A stretch of 47,276 nucleotides of DNA from a virus (Duplodnaviria > Caudoviricetes): the IMG/VR virus record IMGVR_UViG_3300038379_000405, positions 1 through 47,276 of that record; one strand, written 5' to 3'. This document shows positions 1 through 47,276 of this stretch, one piece after another (position 1 is the first letter of the stretch; each line of letters starts with the position of its first letter). A model generated the notes under the pieces. That model ran no database searches. It was not told the DNA's origin and saw nothing but the letters and a program-made list of their open reading frames with translations. Position numbers and translations under genes: made by a program.

Positions 1-45
1 TGGGACCCGGACGACGGCAACTTCTACATCAAGGTCGAGGAGTAA
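1..45 (+). CDS. 3' end fragment of the beta-helix/FN3 minor tail gene (full copy 41852-43882)
   Basis: Translates WDPDDGNFYIKVEE*, identical to the C-terminus of 41852..43882. Confidence 0.85.
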   Translation, partial: WDPDDGNFYIKVEE

Positions 46-48
46 CCG

Positions 49-450
49 ATGGCATCAGCATCCGACTACGTTGAGCAGGCAACCCTCGACTTCTGGTTCG
101 ACCAGGACACGATCACCGCCCCAGCCACCTACTACGTGGCGGTGTTCACCACCGCATCCTCCGACTCGGCCGGTGGCACCGAACCGTCGGGGAACGCCTA
201 CGCCAGGGTGGCGAAGACGAACGGCGCGACCGACTGGTCCCGCACCGGTTCGGTGTTGTCGAACGCCACCGCGATCACGTTCCCGGCCCCCACCCCGAAC
301 GCGTGGGGGACGTTGACCCACTGGGGTCTGTTCGACGCGGCGACCGACGGGAACCTCATGTTCCACGCGCCCCTCACCAACTCACGGTCAACCACCGCCG
401 GCGTCGCCGTCACCTTCTCGGTCGGCGCCCTCACCATCAGCGTCGACTAG
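49..450 (+). CDS. Small virion/tail-fibre-associated protein
   Basis: 133 aa; YVAVFT..GGTEPSG..YARV..NATAITFP..WGTLTHWGLFDAAT.GN pattern typical of small phage tail fibre proteins; paralog of 27094..27486. Confidence 0.7.
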   Translation: MASASDYVEQATLDFWFDQDTITAPATYYVAVFTTASSDSAGGTEPSGNAYARVAKTNGATDWSRTGSVLSNATAITFPAPTPNAWGTLTHWGLFDAATDGNLMFHAPLTNSRSTTAGVAVTFSVGALTISVD

Positions 451-465
451 CCGCACGAACGCGCG

Positions 466-2274
466 ATGGCGCTGACACCCGACACCCTCCTCACCCCCGA
501 CACCTTCCTCACCCCCGACGGGGAGATCGTCACCCCGGTGGAGGTGACGTTCACCGCCACCGGTGACCTCACGTTCGTCCCGGAGGAGGTGAGCGTCAAC
601 GCCGACCTGGTGTTCAGCGGGTGGGCGACCGGTGCGGCCGCCCCCGAGGATGCGGTGCTGGCCGGCTCATCGGCGGGCAGCCAGGACCGCCGCCCCCAGG
701 TGATGGTCCTATTGAGGGCGGCGGACGGTGACTGGTTGTCGGTCGGCACCGCCGCCGCCGCCGGTGTGTTCCCCGAACAGGTGACGACGTCGGCGAACGA
801 GTCGGGGCCGGACACCTGCTCGTTCGTGTTGCGCCGCCGCCCGGGGTTGGGGTGGCCGGACCTCACCGCCTTCAACCAGGCGGAGATCCTGATCGACGGG
901 TCCCCCGTGTGGGGTGGCCGCATCTGGGAGGCGCCGCTGTCGAGCGGTGGCGAGGACGTCATCGCCGTCCAGGGCCGCGGGTGGCAGTACCACCTCGACG
1001 ACGACGTCATCGCCCGCGTCTACGCCCACACCAACCTCACCGACTACCGCGACCACCGTCAGGCCGACCCCTCATCCGACCTCACCCTCCACACCGCCGG
1101 CGCGAACGTCCAGGCCAGCGGCGGGCTGATCCAACTGATCTGGCCGGCCCTGTACACCGTCGCCCTCAACCACGTAATCCACATCATCTTCGACGCCGGT
1201 GTCGCCCGCCTGCGGCGCGCCGTCGTCACCTGGGAGCGGATCGGGGTGAGCGCCAGCGACATCACCCTCTACAGCCGCGGCAGCGACCTCCTGTCGGGGG
1301 CGTCGGGGGATGACGGCACCGCCGCCCAGTCCTCAGCGTCCGGGACGATCAGCCACACCTTCTCCGCCGACCGGCGCTACCACCACGTGTTCCTCTACTA
1401 CGGTGGGGCCGGTGGGGCGTTCGGCCAGGACCAGGGCGTGCGGATCACCAGCATCAAGACGTTCGGGTCCGCCTCCTGGGAGTCGGGTGGCGTGTCGGTC
1501 CTCACCTCCGACGACGTCATCGGCAACGTGTTGGCGAGCGGCGCCGTCCCCCTCCTGTCCACCGACACCAGCCTCATCGCCGCCGGTTCGTTCGCGATCC
1601 CAGACCTCGCCCCCAACGGGTACCAGACGCCACGCCAGCTGATCGCCGCCGCCAACGCCTACGAGGGCAACCTCGTCGGCGTCGACGCCCAACGGGTCCT
1701 GTTCAGCCGCGAACGCGACACCGTCGCCACCGTGGAGGCGAACCCCACCGGCGGGTTCGCATTCCAGGACGCCACCTCCAACTCGGCGGAGGAGATCTAC
1801 AACCGGGTGGTCGTCCAGGGCACCGCCCCCGACGGCACCCCCGTCCTGGAGGTGCGGACCGCCACCAGCAGCCTGCTCACCCGGCAGGGGTTCACCCGCA
1901 CCGCCACCCTCAACGTGTCATCCGCCGTCACCGCCGCCGCCGCACAGGTGTTGGGTGACGTGTGGCTCGCCCAGTATTCGCAGCCGAAGTTCAAGGGGAC
2001 CGCCACCTTCCAGGGACACGGATCCGTCCGCCTCACCAACGGTGGCGGCATCCACCCATCCCAGCTCGTCCTGTTCGCCGGCCGCCTCATCCGCATCCCG
2101 ATCGTCGACCCGGCGACGGGGGCGTGGACGCGGGACTGCCTCATCAAAGCCGTCCGTTACGACCATGACTCCGAGACGGCGGTGGTGGAGCTCGACAACG
2201 AACGCGGGAACTTCGCGACCCTCCTCGAGCGGTACGGTGTCGATGTCGGCCAGTCGTTGGCGAGGACTGGATGA
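466..2274 (+). CDS. Minor tail protein (tail-tip/hub-like)
   Basis: 602 aa; VWGGRI, GRGWQYHLDD and IYNRVVVQG motifs typical of siphovirus tail-tip proteins; last gene before lysis module. Confidence 0.65.
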   Translation: MALTPDTLLTPDTFLTPDGEIVTPVEVTFTATGDLTFVPEEVSVNADLVFSGWATGAAAPEDAVLAGSSAGSQDRRPQVMVLLRAADGDWLSVGTAAAAGVFPEQVTTSANESGPDTCSFVLRRRPGLGWPDLTAFNQAEILIDGSPVWGGRIWEAPLSSGGEDVIAVQGRGWQYHLDDDVIARVYAHTNLTDYRDHRQADPSSDLTLHTAGANVQASGGLIQLIWPALYTVALNHVIHIIFDAGVARLRRAVVTWERIGVSASDITLYSRGSDLLSGASGDDGTAAQSSASGTISHTFSADRRYHHVFLYYGGAGGAFGQDQGVRITSIKTFGSASWESGGVSVLTSDDVIGNVLASGAVPLLSTDTSLIAAGSFAIPDLAPNGYQTPRQLIAAANAYEGNLVGVDAQRVLFSRERDTVATVEANPTGGFAFQDATSNSAEEIYNRVVVQGTAPDGTPVLEVRTATSSLLTRQGFTRTATLNVSSAVTAAAAQVLGDVWLAQYSQPKFKGTATFQGHGSVRLTNGGGIHPSQLVLFAGRLIRIPIVDPATGAWTRDCLIKAVRYDHDSETAVVELDNERGNFATLLERYGVDVGQSLARTG

Positions 2275-2318
2275 CCACCCCACCCGGTGCCGCGGTGAGC
2301 GGTGGGGCGGCCCAGTGA

Positions 2319-2555
2319 ATGGACGACCCACGGGACAGGTTCTTCAAGCCGCCGCCGGAGCAGCGCCCGCGACGGATGCCGGTCTACGACGTGCTGTGGA
2401 AGCGGGTCACCCAGGCGGTCGGCCTGCTGATCGCCGTCGTCGAGTTCACGGTCGCATCGGCGGCGGGCCGGCCGGTGGACCAGAACGTCCTCCTGTTCGC
2501 AGCGATGCTGATCGGCCTCCCCCTCGCGGCACGCCGTGGTGGCGGCGGCACGTGA
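2319..2555 (+). CDS. Small membrane protein (lysis region)
   Basis: 78 aa, two hydrophobic segments; conserved in second copy 46156..46389. Confidence 0.65.
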   Translation: MDDPRDRFFKPPPEQRPRRMPVYDVLWKRVTQAVGLLIAVVEFTVASAAGRPVDQNVLLFAAMLIGLPLAARRGGGGT

Positions 2556-2628
2556 CCCTCATCGTCTACCTCGCGGTGTTCGCCGTCGCCCAGGTCGTCG
2601 TCGTCCTCCACCGGATGGGGGTGGTCCT

Positions 2629-2975
2629 GTGAGGAAACCATCGTCCCGCGCGGTCGACATGTCCGCCCACGTCGTCGGCGTCGTCGCCCTCGTAGCGATC
2701 CTCACGGTGTTCGTGTTCGGCACAAGCAGGGACGACAACCAGGACGACAACCGCCGCGACATCGCCTGCGCGAACGTCAGGTTCAGCGCCCGCCTCGTCA
2801 GCTACTTCGACGGCCGCTCATCCTCATCGACAGACGCATCGGCACCCCCGACGAGCTGTCCACCGACCGCCAGGACCGCCGGAACCTCACCGAACTGCTC
2901 ATCGCATCCCAGGGGCTCGGGGCGGACCTCGACGGGGTGTGCGGTCCGCTGCCACCACTCGAAAAGGACCCGTGA
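2629..2975 (+). pseudogene. Frameshifted copy of membrane-anchored protein (intact at 46463..46810)
   Basis: 347 nt versus 348 nt for the intact copy; restoring one C near 2817 gives ...GRLILIDRRIG...CGPLPPLEKDP*, colinear with ...GRLDRVDERIG...CGPLPQLDKEP*. May be a sequencing error. Confidence 0.7.
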
Positions 2976-2977
2976 GA

Positions 2978-3706
2978 ATGCACACCTACCGGTCGCTGCC
3001 GGCGGCCCACACCAGCGGACCCCGTCCCGCGCCACCCACCCTCGTCGTCGTCCACTGCACCCAGGGGGCGACGGCTGAGGGGGCGGCCCGCTGGTTCGCG
3101 AACCCCCGTTCCGCCGGGAGCGCCCAAGTGGTCGTCGACGACCATGAAGTGTGGCGGTGCGTCGACGACATGGTCATCGCCTGGCACGCCGTCGGCCACA
3201 ACACCATCGGACTCGGCCTCGAGATCGCCGGGTTCGCCCAATGGACCCGTCAGGAGTGGATGGAACACCAGCCGCGCCTCACCGAAGCCGCCCGCATCCA
3301 CGCCGGCTGGAACGTGAAGTACGGGATTCCACTAGTGGAGTCCACCAGCCGCGGCTACCACAGCCACGCCGGCCTCCCCGGCAACACCCATTGGGACCCC
3401 GGCCCCAACTTCCCATGGGACTTCTATCTCGGGGAGGTCCGCCGATACCTCGCGATCCCCAGCGAACCAGGCCCCAGGCCGTATGGCCGGTCGCTTCGCC
3501 TCTACCTCCCCAACGGCAAACGATACGGGGGGTGGACGACGGAGGAATCCGCCGGGTTCGACGGCCCAGCCCTCGGCCCCCTCAAGTGGTTGGCACGGCA
3601 GGATGCGGCGAAGCCGGGAACCGTCCTCACATGGCGTGGCGGCCGATTCGACAAACCCGATGACCTCCCCATGGTCGCCGCGACGATCCTCAACCGAACG
3701 GAGTGA
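2978..3706 (+). CDS. Endolysin, N-acetylmuramoyl-L-alanine amidase (Amidase_2-like)
   Basis: VVVHCT, AWHA, IGLGLEIAG, H..H.DPG..FPW zinc-amidase motifs; ATG at 2978. Confidence 0.9.
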   Translation: MHTYRSLPAAHTSGPRPAPPTLVVVHCTQGATAEGAARWFANPRSAGSAQVVVDDHEVWRCVDDMVIAWHAVGHNTIGLGLEIAGFAQWTRQEWMEHQPRLTEAARIHAGWNVKYGIPLVESTSRGYHSHAGLPGNTHWDPGPNFPWDFYLGEVRRYLAIPSEPGPRPYGRSLRLYLPNGKRYGGWTTEESAGFDGPALGPLKWLARQDAAKPGTVLTWRGGRFDKPDDLPMVAATILNRTE

Positions 3707-3710
3707 ACTA

Positions 3711-4010
3711 GTGAGTGACCAGACGACCCCCACCATCGGCCTCGGGACCGTCAGCGCCATCGGTGGCGTCATCGCAGCCGGGGCGGCGTTCCTCACCGCC
3801 GCCATCGACGCCGGGTTGGATGACACCCCCTTCTACAGTGACCCAGGGGTGACCACCCTGTTCGTCACGTTCATCGGTGCTGTCGCCGCCCTGTTCGCCG
3901 GCCGGTCCTACCAGGCGGGGAAGCTCACCGAAGCCGCCGCCCCGCCGCCCCCCGCGAACGTCGAGGTGGATGGCCTGCCGGTGGACGCCCATGAGGGGGA
4001 GACCCTCTAG
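3711..4010 (+). CDS. Putative holin
   Basis: 99 aa with two transmembrane-like segments, directly after the endolysin. Confidence 0.6.
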   Translation: MSDQTTPTIGLGTVSAIGGVIAAGAAFLTAAIDAGLDDTPFYSDPGVTTLFVTFIGAVAALFAGRSYQAGKLTEAAAPPPPANVEVDGLPVDAHEGETL

Positions 4011-4029
4011 GCCGCTCCCCGGCTCAAGG

Positions 4030-4065
4030 TTGACTAGTCCCGTGGCGACAGGTACCGTGGTCGCC
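4030..4065 (+). promoter_or_regulatory. Sigma70-type promoter with overlapping inverted repeat (candidate operator)
   Basis: TTGACT(4030-35)-17 nt-TACCGT(4053-58); GGCGAC(4044-49)-N10-GTCGCC(4060-65); ATG 8 nt after the -10. Confidence 0.65.
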
Positions 4066-4066
4066 G

Positions 4067-4321
4067 ATGACGAAGGAAACGCCCCTCCGCCGCATCCGTA
4101 AGGAACGCGGCCTCACCGTCGAACAACTCGCGGTGAAAGCCGGGACGGCATCGGCGACGGTGTACCGCGCAGAACGCGGGGAACGCCGGCCGACCGACGA
4201 GACGTTCGCCGCACTCGCGGACGCCCTCGGCGTGGACATCGTCGACCTGCGTGAAACGGCACCAGCCCCGACGGACGCCTCCCAGCGTTCACCCGTCGGG
4301 GCCGAAGCGAACGGAGACTAG
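4067..4321 (+). CDS. XRE/Cro-like helix-turn-helix regulator
   Basis: LRRIRKERGLTVEQLAVKAGTASATVYRAERGERRP..LADALGV, classic HTH_3 pattern. Confidence 0.9.
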   Translation: MTKETPLRRIRKERGLTVEQLAVKAGTASATVYRAERGERRPTDETFAALADALGVDIVDLRETAPAPTDASQRSPVGAEANGD

Positions 4322-4327
4322 CAACCC

Positions 4328-4762
4328 ATGATCCGGGCCCTCCTGATCCTGGACGCGGCGACGGAGATCCCCGCCCTCGCGTTCCGGATGGACGAACCCA
4401 CCAGCGACGCCATCCGCGACCCACACCCCGGCCTCACCACAGCCGCCGGTGGGATGTTGACGGCCGGTGTCCTCGCCCGCGGCGGGTTCGGCCGCACCGA
4501 CGCCGACCACCACCGCTACGTCTGCCTCATCCGGGCGAACGGCGACCAGTCGTTCCGGGCGGAAGTCGACCCGTACAAGTGGGATGACCTGACGATGACC
4601 TGCGCCCACCGGTGGCTCCTCGACCACTTGGAGGAACACCCGCCGGGTGGCGCCCTCGACGTGGAGCCGCTCCGCCTCGAGATGGTGCGTGGGCGGCAGC
4701 AGGTGGAGTCCGCCTGGTCGGCGGGGGCGCATGACCATGACGACCCGGGGAGTGTGGCGTGA
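4328..4762 (+). CDS. Hypothetical protein
   Basis: 144 aa, operon-like spacing, GTGA coupling to next gene. Confidence 0.6.
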   Translation: MIRALLILDAATEIPALAFRMDEPTSDAIRDPHPGLTTAAGGMLTAGVLARGGFGRTDADHHRYVCLIRANGDQSFRAEVDPYKWDDLTMTCAHRWLLDHLEEHPPGGALDVEPLRLEMVRGRQQVESAWSAGAHDHDDPGSVA

Positions 4763-5070
4763 GGGACCTGATCGACATCCTCCGCGGCTTCCGCGACGAG
4801 GCCGACGCCACCCGTCGGAGACAGTGGGGAACCGAAGACCTGCCGCAGCTCCGCGAGCGGTTCAGCCTGTGGCGGCGGCTGCGCCGAGTGGCGAGGGACA
4901 ACGCCCGCGATGCGCGACGCGCCCTCCGGGCCACCGAGGACCCGAAACGCGGCCACGTCGTGAACCGGGTCGCTCCGAGCCTACGTAAAGAGCGGTCCGT
5001 CCCAAATGGTGGCCCGAGAAACATCCGCCGGTCGATGGCAGTCTGGCATGACGTGAAGGAGCGGCGGTGA
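4759..5070 (+). CDS. Hypothetical basic protein
   Basis: 103 aa, overlapping start/stop at both ends. Confidence 0.55.
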   Translation: MRDLIDILRGFRDEADATRRRQWGTEDLPQLRERFSLWRRLRRVARDNARDARRALRATEDPKRGHVVNRVAPSLRKERSVPNGGPRNIRRSMAVWHDVKERR

Positions 5071-5849
5071 TGGAGCCGGCCGTGAATACCCTCCCCGCAG
5101 ACCTCCGCCTCGCCAGGGGCAGCCACCATCCACCGAACGGTGGGTTTGAGGCGTGTGTGATGGAGGCCGTCGCCTACGTCGCCGGTGAGCCGTGGACGGA
5201 CCACCCGAAGTGCGCGAGCCCCGTGATCGGGGCGTTCCTCCGCTCCTGGAACGACGCGATGAACGATGATGACCGGCAGATGCTCCTGCCGCTCATCCCG
5301 CGTCTGGTCGGCACGGCCTCCACCAGGGATGTGGAGGGGCGGCGGGCGTGGATGGCGACCGACTGGCTGGTCCGGGAGTGCGCCCCCGCGTGGCTCCGGT
5401 TGGCCGGCCTGAACGACCACGCCCACACGCTGGAGCAGCTCGCCGCACTCACCGACGCATCCTCGGCGCGTGCGGCGCAGCCGACGATCGTGGAGGCCCG
5501 GAAGGCCGGGGACGCCGCCTGGGCCGCCGCCAGGGCCGCCGCCAGGGCCGCCGCCTGGGACGCCGCCATGGCCACCGCCTGGGACGCCGCCATGGCCGCC
5601 GCCGGGGACGCCGCCTGGGCCGCCGCCTGGGCCGCCGCCTGGGACGCCGCCATGACCACCGCCGGGGACGCCGCCTGGGCCGCCGCCTGGGCCGCCGCCG
5701 GGGACGCCGCCTGGGACGCCGCCTGGGCCGCCGCCAGGGCCGCCGCCTGGGACGCCGCCTGGGCCGCCGCCTGGGCCGCCCTCCAGCCGACCGTCAACGC
5801 CCTGCAGGTGTCAGCACTCACCCTAGTGGACCGGATGGTGGAGGCGTGA
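5067..5849 (+). CDS. Phage protein with AW(A/D)A tetrapeptide repeats
   Basis: N-terminal L..GSH....ACVMEAVAY..GEPWTDHP.C domain followed by Ala/Trp repeat tract. Confidence 0.8.
   Translation: MMEPAVNTLPADLRLARGSHHPPNGGFEACVMEAVAYVAGEPWTDHPKCASPVIGAFLRSWNDAMNDDDRQMLLPLIPRLVGTASTRDVEGRRAWMATDWLVRECAPAWLRLAGLNDHAHTLEQLAALTDASSARAAQPTIVEARKAGDAAWAAARAAARAAAWDAAMATAWDAAMAAAGDAAWAAAWAAAWDAAMTTAGDAAWAAAWAAAGDAAWDAAWAAARAAAWDAAWAAAWAALQPTVNALQVSALTLVDRMVEA
5505..5780 (+). repeat. 12-bp coding tandem repeat (GCCGCCTGGGAC variants)
   Basis: About 23 units encoding AWAA/AWDA/AGDA/ARAA/AMAA. Confidence 0.9.
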
Positions 5850-6004
5850 TGGAGCCGGTGAACCCGATCATCAGCGTCCGCCACGCCCGCCGCCGCCGCG
5901 GCCGCCGCCTCACCGCCACCATCCTGTTCCTCGCGACCCTCACCATCGCCTACCTGGCGTTCGACCGGGCCGCCTACTGGATCGCGACGACCATCAATGG
6001 GTGA
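5849..6004 (+). CDS. Small membrane protein
   Basis: 51 aa, Arg-rich stretch then hydrophobic helix; coupled to neighbours. Confidence 0.55.
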   Translation: MEPVNPIISVRHARRRRGRRLTATILFLATLTIAYLAFDRAAYWIATTING

Positions 6005-6803
6005 CCTCATCAAACGCCCCGTCCGCCGCCGCAACCACGGCCGCGGCCACAGCTACATCGACGCCGACGGCCGCAAAATCCCCGGCGTCACCACCGTCAT
6101 CAGCAACGGCACCCCGAAACAGTCCCTCATCGAGTGGGCGGGGAACGCCACCGCCGCCTACGCCGTCGACCACTGGGACGAACTCGCCGAACTCCCCCCC
6201 TCCCAACGGTTGAAGAAGCTGCAGCGAGCCCGCTACGAGGACCGCGACGCCGCCGCCAACCGCGGCACCCAGGTCCACGAACTCGCCGAGCAACTGGTCC
6301 ACGGGGAGGAAGTCACCGTCCCCGACGAGCTCGCCGGCCACGTCGAGTCGTACATCCGGTTCCTCGACGACTGGGATGTGGAACCGATCCACACCGAGTT
6401 CGTCGTCGTCAGCTACCGGTACGGGTGGGCGGGAACCGGGGACCTCATCGCCAGCCTCCGCCACCCCACAGACCCCGACGCCAGGGTGACATGGGGACTC
6501 GACATCAAAACGTCGCGGTCGGGGATCTTCGGGGAGACGGCATGGCAGGAAGCCGGGTATTTCCTCGGGTCCGACGCGATCATCGACGGTGACGGTGGCG
6601 AACACCCCATCCCGGACTGCGAACGGTTCGGGGCCGTCCACGTCCGCGCCGACGGCTACAGCCTCATCCCCCTCGAGGTCGGGCCGCAGCAACTCACTGA
6701 GCTGCGGTACATCGCCGAAGTCGCGAAAGCCGCGGAACACGCCGGCGACTATGTCGGCGCCCCCCTCGACCCGCCCGCCCGCCGGAAGGACGCCGCCGCA
6801 TGA
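5997..6803 (+). CDS. PD-(D/E)XK exonuclease (RecE/Cas4-like phage exonuclease)
   Basis: PGVTT, RGTQVH, E..V, AGTGDL, DIKTS motifs; precedes RecT-like gene. Confidence 0.8.
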   Translation: MGDLIKRPVRRRNHGRGHSYIDADGRKIPGVTTVISNGTPKQSLIEWAGNATAAYAVDHWDELAELPPSQRLKKLQRARYEDRDAAANRGTQVHELAEQLVHGEEVTVPDELAGHVESYIRFLDDWDVEPIHTEFVVVSYRYGWAGTGDLIASLRHPTDPDARVTWGLDIKTSRSGIFGETAWQEAGYFLGSDAIIDGDGGEHPIPDCERFGAVHVRADGYSLIPLEVGPQQLTELRYIAEVAKAAEHAGDYVGAPLDPPARRKDAAA

Positions 6804-7843
6804 CCGAGCTCGCCCGCATCGACGAACCCCCACGGGCCGTCACCGTCCAGTCCACACGCGACACCGTCGACGGGTGGCTCCCCATGTTCGAGCCGGTCGC
6901 GAAACTGGCGGTGGACATCGCCCAAACCGAGTTCGTCCCCCAGGGGCTGCGGGGGAAGCCCGCGGCGATCACCGCCGCGATCCTCTACGGCCGGGAGATC
7001 GGCCTCGGCCCCATCCAGTCCCTCCAGTCGGTGGACGTGATCGACGGGCGTCCCGCGATCAGCGCGGAGATGGCACGGGCCCTCGCCCTCGCCGCCGGCC
7101 ACGAGCTGTTCGTCGAGGAGTCGACGACGCAGCGCTGCGTCGTCCGGGGGCGCCGGGTGAACAGCCGCGAATGGGTGCAGATCACCTGGACGATGGACGA
7201 CGCGAAGCGCGCCGGCCTGGACGGCCGCCAGAACTGGCGGAAGCACCCGCGGCGGATGCTGCAGGCCCGCGCGACCTCTGAGCTGTGCCACCTCCTGTTC
7301 AGCGACGCGATCGGTGGGATGCCGTTCACGTTGGAGGAGATCGCCGACGACAGCGACGCAGCCGGGGCGATCGGTGCTGGCGCCGAGCAGGCGGGCGGTC
7401 GCACCGCCCAGCGAAGCCGGCGCCAGCGCCCAACCCCCGTGCCGACACCCGCCACCGACGATGGAGGCGCGCCACCGCTCCCCGGGGATGAGCCATCCGA
7501 GGAGCCCGCCGCGGCGCAGCAGCCCGCAACCGACCAGGTGGAGCCGGTCACCGGCGCCCAGGTCACCAAGCTGCAGACCACCTACGGGGCCCTCGGCATC
7601 AAGTCCCGTGACGACAAACTGATGGTCGCCCGGAAGATCATCGGCCGGGACGACCTCGCGACGTCGAAGGAACTGACGAAGGAAGAGGCGTCGGTCATCA
7701 TCGACACCCTCGAGCGTGTCGCCGACGCCCCCGACCCGAAGGAACGGCTCGCCGCGATCTTCGACGCGACCGACGCCGCGGACGCCCAGGCCGCCGCCGG
7801 TGGCGACCAGGGGACCCTCCCACTGGAGGGTGGCGGCAAGTGA
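6800..7843 (+). CDS. RecT-like single-strand annealing protein
   Basis: FVP..LRGKP..ILYGREIGL.P..SL..I.VIDGRP, WT.DDAKRAGL..NW.K.PR.ML.ARA pattern of actinophage RecT-like proteins. Confidence 0.8.
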   Translation: MTELARIDEPPRAVTVQSTRDTVDGWLPMFEPVAKLAVDIAQTEFVPQGLRGKPAAITAAILYGREIGLGPIQSLQSVDVIDGRPAISAEMARALALAAGHELFVEESTTQRCVVRGRRVNSREWVQITWTMDDAKRAGLDGRQNWRKHPRRMLQARATSELCHLLFSDAIGGMPFTLEEIADDSDAAGAIGAGAEQAGGRTAQRSRRQRPTPVPTPATDDGGAPPLPGDEPSEEPAAAQQPATDQVEPVTGAQVTKLQTTYGALGIKSRDDKLMVARKIIGRDDLATSKELTKEEASVIIDTLERVADAPDPKERLAAIFDATDAADAQAAAGGDQGTLPLEGGGK

Positions 7844-8235
7844 CCAGCATGGCCGGTGCGGTGCGGGGCGACGCTGCGCTGGCCGGCGGGCGGCGGCCCG
7901 ACCCCGCCGCCTGCCACGAACGGGTGGGGACGCTCCCCCTTGCGTCCCCACCTGAGCCGCGGCCGAACCGGGACCCCGGCCGCGGTCCGACCGGGGAGGG
8001 CACCATCCAGCCCTCCCCGCGTCGGGGAGGATCACACCGCCGCTACACCAACTGGCAGATGCTCCAAGCCCTCCGCCACTTCCACACTGAGCACGGGCGG
8101 GTCCCCACCCAACCGGACTTCAACATCCGCCGGCCGAACACCAGCAGCTACAAACGGCGGTTCGGGTCCTGGGGGGATGCGATCCGCGCCGCCGGGATGG
8201 TCCCCGCCCACGGGCGGACGAGGAAACGGGCGTGA
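7840..8235 (+). CDS. Protein with homing-endonuclease-associated repeat domain
   Basis: C-terminal YT...ML.AL..F..EHGR.PT..DF...P....Y.RRFGSW..AI.AAG; start uncertain. Confidence 0.6.
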   Translation: MTSMAGAVRGDAALAGGRRPDPAACHERVGTLPLASPPEPRPNRDPGRGPTGEGTIQPSPRRGGSHRRYTNWQMLQALRHFHTEHGRVPTQPDFNIRRPNTSSYKRRFGSWGDAIRAAGMVPAHGRTRKRA

Positions 8236-8423
8236 CGGTGGCGTCCGCCCCACAGATGGCGTCAGCCCGAAGCGTGAACGCCCTGCCATACCCGAACGGG
8301 GCGTGGGTGCCATGCCCCTGGTGCGCCGGCCAACGCCGGTTCCGCACCCACGTCGACGGTGTCACCCACCCCGCCTGGATCCCCTGCGGCTGGTGTTTCG
8401 GCACCGGGGAGACGTACCGGTGA
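8232..8423 (+). CDS. Small zinc-finger protein
   Basis: CPWCAG...CGWCFGTG (DnaJ-like CxxCxG pairs). Confidence 0.6.
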   Translation: MTVASAPQMASARSVNALPYPNGAWVPCPWCAGQRRFRTHVDGVTHPAWIPCGWCFGTGETYR

Positions 8424-8974
8424 AGCGTGTGTCACTCACCGTCGCCGTCGCCGCCCTCGCCGTCGCCACCCCCACCATCATCGGAAGCGAAGCGGAACCG
8501 ACACCCACCCCCACCGTGGCGGAGGTGACCCCCGCGGCGCTCCGCCACCAGCTCGCCAAAGAACGACGGGCGAACCGCGCCACCATCGTGAAACTCGCCC
8601 GGGAGAACCGGCGCCTCCGCTCGAGGCCACCATCACCGTTCACCACCGAGGACACCCGCATCGCCGCCGAACTCGTCGGACTGATCGGCGGGTGGCCCGT
8701 CCAGGGTGCCCTCCGCGTCGCCCGATGCGAGTCCCACCACCAACCGTACGCCCGCAACACAACGGCCCTCTCCGGATCCAACCCCTCCGGGGCGTGGCAG
8801 GTGCTCTACGACGCCGGCGGCCGCCGGTCCTCCACCTGGCACACCACCGACGTCGGCCGGGCGATCGACGCACCATTCAACCCGTACGTCAACGCATGGG
8901 TCGCCTACCGGGTGTGGCAACGCAACAGCAACACCTTCCGGGAATGGAACGACGTGTGCGCTGGTATGGGGTGA
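8420..8974 (+). CDS. Secreted lytic transglycosylase-like (Rpf/SLT-like) protein
   Basis: Signal-like N-terminus, coiled coil, then VARCES...GAWQV...STW...FNPYVNA. Confidence 0.65.
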   Translation: MKRVSLTVAVAALAVATPTIIGSEAEPTPTPTVAEVTPAALRHQLAKERRANRATIVKLARENRRLRSRPPSPFTTEDTRIAAELVGLIGGWPVQGALRVARCESHHQPYARNTTALSGSNPSGAWQVLYDAGGRRSSTWHTTDVGRAIDAPFNPYVNAWVAYRVWQRNSNTFREWNDVCAGMG

Positions 8975-10737
8975 TGGGCGACCTCGCCGGCGGCGTGAAC
9001 GTCCGCCTCGATGACGGCGCAGTCCGCCTCCACCACGGTGACTGCGTCGAGGTGATGGCCGCCATGCCCGCCGAATCCGTGGACGCGATCGTGACGGACC
9101 CGCCGTACGGGTTGGAGTTCATGGGCAAGGACTGGGACCGCCTGAGCGGCGACGCCGTCACTCGTTCATGGGACACCCGGGGCCGGACGATGACCGGAGC
9201 GCCAACCAGGGACGCGACCACACCCAGGGGGCGTTCCGGTGCCGCCCTCTACCGCAAGGACAACCCTCGTTGCGATAACTGCGGTCGCGCCGTCAACGGT
9301 CGGGCAACGTCAAAAGGGTTCAAGGTCTGCGAGTGCGAAACGCCCGCCCCGCGCCTGACGGCGGTGAGCGCCCGGAAGATGCAGGCGTGGCATGAGGTGT
9401 GGGCCAGGGAAGCTTTCCGCGTCCTGAAGCCGGGCGGCCACCTCCTCGCCTTCGGCGGGACCCGCACCTACCACCGCCTCACCTGCGCCATCGAGGACGC
9501 CGGGTTCGAGATCCGCGACTGCCTCGCCTGGCTCTACGGGTCCGGGTTCCCGAAGTCGCTGGACGTGTCGAAGGCGATCGACAAGCGACCGGGGGTCTCC
9601 CGGCACGCCGAGTTCACGCGCCATCTAGTGGAGCGTCGCGAAGCCGCAGGGCTGTCGCGCGCCGACGTGTCCGAGCGCGTCGTCGGCACGCGCACCGGAG
9701 CCTGCTGGAACTGGGAACACCACCAGTTCCCCGAGGCGAAGTGGTGGCCCGCCCTCCGCGACCTCCTCGGACTGGACGCGGCATGGGGGCCGGTCGTCGC
9801 TGAGGCAGAGCGTGAGCGGGTCGGCTCGCGGAACGGGAACCGCCTCGCCGTCGCTCCCGGCCAAGGCGCGGACCGTTCGTCGTTGGCGCTCGACGTCACC
9901 GCCCCCGCCACCCCCGAAGCCCAGCAGTGGCAGGGCTGGGGGACGGCGTTGAAGCCAGCCCACGAACCCGTCGTCGTCGCCCGCAAACCCCTCCGGGAAC
10001 GGACGGTCGCCGCCCAGGTGTTGGCGTCGGGGACGGGGGCGCTGAACATCGACGGGACGCGGATCGGGACGAGCACGCGCACTAACGCCTCGGCTCCTCG
10101 GCATGAGCGCAACGGGTTCATCGGAGGTTTCGTGGACGGCACCAGCAGCGTCGAACACGACCACGGCCGGTGGCCTGCGAACGTCGCCCTCGACCGGGAA
10201 GCCGCCGCCACCCTCGACGAGGCGGTCGGGGACCTATCCGTCTGCCGGACAGAGAAGAACACAACGCACGACGCAGGGATGTTCGGCATCGGCACCCCCG
10301 GGCGCGTCTATGGGGACGATGGCGGCCGTGGCCCATCACGCTTCTATTTTGTGGCCGAAAACGACGGTTCAGTTACACCGCATATGCGGACACCGGGTGC
10401 GGTTGGGGGTCGTGCGTTCTACTCAGCGAAGGCGAGCACGCGAGAGCGGGATGGCAGTACGCATCCCACCACGAAGCCCCTCGACCTGATGCGGTGGCTC
10501 GTCCGGCTCGTCACCCCCCCGGGCGGCGTCTGCTTGGACCCGTTCGCCGGGAGCGGCACCACCCTCCTCGCCGCCAAAGCCGAAGGCTTCCGGGCAGTCG
10601 GGATCGAACGCGACCCCGGCTATGTGGAGATGGCGGTGGAACGGTACCGCCGCCAGTGGGCACCGGCGGAGGCGCGGTGGAATGACGGAAGCCGCGGCGG
10701 GGACGACCAACTCAGCCTGTTGGGGGGTGCCGCGTGA
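8974..10737 (+). CDS. DNA N6-adenine/N4-cytosine methyltransferase with internal insertions
   Basis: TDPPY catalytic motif, [18 protein letters not shown]-binding motif (beta class order). Confidence 0.9.
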
Positions 10738-11942
10738 CCCCCTACCTCCAGGACGCGGACCTCACCCTCTACATCGGCGACGCCCTGACTGTCCTCCGCC
10801 AACTCCCTGCTGAGTCGGTGGACTGCTGCCTCACCAGCCCCCCCTACTTCGGGCTGCGTGACTACGGCTGCGACGGCCAGATCGGCCTCGAACCCACCCC
10901 AGCCGAGTTCGTCGCCCGGCTGGTGGACGTGTTCCGGGAGGTGCGGCGGGTACTCCGTCCGGCGGGGACATGCTGGATCAACCTGGGTGACAGCCACGCC
11001 GGGTCGCCACGCGGTAACGCGGGCGATTGGTCAACGTCGGGACTGAACGGCGCTCGCACCTCTAACCGCTACCGGAACACGTTGAACGCTGGCACTGCGC
11101 GGACGATGGACAAGTCACGAATCGGCGCTAAGCCGAAGGATCTGCTCGGCATCCCGTGGCGGGTGGCGTTCGCGTTGCAGGACGACGGGTGGTGGCTCCG
11201 CAGCGACATCATCTGGAGCAAGCCGAATCCGATGCCGGAGTCGGTGACGGACCGGCCGACCCGCAGCCACGAATACCTGTTCATGTTGGCGAAGAACGGC
11301 CGCTACTGGTTCGACCAGGAGGCGGTCCGGGAGCCGCACGCACCTGAGAGCGTCACCCATCACGCGAAGTACGGGCGCATGGCTCCCACCGGCGACAAAC
11401 GGAGCAGAGGCACCGACACGAACGGCCGGGCTGCTGGTTGCCACCCGGCGGGCCGCAACGTCCGGTCGGTGTGGACGATCCCCACCCAACCGTACCCGGA
11501 AGCCCACTTCGCCACCTACCCGGAACGGCTGGTGGAGCAGGTGATCGCCGCCGGCTGCCCCGAACGGGTATGCGCGACGTGCGGGGTGGCGTCGGAGCGG
11601 ATCGTCGAGCGGGTCTCCGGTGATCGCGAGACAGTGGAACGGCCGAAAGGCAAGGGGCAGGCGGGCTATGGCTCGCCAACCTCGGGGCTCAGTCTGAGCG
11701 GTAACGGGTCAGCAGAGTGGGCTAAGCGTGGCGGAAAGACCATCGACCACGGCTGGACGGACTGCGGCCACGACGCCTACCGCCCCGGCGTCATCCTCGA
11801 CCCGTTCATGGGCTCAGGGACCACCGCCGCCGTCGCCCGGCGGATGGGCCGCGCCGCCGTGGGCATCGAGTTGAACCCCGCGTACGCCGAGCTCATCGCG
11901 AAACGCACCCGGCAGTTGTCGCTCCTCGGCGGTGCCGCATGA
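10734..11942 (+). CDS. DNA N4-cytosine/N6-adenine methyltransferase
   Basis: [32 protein letters not shown]. Confidence 0.92.
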
Positions 11943-12223
11943 CCGAAGCCCAGTGGCAGGCGCAGGTGGTGGAGCTCGCCAACCTCCTCGGCTGGCGTTG
12001 GTACCACACCCACGACAGCCGGCGCAGCCCAGCCGGGTTCCCGGATTTGGTGCTGTGGCGTGACCGGGTGATCTTCGCCGAGTTGAAGACGGACCAGGGG
12101 CGCCCATCGCCGGCGCAGGTGCGGACGCTCGGCCAGCTTCGAGACACCCGCTCCGAGGTCTACCTGTGGCGCCCCCAGGACTTCGCTGACGTCAAAGCCG
12201 TCCTCGAGCGGAGGGCGGCGTGA
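11939..12223 (+). CDS. VRR-NUC domain nuclease
   Basis: TEAQWQ..V, GFPDLVL, FAELK, Q..L pattern. Confidence 0.85.
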
Positions 12224-13305
12224 ATGTCATCTCCACCTTCAGCGGCGTCGGGGGGCTCGACCTCGGCCTCCACCAAGCCGGATGGCGCCACGAACTCCTC
12301 TGCGAGCGGGACGAGTACCGGCGGGCCGTCCTCGCCGAACGGTTCCCCGGAGTCACCATCGCAGATGACGTCAGTGGTGTTCGACTGGACGGAGAACGAC
12401 TCCGCGCCACTGGACCGAACGTGGACGCCGCCGGTCAGCGCATGGCTCGCGGTTGCGTCTCTCTCCTCTGCGGGGGGTTCCCCTGCCAAGACCTCAGCGT
12501 CGCCGGACGCCGCGCCGGCCTCGCGGGAGACCGCTCCGGCCTGTTCTTCGAGTTCGCCCGCATCGCTGAGTCTCTTCGACCCCGCTGGCTACTCATCGAG
12601 AACGTACCCGGACTGCTCACCTCGAACGGCGGTCGGGACTTCGGAGTCCTGCTTGGAACGTTGGCCGACGTCGGGTACGGCGTGGCGTGGCGGGTTCTCG
12701 ACAGCCGCCACTGCGGAGTGCCCCAGCGCCGACGGCGCGTGTTCATCGTCGCATGTGACGTTGGCGGACGTGCTGGAGCCGAACGCGCCGGCCAGGTACT
12801 CGCTGTCGGCACGAGCTGCCCAGGGCATCCTCAGGCGGGCGGGGAAGCGGAGCCGGAAGCTGCCGACGGCTTTGGAGGAGGCGTTGTCGGCCCTCTGTTC
12901 ACCACAGGGGACAGTCAGCGAACCCCCGTCAACCGACAGTCCGTCGCCGCCGGCCACATCGTGAGCGCCCCCGTCACATCAAAGTGGGCGAAGGGCAACG
13001 GCGGCCCCGCCGGGGACGAGGCACAGAACCTCACCGTCACCTTCGCCGGTGGCGCGACTGAGGAGGGCATCGCCTCGCCCCTCGAATCGCTGACTTCGAA
13101 CGGCGTCCGCCGCCTCACCCCCCGCGAGTGTGAACGCCTCCAAGGCTTCCCCGACGACTGGACCCTCATCCAGTGGCGGGGGAAGCCCGCCCCCGACTCA
13201 CGCCGATATGCGGCGTTGGGGGATGCGGTGACGGTCCCAGTAGCCAGGTGGCTCGGGGACCGTCTCGCGGCTGCGGTGCGTCAGGACGTGGAGGTGGCGG
13301 CGTGA
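12220..13305 (+). CDS. DNA C5-cytosine methyltransferase
   Basis: FSGVGG, GGFPCQ, ENV, PQRRRRVFIV, RRLTPRECERLQGFP, GDAV motifs. Confidence 0.95.
   Translation: MNVISTFSGVGGLDLGLHQAGWRHELLCERDEYRRAVLAERFPGVTIADDVSGVRLDGERLRATGPNVDAAGQRMARGCVSLLCGGFPCQDLSVAGRRAGLAGDRSGLFFEFARIAESLRPRWLLIENVPGLLTSNGGRDFGVLLGTLADVGYGVAWRVLDSRHCGVPQRRRRVFIVACDVGGRAGAERAGQVLAVGTSCPGHPQAGGEAEPEAADGFGGGVVGPLFTTGDSQRTPVNRQSVAAGHIVSAPVTSKWAKGNGGPAGDEAQNLTVTFAGGATEEGIASPLESLTSNGVRRLTPRECERLQGFPDDWTLIQWRGKPAPDSRRYAALGDAVTVPVARWLGDRLAAAVRQDVEVAA
12224..12964 (+). CDS. Candidate overlapping (+1 frame) ORF nested in the C5 methyltransferase gene
   Basis: 246 aa open frame; C-terminal WPTSG...LADVLE...RYSLSARAAQGILRRA.KR.RKLP.ALEEAL is protein-like; true start unknown. 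Confidence 0.5.
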   Translation: MSSPPSAASGGSTSASTKPDGATNSSASGTSTGGPSSPNGSPESPSQMTSVVFDWTENDSAPLDRTWTPPVSAWLAVASLSSAGGSPAKTSASPDAAPASRETAPACSSSSPASLSLFDPAGYSSRTYPDCSPRTAVGTSESCLERWPTSGTAWRGGFSTAATAECPSADGACSSSHVTLADVLEPNAPARYSLSARAAQGILRRAGKRSRKLPTALEEALSALCSPQGTVSEPPSTDSPSPPATS

Positions 13306-13484
13306 GCGATCTTCTGCACGGCCTGCTGCGACAGACCGATCACCCGGGCGACATCACGGGTGGACATGCCACCACGCAGGGCGTCGCGGACCGCCTCGTC
13401 ACGGTTGAACCGCAGGCGGCGGAGGTGGTCCGTGGCGTTCTCCAACTTCACCTGAGCACGGATGAGCGGTGCGGTGTCGGCCAC
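13281..13484 (-). CDS. Small HTH DNA-binding protein
   Basis: RDEAVRDALRGGMSTRDVARVIGLSQQAVQKI HTH pattern. Confidence 0.75.
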   Translation of the reverse strand: MADTAPLIRAQVKLENATDHLRRLRFNRDEAVRDALRGGMSTRDVARVIGLSQQAVQKIAHAATSTS

Positions 13485-13487
13485 GGG

Positions 13488-13676
13488 TCAGACCTTCGTG
13501 ACGGTGTCGGTTGCGCGGAACGCGCGGCGGATGATCTGGCCGTCGCTCTCACGGACCATGACGGTGAACGAGTCCCACCCCTCATGCCACTCGGAACCGG
13601 AGCGGGTGGAGACGACGCGGCACGGCTCGCCGTTGATGGCGAGGCGGTCGCCGGTGCGGATCTGGCTGGCGGTCAT
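13488..13676 (-). CDS. Small beta-rich hypothetical protein (62 aa)
   Basis: MTASQIRTGDRL...; AGGAG ribosome-binding site and promoter upstream on - strand. Confidence 0.7.
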   Translation of the reverse strand: MTASQIRTGDRLAINGEPCRVVSTRSGSEWHEGWDSFTVMVRESDGQIIRRAFRATDTVTKV

Positions 13677-13709
13677 TGCTGGCTCCTGTCGTGCGGTTGG
13701 TATGCGACT

Positions 13710-13738
13710 ACCATAGTTGTCGGCGGGTGCGGTGTCAA
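13710..13738 (-). promoter_or_regulatory. Near-consensus sigma70 promoter
   Basis: - strand TTGACA(13738-33)-17 nt-TATGGT(13715-10). Confidence 0.8.
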
Positions 13739-13759
13739 CCTTAGTGGTCGGGTGGGGTT

Positions 13760-13969
13760 GTGACGTGGCGTGACCGGATCCTCCACCACCTCGACGAGGT
13801 GGGTGAAGCGAAAGACGCCAGCACCATCGCCTTCCCCGAAGGATGGTCAACCGCCCGCACCCAAACCCTGCTCGAGGCCCTCTGGGTGGAGGGGCTGGTG
13901 GACGGATACCCCGACGGTCCGTGGCGCCGCCACCGCACCCGTGAGGAACAACTGGAGTTGGGACTGTGA
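13760..13969 (+). CDS. Small hypothetical protein (possible winged helix)
   Basis: 69 aa, resumes + strand operon, GTGA overlap downstream. Confidence 0.5.
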   Translation: MTWRDRILHHLDEVGEAKDASTIAFPEGWSTARTQTLLEALWVEGLVDGYPDGPWRRHRTREEQLELGL

Positions 13970-14013
13970 CCCCACACCCCCACGGGACTGAACCCAGGAA
14001 TGGAGCCCCCACC

Positions 14014-14544
14014 GTGAAGAACCGCACCGCCCTCGCCGGCGCAGCCATCGCCGCCTGCCTCGCCATCCCCGCGACCGCCCACGCCCACACGGCGACCGTC
14101 ACCTGCAACCCCGCCGGCGGCTACCAGGTGACCACCAGCCAACCCGAGCTCAACCCCACGTGGACGTTCACCACCACCACCGTTGAGGTGACCTGGTCGG
14201 ACGGCTTCCGCCGGACGGTGACGCTGCCGCCCGCATGCCCCACGCCGGCGCCGGTGCCGCTGCCGCCACCCGTTGACGTCCCCCCGCCCACCGTCGTCCC
14301 ACCCCCCACCTGTGCGGAGCTGGTCGCCCGCTACCCGAAGGCGGGCCCCGTCCGCCGCGCCGCCTGGGGGTGCCCCACACCCGTCATCCGAAAGCCCCGT
14401 CGGGTGACCCCGCCGGCGCCTCGGGTCGTCACCTGCAGGTTCGTCCTCACCCACTACCGGGGGGCTGCGCGCGCCCGGATGATCGCCAAGCATCGGCTGC
14501 CCGCCACGTGTGGCCGGCCGTACACGCCACCCGTCGCCGGGTGA
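14014..14544 (+). CDS. Secreted Pro/Cys-rich protein
   Basis: Signal peptide ending ATAHA; proline-rich linker; GGAG upstream of GTG 14014. Confidence 0.6.
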   Translation: MKNRTALAGAAIAACLAIPATAHAHTATVTCNPAGGYQVTTSQPELNPTWTFTTTTVEVTWSDGFRRTVTLPPACPTPAPVPLPPPVDVPPPTVVPPPTCAELVARYPKAGPVRRAAWGCPTPVIRKPRRVTPPAPRVVTCRFVLTHYRGAARARMIAKHRLPATCGRPYTPPVAG

Positions 14545-14559
14545 CTGCGGGATGAAGCC

Positions 14560-14778
14560 ATGATCCGCATCTTCTGCGACATGTGCGGTGAGGAGATCCA
14601 CGACTACACCGGCGGGAACCGGGTGACGCGCCGGATCAGGCGCCGCCTCGAAGACGTCTCCGTCTACGTGGTGGTCGGCGTCCGCCAGGTGGGTGGGGTC
14701 GCCCCAGTCTGGAACAGCGGACACGTCTGCACGGCATGTGTCGTCAAGGTCGTCACCCAGGGAGGTGACGTGGCATGA
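14560..14778 (+). CDS. Small zinc-binding protein
   Basis: CDMC...HVCTAC. Confidence 0.65.
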   Translation: MIRIFCDMCGEEIHDYTGGNRVTRRIRRRLEDVSVYVVVGVRQVGGVAPVWNSGHVCTACVVKVVTQGGDVA

Positions 14779-15197
14779 GTGACCTCAGGCGCCTCGCCGA
14801 ACAGGCGACACCGGGACCGTGGACGGCACGCGGCGAGGCGCCAAGAGACGTCCTCACCGTGTGGGAAGAGGGTGAGCGCGGACGGCTGATCGTCTGCGAG
14901 CACGCCGGACCTGACGCAGAGTTCATCGCGGCGTGTGACCCGCAGACGATCATCGCCCTGCTGGACGAACGGGACCGGCTCAAAGGGGCGATCGAGTACG
15001 CGCTTCCCTTCATGGAGCGAACCGGCCTGCTGACGCGATCCACGAGAGTGTTCCGCGACGCCCTGAACCTGCCGGAGCGGTCGTGGCTGCCCGCCGACGT
15101 GGACGCCCAGGCGAAGCCGGAATGCACCTGCTGGATCGGCCCCTACTCAGGGCAGAAGCCGGAGCCCACCTGCCCTGTCCACGGGGTGGCGTCGTGA
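14775..15197 (+). CDS. Ead/Ea22-like protein
   Basis: LRRLAEQATPGPW...DAEFIAACDPQTIIALLDE signature. Confidence 0.75.
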   Translation: MSDLRRLAEQATPGPWTARGEAPRDVLTVWEEGERGRLIVCEHAGPDAEFIAACDPQTIIALLDERDRLKGAIEYALPFMERTGLLTRSTRVFRDALNLPERSWLPADVDAQAKPECTCWIGPYSGQKPEPTCPVHGVAS

Positions 15198-15841
15198 GCG
15201 TGTTCCGTGGCGTCATCGTCGGCCTCGCCATCGAAGCCGCCGCCGCCCTCATCATCCTCGGCGCCTGCACCGCCACCGCCCACGCCGCCACCCCCCAACA
15301 GCGCCTCGACCAAACCGCCAACTGGCTCACCCAAACGCTGCACCGCCCCATCCCCACCCGCACCCTCCGCATCACCAACCAGGCGGAGATGACCCGGATG
15401 TGCGGGGAGGAGGCCTGCGACGCGTTCGTCCCGTTCACCCACCCCGAAACCGTCGTCACCACCAGTGATGTCGCCGACACGTGGGGGTGGCGGCCCCGAT
15501 GGTGGGACCCGGCGGTGATCGAAGCCAACCACCTCATGCGCCACGAACTCCTCCACACCCACAACCTCACCCCCGGCGCACCCTTCGACTGGTGGGTGGA
15601 GGAAGGCATCGTCGAAGCCGTCAACACCGACCTGGACGCCGCCTGGTGTCAACGGCACCTCCACGCCACCTGCGTCGTCGCGCCCTACTACCCAGACCGG
15701 GTCGCCGCCATCCGAGCCGCCTCCGCCAAAGCAACCGGAAGCCTCAACTGGAGGGTGAGGTATGCCCGCTTGTGGAGACGGGAACTGCTCGCCGCAGACG
15801 AAGAAGGCCGGCGGCGGATGCTCGAGGAGGTGAACCGGTGA
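15194..15841 (+). CDS. Secreted/membrane-anchored putative zinc metallopeptidase
   Basis: Hydrophobic N-terminus; HELLH...WVEEG (HExxH plus downstream E). Confidence 0.55.
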   Translation: MSVFRGVIVGLAIEAAAALIILGACTATAHAATPQQRLDQTANWLTQTLHRPIPTRTLRITNQAEMTRMCGEEACDAFVPFTHPETVVTTSDVADTWGWRPRWWDPAVIEANHLMRHELLHTHNLTPGAPFDWWVEEGIVEAVNTDLDAAWCQRHLHATCVVAPYYPDRVAAIRAASAKATGSLNWRVRYARLWRRELLAADEEGRRRMLEEVNR

Positions 15842-15961
15842 ACGCCCGGGCACCCCCCACCCATCCACGGCCACGCCAACCCGTGACACCGCGCCCAGTC
15901 CACCGACCGGACGCCACCACACCCCCGCAACCACGCGGGGAACCACACGAAAGGGAACACC

Positions 15962-16561
15962 GTGAACGTCACGCTCATCCTCAACGGCGCCACCGACCAC
16001 GGCGGGTCGCCACTCGTCATGCACAACGAGCGGCTCGCCGACCCCCTCGACGACTACACCCGCGCCGTCGCGAAGATCAGCAAGAAGCGCAACAAGACGG
16101 AGGCCGACCACATGGAGATCGCCCGCCTCGAGTGGCACGGCGGCCTCTACACCAACGGCAACGGCCCGTGCCTGCCCGCCTGGAACATCATCCGGTGCCT
16201 CCAGGACGGCGGCACCCGCCACAAGAAGGGACGCGACGTCATCCGCGGCGTCTACCCCCTCGTCCCCCACGTCGACCTCACCTACGACGGCGACGTCATC
16301 CGCGACCCCGACGAGATGTGGAAGGCGGGGACGTTCGGCCTGCGTAAGACGGTGGGGGTGCAGCGCAGCCGCACCGTCCGCACCCGCCCCATCTTCCGGG
16401 AGTGGCGGGCGGAGCTCCCCGTCGAAGTCGACCCCGTCATCTTCGACCTCGACACCCTCCGCAACATCTGGACGGACGCCGGCAAGTACGCCGGCCTGGG
16501 GGAGATGCGACCCGTCTACGGCCGGTTCGAGGCGACGATCCGTGAGGAGGACCAGTCGTGA
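15962..16561 (+). CDS. Stand-alone Cas7/RAMP-like protein adjacent to pentamer array
   Basis: 199 aa; beta strand then SPLVMHN, LPAWNI..CL helix, RTRP.F..W, C-terminal glycine-rich loop AGKYAGLGEMRPVYGRF, as in RAMP-fold (Cas7/Csm3-group) proteins. Confidence 0.7.
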   Translation: MNVTLILNGATDHGGSPLVMHNERLADPLDDYTRAVAKISKKRNKTEADHMEIARLEWHGGLYTNGNGPCLPAWNIIRCLQDGGTRHKKGRDVIRGVYPLVPHVDLTYDGDVIRDPDEMWKAGTFGLRKTVGVQRSRTVRTRPIFREWRAELPVEVDPVIFDLDTLRNIWTDAGKYAGLGEMRPVYGRFEATIREEDQS

Positions 16562-16737
16562 CCCCCTTCCAGGAGGTGCTTGACCGGATGGCGTCGGCGA
16601 CGAGCGTCATCCGCACCCGCACCGAGCACTCCGAGCGGCTGCAGCGTCACGGTGACGGCTCCGCAGCCGCCGACCAGCTGCGTCGCCTCATCGGCGACTT
16701 GGAGCGCATCGCCGCTGACCTCGAGGGGAGGCGGTAG
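16558..16737 (+). CDS. Small helical protein (59 aa), not in ORF track
   Basis: GTG overlaps upstream TGA with GAGGAGG RBS; MTPFQEVLDRMASATSVIRTRTEHSERLQRHGDGSAAADQLRRLIGDLERIAADLEGRR*. Confidence 0.7.
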   Translation: MTPFQEVLDRMASATSVIRTRTEHSERLQRHGDGSAAADQLRRLIGDLERIAADLEGRR

Positions 16738-16775
16738 GCTCGATGCCCTCGCGTGGCTGGGCTCACCTCCCACAC

Positions 16776-17304
16776 GCCGCGGCACGGCTCATCCGTGCCG
16801 CGGCACACGCGAGGCCCGGCGCGGCGTGCCACGCCGAGGAATGGCATGGCGTGGCCCCCCATGTCATGGCGGGCCCAGGCGCGGCAGGATCAGGCGCGGC
16901 ACGGCACGGTGCGGCGAGGCATGGCTAGGCCAGGCGCGACATGGCCCCCCTACATCAGGCCGCGGCGCGGCACGCCTCGGCTCGGCACGGCACGGCCAGG
17001 CCTGGCACGGCCCGGCTCTGCTCCCCGAGGCTGGTCAGTGGCAAGACAGGGCTGGCCCCGGCATGGGCTCGGCTGGGCAAGGCCCCCCTTTGCCGGGCTC
17101 GGCGGGTCCTGGCACGGCTCGGCAGGGCGCGGAATGGCACGGCTTGGCTCCCCCACTACTCGGCCAGGCCGGACTCGGCCGGGCAAGTCAGGGCCAGGCA
17201 CGGCCGGGCGCGGCACGGCCGGGCTCGGCGCGGCAAGGCATGGCTCCCCTCTTCTCGGCCCAGCCCGGCTGGGCAAGGCACGGCTGGACAAGGCTCGGCT
17301 CCCC
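16776..17304 (+). ncRNA. Putative guide-RNA array of GGC-NN pentamers in seven blocks
   Basis: About 90 units with constant GGC-like triplet and variable dinucleotide; each block ends GGCYCCCC. The repeat is certain, RNA function is inferred. Confidence 0.7.
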
Positions 17305-17329
17305 TAACCCTCAACGTCGAGGTTGACTG

Positions 17330-18001
17330 ATGGCTGAACGGCGGATGCTGCACCGGAAGGTGTCGGTCAGCGAAGACCTCGCCGAACTCCGCTCCCGCCA
17401 CGGCGCCGACGCCGTCGTCTTCTACACGTGGCTCATCCCCCACCTCGACCGGTGGGGATGCTGCCCCGCCAACCCCGGCACCCTCAGGGCGCTCGTCATC
17501 CCACGTTTCGCCGGCGTCACCGACGAGAAGGTCGGCCGGTGGGTCGCGTGGATGGTCCGTCGGGGGATGCTCGAGAAGGTCACCGGACCAGCCGGTGACA
17601 AGGGGTTGAGGTGCCCAGGATTCCACGACCACCAGCGTGGCACCGAGTTCCAGAAGGAGTCCCCCAGCCGCTACGAACCAGCCGACATCACCGAACGGTG
17701 GATCAGGACTGGACGCAAACCAAAAGTAGCCGATTTGCGGCGTGGTCGGCGACCAGTCTCCGACCAGGTCGCGAGCAGGTCGGTGCGAAGGGAAAAGAAG
17801 GAACTTCTTTTCCCCCCTACCCCCCAGGGCGACCCGGACACGGAGGCGCCCCCTGGAGGTGAACATCACCGGCTCGCTCCGCGGCCGGATGTTCACCACG
17901 ACGACGCCACAACCAGAACCACCAACGGCGAACTCGCCAGCGCAGCCGACGTCCTCGCAGCGATGCTCCACCGACAAGAAGCGAGCGCAGCCGAAACATG
18001 A
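17330..18001 (+). CDS. Putative replication initiator (replisome-organizer-like)
   Basis: MAERRML...S..L....A..FYTWLIPH.D.WG N-terminus, wHTH-like core, F..HQ; GAGGT RBS. Confidence 0.65.
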   Translation: MAERRMLHRKVSVSEDLAELRSRHGADAVVFYTWLIPHLDRWGCCPANPGTLRALVIPRFAGVTDEKVGRWVAWMVRRGMLEKVTGPAGDKGLRCPGFHDHQRGTEFQKESPSRYEPADITERWIRTGRKPKVADLRRGRRPVSDQVASRSVRREKKELLFPPTPQGDPDTEAPPGGEHHRLAPRPDVHHDDATTRTTNGELASAADVLAAMLHRQEASAAET

Positions 18002-18339
18002 CCACCACACCCCCAGCCCGCGGCTACGCTGGCCGCACCGAATACGAACGCATCCGCATCGACGAAGCCGCCCTCATCGACACCCTCGCAGCCCGCGACA
18101 CCTGCCCATACCCCGACGTCACCACCGACCTCGACGACCAACTCAACCGGATCCGCCAACGCCTCCCCGACCACGGAACCCGCGTCGAAGAACGCATCGC
18201 CGCCGGCATCCGCTACATCCACGCCGCACCAGACCACCGCGACCCACAAGGAACAGTCCGCTACGTCGTCATCCACCCCAACGGACGCAGAATCCCCCAA
18301 CACGCCCGCACCATCGACGACCTCCAGGAGGGCCGGTGA
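17998..18339 (+). CDS. Hypothetical protein
   Basis: 113 aa, coupled overlaps. Confidence 0.55.
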   Translation: MTTTPPARGYAGRTEYERIRIDEAALIDTLAARDTCPYPDVTTDLDDQLNRIRQRLPDHGTRVEERIAAGIRYIHAAPDHRDPQGTVRYVVIHPNGRRIPQHARTIDDLQEGR

Positions 18340-18560
18340 CCACCGACTGGGAACGCGCCGCCCACACCTGGCGCCTCGTCGCCGAAGCCTGGCAAGACAA
18401 CGCACGCCGCAACCACCGCGACCTCGTCACCATCACCACCATCCTCACCCACACCATCCGCCAGCTCACCAGCGAGCTCGCCGGCCACGGCCTCGAGGAC
18501 GAAGCCCACACCATCATCAACGACATGCGAAGCCAAATCCGGGAACACGCACCACAGTGA
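18336..18560 (+). CDS. Hypothetical helical protein
   Basis: 74 aa from GTG 18336, AGGAGG RBS, coupled overlaps. Confidence 0.55.
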   Translation: MTTDWERAAHTWRLVAEAWQDNARRNHRDLVTITTILTHTIRQLTSELAGHGLEDEAHTIINDMRSQIREHAPQ

Positions 18561-18766
18561 CCATGCCCGGCCTCCACCCCGACCAGGACATCGCGAACCA
18601 GCCGGGCGTCCTCACCGACATCGAACTCGTCCGATGGTTCCTCGTCGAGGTCCGCGGGTTCACCGCCGTCCACATCGCCCGGATGCAGAACGTCAGCGAA
18701 GGGGCCGTCCGGCTGTCAGTCAGGGAAGCACGGAGGAAGATCAGCAAAGCCAAGGAGGCATCATGA
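18557..18766 (+). CDS. Sigma70 region-4-like HTH protein (possible late regulator)
   Basis: LTDIE...F....GFT..HIA..QNVSEGAV......ARRKI. Confidence 0.65.
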   Translation: MTMPGLHPDQDIANQPGVLTDIELVRWFLVEVRGFTAVHIARMQNVSEGAVRLSVREARRKISKAKEAS

Positions 18767-18972
18767 CCCTCCGCCCAACCGCCCAGGCTGAGGTCGACAG
18801 GGTCGTCGCCAACGCCCTAGGCATGAGCGAGCCTGGCACCCCCATCCGTCCAACATTCGATGTCAACGGACGGCCACCACGCATCCCCGCAGTCGGCCTC
18901 CACCCCGGAGCGATCGACGGCAGCATCCCCCACGTACAGCCACGGTTGGACAGATGGCGGAAGCCCAGTTGA
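18763..18972 (+). CDS. Hypothetical protein
   Basis: 69 aa, AAGGAGG RBS, ATGA overlap. Confidence 0.55.
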   Translation: MTLRPTAQAEVDRVVANALGMSEPGTPIRPTFDVNGRPPRIPAVGLHPGAIDGSIPHVQPRLDRWRKPS

Positions 18973-18997
18973 AGCCATCAGACCTGTGCGCTACATT
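18969..18997 (+). promoter_or_regulatory. Candidate late promoter
   Basis: TTGAAG(18969-74)-17 nt-TACATT(18992-97) at start of the gap before the packaging genes. Confidence 0.55.
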
Positions 18998-19084
18998 CAC
19001 CGCTACGGAGGCAGAACGGGTCCCGACGATAGCCGGGACGCACGCCGACCTACCTACCGTTTCAGACAGGTGACCTGTCTCTCC

Positions 19085-19117
19085 AACCCGGCCAACCCAG
19101 CCGGGTTTCCCCGTTTC
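19085..19117 (+). terminator. Terminator-like hairpin in late leader
   Basis: AACCCGGC-7 nt loop-GCCGGGTT followed by TCCCCGTTTC; weak U tract. Confidence 0.4.
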
Positions 19118-19375
19118 ATGGCCCTCCTCCGACTCACACCACGAGGCGTCGAGAAGGCCGACGCACCACGCCCCAACACCCGCCGGCTACGGTCAACCGC
19201 GGCATGGACGCAGGCATCCAGAGCCCAGCGCCAGCGCGTCCCGTACTGCCAGATATGCGGCTCCAACCGTGACCTCACCGCCGACCACGCCACCCCACTC
19301 GCAGCCGGCGGCCACCTCCTCGGCCCACTCGTGACCCTCTGCCGCAGCTGCAACTCCAGGCGAGGCGCAGCGTGA
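19118..19375 (+). CDS. HNH endonuclease (terminase-associated)
   Basis: CQIC...TADH..PL..GG...L.TLCRSCNS.RG; upstream of TerS. Confidence 0.85.
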   Translation: MALLRLTPRGVEKADAPRPNTRRLRSTAAWTQASRAQRQRVPYCQICGSNRDLTADHATPLAAGGHLLGPLVTLCRSCNSRRGAA

Positions 19376-19515
19376 TGGCGAACCACAAGCGCAAAGGCCC
19401 GAAACAAACCCGAGCCGGATGCATGCTCTGCAAGATGCACAAGAACAGCCACCACCGCACCGCCGACAGGATGCGACGCAAGCGCGAATGGCGCCGACTC
19501 GAGGCGCAGGCGTGA
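19375..19515 (+). CDS. Small basic protein
   Basis: 46 aa MANHKRKGPK..RAGCMLCKMHK; TGATG coupling. Confidence 0.55.
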   Translation: MANHKRKGPKQTRAGCMLCKMHKNSHHRTADRMRRKREWRRLEAQA

Positions 19516-19694
19516 CCACCATCCGCCACGTCACCGTCAGCATCCGCCAAATCGACTACTTCCTCGACGTCGTCGAATGGGCAGTCAAAGCCCTCCCCGC
19601 CCTCCAAGCCGCCGGCCGCGGCGAAGCAGACCCAACCACAGCCCGCCTCCTCGCCGACGACTGCCCCCTCATCCAAGAGGACCAGGCGGCATGA
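19512..19694 (+). CDS. Hypothetical protein
   Basis: 60 aa, GTGA and ATGA overlaps. Confidence 0.5.
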   Translation: MTTIRHVTVSIRQIDYFLDVVEWAVKALPALQAAGRGEADPTTARLLADDCPLIQEDQAA

Positions 19695-19786
19695 CCAGCG
19701 CCATCATCGTCGCCGCCATCTCGGTCATCATCATCATCTCCTGGTTCTTCGCCACCAGGATGGTCAAGAAGGACGGAGACAGGTGA
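19691..19786 (+). CDS. Tiny membrane peptide
   Basis: 31 aa, single hydrophobic helix. Confidence 0.4.
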   Translation: MTSAIIVAAISVIIIISWFFATRMVKKDGDR

Positions 19787-19870
19787 GGGGGGGCGGGTCC
19801 GCCTCGAGAACGGATGCCTCCGAAAGCAAGACCCCGCGCCTAACCTCGCGAAAGTCTCAGGAGTCTGATT
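19787..19870. other. Candidate cos/packaging site region
   Basis: Non-coding gap before TerS beginning GGGGGGGCGGGTC; abrupt switch from C/A-rich to G/T-rich + strand here. Confidence 0.5.
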
Positions 19871-20161
19871 TTGCCTGCCGCTGACGTCAACAAAGACGCC
19901 GAGGCCGCATACCGCGACGCGATGGATCGCCTCCGCTACGTGAAGCGGGAGTGGACGAAGGCGGGCAAGCCGCTCACGACTCCCGGGTCGAGGGGGCAGC
20001 AGCGGCCCCATCCGCTGTGGGTGATGCTGCAGGACGCTGAGATGACGGCGATGCGGTTGCGTGGTGAGGTCCGCAAGCGTCATTCCGGTCCGGAGCCGAA
20101 GGCGGTGATCGGTGGTTCGCTCGGTCCGTCGCCGGCGCAGAAGTTGAGGTCCGTTCAGTGA
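19871..20161 (+). CDS. Terminase small subunit (P27-like)
   Basis: 96 aa with G......GQQRPHP motif; directly before TerL; start uncertain. Confidence 0.7.
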   Translation: MPAADVNKDAEAAYRDAMDRLRYVKREWTKAGKPLTTPGSRGQQRPHPLWVMLQDAEMTAMRLRGEVRKRHSGPEPKAVIGGSLGPSPAQKLRSVQ

Positions 20162-21642
20162 TCGCCGGTTCTGAGGGTGAGCACTTCGCCCAGTTCTGTG
20201 CGGATCACCTGGTCCAGTCGATCGAGGGGTGGGATGGTGAACCGCTCACGCTCGAGCCGTTCCAGCGGTCGTTCATGGATGACGCGTTGGCGTTCGATGC
20301 TGATGGGTGGCCGGTGTGGCGGTCGGTGGTGTTGGTGGTCGGCCGCAAGAACGGGAAGACGACCCTCCTCGCCGGGTACGCCCTGTATCGGCTGTTGACC
20401 TCGTCGGGGTTGCCTGAGGTGTTGTTGGCGGCGTCGTCGGACCGGCAGGCCGGGCGGCTGTTCGATGCGACGGCGTTGTTCATCCGTCGGTCCCCGACGT
20501 TGTCGTCGTTGTGCCGGGTCCGGGATCATGCGGGGGAGATCGTCCGGGAGGATGGTGGCGGCCGGATCCTGCGGATGTCGTCCGACCCGGGGCGGCTGCA
20601 CGGGTACAACCCGTCGTTGGTGATCTGTGATGAGCTGGCGCAGTGGACGACGCCGTCGCTGCGGCGGGCGTGGGCGGCGTTGACGACTGGTGGTGGTGCC
20701 CGCCGGTCGGCGCAGGTGTTCACGATCACGACGGCGGGTGAGGCGCATCACCGTGAGTCGGGGATCCTCGGCCAGTTGATCGACGGTAATGAGGCGGCGG
20801 GTGAGGTGTCGAGGCCGCATGGCGGGTTGACGGTGAGCCGCAACCACGCCTCGCAAACGTTGGTCTACAACTATTCGGCGCCGACGGCTGACCGACTGGA
20901 TGTGGAGGCGATCAAGCAGGCGAACCCGGCGTCGTGGATCACGTCGGATTACCTCACCCGCCAGGCGGCGAACCCTGAGCTCAGTGACGCCGAGTTCCTG
21001 CAGTTGCATGGGTGTGTGTGGGCCGCCGGCCAGGAGACGTTCATCAGCCTGGACGACTGGCGGCGGTTGGGTGACGGTGATCCGCTCGAGGTGTCGGAGC
21101 CGGTGGCGGTGATGATCGACGGGTCCTACCGGTACGACACCACAGCCGTCGCCTGGGCCCGTGTCGCTGACGATGGCCGCGTCGACGTCGCCTGCCACGT
21201 GTTCAGCGCGAGGGTTGACGCCCCGCATCACACGTTGTGTCCGGGTGGCCGGATCAGCCTCGCTGATGTTGAGGGGTTCGTCCTGGGGGTGAACTGCCGT
21301 GAGGTGGCGTTCGACCCCCGGTTCATGGCCCGGTCGGCAGAGATCATCAGTGATGCGATGCCGTCGGTGCCGGTGGTGGAGCTCGAACCGCAGTCGGGGG
21401 CGATGTATGACGCCCTCGCGTTCTTCCACCGTGGCGTCGCTGAGGGGACGATCCGCCATGCCGGTGACCCGGTGGTCGCCGCCCACGTCGCGGCGTGTCA
21501 GGGTGAGCAGGTTGAGCGTGGGTGGCGGGTGACGAAACGGAACCACACCCGCCCGATCGATGCGGTGATCGCGATGGCGGGGGCTGTGTGGCGTGCCTCG
21601 GAGGCGGTCCCGTCGGTGGAGCCGATGGTGGTGTTCGCGTGA
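20158..21642 (+). CDS. terL: Terminase large subunit
   Basis: LEPFQ, Walker A GRKNGKTT, Walker B VICDE, ITTAG, ANP, PIDAVIA nuclease motif. Confidence 0.95.
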   Translation: MIAGSEGEHFAQFCADHLVQSIEGWDGEPLTLEPFQRSFMDDALAFDADGWPVWRSVVLVVGRKNGKTTLLAGYALYRLLTSSGLPEVLLAASSDRQAGRLFDATALFIRRSPTLSSLCRVRDHAGEIVREDGGGRILRMSSDPGRLHGYNPSLVICDELAQWTTPSLRRAWAALTTGGGARRSAQVFTITTAGEAHHRESGILGQLIDGNEAAGEVSRPHGGLTVSRNHASQTLVYNYSAPTADRLDVEAIKQANPASWITSDYLTRQAANPELSDAEFLQLHGCVWAAGQETFISLDDWRRLGDGDPLEVSEPVAVMIDGSYRYDTTAVAWARVADDGRVDVACHVFSARVDAPHHTLCPGGRISLADVEGFVLGVNCREVAFDPRFMARSAEIISDAMPSVPVVELEPQSGAMYDALAFFHRGVAEGTIRHAGDPVVAAHVAACQGEQVERGWRVTKRNHTRPIDAVIAMAGAVWRASEAVPSVEPMVVFA

Positions 21643-22007
21643 CCGAGCCGCTTCGGATGCCGTGGAAGCAGGCGTGGAAGGTGCTCCCATCATGGCGGCG
21701 CCTCCACCGTGTCGCGGTCGTCGATGAGGACGATCTGTGGGATGAGGGTGGCGACACCTACGAGCGGCTGACGATGATCCGTGGCGTCACCTGTTGCGGC
21801 CTGTCCGGTGAGCTCGTCATGCCGGGGTTCCTCTCCAGGATGGGGTTGGAACGGTGTGGGTCGTGTTGCCGCGCCGCCGGCGTCGAAAACGGGTGCGGCA
21901 TCCCTGGCAACGGTGACGACTGCGGCCCGATGGATGCGTGGCAGCAGGAGGTCGCTGACCAGACGTCCGAGCGGATGTTGGCGGTCCTCAAGGCGATGGC
22001 GTCGTGA
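21639..22007 (+). CDS. Hypothetical Cys-containing protein
   Basis: 122 aa, coupled to TerL; H, CC and CxxC residues. Confidence 0.55.
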   Translation: MTEPLRMPWKQAWKVLPSWRRLHRVAVVDEDDLWDEGGDTYERLTMIRGVTCCGLSGELVMPGFLSRMGLERCGSCCRAAGVENGCGIPGNGDDCGPMDAWQQEVADQTSERMLAVLKAMAS

Positions 22008-22171
22008 CCCGCCGCCGCACCACCTTCGCGGTGGTCCTCTCCGTCCTCGGCGTGTTCTTCCTCCTGTTCGGCGTCGCCCTCCTCAACATCCCTGCCGCCC
22101 TGATCGTGGCGGGGGTCGCGTTGGTGGCGATCGGGATGGTGGGGGTGGATGTGGAGGATGACGCGGCGTGA
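22004..22171 (+). CDS. Small two-TM membrane protein
   Basis: 55 aa hydrophobic, GTGA overlaps at both ends, immediately before portal. Confidence 0.65.
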   Translation: MTRRRTTFAVVLSVLGVFFLLFGVALLNIPAALIVAGVALVAIGMVGVDVEDDAA

Positions 22172-23571
22172 CGTCCCTCCTCGCCACCCTGGTGGGCCGC
22201 GACCGGGAACGGTCGCTGAATGGTCCGTACACCCTCGACGGCCTCGCCGAGCTGTTCAAGATCGCCGGGAACACGTACATGGGGTACCCGTTGACGTCCC
22301 TGGGGTCACCTGCGGAGGAGATCGGCGGTGACTACCTCGGGTTCGCGCAGGGGGCGTACAAGGCGAACGGGGTGGTGTTCGCCTGCATGGTCGTCCGCCA
22401 ATACCTGTTCTCCGAAGCCCGCTTCCAGTTCCAGCGGATGCGCCAGGGCAGGCCGGGTGACCTGTTCGGCACCCCGGAGCTGCGGGTCCTTGAGCAGCCG
22501 TATCCGGGTGGCACCACCCGGGACCTGCTGGCCCGCGCCATCCAGGACGCCGACTTGGCGGGGAACTGGTATGGCGCACGGATCAGCGGCGGCATCCGCC
22601 GGTTGCGGCCCGACTGGGTGACGATCATCCTCGGCTCGAGGCGTGACACCGACCGGCCGGCGGACGCGGCGGACGCGGAGGTCGTCGGCTACGTCTACCA
22701 CCCCGGCGGCCGCTCGAGCACGGAACCGGCTGAGACGTTCCTGCCGTCGGAGGTCGCCCACTTCGCCCCCATCCCAGACCCCGCCGCCAGGTTCCGTGGG
22801 ATGTCGTGGTTGACGCCGATCCTCCGTGAGATCCAGGCGGACGGCCAGATGACCCAGCATCAGTCGTCCTACCTGGAGAAGGGGGCGACCCCGAACATGA
22901 TCGTGTCCCTGCAGGAGACGTCACCCGAGAACTTCATGCGGTGGGTGCAGGAGTTCAAAGCCCAGCATGAGGGTGCCGCGAACGCCTACAAAACCCTGTT
23001 CCTGGGGGCGGGGGCGGATGCGACGGTGGTCGGGTCGGACTTCAAGCAGATCGACTTCAAACAGGTCAGGGGTCATGGGGAAACACGGATCGCCGCCGCC
23101 GCCGGGGTGCCGCCGGTCATCGTGGGCCTGTCCGAGGGGTTGGAGGCCGCCACCTACTCCAACTATGGGCAGGCCCGGCGGCGGTTCGCCGACGGGACGA
23201 TGCGGCCACTGTGGGGGTTGATGGCCGACTCCCTCGCCCCCATCGTCAACATCCCCGTTGGGCGGAGCGGGGAGCCGGACAACCGCCTGTGGTACGACGA
23301 CCGGGACATCCCGTTCCTGCAGGAGGACGTCGCGGATGAGGCGGACATCCAGGAAACCCAGGCCCGCACCATCCGCACCCTGGTGGACGGGGGGTTCACC
23401 CCCGAGTCCGCCGTCTCCGCCGTCGTGAACGGGGACATGACGATGCTGTCCCACACTGGTTTGTATTCGGTCCAGCTCCAGGAGCCCGGGACGCCGGACC
23501 CAGCCGACCCCCCGGATCCATCCGCAAACGGGACTGGGCCGCCACAGCAGGCGATTCCAGCGGTCACATGA
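22168..23571 (+). CDS. Portal protein (HK97 family)
   Basis: VFAC, L.GNWY, LRPDWV, EVAHF, GMS.L, IAAAAGVPP..VG, TYSN. Confidence 0.93.
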   Translation: MTSLLATLVGRDRERSLNGPYTLDGLAELFKIAGNTYMGYPLTSLGSPAEEIGGDYLGFAQGAYKANGVVFACMVVRQYLFSEARFQFQRMRQGRPGDLFGTPELRVLEQPYPGGTTRDLLARAIQDADLAGNWYGARISGGIRRLRPDWVTIILGSRRDTDRPADAADAEVVGYVYHPGGRSSTEPAETFLPSEVAHFAPIPDPAARFRGMSWLTPILREIQADGQMTQHQSSYLEKGATPNMIVSLQETSPENFMRWVQEFKAQHEGAANAYKTLFLGAGADATVVGSDFKQIDFKQVRGHGETRIAAAAGVPPVIVGLSEGLEAATYSNYGQARRRFADGTMRPLWGLMADSLAPIVNIPVGRSGEPDNRLWYDDRDIPFLQEDVADEADIQETQARTIRTLVDGGFTPESAVSAVVNGDMTMLSHTGLYSVQLQEPGTPDPADPPDPSANGTGPPQQAIPAVT

Positions 23572-23595
23572 CCCCAGACCCCATCCCCCCCGATC

Positions 23596-23620
23596 AGGCG
23601 CCCAGCGAGGCGCCTTTCTT
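23596..23620 (+). terminator. Intrinsic terminator-like hairpin
   Basis: AGGCGCC-CAGCGA-GGCGCCT followed by TTCTT. Confidence 0.5.
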
Positions 23621-23644
23621 ATGCCCCGGCACGGAGGTTCTTCG

Positions 23645-24535
23645 ATGACCACGACGATCGACGCCGCACAGCTCGTGCGCCCGCCGCGGGATGAGCTGTT
23701 CCGCGCCCTCTCGCCGGGTATCGAGCTCCGTGACGGCGACCCAGACGCCGACGGGGCGGACGCCCGACCCGTCCTGTTCGGCCACTTCGCCCGCTTCAAC
23801 GAGTGGACGGAGATCGACTCGTTCTTCGAAGGGCGGTTCCTCGAGCGGATCGCACCCGGCGCGTTCAAGAAGACGATGCGGGAGCAGACACCCCGGGTGC
23901 TGTTCAACCACGGGCGGGACGTCACCCTCGGCAACACCATCCTCGGCGACATCGAGGAGTTGAGGGAGGACGATGAGGGCGCCTACTACGAGGTCCGCCT
24001 GTTCGACGGGATCCCCGACCTGCTGATGGACGGCCTGCGCAACAACGCGTATGGGGCGTCGTTCCGGTTCCGGGTGGTCAGGGAAGGCCTCGACCAGAAG
24101 CCCAAGCCGTCCCTCCACAACCAGGATGGGATCCCGGAGCGGACCATCAAGGAAGCCCAGCTGCTCGAGTTCGGGCCGGTGACGTTCCCCGCCTATGAGG
24201 GGGCGACCGCCGGCGTCCGATCGTGGACCGACGACTTCCACTTCATGCGCCTCGCCGGCGACCACGAGTACCGGCGGCGCCTCATCACCTTCACCCGCAC
24301 CGACGCCGCGGCCGAGCCGCACGCCGAGACGGGATACCAGCCCCTCGCGACGGTCGCGGACGTTCGCGACACCGAGGAGGACACCAGCACCATCGACGCA
24401 CCCTCGACGGAAGGCGCCGGGCCGCAGGCCCACCCCGCCCGCGAGCGCCGCGTGACCAAGCCGACGGACCCAGGCGACCTGTCGTGGATCCGCGGCGAGA
24501 ACACGCCGAAGAGGAGTTCCTTGTGGAACCCATGA
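23645..24535 (+). CDS. Prohead protease (HK97 family)
   Basis: F.ERIAPGAF, LFNH, ASFRF, E.GPVTFPAY; GGAGG RBS. Confidence 0.92.
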   Translation: MTTTIDAAQLVRPPRDELFRALSPGIELRDGDPDADGADARPVLFGHFARFNEWTEIDSFFEGRFLERIAPGAFKKTMREQTPRVLFNHGRDVTLGNTILGDIEELREDDEGAYYEVRLFDGIPDLLMDGLRNNAYGASFRFRVVREGLDQKPKPSLHNQDGIPERTIKEAQLLEFGPVTFPAYEGATAGVRSWTDDFHFMRLAGDHEYRRRLITFTRTDAAAEPHAETGYQPLATVADVRDTEEDTSTIDAPSTEGAGPQAHPARERRVTKPTDPGDLSWIRGENTPKRSSLWNP

Positions 24536-25995
24536 CCCAGGAGGAGCGTGAGGCACGCGTCGCCGAGATCACGGCACGCCTGTCCGAGCTCAACACCATG
24601 TACCTCGACCGCGCCATGCCCGACGCCGAACGCGACGAGTGGCGTGAGTTGCAGGCCGAGAAGAAGGAGCATGAGGAGGTGATCGCCGAGCTCGTCGAGC
24701 GCCGCGCGGTCGTCGAGTCGTTCTCCAACCAGGACGGCGGCCGCGAGGCGGGCGCCACCTTCCAGGCCTCGCGTCCCGGGGTGACCCGCGGCGACGACAT
24801 CTGGGACCTGTCCACCATCCGCACCAGCCTCGACAGCCCCGAGGGGGCCGTCCACGAACTGCGGGACCGGGCGCTCCGCGCCACCGAGAGGTTCAAGTTC
24901 CCCCCGATCTGCGACGCCGACGCGACGCGGGACCGGATCGACCGGCTCGTCGACGACCGTGAGGACGGGTCGATCGCCAAGCACATCCTCGCGACCGGTT
25001 CGCCCCTCTACCACCGGGCGTTCGCGAAGTGGATCACGGAGCGGCACCTCACCCCCGACGAGCAGCGGGCGATGAACATCACCACCGCCACCGACGGCGG
25101 CGCCGCCGTCCCGGTGACGTTGGACCCGACGGTGATCCTCGTGTCCAACTGGTCGGTGAACCCGATGCGGGCGATCAGCCGTGTCGTGACCGTCACCGGC
25201 AACGTGTGGCAGGGGCTCACCTCCACCGGCATGTCCGCCACCTACGCCGCGGAGGCGGCGGAGACGACGGACGGAAGCCCCGTGTTCGTCCAGCCCGAGA
25301 TCAACGTGGAGCGGGCGCAGGCCCTCGCCGTGTTCTCCCGGGAGCTGGAGGACGACTGGTCGATGCTGGGGTCGGAGATCGCGCAGATGCTCGCCGACGC
25401 GAAGGACGACCTGGAGGCCGACAAGTTCATCAACGGCGCCGGCCACGCCAGCCACGAACCGCAGGGACTCGTCATCGGTGCCACCACCCAGGTGATCAGC
25501 ACCAGCCAGGCGAACACGTTCACCCTCGCCGACCTGTACGCCGTGCAGGCGGCGCTGCCGCCCCGGTTCCGGCCGCGGGCGACGTGGGTGGCGAACCAGT
25601 CGATCTACCAGATCATCCGCCGGTTCAGCGAGTCCGCCACCAACAACTCGGTGGTGCTGGTGGACAACCTGCGTGGCGCGACCAGCGCCGACCAGGTCCC
25701 CAGCCCCGGGAACGTCGGCTACACCCTCCTCGGCAAGCCGGCGTACGAGTCGAGTGCGATGGACTCGTTCCCGGCGACGACGATCACCGCCGACATCGAC
25801 ATCATGGTGTACGGCGACTTCCGTCACTACGTGATCGTCGACCGCATCGGCATGAGCGTCGAGCTGGTGCCCCACATGTTGGGGGCGAACCGCCTCCCGA
25901 CGAACCAGCGGGGGCTCGTCGCCTACTGGCGCAACAGCGCCGAGGTGATCGCAGCGAACGCGTTCCGCGTCCTCCACGTCGAGAACACCTCCTAG
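24532..25995 (+). CDS. Major capsid protein (HK97 fold)
   Basis: Coiled-coil delta domain, GGAAVP, SRELEDD, FING.G..EP.G, LLGKP, GDF..Y.I.DR. Confidence 0.95.
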   Translation: MTQEEREARVAEITARLSELNTMYLDRAMPDAERDEWRELQAEKKEHEEVIAELVERRAVVESFSNQDGGREAGATFQASRPGVTRGDDIWDLSTIRTSLDSPEGAVHELRDRALRATERFKFPPICDADATRDRIDRLVDDREDGSIAKHILATGSPLYHRAFAKWITERHLTPDEQRAMNITTATDGGAAVPVTLDPTVILVSNWSVNPMRAISRVVTVTGNVWQGLTSTGMSATYAAEAAETTDGSPVFVQPEINVERAQALAVFSRELEDDWSMLGSEIAQMLADAKDDLEADKFINGAGHASHEPQGLVIGATTQVISTSQANTFTLADLYAVQAALPPRFRPRATWVANQSIYQIIRRFSESATNNSVVLVDNLRGATSADQVPSPGNVGYTLLGKPAYESSAMDSFPATTITADIDIMVYGDFRHYVIVDRIGMSVELVPHMLGANRLPTNQRGLVAYWRNSAEVIAANAFRVLHVENTS

Positions 25996-26015
25996 TCAAC
26001 CCACGAACAGGGGTT

Positions 26016-26041
26016 GGGCGGGGGCCTTCGGGTCCCCGCCC
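26016..26041 (+). terminator. GC-rich hairpin with C(UUCG)G loop after capsid gene
   Basis: GGGCGGGGGCC-TTCG-GGTCCCCGCCC; no U tract, so terminator or mRNA stabiliser. Confidence 0.55.
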
Positions 26042-26073
26042 CGCTCCACCTGGAAGGGAGGGACACCAGCCTG

Positions 26074-26385
26074 ATGGCCCCGCAGATGTACGTCGCGAGG
26101 GAATCGTTCTACGCCGTCGTGAACGGTGAGCGGACCATGATCCACGGTGGCATCGACCTCGTCGCCGCCGGCCACCCCATCCTCAAACGGTACCCCGGCA
26201 TGTTCGTCCCAGCCCCCGTCCGTTTCGACGTGGAGCAGGCGACCGCCGCCCCCGGTGAGAGGCGCGGGGCCCCACAGGCTGACGCCCCCGCCCCGCCGCC
26301 GGTCACCAAGGAACCCGGGTACATGATGGATGAACCGGCGGTGAAGAGGCCGGCGCGTAAGGGCAGGGGTGGCCGGACGCCGTGA
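26074..26385 (+). CDS. Small capsid-adjacent protein
   Basis: GHPILK..P..F and VEQATAAPGERR motif seen after capsid genes in actinophages. Confidence 0.7.
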   Translation: MAPQMYVARESFYAVVNGERTMIHGGIDLVAAGHPILKRYPGMFVPAPVRFDVEQATAAPGERRGAPQADAPAPPPVTKEPGYMMDEPAVKRPARKGRGGRTP

Positions 26386-27080
26386 ACGCCGCCGTCTTCA
26401 TCATGAACGCTCGGGCGATCCCCGAAGCCCTCGACTCCTACCGGGCGTTGGAGGTCGACCTGATTTGGGCGACCGGGTACACCGTCGCCCAACTCGCCGA
26501 CGGGGTGCATCGGGACGCCGTCGAGCACACCGACTACGACGTCATCCTCAATCTCAGCGACGATTGTGTCGTCACCCAAGCCGCCCTCGACGCCGTCCTC
26601 GCCCTGCTCGATGATGGGCATCCCGCCGCGACCGGCTGGTGTCGGATGGCGGTCGGCATGGAATCCGTGAACCTGTGCGACCGCCCGTTGTCGGCGGATG
26701 TGCCGTGGGCGAAGCCGTTCCCGTATTCGCTGATGAACCGCACCGACGTCGTCCGCTACCCGGATGAGGTGGTCCCCACCCACTTCATGGGGATGAGCCT
26801 CACCGGCATGACCCGGGACCTGTGGCAACGGTACCCGTACGGGTGTTACACGGAGCGCCGGCCCCGCGGCCAGTCCAGTGACTTCCACCTGTCCGCCCGC
26901 CTCCGCGACGCGGGGGTGCCGATGGTCGCCGCCCGCAGCGGTGAAGTCCAGCATTTGAAGGAGATGGCGTTCCAGGGCGCCAGCTACGGCCCCGTCCACC
27001 ACCCGTGGCTCGTCGGCAACGTCGAGCCGTCCCTGACGATCGACCCCGCCGGCGCCCGCCTGGCGACCACCACCACGTGA
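26382..27080 (+). CDS. Putative GT-A fold glycosyltransferase
   Basis: YDVILNLSDD (DxD-like), SDFHLS.RL..AG, V.HL. Confidence 0.6.
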   Translation: MNAAVFIMNARAIPEALDSYRALEVDLIWATGYTVAQLADGVHRDAVEHTDYDVILNLSDDCVVTQAALDAVLALLDDGHPAATGWCRMAVGMESVNLCDRPLSADVPWAKPFPYSLMNRTDVVRYPDEVVPTHFMGMSLTGMTRDLWQRYPYGCYTERRPRGQSSDFHLSARLRDAGVPMVAARSGEVQHLKEMAFQGASYGPVHHPWLVGNVEPSLTIDPAGARLATTTT

Positions 27081-27093
27081 AGGAGAAGGACTG

Positions 27094-27486
27094 ATGGCCG
27101 TTGGTATCGCAGCCGGCGTGGCGAACGGGTGGCTCGACGCCCTCGGCAACGCCTCCAACTACACCGCCCCCACCGCCTTCTGGGTGAAGCTCCACCTCGG
27201 CGACCCCGGCTCCGCCGGCACGTCGAACCCGGCGGCTGAGACCGACCGCCAGCAGGCGTCGTTCGGCGCCGCCTCCGGTGGGGTCATCACCTCGGATGCG
27301 GACCTCACCTGGACGAACGTGTCGAACACCGAGACGTACAGCCACATCTCGTTCTGGACGGCGAGCTCGGCCGGGACGTTCCTCGGCTCCGATGACCTCG
27401 CCGCATCGAAGGCGGTCACGGCTGGTGACACGTTCACCATCCCCAGCGGCAGCCTGACGGTGACGATCACGATCCTGGCGGCGTAG
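27094..27486 (+). CDS. Small virion/fibre-associated protein
   Basis: VKLHLGDPG..GT.N, SHISFWTA...GTFL; paralog of 49..450. Confidence 0.7.
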   Translation: MAVGIAAGVANGWLDALGNASNYTAPTAFWVKLHLGDPGSAGTSNPAAETDRQQASFGAASGGVITSDADLTWTNVSNTETYSHISFWTASSAGTFLGSDDLAASKAVTAGDTFTIPSGSLTVTITILAA

Positions 27487-29441
27487 TGGCAACGTGGGCT
27501 GACGGCACCACCGAGGCGCGGACGGCGGCGTCGATCGAGGCTGCCCGCACCCCCGCGACCATCAGCGTCAAAGACCAGGAGTACGGGGCGGTCGGCGACG
27601 GCACCACCAACGACACCGCCGCGGTCCAGGAGGCGGTCGCCGCCCTCACCACCGGCGACAGCCTCTACTTCCCGCCGGGGTCCTACCGGATCGCCACCGC
27701 CGGCGACGCCATCACCCTCGACGGAATCAGCGACGTGTCCATCGTGTTCGCCGTCGGCGCCGAGCTGCTGATGGACAACCTCGACGGGTCGGATGAGGGC
27801 ACCGGACATGGGGTCAAGGTCGTCGGCGCCTGCTCGAACGTCCGCCTCGACCGGGTCCGGGTGAGGTGGGCGTCCACACCCGCCGCGCGGTCCCTCGGCA
27901 GCGGCTTCCACATCCTCGGCTACCCCCGCGACAGCGGCGTGCAGGCGGGGTGGACCGGTTCGACGGGGACCTGCGCCGACGTCCATCTGATCGACTGCAC
28001 CACGATCAACGCCCCCCAATGCGGAGCGATCTTCATGGGGTGCCTGCGCCCCCGGGTGGAGAACTTCACCCCGGTGGACACATTGGCGGACGGCCTCCAC
28101 TTCAACGCCTGCAAGGACCCGCGCGTCAACGGCGAGACCGCCGACAACACCGGCGACGACTCCCTCGCATTCGTCACCTACTACCAGGCGAACGGCAACA
28201 ACCCCACCACCGACATGGACGCCGGCCAGGTGGGGCCGTTCGGGTTGCAGACCGTCGCCGACAACCCGTGGGCGAACGGCGGGGCGCAGGCGTCGAACAT
28301 CGCCGTCCGCGACGGCGGCGCGAATGGGGTGCGGATCGCCGGGCTCTACAACGCCTCCATCACGGGCGTCACCGTCGCCGAGAAGTCGGTGGGGGTGATC
28401 CTCGACTCGGGTGAGGCGGGCGGCGGGTTCGACTGGACGTATCTCGCCAGCCACGGCGTCGTCGTGTCCGGGGTGGCGGTGAGCGACTGCGACACCGGGG
28501 TCCACGCCCGCGTCTACAACAGCGACAGCAGTGACTCCGCGACCTACTGGCGCCACGACGTCCTGTTCTCCGACCTCGTCCTCCGGGACTGCGACAACCG
28601 CTGTCTACGGACCGAAGGTTCAGGCGGCCAAAACTCAGTCATCGCCGGCGTGTCGTTCCGTGGGGTACGCGCCTACGGGTCCGACGTCAGTTTCTCCAGC
28701 TACCGTGAGGGTCACGTCACCGATGTCCGCGTCGTCGGTGGTGGCCTCCAGTTCTACGGCAAGGACGTCGACCACACTGGGGCGATGTCGGGGCTCGCCC
28801 GCCACAACGTCACCGTCGATGACGTCACCTGCGACGGTGAACCCGTCCTGTTCCAGGACTGCCGCGGCTACAGCATCGGGAACGTCCGCTCCGACAACAG
28901 CGCCACCGACGGGGTGATCTTCAACCGGGTGTTGGAGGCGACCGTCGAGTCGCTGCGGGTGGTCCTCGCGAACCGCGGCAACACCGGCACCGTCAGGGCG
29001 ATCCTCATCACCAAAGGCCAGCACCTCCACATCGCCCGGGCGGAGGTCGACCATGACGCGAACACCACCACCACCTGGCAGTCACTCGAGCTCGGTGGGG
29101 GGGACGGCACCGACCGCAGCCACGACGTCGACGTCACCCTCCTGTACCGCAACACCATCAACGGCAGTGGGTCGGGGATCACCGTCCAAGGCGGCGGCGA
29201 CGCCCCGTACGAATGGATCTACCGGGCCCGCTGGTACAACGCCGGTGAGGTGTCCCCCGTGTGGCGACAGGAGCATTACGGCAACGTCACCCGGGTGGAG
29301 CATTTCGTCCTCGACGCGTCCCCGGAGAACGACATCACCGCCCCCGTCGGCTCAACCTGCGCGAACTACAACGGTGGGGCGGGAACCAGCCTCTACATCA
29401 AGGAATCCGGGACGGGCAACACCGGGTGGGCGGGGGTCTAG
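27486..29441 (+). CDS. Pectate-lyase-like beta-helix spike/depolymerase
   Basis: SVKD..YGAVGDGTTNDTAA, LYFPPGSY, ADG.H, TGDD; C-terminal APVGS...LYIKESGTGNTGW. Confidence 0.85.
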   Translation: MATWADGTTEARTAASIEAARTPATISVKDQEYGAVGDGTTNDTAAVQEAVAALTTGDSLYFPPGSYRIATAGDAITLDGISDVSIVFAVGAELLMDNLDGSDEGTGHGVKVVGACSNVRLDRVRVRWASTPAARSLGSGFHILGYPRDSGVQAGWTGSTGTCADVHLIDCTTINAPQCGAIFMGCLRPRVENFTPVDTLADGLHFNACKDPRVNGETADNTGDDSLAFVTYYQANGNNPTTDMDAGQVGPFGLQTVADNPWANGGAQASNIAVRDGGANGVRIAGLYNASITGVTVAEKSVGVILDSGEAGGGFDWTYLASHGVVVSGVAVSDCDTGVHARVYNSDSSDSATYWRHDVLFSDLVLRDCDNRCLRTEGSGGQNSVIAGVSFRGVRAYGSDVSFSSYREGHVTDVRVVGGGLQFYGKDVDHTGAMSGLARHNVTVDDVTCDGEPVLFQDCRGYSIGNVRSDNSATDGVIFNRVLEATVESLRVVLANRGNTGTVRAILITKGQHLHIARAEVDHDANTTTTWQSLELGGGDGTDRSHDVDVTLLYRNTINGSGSGITVQGGGDAPYEWIYRARWYNAGEVSPVWRQEHYGNVTRVEHFVLDASPENDITAPVGSTCANYNGGAGTSLYIKESGTGNTGWAGV

Positions 29442-30749
29442 GTGGCGGTCGCCCACGACACCGAAACTCGGTTCCCCGCCACCGACGGCCCGAGCGGGGT
29501 CAACTCGGTGGACACCACCACCGGTGACCGCACGTTCACCCACTCGGGGGCCGCCGGCGCGAAAGGCGCCTGCGTCATGCTGTTCTGCACCGGCACCACC
29601 ACCACCGTCACGGGGGTGTTGTACGGCGGGGTTGCGATGACGTTGGCGACCGCGAAGGTGGACACCACCGAAGCCGGCCGCGTCGAGGCGTGGACGTTGA
29701 CGGGGGCGTCGTTCCCATCCGGTTCCCAGACCGTCACCCTCCAAGGCTGCACCGCAACCGCCAAATGGGTGTGCTGCTCGAGCGTCACCGCCGACGTCGG
29801 GGTGATCGTCGAGGACCAGCAGGGGAAGGACACCACCACCAGCGCGAACCCGCAGGTGACGATGGCGACCACCCGCCTGACGATGGCGTACGCCGGGATC
29901 CACTCGGGGACCGCCGCCCCCGCAACCTCGGCGTTCACCGGGGTCACCTACCAGAAACGCAACGACTACGGGGCGTTGTCGGCGAACGCGGTGCGGCGGA
30001 CGAGCCCGACCGCCGCCGGCAGCTACACCATCGGCTGCACCCTCGGCTCGGACGACCACTGTGTCTGTGCCGTCGCGTTCGCCGAGTCGGAGTTCGCGGC
30101 GTTCCCGTCAACCCCCATCCTCGACCCGTTCAGCTACAGCGACGGTGACCTGGAGACGGTGTCGTCGGGGACGTGGCTGCACGACCCGGCCAACATCGAC
30201 TTCGACAACTCGGCTGTCGCATCCGGCCAGGTGACCGTCACCTCCGGGGTCGGGGCGGCGTGGTTCAACACCACCTTCCGCCCCAGCCAGGAAGCCTACT
30301 TCGACATCCCCCAGGCGAGCGCCTACATGGGGGTGTACCTCCGGGTCGAGCAGCCCAGCACCTCCAGCTCGACGATGGACGGATACCAGGTCGAGGTCGA
30401 AGACACCACACTGGCGATCTACAAGTTCTCCGACACATCGGGGGCCCTCATCGGTGCGACCCAGACGGTGACGGCACTCGCCGACGGAGACGCCCTCGGG
30501 GGCCGTGTCGTCGGGCAGACGATCCAGGCGTACCGCCGCAGCGGTGGTGTGTGGGCGCCGTACGGGTTGCCGCGCGTCGGATGGGGGACCCCCGCCGCGG
30601 CGAGCTACCTGGGGTTCATCATGGAGGACACCGGCGTCGAACCGATCATCGACAACTATGGGGGTGGCAACGCCGCCTTCCACGCCAACCGTTCAAGGCT
30701 CGCCGTCCAGCGGGCGCAACCGCCGCCACGCGCCGGCGCATTCGTCTAG
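29442..30749 (+). CDS. Beta-rich virion protein (possible lectin-like domain)
   Basis: 435 aa Thr/Ala/Gly-rich, in structural operon. Confidence 0.55.
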   Translation: MAVAHDTETRFPATDGPSGVNSVDTTTGDRTFTHSGAAGAKGACVMLFCTGTTTTVTGVLYGGVAMTLATAKVDTTEAGRVEAWTLTGASFPSGSQTVTLQGCTATAKWVCCSSVTADVGVIVEDQQGKDTTTSANPQVTMATTRLTMAYAGIHSGTAAPATSAFTGVTYQKRNDYGALSANAVRRTSPTAAGSYTIGCTLGSDDHCVCAVAFAESEFAAFPSTPILDPFSYSDGDLETVSSGTWLHDPANIDFDNSAVASGQVTVTSGVGAAWFNTTFRPSQEAYFDIPQASAYMGVYLRVEQPSTSSSTMDGYQVEVEDTTLAIYKFSDTSGALIGATQTVTALADGDALGGRVVGQTIQAYRRSGGVWAPYGLPRVGWGTPAAASYLGFIMEDTGVEPIIDNYGGGNAAFHANRSRLAVQRAQPPPRAGAFV

Positions 30750-30760
30750 GGAGACGCAAG

Positions 30761-31258
30761 ATGGCGAACACCTACATCGCGGGGGCATCCCACACCGCCG
30801 CCGGCGTCGTCACCGAGATCTCCACCCTCACCGGGTTGGCGACGATGCTGCAGGTCGCAACCCCCGCCACCACCCAAATCGAGGTGGTCGCCTGGGGCAT
30901 CAGCTTCAAAGGGGTCACCGCCTCCGACGCCCCCGGGATGTGTTACCTCCTCGACGGTGACGTCGGCATGTCGGGGGCGACGAGCCTCACCCCCGACCTG
31001 TGGGGCAACCCCGGCGCCCCCGCATCGTTGTGTGTCGGTGGCACCGGCGCCACCAGCGTGTCCGACGGGGCCGTCACCGAGGGGACGATCACCGCGTCCC
31101 GCCTCCTCGACGCCCAGGAAGTCCACCCCCAAACCGGGTATGCGGTGTGGTACCCGCCGACCGACCGGCCGCGGGTGGCGGTGTCACGGTTCCTGCGGGT
31201 CAGGGTGAACTTCACGGTCGCGGTTTCCTGTCTGCCGTGGGTGATCTGGAGCGAGTGA
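30761..31258 (+). CDS. Putative virion protein
   Basis: 165 aa from ATG 30761, GGGAG RBS. Confidence 0.6.
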   Translation: MANTYIAGASHTAAGVVTEISTLTGLATMLQVATPATTQIEVVAWGISFKGVTASDAPGMCYLLDGDVGMSGATSLTPDLWGNPGAPASLCVGGTGATSVSDGAVTEGTITASRLLDAQEVHPQTGYAVWYPPTDRPRVAVSRFLRVRVNFTVAVSCLPWVIWSE

Positions 31259-31268
31259 GTAGCCGCTG

Positions 31269-32789
31269 ATGGCCCGCACCTCGGCGAACACCCTCCGCCG
31301 GTTCCGTCCCTCCGCCGCCTCCGCCGTCCACACCGGCGTGTCGGCGGTGGCGGTCGTCGTCACCCCCGCCTCGACGGGTGTCAGCACCCGCCTCGCCGCA
31401 TCCGCCGCCGCGGTCATCGTCACCCCCGCCTCGGCGGGGACGAGGACGACGTTCGGGGCGTCCGCCACCCCCATCCTGGTCACCCCCGCGTCGGCTGGTG
31501 TCCGCATCCGCCTCGCCGCGAGCGCCACCGCGATCATCGTGACCCCCGCGTCCGCCGGCTCGAGGGCGACGTTCGGCACGTCCGCGACCAGCGTCGTCGT
31601 CACCCCTGCGAGTTCGGGGACCGCCACCAGGTTCGCCGCCTCCGCCGCCGGCATCGTCGTGACACCCGCGTCGACTGGGACCCGTTCGACGTTCGCGGTG
31701 TCCGCCACCAGCGTCGTCGTCACCCCGGCGTCCGCCGGGTCGCGCCTGATCATCGCCGCATCCGCCGCGTCGATCGTGGTGACCCCCGCCTCCACCGGCA
31801 ACCACACCGGGGTTGGGGCAGCCGCCACCCCCATCGTCGTCACCCCCGCAGCCGCCGGCACCCGCAGGACGTTCGCGGCGTCCGCCACCCCCATCGTCGT
31901 CACCCCCGCATCCTCTGGGGTCCGCACCCGGTTCGGTGCGAGTGCGGTACCCCTGTCGGTCCTCCCCGCCTCCACCGGGTTCAAAACGACGTTCGGGACG
32001 TCCGCAACCCCCATCCTCGTCACGATCACCACCGAGGTGGGGGCGACCCTCGGCGCCAGCCACACCAGCATCACCGTCACCCCCGCCTCCGCCGCGACCC
32101 GTGAGACGTTCGCCGTCTCGGCGGTGGCGGTCGTCGTCACCCCCGCCTCCGCCGGCCACCGCCACCACACCGGCGCCTCCGCCACCAGCATCCTGGTCAC
32201 CCCCGCATCGAGCGGGTTCAGGACCCGCCTCGGCGTCGCCGCCGCCAGCATCGTCGTCACCCCCGCATCGGCGGGGACGCGCCTCCACATCGCGGCGGCC
32301 GCCACCCCCGTCGTCGTCACCCCAGCGTCCGCGGGAACCAGGACCGCCCACGGCGCCGCCGCCGCCCCGGTCATCGTCACCCCCGCCTCCGCCGGCAGCC
32401 ACATCGGTGTCGGCGCCGCCGCATTCCCGGTTGTCGTCACCCCAACCACATCCGGGTTCGCCCTCCGTGTCGGGGCGTCCGCGACACCGGTCGTCGTCAC
32501 CCCCACCTCCAGCGGCTACCGGCTCCACACCGCCGCGGCGGCCGTCCCGATCGTCGTCACGGTCACGTCGGAGGGGGACGCGTTCACCCCACCGCCCAAC
32601 ATCCCTGCGACCGCCACCTCCCTGGTGTACCCCGTCGGGGATGCCGACGCCGCCGTCATCGCCGCCGTCGTCGCCACCGCCACCGCCCAGGCGGAGGCGG
32701 ACGCCGCCACAACCACCGGCCGGCCGGTCGATGCGGAATCCACCGCCACCCCCCGCGGTGGCGCCACCTCGCAGATCGGGGTTCCATGA
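31269..32789 (+). CDS. Fibre-like protein with 20-aa repeats
   Basis: About 21 repeats of (I/V)VVTPASxG... Confidence 0.75.
   Translation: MARTSANTLRRFRPSAASAVHTGVSAVAVVVTPASTGVSTRLAASAAAVIVTPASAGTRTTFGASATPILVTPASAGVRIRLAASATAIIVTPASAGSRATFGTSATSVVVTPASSGTATRFAASAAGIVVTPASTGTRSTFAVSATSVVVTPASAGSRLIIAASAASIVVTPASTGNHTGVGAAATPIVVTPAAAGTRRTFAASATPIVVTPASSGVRTRFGASAVPLSVLPASTGFKTTFGTSATPILVTITTEVGATLGASHTSITVTPASAATRETFAVSAVAVVVTPASAGHRHHTGASATSILVTPASSGFRTRLGVAAASIVVTPASAGTRLHIAAAATPVVVTPASAGTRTAHGAAAAPVIVTPASAGSHIGVGAAAFPVVVTPTTSGFALRVGASATPVVVTPTSSGYRLHTAAAAVPIVVTVTSEGDAFTPPPNIPATATSLVYPVGDADAAVIAAVVATATAQAEADAATTTGRPVDAESTATPRGGATSQIGVP
31350..32580 (+). repeat. 60-bp coding tandem repeat
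   Basis: GTCGTCACCCCCGC core recurs every 60 nt (one 57-nt unit). Confidence 0.9.
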
Positions 32790-33637
32790 CCACCACCATC
32801 TACCCCGGCCAAGCCGTCCGTTTCAGCAACACCTTCACCGTCGGCGGCACCCCCACCGACCCGGACACCGTGACCCTCACCGTCACCGGCCCCGGGGAAG
32901 CCACCGACTACGTCTACCTCACCGACCCGGAGGTGATCCGCACCGGAGACGGCGCCTTCTACGCCGACATCGTGTTGACGGCGGGAACATGGTCCGGGCT
33001 GTGGGTTGGGACGGGTGCCGCCAGCGGCACCGATCTGAAGGTCGTCACCGTCGAGTCGGTCAGCCGCCTCCCCTACTGCAGCCTCGACGACGTGAAACTC
33101 GCCCGCCGCGGGATGCCCGACGCCCTCGACGAACTGGTGGAGGCCCTGATCCCCAGGGCGTCAGCCGCGATCGACGCCCACGTCGGCCGCCGGTTCAACC
33201 TGGACGCCACCGCCAGCGACCGGTGGTTCCCGATCGTCAGCCACCCCGAGGTGCTGATCGACGACCTGGCCGCGGCACCCGTCCAGGCCGCCCTCGTCGA
33301 CCAGGACGGCGCCGACTCCACCACCCTCACCCCCCTCACCGACCTGATCCTCATGCCCCGCAACCGCCAGGCGGATGAACCGATCACCAGCATCCGGTTC
33401 GTCTCCACCGTCGGGTGGGACTGTGAGCTGCGCCTCCGCGGCCTGTGGGGGTGGCCGGCGGTCCCCGCCCCCGTCCGGGAGGCGACGATCGTCACCGTCG
33501 TCGACTGGTTGAAAGACGGCCAGGGGCTCACCCCCCAAACCGCGAACCTGTTGGAGCCGGGGGCGCCGCCGTTCCGGGGGTTGCCGCAGAAGGCCAGGGA
33601 CCTGCTGCGCCCATACCGCCGCTACCTGGTCGCCTGA
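32786..33637 (+). CDS. Head-tail connector (gp6/gp15-like) with extra N-terminal domain
   Basis: YCSLDDVK..I..AS.AID...GRRF...WGWPAVP..VREA...LL.PYR; N-terminal DP..VTLTV..P domain. Confidence 0.8.
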   Translation: MTTTIYPGQAVRFSNTFTVGGTPTDPDTVTLTVTGPGEATDYVYLTDPEVIRTGDGAFYADIVLTAGTWSGLWVGTGAASGTDLKVVTVESVSRLPYCSLDDVKLARRGMPDALDELVEALIPRASAAIDAHVGRRFNLDATASDRWFPIVSHPEVLIDDLAAAPVQAALVDQDGADSTTLTPLTDLILMPRNRQADEPITSIRFVSTVGWDCELRLRGLWGWPAVPAPVREATIVTVVDWLKDGQGLTPQTANLLEPGAPPFRGLPQKARDLLRPYRRYLVA

Positions 33638-33640
33638 GCC

Positions 33641-34102
33641 GTGACGTTCACCACCGACCCCGACGCGAAGATCGGGGCGATCGCCGCCGCCCTCGCCGTC
33701 GCCCTCGGCGGCGTCGACGCGACGGTACTCACCTACGACCCCGGCGTCGAAGGCGTCCAACAGTTCCCCGTCGTCGGCGTCGGCGACGTCGCCGTCGAAC
33801 AGACAGGACTCGATGAATCCGGCCACCAGCTGGGCCGGCGGGACTGGTTGATGCGGTGGACGGTCCGCGTCTACGTCGCATTGGACGACCCCGCCGCCGC
33901 CTGGGCGTCCGCCCGCAGCCTCCTCGGCCAAGCCCTCTACAGCATCGACAATGACCACACATTGGGTGGTGAGGCCCGGGAGGTCACCACCGGCAGCTTC
34001 ACCCTCGAACCGTCCCAACCGGAGGAGACGAGCCGCCGGATGCTCGTCGGTGAACTCGAGGTGTTCGCCCTCACCCTCATGCCTGACCCCCACTTCGACT
34101 AG
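33641..34102 (+). CDS. Putative tail terminator/completion protein
   Basis: 153 aa, D.TLGG motif, position before tail tube. Confidence 0.6.
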   Translation: MTFTTDPDAKIGAIAAALAVALGGVDATVLTYDPGVEGVQQFPVVGVGDVAVEQTGLDESGHQLGRRDWLMRWTVRVYVALDDPAAAWASARSLLGQALYSIDNDHTLGGEAREVTTGSFTLEPSQPEETSRRMLVGELEVFALTLMPDPHFD

Positions 34103-34114
34103 GGAGACGCACCC

Positions 34115-34300
34115 GTGAACCCGCCGCACACGTCGGAGACGCAGGTGATCTCCGAGACCGCCCGCCGTGAACTCGCCGCAGCCGAAGCCGAGGCGAAGGC
34201 GGCGGAGCCGAAGCCGACGCGGCGCACAAGCCGCAAGAAGGAGGCCGACCACCAGGCGCCGGCCGACAACCCGACCCCGCCTGAGAAGGAGGCCGACTGA
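34115..34300 (+). CDS. Small hypothetical protein
   Basis: 61 aa, TGATG coupling to tail tube gene. Confidence 0.5.
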   Translation: MNPPHTSETQVISETARRELAAAEAEAKAAEPKPTRRTSRKKEADHQAPADNPTPPEKEAD

Positions 34301-35673
34301 TGCCAGCCAGCTACCTGGTGCTCCAGTACGAGGAGTCCCCCCGCTACGAGGACGCACCGGCCACCACCCCCACCCGCGTCTCGACGGTGAAGCACTACCT
34401 GCCGCTCCTGTCGGGGCGGGTCGCCGCGGAACCCCAGTTCCGCAGCCGCGACGACGAGCTCCGCGGCAACCTGTCCCCCACCTCCCCGATCATCGAGTCC
34501 TACGCCCCCGCCGGCGCCGTCACCGTCGGCGGGTACGTCAACTCGGCGATCCCGCTGGTGGGGATGGCGGGGTTCACCCTCGCGTTCACGGAGGGTGACG
34601 GCGCCAACGAAGTGCAGTCCCTCACCGAGTCGGGGACGATCAGCGGCGGGACGTTCGACCTGACGGTCACCGCCAACCTCATCATCACCGCCATCCCCGC
34701 CGCCTCCACCGCCGCCCAGCTGCAGGCGTTGATCGACAACAGGATCCGGCGGGGCGGGTCGGGGTTCAAGCTGGGGGACATCGTCGTCGCCGGCGGCCCC
34801 GTCGGCACCACCCCATTCACGTTGACGTTCGAGGGGACGAAGTCCTGCACCAACGTCGCCGCGGTGACGGTGAACACCACCAACCTCACCGGCAGCACCC
34901 CCGACATCATCGTCGCGACCGACACCGCCGGCACGGTCGGCACCGTCACGTTGCCTGACGGGTCGGGGTTGCCGCCCAACGCGTACCGGTGCGTCGCCAC
35001 CAAGTCCGCGTCGGCGACCCCACAGTCCGCCCAGCTGATCGCCGTCTACGCGGAGAACGCGTTCTACGAGAAGGGGCAGGGGTACGCCGTCAGCCAGTTG
35101 GCGATGGGGGACGACGGCAACTGGGCTGCCACCATGACCGGCCTCGTCAGCCTCCCCGCCGACGACCCCGGGTTGACCCCCAGCTACGACTCCCTGGACG
35201 TCTGGCCCCTCCTGTCCCGGGACCTGATCGTCACGTGGCGTGCCGGGTCGGGGAACATCGCCGGGTTGACGATGCAGATCGACAACCCGTTCGTCGCCCT
35301 CCGCAACTTCGGTGCCAGGTCGGCGTACCCGGGGGTGCTGCGGTTCACGGAGGGGTTCGTCACCGCGACCGGCACCGTCACGATGGACTCGATCGACGAG
35401 GACGACCGCACCGCCCACTACGAGGGCGACGTGTTCGCGATGCTCGCCCACTGGAAGTCCACCCGCAAGATCGGCTCGACGGGGGCCCTCTACCAGATGT
35501 TCGTCGACGCCCCCTCCTGCCAGATCACGGGGGGGACGGGTCCGGAGGAGCTGGCGGCGAAGCGCAACTTCGGTGCCAGCTACACGTGGGGGGCGTTCTA
35601 CGATGAGGGGGAGGCGAAGGACGTGGAGATCACGTTCGCGACGCCGCTGACGACGGCCGCCACCTACGCCTAG
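34300..35673 (+). CDS. Major tail tube protein with inserted domain
   Basis: Position and beta-rich composition; internal NEVQ....GGTF.LT...T.AI...TAA.LQA domain. Confidence 0.7.
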   Translation: MPASYLVLQYEESPRYEDAPATTPTRVSTVKHYLPLLSGRVAAEPQFRSRDDELRGNLSPTSPIIESYAPAGAVTVGGYVNSAIPLVGMAGFTLAFTEGDGANEVQSLTESGTISGGTFDLTVTANLIITAIPAASTAAQLQALIDNRIRRGGSGFKLGDIVVAGGPVGTTPFTLTFEGTKSCTNVAAVTVNTTNLTGSTPDIIVATDTAGTVGTVTLPDGSGLPPNAYRCVATKSASATPQSAQLIAVYAENAFYEKGQGYAVSQLAMGDDGNWAATMTGLVSLPADDPGLTPSYDSLDVWPLLSRDLIVTWRAGSGNIAGLTMQIDNPFVALRNFGARSAYPGVLRFTEGFVTATGTVTMDSIDEDDRTAHYEGDVFAMLAHWKSTRKIGSTGALYQMFVDAPSCQITGGTGPEELAAKRNFGASYTWGAFYDEGEAKDVEITFATPLTTAATYA

Positions 35674-35683
35674 GCGTCCAGCC

Positions 35684-36190
35684 GTGGCCCTCAACATCCG
35701 GGTGCGTGTCGATGACAAAGCCGTCCGCGATGGGTTGCGGGCGTCACGCCGCAACATCCGCGAGGACATCAAACGGACGTTCGACGCCTCCGCCCGCCGC
35801 CACACCCTCCCTGTGGCGCGGGCGTTGGCACCCGGGGTCATCAGCGCGACGATGACCACGAAGGGCACCACATCGGGGGCGTGGCTGGGGACGACCGCCC
35901 GCGGACAGAAACGGGCGATCGTCGCCCTCCTCAACTTCGGTGGGACGGTCAGCACCCCGATCCTCCCGAAACGGGCGAAAGCCCTCCACTTCGGCGGCCG
36001 CTTCGCCGCATCAGTCCGGACACCGAGGCATTACCGCGGCAAGCACTTCATGGAGGCGGCGGTCCGGGCGACCCTCACACCGTTCAGCCGTGACGTCGAG
36101 CGGCAACTCACGGCGATCATCCAGGCCCGCGTCGACTCCGGTGGGTCGCATTCCGGGTTCACATTCGCGAGCACCTTCGGAGGTGGCTGA
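35684..36190 (+). CDS. HK97 gp10-like neck/tail completion protein
   Basis: Basic protein; LNFGG, I.PKRAKAL.F, HFM..A. Confidence 0.65.
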   Translation: MALNIRVRVDDKAVRDGLRASRRNIREDIKRTFDASARRHTLPVARALAPGVISATMTTKGTTSGAWLGTTARGQKRAIVALLNFGGTVSTPILPKRAKALHFGGRFAASVRTPRHYRGKHFMEAAVRATLTPFSRDVERQLTAIIQARVDSGGSHSGFTFASTFGGG

Positions 36191-36657
36191 TGGGTTCATG
36201 GCTCACGCCTGAGCGTGAGGTGACGTTCAAGGGGTCCGGTCGGACGGCGGTGGTCAGGGACGCCCCCAACTTCTACGCCCTGTTCGGCGACCCGGAGCTC
36301 GCCCCCCACCTGGAGGCGTGGCTCGACGGGTCACTGGATGACGCGACCGTCGCCCTGCGGATCGCGGAGGAGATAGTCCGGGCGATGATGGTCCGCCCCC
36401 GCATCGCCGGAATCGGTGAGCGGCTGCCGCAGCAGGACCCCGACGACCCTGACGTGGTGCCGTATGAGGCGCTGCACGGGTCGGAGGTGGATGAACTGGC
36501 CGACATGTGGAAGGAGTCGGTGCAGCGGGCCGCCCGATTTCGCGGCGAGTCCAATGGGGCAGGCAACAGCCAGGATGGCGTCGAGGTGGGGGGTGCCGCC
36601 GAGCCGGCTCGTCGGGCTCGCACCCGGAAGCCTCGAAGCGTGGCTGCTGGATCGTGA
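36190..36657 (+). CDS. Tail assembly chaperone
   Basis: Immediately before tape measure; overlapping +1 frame runs to 36700. Confidence 0.7.
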   Translation: MGSWLTPEREVTFKGSGRTAVVRDAPNFYALFGDPELAPHLEAWLDGSLDDATVALRIAEEIVRAMMVRPRIAGIGERLPQQDPDDPDVVPYEALHGSEVDELADMWKESVQRAARFRGESNGAGNSQDGVEVGGAAEPARRARTRKPRSVAAGS

Positions 36658-36692
36658 CCTCGCCGGCCTCGACGACGACGAGGGGCCGGTAG

Positions 36693-39254
36693 ATGGCTAG
36701 CGGTCGCGTCCGGATAGACATCGACGCCGACGCCGGTGGCCTGCGCCGCGGCGTGTCGGACGCGGAGGGTCAGCTCCACCGCCTGAACGGTGTCGGCAGG
36801 ACGGCGATGGCCGGGTTGACGAAGGTCGCCGCCGCCGCAACCGTCGCACTCGGCGTCGGGTTCGCCGCCGCCCTCCGCACCGGCACCAGTGAACTGCTCG
36901 AGCAGGAGAAGGCATCCGGCCGCACCAAGGCCGTGATCGAATCGACGGGTGCCGCCGCCGGGGTGACGGCCAGACATGTCGAGGACCTCGCCTCGAGCAT
37001 CCAGCGGGCGACCGGCTCCCAGGATGACCTGGTGCAGTCGGGAGCGAACGTCCTGCTGCAGTTCACCAAGATCGGGGCGAAGGGCGGGATCTTCGACCGC
37101 GCCACCATCGCCGCCAACGACTTCGCGGTGGCGACCGGGAAGGACATGCCGGCCGCCGCGAAGGCCCTCGGCAAGGCGTTGGACGACCCGATCAAGGGGC
37201 TCGGCCTCCTGTCGCGTGAGGGCATCAAGTTCACCGACCAGGAGAAGGAACGCCTCAAGACGCTCACCGAGACCAACCGGATCCAGGAGGCGCAGGCGGC
37301 GATCCTCGACAAGGTTGAGGAGCGGTTCAAGGGCACCGCCGCCTCCGAGGGTGAGGCGACGGAGAAGATCCAGCAGGCCCAGCGCCGATGGGAGGACATG
37401 TCGGAGGCGCTGACCCAGAAACTGCTGCCGGTCCTGTCGGATGTGCTGGACAAGGGGATCGCCCTCCTCGACTGGTTCGACGGCCTGTCGGGGGCGCAGA
37501 AGAAGCTGGTGACGTTCAGCGCCGTCGGGGTCGCCGCCCTCGCCCCGTTGGCGAAGCTGATGGGGGCGGTCGGGACGCTCCGAAACGCCGGTGGCGTCCT
37601 CGCAGGTGGTGGCGGCGCCCTGGCGGGGCGTGCCGGTGGCCCAGTCCCGGTGTTCGTCACCAACCCGGGTTTCGCCGGCGGGATCGGCGGTGGCGGGGTT
37701 GGTGGGCGTGCCGGGGCAGCCATCCCCGGTATCGGCACCCTCGCCGGCGGTGGGATCGGCCTTCCACTCGCCGGGGGCGCCGCATTGATCGCCGGCGGCA
37801 TCGGGTTGAACACCCTGCTCGACCGGACCGGCATCGGCGGTGGGATCCTCCCCAGCGCCCAGGAGGCGGCCCGCAACACCGAACGTGCGCAGGCGGCGGT
37901 GATCGCCGCGTGGCGCCGTGGACGCCCCGCCCTCCAGGCGGAGTTGCAGAAGTCGATGGTGATCCCCGCCGGCCCACTCGCCGACCGGTTCGCCGACGCC
38001 GCCGACGATGCGATCGACAAGTTCCGGGGGGCCGTCACCAAGGGTGGCCCGAAGGTGAAGAACAGCGCGAAAACGGTGGTTGATGCTGCTGCGGCGAGCC
38101 TCCGGGGGTTGGAGCCGACCGCCCAACGCCTCGCATCGGATTCGATGATCCGCATGTCGCAGACGCTCGAGAATCAGGGACGCCTGCCGAGGGGGGCGAC
38201 GGTCAAACTGGTGCAGGCGATCGAAGCGGAGTTCGGGAAGCTACCGGGGGCTGCGACGACGGCGGCTCAGGCGGTGGCTGCAGCGATAAGGGCGATCCTC
38301 CCCGCCCTCTCCGAGGTCAGGGCCGGGATTGAGAACGTCTACAGCCTGCTGCGGAACCCGCCGAAGCCCCCGCCGATTTATGTCCCCGGCATCAGCCGCG
38401 GCAGGCAGTCGGCTGATGCGACCGTCGGTGGCGTCCGGTTCTTCCCCGGCGGGAACGCGCTGTCCCCCACCGACCGCGCCGGCCTCGTCATCGAGGGCCG
38501 AGCCCGCAACGACAGCCTCCAGGACAAAAGGATCCGCGCCGAGGTCGCCGCCAGGTCGGCGGCTGCGGGGGTGACGAACCCGGATGAGGTCGCCCTCCGC
38601 GCTGAGGAGGCGGTGCTCCAGCAGCGCCGCCGGGAGGTGATCGCCAACGGGGCGACCCTCCGGCGGGCGCAGGAGCAGGTGAAGGCGATCATCACCCGCC
38701 GCAAGAAGAACCGCGCCGCCGCGTACAAACGGCTGCGGGGTGTGAAGGGCAACAGCGACGAGGCGAAGAAGCGGCGTGAGTCGATCCTCGATTCCATCCG
38801 CGGCCACAACCAGGCGATCCGCGACCGCTACGACGAGTTGAACGCCCTCATCCGCCAGGCCGCCGACCTCGAGGCGGAGGCGAGGGAACTCGACTTCGAC
38901 ATCGGGGAGTTGGCGAAGGAGATCGCCAACACCCCTGACGTCCTCCCCGACGACACCGGCACCACCCCAGACACCGCCCCGGCTGCCCCGACCGGACCGA
39001 CCCCCGACCAGCAGGCCCAACTCGACCAGGCGGCCGCCCGCGCCGCCGCCGCCGAGTCGAACCTCGCCGGCAGCAACGCCTTCTTCAAAGCCCTCCGCGA
39101 GTCCTCCACGATCGACCCGGGGTCGGGTGGGCAGACGGTGGTGGTGAACATCGGTGGCACCGTCGTCGAAGCGGGGCGTGTCGCCTCCTGGATCACCAGC
39201 GCCCTCGCCCAACAGGGTGTCTCAGCCCCCGGCGTGTTCGCGAGCTCCGCGTGA
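36693..39254 (+). CDS. Tape measure protein
   Basis: 853 aa Ala/Gly-rich helical; ALGKALDDP..GL..L.R.GI.FT motif; PVPVFVTN. Confidence 0.9.
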   Translation: MASGRVRIDIDADAGGLRRGVSDAEGQLHRLNGVGRTAMAGLTKVAAAATVALGVGFAAALRTGTSELLEQEKASGRTKAVIESTGAAAGVTARHVEDLASSIQRATGSQDDLVQSGANVLLQFTKIGAKGGIFDRATIAANDFAVATGKDMPAAAKALGKALDDPIKGLGLLSREGIKFTDQEKERLKTLTETNRIQEAQAAILDKVEERFKGTAASEGEATEKIQQAQRRWEDMSEALTQKLLPVLSDVLDKGIALLDWFDGLSGAQKKLVTFSAVGVAALAPLAKLMGAVGTLRNAGGVLAGGGGALAGRAGGPVPVFVTNPGFAGGIGGGGVGGRAGAAIPGIGTLAGGGIGLPLAGGAALIAGGIGLNTLLDRTGIGGGILPSAQEAARNTERAQAAVIAAWRRGRPALQAELQKSMVIPAGPLADRFADAADDAIDKFRGAVTKGGPKVKNSAKTVVDAAAASLRGLEPTAQRLASDSMIRMSQTLENQGRLPRGATVKLVQAIEAEFGKLPGAATTAAQAVAAAIRAILPALSEVRAGIENVYSLLRNPPKPPPIYVPGISRGRQSADATVGGVRFFPGGNALSPTDRAGLVIEGRARNDSLQDKRIRAEVAARSAAAGVTNPDEVALRAEEAVLQQRRREVIANGATLRRAQEQVKAIITRRKKNRAAAYKRLRGVKGNSDEAKKRRESILDSIRGHNQAIRDRYDELNALIRQAADLEAEARELDFDIGELAKEIANTPDVLPDDTGTTPDTAPAAPTGPTPDQQAQLDQAAARAAAAESNLAGSNAFFKALRESSTIDPGSGGQTVVVNIGGTVVEAGRVASWITSALAQQGVSAPGVFASSA

Positions 39255-41818
39255 GCGCCTACCTCTCAGTGGTGTCGAAGGCGCCGGGGGCGACCCCCCT
39301 CGTGCTGGTCGACGGGCCACCGTTCACCAGTTGGATCCTCGTCGGCAAAGACCTCGGGTCGCCGTCCTGGTCACACCAGTTCGCCGCCGCCCGCGGCACC
39401 CAGGGCCGCCGCCCCGTCGCAGGCATCCCCGACGACCGGCAGGTGACGTTCACCCTCCTCTCCGACGACTACGCCACCAAGGACACCCTCGCCACCGACC
39501 TCGCGACGTTGGCCCAGGTGATGGATGAGGTCCGCCGCCTCGGCGGGACCGTCACCTTCCGGGAACACACCCAAACCAACAGACAGTCGTTCGATGTGCT
39601 GGTCGGTGGCGTCTCGATCGGCGACTGGGGGTCCCAAACCTACGATTCACGCAACCAGGCGCGCCCCGCCCTGACGTTCACGTGCGCCCCGTATGTGCTG
39701 TGGGAGCCGTGCGACATCCTCGACACATTCGACGTGGACAACGTCACCACCGGGGATGAGGACTACACCTTCGACGCCGGCGCCGCCGGCGCCGTCACCG
39801 TCACCAACGGGAACCTGTATGGGGCGGGGACATTGTCGACGGAGCGGCGGCTGATCTTCACCAGCCGCGGCTACCAGATGGGTGACCATGAGGTGACCGT
39901 CCAGTTCACCCCCGGCAGCAGCGTCCAGGACTTCAAGGCGGGGGCGGTGCTGAAACGCCTCGACGCCGGTAACTACCTGGAGTGCTACATCGACGACAAC
40001 GGCACCAACAGCCGCATCCGGATCGACAAGGTCGTCGCCGCCAGCCGCACGAATCTGTCCACCTCCAACCTCGCATCCCGGGTGACGACGGGGCAGGGCG
40101 GGTGGATCCGCGGCCGCCTCGAGGGGAACACGGTGTACGCCGAGTTCTTCAACTACGGGTTGCAGCCGGAACCGTCGAACACCCCGACCGCGACCGGCAC
40201 CGTCAACCTCACATCGGCGGAGGCCGCGGCGTTCGGGGTGGGCACCACCGGGTTGGCGGGGTTGTCGTTCACCCCGATGGCGTCGGACGCGTACCTCGCC
40301 GGGTTCGAGGTGCTGCCGTGGACGTACCGGCGGCCCGCGATGTACGAGATCGACTGCGACGGTGACATCCCGGGGGATGCACCGGCGTTGGCGGACGTCC
40401 GGATCGCCCCAGCCGCGAACCTGGTGGGTGCATCCACCGCCTGGCAGCTGTTCGCATGGGAGGCGAAGGCATCAGTCCGCAACCTCATCCTCAACGGTGA
40501 TTTCGAGGCGAACGCCTCCACCGGGTGGACGGCGGCGGCGGTCAGCGGCGTCACCGGGGCGGCGACATCCATCACCGCCAAATCCTCTGCGGTCGCCGGG
40601 TTCGCCTTCAAATACGGGACGTATGCGGGGGAGGTGGTGACCCCGGCGACGGCGAACACCGGCGCCACCTACACGATGTACCAGCGGTTCCGGGCCGGCA
40701 CCCCCTACACCGCCCTGGTGTGGGTGACCTCCGGTGGTGCGACAACCAACGTCCGCATCCGCCTCGGCGTGTCGGGGGACATCTCCTCGAGCACCCCCGT
40801 CGCCCTCGACCCCCTCGACTGGGTGTTGCACACCGTCACCTGGACGCCGACCACCTCCGTGGATGTGGCGTACCTGGCGGTGGAGGTGACGGCGGCGTCG
40901 GCCACCACCTTCTTCATCGACGGCGCAGCCGTCTACGAGGGGTCAACCGCACCCACCGTCAGACGCCACCTGGAGGGTCAGGGCGCCGCCCCGATGTTGG
41001 CGGCCGTCCGGGCGGAGACGATGGAACAGTTCGGGGCGTCGACGCTCACCCGAACCAGCGACGCCAACGCCTACGGTGGGTTCTCAATGGCGGACTCGTC
41101 GGTGGGCGCCGGCGGCGAGGTCTACATCAGCGGGTTCGTCGTCGACCCGCTCCTGTCCGCCCCCGACGACTACTCATCCGGTGGCGTCCGGATCGAGGTG
41201 TGGGCGCGGGTGCTGCTGTCCGCCGCGTTCACCGGTGGCGTCCGGGGCCTCCTGTACGCCGCCCCCGAGTCGGGTGCGAACTACATCTACACCCCCGAGT
41301 TCGGCACCGTCGGACGCCAAATCCCCATCCCCTCGAGCGGCAACTCGAAATGGCGGCTCACCCGGCTGGGGACCCTCGACCTCCGCCAGGACGCCGACAC
41401 CCCCGGCGGCCGGTGGTACATCCTCGTGTCGTTCACCGTCGCCACCGGCACGAACCTCCAGGCGTTCGCCGTCGACGACTTCTATGTGGTGCCGGAACGC
41501 AGCCGGTTCCTCCACCCCACCGGCAAACCCCGGTCCGGGTTGACGAGCTACCCCGATTTCCTGCCGACGTCAGCGTCGATCTACCGGGTCGTCCGGTCCG
41601 ACCTGTCATCGACCCTGGCGAAACGGTGGGCGTACGGGGCGGCCGGTGGCGTCTCGGGGTCCCCGGTGGAGCTCCCCACCGGCCAGCTGCGGATCCTGTC
41701 GCTGTCGTCAAGCCAGGAACCGGATGACACCGTCGCCCACGCCAACAGCGAGTCGGGGGGTTTCCCCTCCGTCCACCTCGCGGTGCGGCCACGGTCCTAC
41801 TGGCTGCGTGACGCGTGA
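39251..41818 (+). CDS. Minor tail protein (distal-tail-like with carbohydrate-binding modules)
   Basis: Follows tape measure; LTFTCAPY, I.GDAPA, NLILNGDFE CBM-like segment. Confidence 0.7.
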   Translation: MSAYLSVVSKAPGATPLVLVDGPPFTSWILVGKDLGSPSWSHQFAAARGTQGRRPVAGIPDDRQVTFTLLSDDYATKDTLATDLATLAQVMDEVRRLGGTVTFREHTQTNRQSFDVLVGGVSIGDWGSQTYDSRNQARPALTFTCAPYVLWEPCDILDTFDVDNVTTGDEDYTFDAGAAGAVTVTNGNLYGAGTLSTERRLIFTSRGYQMGDHEVTVQFTPGSSVQDFKAGAVLKRLDAGNYLECYIDDNGTNSRIRIDKVVAASRTNLSTSNLASRVTTGQGGWIRGRLEGNTVYAEFFNYGLQPEPSNTPTATGTVNLTSAEAAAFGVGTTGLAGLSFTPMASDAYLAGFEVLPWTYRRPAMYEIDCDGDIPGDAPALADVRIAPAANLVGASTAWQLFAWEAKASVRNLILNGDFEANASTGWTAAAVSGVTGAATSITAKSSAVAGFAFKYGTYAGEVVTPATANTGATYTMYQRFRAGTPYTALVWVTSGGATTNVRIRLGVSGDISSSTPVALDPLDWVLHTVTWTPTTSVDVAYLAVEVTAASATTFFIDGAAVYEGSTAPTVRRHLEGQGAAPMLAAVRAETMEQFGASTLTRTSDANAYGGFSMADSSVGAGGEVYISGFVVDPLLSAPDDYSSGGVRIEVWARVLLSAAFTGGVRGLLYAAPESGANYIYTPEFGTVGRQIPIPSSGNSKWRLTRLGTLDLRQDADTPGGRWYILVSFTVATGTNLQAFAVDDFYVVPERSRFLHPTGKPRSGLTSYPDFLPTSASIYRVVRSDLSSTLAKRWAYGAAGGVSGSPVELPTGQLRILSLSSSQEPDDTVAHANSESGGFPSVHLAVRPRSYWLRDA

Positions 41819-41851
41819 CACGTCAACAGACCCCGGGCGAGGTGAACAGTC

Positions 41852-43882
41852 ATGGCTGATCGGATCGTCAACCCCGGTGGGTTCGCCGCCGCCTACAGCG
41901 CCGCCAACCCGTTCGACCGGCTCCTCCTCCAACCCGGACTCCACGACCTGGGGACCGGGCTGTTCACGTTCAGCAAATCGGACATCATCGTCGAGGCGGC
42001 GGCGGGATGGTCGGCGGGCCAGTGGGTGACCGGCAGCAACGGCCATGTCATCACCAACGTCCCCGTCCGCCTCCGCGGCCACATGCAGATGAACGGTTCC
42101 CGCAACACGTTCCGGGGGTTCGGCTGGTACGACTCCGCCGACACCGGACCCGGCACCTGCATCGTCCTCGGCAGCGACAACGCCTTCGAGGACTTGGTGT
42201 GCCGCAACGCGTTCGGCGGCACCGACGCGGGGGTCACCACCAACGACGCCGGCAGCATCTTCTTCACCATCGGCGGCCCCACCCGCCCCTCCAACAACGC
42301 GTTCCGCCGCATCCGGTTCCGTCTGTGCGGCAACCCCGCCGGCGGCGACCACGACCACCCGTTCTACATCAAGAACTGCACCGCCACCCTCATCGAGGAC
42401 TGCATCAGCTACGACCAGAACGACGGGTGGATGTTCCACTTCTACCCCAACGGCGACAACACCACCGTCAACCGTTGCCTCGCCTACAACGTCACCGGGG
42501 GGGTGACGTTCTCCGGGGCGAACGACTCGTCCACCGGGCTGTCGGGGTGTCTCGCGAGCGACGCGAACATCCTCAGCAACTGCATCCTCGTGAAGGCGAA
42601 CCGCCGGTGGGGCGTCGAGTCGTACTGGGGGTGCTCAACCGTCGGGATCAACAACTCCGTCCGCAACTCGTGCGTCTACCAGCCCCCCGGGGCGTCCGGC
42701 GCCGGGCGGATCAGCACCACCAACGGTGGGTTCACCACCAGCGGGATCATCAACAGCGACCCCCTCTTCGCTGACCCCGCGAACGGTGATTTCACCCTCT
42801 CCGCCAACAGCCCGGCGTTGGGGATGGGCCCCACACAGATCCAGCCGGGTGGGGCGCCACCCCAGCCCCCGCCACCGGTCACCGCCCTCGCCGCCTCCGA
42901 GCTCGCCGACCCCCTCCGCGTCCAACTCGACTGGACGAACCCGGTGGACATGACCGGCCGGGTGGTGAACATCTACCGGTCAACCGCCGGGTTCATCACC
43001 AACACGGCGGGGGTGACGCCACTGACCACCACGACCGACGACAGCTACATCGACTCGGCGGTCGCGGCGACCACCACCTACTACTACACCGCCCAGGTCG
43101 CGGAGGGTGGGTTGGTGTCATCCATCGCCACCCAGGCGTGGACGACGGGGAGTCCCACCGGGCCGCCACCCCCGGATGACCCCACCGGCGGGGAGGAGTT
43201 CGTCGGCGTCAACGTCATCGGCACGACGTGGCGGGGGATGAGCGGCGACTACAAACGGGCGTCACGCCACCAGCTGCCGACGGGGAAACGGATGGTCGGG
43301 TTCGGTGCCTACCTCCGCGGCGTCGGATCCAGCGGCACAACCGCCTGCAGACCGTTCGTCTACGACGACTCCACCGGTGCCCTGCTGGGGACGTTCACCG
43401 CCGAGGACATCAGCGACACCCTCGCCGAACAGTGGGTGGAGTTCACCCCCGACGACCCGATCGACGGGCCACCCAACGGCGGCACCATCAGGATCGGGAT
43501 GCACACCGAGGCGGGGAGCACCCTCGAGGTCGCCACCAACGTCGTGACGGGGGCACTCGCCCACGGCGCCGACACCTACAGCGATGGGACCGCCGCGACG
43601 TGGACGACCCCGTCAGCAGACAACTACCTGTTGTCGGCGTATGTGTTGACGGAGGACCAGCCGTCGTCGGCGGACCTCGCCGGCTCGGGGACCGTGAACT
43701 TCTTCGCGTCGGCGAACGCGACGGAGGTCCCACCCGCCGTCAACGCCATCACCGACGTCGAATACCGCGACGTCGGCGACATCCGCACCTACTCGGTCCC
43801 AGCCCCGTTCCAGTCGTCCACCGGCGCCGAGTTGGTGTGGGACCCGGACGACGGCAACTTCTACATCAAGGTCGAGGAGTAA
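41852..43882 (+). CDS. Minor tail/receptor-binding protein with right-handed beta helix and FN3-like domain
   Basis: HDH..Y, Asn/Cys-periodic beta helix, DPLFADPANGDFTL..NSPA, VQLDWTNP...YYY. Confidence 0.7.
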   Translation: MADRIVNPGGFAAAYSAANPFDRLLLQPGLHDLGTGLFTFSKSDIIVEAAAGWSAGQWVTGSNGHVITNVPVRLRGHMQMNGSRNTFRGFGWYDSADTGPGTCIVLGSDNAFEDLVCRNAFGGTDAGVTTNDAGSIFFTIGGPTRPSNNAFRRIRFRLCGNPAGGDHDHPFYIKNCTATLIEDCISYDQNDGWMFHFYPNGDNTTVNRCLAYNVTGGVTFSGANDSSTGLSGCLASDANILSNCILVKANRRWGVESYWGCSTVGINNSVRNSCVYQPPGASGAGRISTTNGGFTTSGIINSDPLFADPANGDFTLSANSPALGMGPTQIQPGGAPPQPPPPVTALAASELADPLRVQLDWTNPVDMTGRVVNIYRSTAGFITNTAGVTPLTTTTDDSYIDSAVAATTTYYYTAQVAEGGLVSSIATQAWTTGSPTGPPPPDDPTGGEEFVGVNVIGTTWRGMSGDYKRASRHQLPTGKRMVGFGAYLRGVGSSGTTACRPFVYDDSTGALLGTFTAEDISDTLAEQWVEFTPDDPIDGPPNGGTIRIGMHTEAGSTLEVATNVVTGALAHGADTYSDGTAATWTTPSADNYLLSAYVLTEDQPSSADLAGSGTVNFFASANATEVPPAVNAITDVEYRDVGDIRTYSVPAPFQSSTGAELVWDPDDGNFYIKVEE

Positions 43883-43885
43883 CCG

Positions 43886-44287
43886 ATGGCATCAGCATCC
43901 GACTACGTTGAGCAGGCAACCCTCGACTTCTGGTTCGACCAGGACACGATCACCGCCCCCGCCACCTACTATGTGGCGGTCTTCACCACCGCGTCATCCG
44001 ACTCGGCTGGGGGCACCGAACCGTCGGGGAACGCCTACGCCCGGGTGGCGAAGACGAACGGCACGACCAACTGGTCCCGCACCGGTTCGGTGTTGTCGAA
44101 CGCCACCGCGATCACGTTCCCCGCCCCCACCCCCAACGCGTGGGGGACGTTGACCCACTGGGGTCTGTACGACGCGGCGACCGGCGGGAACCCCATGTTC
44201 CACGCCCCCCTCACCAACTCCCGGTCCACCACCGCCGGCGTCGCCGTCACCTTCTCGGTCGGCGCCCTCACCATCAGCGTCGACTAG
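43886..44287 (+). CDS. Small virion/tail-fibre-associated protein (allele 2)
   Basis: Near-identical to 49..450. Confidence 0.7.
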   Translation: MASASDYVEQATLDFWFDQDTITAPATYYVAVFTTASSDSAGGTEPSGNAYARVAKTNGTTNWSRTGSVLSNATAITFPAPTPNAWGTLTHWGLYDAATGGNPMFHAPLTNSRSTTAGVAVTFSVGALTISVD

Positions 44288-44302
44288 CCGCCTACCCGCG
44301 CG

Positions 44303-46111
44303 ATGGCGCTGACACCGGACACCCTCCTCACCCCCGACACGTTCCTCACCCCCGACGGTGAGGTCGTCACCCCGGTGGAGGTGACGTTCACCGCCACCGG
44401 TGACCTCACGTTCGTCCCGGAAGAGGTGTACGTCAACGCCGACCTGGTGTTCAGCGGGTGGGCGACCGGTGCGGCCACCCCCGAGGATGCGGTGCTGGCC
44501 GGCTCATCCGCCGGGAGCCAGGACCGCCGCCCCCAGGTGGTGGTCCTGTTGAGGGCGGCGGACGGCGACTGGTTGTCGGTCGGCACCGACGCCGCCGCCG
44601 GTGTGTTCCCCGAACAGGTGACGACGTCGGCGAACGAGTCGGGGCCGGACACCTGCTCGTTCGTGTTGCGCCGCCGCACGGGGTTGGGGTGGCCGGACCT
44701 CACCGCCTTCAACCAGGCGGAGATCCTGGTGGACGGGTCACCCGTGTGGGGTGGCCGGGTGTGGGAGGCGCCCCTGTCGAGCGGCGGGGAGGATGTCATC
44801 GCCGTCCAAGGCCGCGGGTGGCAGTACCACCTGGACGACGACGTCATCGCCCGCGTCTACGCGAACACCGACATGACCCGGTACCGCCGGCACCAGGAGG
44901 CGGACCCAACCTCCGACCTCACCCTCCACACCGCCGGCGCGGACATCCAGGTGGGGAGGGGGCTCATCGCCCTCCGGTGGCCGGCGGGGTACACCGTCGC
45001 CCTCAACCACGTCATCCACATCATCTTCGACGCGGGGGTCGCCCGCCTGCGCCGCGCCGTCGTCACCTGGGAGCGGATCGGGGTGAGCGCCGGGGACATC
45101 ACCCTCTACAGCCGCGGCTCCGACCTGGTGTCGGGGGCGTCGGGGGATGACGGCACCGCCGTCCAATCATCCGCGTCGGGGACGATCAGCCACACGTTCA
45201 GCCAGAACCGCCGCTACCACCACGTGTTCCTCTACTACGGTGGGGCGGGTGGCGCGTTCGGCGTCGACCAGGGCGTGCGGATCACCGCGATCAACACGTT
45301 CGGGTCCGCCTCCTGGGAATCGGGGGGGGTGTCGGTCCTCACCTCCGACGACGTCATCGGCGACGTCCTCTCCAGCGGTGCCGTGCCCCTCCTGTCCACC
45401 GACACCAGCCTCATCGCCGCCGGGTCGTTCGCGATCCCCGACCTCGCCCCCAACGGATACCAGACGCCCCGCCAGCTGATCGCCGCCGCCAACGCCTATG
45501 AGGGGAACTTGGTTGGTGTTGACGCCCAACGTGTCATGTTCAGCCGCGAACGGGACACCACCGCGACGGTGGAGGCGAACCCCACCGGCGGGTTCAACTT
45601 CCAGGACGCCACCACCAACTCGGCGGAGGAGCTCTACAACCGGGTGGTCGTCCAGGGCGCCGCCCCAGACGGCACCCCCGTCCTGGAGGTTCGGACCGCC
45701 ACCAGTGGCCTGCTCGAGCGGCAGGGGTTCACCCGCACCGCCACCCTCAACGTGTCGTCCCCCGTCACCGCCGCCGCCGCCCAGGTGTTGGGTGACGTGT
45801 GGCTCGCCCAGTATTCCCAGCCGAAGTTCAAGGGGACCGCCACCTTCCAGGGCCACGGGTCCGTCCGCCTCACCAACGGCGGCGGCATCCACCCCTCCCA
45901 GCTCGTCCTGTTCGCCGGCCGCCTCATCCGCATCCCGATCGTCGACCCGGCGACGGGGGCGTGGACGCGGGACTGCCTCATCAAAGCCGTCCGCTACGAC
46001 CATGACTCCGAGACGGCGGTGGTGGAACTCGACAACGAACGGGGGAACTTCGCGACGTTGCTCGAGCGGTACGGCGTCGATGTCGGCCAGGCGTTGGCGA
46101 GGACCGGGTGA
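44303..46111 (+). CDS. Minor tail protein (allele 2)
   Basis: 602 aa, colinear with 466..2274. Confidence 0.65.
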   Translation: MALTPDTLLTPDTFLTPDGEVVTPVEVTFTATGDLTFVPEEVYVNADLVFSGWATGAATPEDAVLAGSSAGSQDRRPQVVVLLRAADGDWLSVGTDAAAGVFPEQVTTSANESGPDTCSFVLRRRTGLGWPDLTAFNQAEILVDGSPVWGGRVWEAPLSSGGEDVIAVQGRGWQYHLDDDVIARVYANTDMTRYRRHQEADPTSDLTLHTAGADIQVGRGLIALRWPAGYTVALNHVIHIIFDAGVARLRRAVVTWERIGVSAGDITLYSRGSDLVSGASGDDGTAVQSSASGTISHTFSQNRRYHHVFLYYGGAGGAFGVDQGVRITAINTFGSASWESGGVSVLTSDDVIGDVLSSGAVPLLSTDTSLIAAGSFAIPDLAPNGYQTPRQLIAAANAYEGNLVGVDAQRVMFSRERDTTATVEANPTGGFNFQDATTNSAEELYNRVVVQGAAPDGTPVLEVRTATSGLLERQGFTRTATLNVSSPVTAAAAQVLGDVWLAQYSQPKFKGTATFQGHGSVRLTNGGGIHPSQLVLFAGRLIRIPIVDPATGAWTRDCLIKAVRYDHDSETAVVELDNERGNFATLLERYGVDVGQALARTG

Positions 46112-46155
46112 CCACTGCACGTTATGCCGCGGTGAGCGGTGGGGCGGCCCGGTGA

Positions 46156-46389
46156 ATGGACGACCCCAGGGACAAGTGGTTCAAACCACCGCCACCCGAG
46201 CGGCGGCGGATGCCGGGATACGACGTTCTGTGGAAGCGGGTCACCCAGGCGGTCGGCCTGCTGATCGCGGTCCTGGAGGTCACCCTCTCGGCGGCGGGGG
46301 GGATGCCGGCGGACCAGAACGTCCTCCTGTTAGCGGCGATGCTGATCGGCCTGCCCCTCGCCGCACGCCGTGGTGGAGGCGACACCTGA
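46156..46389 (+). CDS. Small membrane protein (allele 2)
   Basis: Homolog of 2319..2555. Confidence 0.65.
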   Translation: MDDPRDKWFKPPPPERRRMPGYDVLWKRVTQAVGLLIAVLEVTLSAAGGMPADQNVLLLAAMLIGLPLAARRGGGDT

Positions 46390-46462
46390 CCCTCATCGCC
46401 TACCTCGCGGTGTTCGCCGTCGCCCAGGCCGTCGTCGTCCTCCACCGGATGGGGGTGGTCCT

Positions 46463-46810
46463 GTGAGGAAACCATCGTCCCGCGCGGTCGACCTGTCAGC
46501 CCACGTCGTCGGCGTCGTCGCCCTCCTCGCGATCCTCGCGGTCACCGTGTTCGGCACCGTCAAAGACAACAGCCAGGACGCCCGGGACCGTGACATCGCC
46601 TGCGCGAACGTCCAGTTCAGCGTCCGCCTCGTCACCTACTTCCAGGGGCGCCTCGACCGCGTCGACGAGCGCATCGGCACCGCGAGGGAACAGCCGATCG
46701 ACCGTGAGGACCGGCGGCGGCTCCTCATCCTCCTCGCCGCCTCCAAGGGCCTCGGTGACGACATCGGCGACGCCTGCGGCCCACTCCCCCAACTCGACAA
46801 GGAACCCTGA
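46463..46810 (+). CDS. Membrane-anchored helical protein, lysis region (intact allele)
   Basis: 115 aa, N-terminal TM, two Cys; stop abuts endolysin ATG. Confidence 0.65.
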   Translation: MRKPSSRAVDLSAHVVGVVALLAILAVTVFGTVKDNSQDARDRDIACANVQFSVRLVTYFQGRLDRVDERIGTAREQPIDREDRRRLLILLAASKGLGDDIGDACGPLPQLDKEP

Positions 46811-47276
46811 ATGCATACGTACCGGTCGCTTCCCGCGGCCCACGACAGCGGCCCCCGGCCGGCACCACCCACACTGGTCGTCGTCCACTGCACCCAAGGC
46901 GCCACCGCCGAAGGCGCCGCCCGCTGGTTCGCGAACCCCCGCAGCGCTGGGTCAGCCCACCTCGTCGTCGACGACTTCGAGGTGTGGCGATGCGTCGATG
47001 ACATGGTGATCGCGTGGCACGCCATCGGTCACAACACCATCGGGTTGGGGTTGGAGATCGTCGGGTTCGCGTCCTGGAATCGGGATGAGTGGATGGCCCA
47101 CCAGCCGCGACTCACCGAGTCGGCCCGCATCCACGCCGGGTGGAACCGCAAGTACGGGATCCCCCTCGAGGAGTCCACCAGCCGCGGCTACCACAGCCAC
47201 GCCGGCCTCCCCGGCAACACCCATTGGGACCCCGGCCCCAACTTCCCATGGGACTTCTATCTCGGGGAGGTCCGCC
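46811..47276 (+). CDS. Endolysin amidase (allele 2, truncated by window end)
   Basis: Colinear with 2978-3443. Confidence 0.85.
   Translation, partial: MHTYRSLPAAHDSGPRPAPPTLVVVHCTQGATAEGAARWFANPRSAGSAHLVVDDFEVWRCVDDMVIAWHAIGHNTIGLGLEIVGFASWNRDEWMAHQPRLTESARIHAGWNRKYGIPLEESTSRGYHSHAGLPGNTHWDPGPNFPWDFYLGEVR

Follow-up and report, generated by a model that had tools for sequence, protein, structure and literature searches.

A compact GGC-NN pentamer array beside a vipr homolog in a high-GC phage: seven predicted vrRNA guides

What is the role of a 492-nt stretch of non-coding phage DNA in which three of every five bases are nearly constant and the other two change from unit to unit? Such a stretch occupies positions 16813–17304 of the window, i.e., the whole 47,276-nt stretch of DNA analyzed here. 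Recorded as viral in IMG/VR and sourced from a freshwater metagenome, the window encodes an endolysin, RecT, terminase, portal, capsid, and tail proteins, and its closest terminases (~29% identical) are from Streptomyces phages. A preliminary description of the DNA, made from the letters alone, had suggested that the array falls into seven blocks, that the blocks are individual guides, and that the run of C closing each of them is a processing or boundary signal. We put the probability at roughly 0.9 that this is the vrRNA guide array of a phage VIPR system, with the seven blocks predicted to be seven separate guides. Systems of this kind were already published in 2026, and the window is a further example, from a high-GC phage.

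The discovery preprint describes a phage-encoded RAMP protein, Vipr, that works with vrRNAs made up of 9–16 YNNGG repeats and, after them, a 3′ tail that does not vary (10.64898/2026.04.26.720920, PMC13142463). As reported there, the vrRNA guides of VIPR are encoded by the GGY/NN pentamer arrays beside vipr genes, each NN dinucleotide base-pairs with DNA, one base being skipped per unit, and competing phages and satellites are transcriptionally silenced by the complex (10.64898/2026.04.26.720920). In the structure described for SUSP1, one protomer binds each repeat, GGY is held by H17, R138, D177, W178, and R179, a 3′ pseudoknot forms the cap, and DNA is engaged 3′ to 5′ along the guide (10.64898/2026.04.26.720927); a third VIPR preprint from 2026 concerns competition (10.64898/2026.10.15.759431). 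The locus in the window is virus-encoded and combines a Vipr protein, residues that hold GGY, GGY/NN units, an intergenic array by vipr, and a 3′ tail. It thus resembles the published systems in having a small phage RAMP beside intergenic tandem GGY/NN pentamers, hypervariable NN, guides that appear capped, and no self-target beyond shuffled guides.

The array and its neighboring genes

The array comprises 86 five-base GGC+NN units in seven blocks, between the + strand ORFs 16558–16737 and 17330–18001. It is intergenic, on the same strand as vipr, begins ~250 nt (252 nt) past the vipr stop, and stops 25 nt short of the following ORF (17330). The two-level arrangement given in the preliminary description is present at these positions, and the checks named there, autocorrelation and per-position entropy modulo 5, reveal a strong 5-nt period with a low-entropy triplet and a high-entropy NN pair. 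Base identity within the array is 0.556 at lag 5 and 0.50–0.57 at lags 10–30, in comparison with 0.22–0.33 at other lags. Entropy is 0.18, 0.85, and 0.32 bits at the three triplet positions vs. 1.96 and 1.80 bits at the NN positions, where all 16 dinucleotides are present. The triplet is fixed with single-base variants, as had been described: 68 of the 86 units carry GGC, and the remainder are GCC (5), GAC (4), GTC (3), GGA (2), and GGT, GAT, TGC, and AGC (one each), such that about one-fifth of units depart from GGY. Non-consensus bases make up 19/258 of the triplet positions vs. 100/172 of the NN positions (Fisher p 1.8e-31). The same period-5 detector finds no second array of this type on either strand of the 47-kb window.

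All blocks are on the + strand, and each is a predicted vrRNA. Block 1 (16813–16860) has 8 variable units and the terminal GGCCCCCC (16853–16860), with a linker at 16861–16867; block 2 (16868–16950) has 15 variable units and the terminal GGCCCCCC (16943–16950), with a linker at 16951–16957. Block 3 (16958–17026) consists of 12 variable units, with a 6-nt step after the first, and the terminal TGCTCCCC (17019–17026), followed by the shortest linker (17027–17028). The 10 variable units of block 4 (17029–17088) include two 6-nt steps and lead to the terminal GGCCCCCC (17081–17088) and a linker at 17089–17095; block 5 (17096–17154) also has 10, and then the terminal GGCTCCCCC (17146–17154) and a linker at 17155–17161. 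Block 6 (17162–17249) is the longest, with 16 variable units, the terminal GGCTCCCC (17242–17249), and a linker at 17250–17256, and block 7 (17257–17304) closes the array with 8 variable units and the terminal GGCTCCCC (17297–17304).

Counted with the terminal unit, blocks 1–7 therefore hold 9, 16, 13, 11, 11, 17, and 9 units. The counts given previously (9, 17, 13, 11, 12, 17, and 9) agree for five blocks and are off by one for blocks 2 and 5, ±1 differences that come down to counting or not counting linker bases. Both 6-nt steps previously noted in block 4 are real, and with the additional one at the start of block 3 there are three register breaks. Seven predicted guides in 492 nt correspond to ~70 nt each, and the 8–16 variable units per block (9–17 in total) compare with the 9–16 units per guide given in the discovery preprint.

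The gene at 15962–16561 (+) encodes a 199-aa, Cas7-like RAMP that we identify from its sequence as a homolog of Vipr, a small stand-alone type of RAMP characterized by an RRM core, a G-loop, and a thumb. Its product matches PDB 36pp_D, “SUSP1 Vipr protein,” with E 4.7e-17 when used alone and E 2.1e-40 with a 21-sequence profile (A1); 36pp is the single solved structure matched to it by sequence. It also matches phrog_4652 (E 4.1e-41), and phiSUSP1 positions 28486–29034 encode a protein 28% identical to it (tblastn). The best Foldseek matches of its AF2 model (pLDDT 83.9) are Csm3/Cas7 chains (best E 5.9e-4, TM ~0.4). In a pairwise alignment, the GGY-holding residues H17, R138, and R179 of SUSP1, which contact G1, G2, and Y3, correspond to H21, R142, and R183 of the window protein, all three invariant in 21 homologs. 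D177 is conservatively replaced by E181, and W178, which stacks on G2 in SUSP1, is M182; four of the five residues are thus kept or conservatively replaced. The G-loop GLGEMRPVYGRF aligns to GVGDWRPRFGRF of SUSP1.

Vipr homologs are frequent in metagenomes (613 at E ≤ 1e-3, many of them 70–77% identical), and the related-locus search found none in genome_contigs. Homologs annotated as hypothetical proteins are also present in Gordonia phage Trine (41% identical to the window protein), Mycobacterium abscessus prophage prophiBWHA-1 (41%), and Pseudomonas phage Medea1 (36%). The RAMP fold and, according to the structure preprint, the use of one protomer per fixed guide step are shared with the Cas7 backbone of class 1 CRISPR-Cas (Csm3 of type III-A), but the window array differs in its 5-nt steps with only two pairing bases. 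No CRISPR-like repeat-spacer array appears in the tandem-repeat (TRF) table of the window, and a PHROGs scan of 29 window proteins detected no cas families.

Directly downstream, a 59-aa ORF at 16558–16737 (+), a candidate vap-like accessory gene, overlaps the vipr stop by 4 nt, an arrangement from which we read translational coupling to vipr. ORFs of 57–79 aa are located at or overlapping the vipr stop in 16 loci, mostly with a 4-nt overlap, and in their alignment R27 is invariant and G32 nearly so. The ORF has a GC3 of 0.90 and is the sole neighbor gene common to related loci. Its AF2 model (pLDDT 84.6) predicts a two-helix hairpin, with helices at residues 3–31 and 34–58. Searches of the 59-aa protein returned no Pfam family and no informative ESM Atlas neighbor (best score 0.78), and it bears no likeness to vap1 of SUSP1. 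It is likely the accessory protein of this clade. The gene order of vipr, coupled downstream ORF, and array is the same in phiSUSP1 (type II; KT454805.2, our locus L113), although the vap1 that follows vipr there encodes 146 aa and is unrelated to the 59-aa ORF.

Block ends and the predicted separation of guides

The sequence GGC[C/T]CCCC closes all seven blocks: GGCCCCCC occurs three times (from 16853, 16943, and 17081), GGCTCCCC three times (17146, 17242, and 17297), and TGCTCCCC once (17019). This corresponds to the invariable 3′ tail of VIPR guides, though it is only ~8 nt long. Linkers after the block ends are 2–8 nt, mostly ~7 nt, so that the tail measures 8 conserved nt, or ~8–15 nt with its linker, and it is mostly unpaired in predicted folds. 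The distance from a terminal GGC to the first GGC of the next block is 15 nt at four of the six junctions and 10 and 16 nt at the other two; since 15 nt equals three units, the register is kept across those four.

The comparison with related phages that the preliminary description had called for can be made among ten loci whose Vipr proteins are 57–77% identical to the window protein, hereafter the close clade. Their 44 block ends have the consensus GGCTCCCC, usually followed by T, and +15 is the commonest position of the following GGY (14/43). The end motif is conserved in these loci and the linkers are not. No guide is common to them, the best 40-nt match (36/40) being mostly scaffold and tail; scaffold and end motif are kept and guide content is never shared, which suggests that whole guides turn over. 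The proposal that guides are bounded or processed at the C-run gains from this conservation of GGCTCCCC(T) at 44 ends with unshared NN. The proposal that each block is a separate guide is likewise favored, as a prediction, by the position of the array beside a Vipr gene, since published VIPR systems use such tracts as separate guides.

Other Vipr clades have other block ends, namely GGCTACC[A/C], GGCTTGGAAC, GGCAGGGA, GGCT[C/T]ATCTAGCC, or, in mycobacteriophages, a one-base-short GGCA|GGC step. On a quick tree of Vipr proteins, with motif labels that are crude whole-locus counts and are shared among kin, motif class changes 13 times vs. a mean of 20.4 for shuffled labels, with 0 of 200 shuffles as low; this shows motif class tracking the Vipr tree as clustering only. 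The window lies in a supported clade of 16 rows, 10 of which use the C-run.

Folding predictions gave little sign of structure within the array. The whole array folds no better than shuffled sequences (z +0.75), and single blocks range from z -2.3 to +2.1 without a common structure, which fits a protein-coated RNA. No pseudoknot can be drawn in the array tails, and no Rfam family was detected anywhere in the window. Between the small ORF and block 1, a perfect 12-bp hairpin at 16776–16804 (+) has a predicted energy of -27.9 kcal/mol (z -5.0, 0/200 shuffles as good). It is a candidate leader, terminator-like or a 5′ boundary, and no hairpin was seen at the equivalent place in the related arrays inspected. 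A scan for sigma-70-like promoters and terminators, which is not tuned to high-GC hosts, found none on the + strand near the array. The only sequencing run with the array sequence is a DNA metagenome.

Among the alternatives, the one that survives best, which we nevertheless consider improbable, is that this is a VIPR array expressed as one long Vipr-coated transcript, in which the C-runs merely interrupt the filament and the whole acts as a multi-segment guide or scaffold. Such a transcript would suit linkers of just 2–8 nt, a GGC register kept at four of six junctions, and the finding of no promoter, terminator, ribozyme, or structured tail between blocks. It would also suit the text of the discovery preprint, which names no maturation enzyme (neither “RNase” nor “matur” appears in it). 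However, the vrRNAs described in that text are discrete, ~100 nt or less with 9–16 units, even in staggered arrays, and the block sizes in the window (9–17 units) fit this range. The conservation of the end motif but not of the linkers also argues for separate guides rather than one continuous transcript.

For seven separate vrRNA guides, the work on SUSP1 and P. fulva suggests how the locus might operate. Transcription of the region would accompany or follow that of vipr. Each pentamer would be occupied by a single Vipr protomer that grips GGC and leaves the NN pair exposed. The NN pairs of the filament would read dsDNA as NN-x-NN-x, the skipped base usually being a codon wobble position, and the outcome would be silenced transcription of a competing phage, prophage, or satellite. 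From the layout in the window we further infer that CCC in place of the next GGY would stop filament growth, that the C-run and the ~7-nt linker would mark the end of one guide and the start of the next, and that the C-run end would stand in for the ~40-nt pseudoknotted tail of the SUSP1 clade.

The ends are where the window departs most from type II systems (the SUSP1/P. fulva clade), whose ~40-nt hairpin and pseudoknot tail and vap1 partner are both absent from the window. The phiSUSP1 locus has one guide upstream and three downstream, mostly with GGT. Each of its guides has its own ~45-nt leader and ~40-nt tail for a length of ~160 nt, in contrast to a window guide of ~70 nt that uses GGC and has an 8-nt end with a ~7-nt linker. 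Because the tail is far shorter than in type II and no pseudoknot can be drawn, guide capping and cutting here go beyond the published data. Besides type II, the discovery preprint names staggered, hammerhead-interspersed, and single array layouts; compact arrays with C-run ends are not described in its text, and the layout may belong to one of the seven VIPR types it defines (10.64898/2026.04.26.720920). Staggered arrays (legend of fig. S18 in that preprint; phages Mattes and Donkeykong, discussed below) likewise place guides head to tail without a structured tail between them, but their boundary is the one-base-short GGCA|GGC unit, with shifts in register, whereas in the window it is a C-run and linker with the register mostly kept.

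Tentatively, the locus might represent a distinct VIPR architecture, a reading that we regard as possible but doubtful. The bare C-run GGCTCCCC would then serve, in place of the pseudoknot cap, as a minimal stop-and-cut signal free of structure and make ~70-nt guides possible, the 59-aa protein would be a Cas11-like small filament subunit, and, since end motifs follow Vipr lineages, tail recognition would co-evolve with Vipr. Three features keep the locus of interest, namely the very short tail, the densely packed guides, and the small coupled ORF. A guide is predicted here to be delimited by only eight conserved bases. If true at the RNA level, this would bear on vrRNA maturation, a subject absent from the text of the discovery preprint, and on the minimum size of a programmable VIPR cassette.

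Linkage of arrays to vipr across loci

A same-strand GGC period-5 array was found in 19 of 20 viral contigs with a Vipr homolog, mostly within ~1 kb of the gene, upstream or downstream; the contig of the one miss (L006) is cut 240 nt past the gene. Similarly, 20 of 24 metagenome Vipr loci have a same-strand array, and the four misses are cut 1–273 nt past the gene. The metagenome set is what is left of 31 returned loci after removal of five that duplicate viral loci (identical length and range) and two partial gene matches. Near-duplicates are common among the fetched loci, and the counts therefore include non-independent cases. Array strand is fixed relative to vipr in 39/39 array-bearing loci, and the sole opposite-strand call, in L030, falls within the + strand array of that locus. 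The only flanking genes common to the loci are vipr and the small ORF. Across 240 kb of five related phage contigs the detector fires solely in vipr loci plus one extra site, a same-strand GGY period-5 call at 50633–50702 of G005 (the record of locus L021), ~9 kb from the vipr locus, which may be a solo vrRNA.

A blastn search against phage records matched the array alone, to GGC-NN arrays of Cheoctovirus Mycobacterium phages. Mattes (L002:2990–3255, 3243–3989) and Donkeykong (L001:2945–3331) have a staggered GGC-NN array just 5′ of a Vipr-like phrog_4652 gene, such that in Mattes this gene is downstream of the array and in the window it is upstream. The mycobacteriophage phrog_4652 protein aligns to the Vipr profile with an hhalign probability of 95.7% and has the G-loop GVGDWRPS. 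The Vipr-like genes of both phages are annotated hypothetical, and the Donkeykong array is annotated as a CDS, gp48. No actinobacterial or mycobacteriophage VIPR is named in the main text or supplement of the discovery preprint (PMC13142463). The window thus adds to VIPR a high-GC phage lineage that is common in metagenomes, and the comparison flags Vipr/vrRNA loci, annotated as hypothetical or spurious CDS, in cultured mycobacteriophages, which offer a tractable host for tests.

The same linkage weighs against a DNA-level element that merely sits beside a RAMP gene, such as a replication origin or field of iterons, an array of protein-binding sites, or a G-quadruplex/i-motif tract. By our own reasoning, G2N3 repeats could in principle form two-tetrad quadruplexes, and the array is located in the early/replication region of the genome, after the exonuclease, RecT, and methyltransferase genes. 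Against these points stand the strand fixed relative to vipr in all 39 array loci, whether the array is upstream or downstream, and the fact that, among flanking genes, only vipr and the small ORF are shared. The combination of a fixed GGC with hypervariable NN is also the RNA code described in the discovery preprint. A DNA-level element is accordingly very unlikely. An origin of replication had been an initial idea, as had an RNA leader for a TRAP-like ring protein, and both were dropped once the Vipr homology appeared.

Least credible of all is that the array is a slippage microsatellite in decay or a protein-coding repeat of low complexity. All three + frames are indeed open across the array (e.g., a 184-aa ORF at 16753–17307), and the similar Donkeykong array is annotated gp48. 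However, codons cannot stay in frame over a 5-nt period, two of every five positions hold the variation (p 1.8e-31), the ORFs over the array all fail the GC3 filter passed by real genes in this 70%-GC phage, and related arrays share scaffold and end motif but no NN, as neither decay nor a conserved protein would predict.

Target search and further features of the window

Targets of the predicted vrRNA guides were scored as published, using the pattern NN?NN? with a 1-nt skip on both strands and a null of shuffled guides; viral_contigs and genome_contigs were scanned with exact patterns only. Below, v1–v7 denote the guides of blocks 1–7. No self-target beyond shuffled guides was found in the window (best v1, 13/16, vs. 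a shuffled maximum of 14), and the guides published in the discovery preprint are also without a self-target (10.64898/2026.04.26.720920). Nor were there targets beyond shuffled guides in the 53 fetched loci (227 kb) or in the five full related phage contigs (240 kb).

Exact scans of viral_contigs gave 0 matches for full-length v5 and v3 and for v6 and v2 cut to the 10 units nearest the 3′ end. With v1 and v7, scanned as 8-unit patterns, there were 16 and 20 matches, located in unrelated genes of viruses with a GC content of 0.32–0.68 and grouping only as near-identical copies. In genome_contigs, four exact scans returned 1, 1, 1, and 4 matches, two of which do not extend past the seed. The full 22/22 match of v5 is in a decarboxylase-like gene of Marinobacter in the wrong codon phase. 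The four v3 matches are Thr/Ser-rich stretches, the best of them (23/26) in a histidine-kinase-like gene and out of wobble phase. Of these seven matches, those that do extend thus sit either in cellular housekeeping or signaling genes, out of wobble phase, or in DNA without a clear coding frame. None is a credible natural target, and all matches were set aside as chance.

Four other features of the window were recorded. ARAGORN calls a 92-nt tRNA-Gly(GCC) at 37684–37775 within the + ORF 36693–39254, which is long for a tRNA and may be false. The 260-aa ORF at 5067–5849 (phrog_3416, unknown function) ends in ~23 tetrapeptide repeats of the AWDA/AWAA type, encoded by a 12-nt repeat at 5505–5780. 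On the – strand, within the + strand structural module, positions 31184–32506 encode a 440-aa ORF made of 60/120-nt tandem repeats (31353–32444) that has no PHROG match. Finally, positions 1–3443 and 43838–47276 are a direct duplication (89% identity over 3454 aligned bases) that covers a 602-aa tail-like gene and the endolysin region; it may reflect a terminal repeat whose copies have diverged, or a circularly permuted genome in whose assembly two strains were joined.
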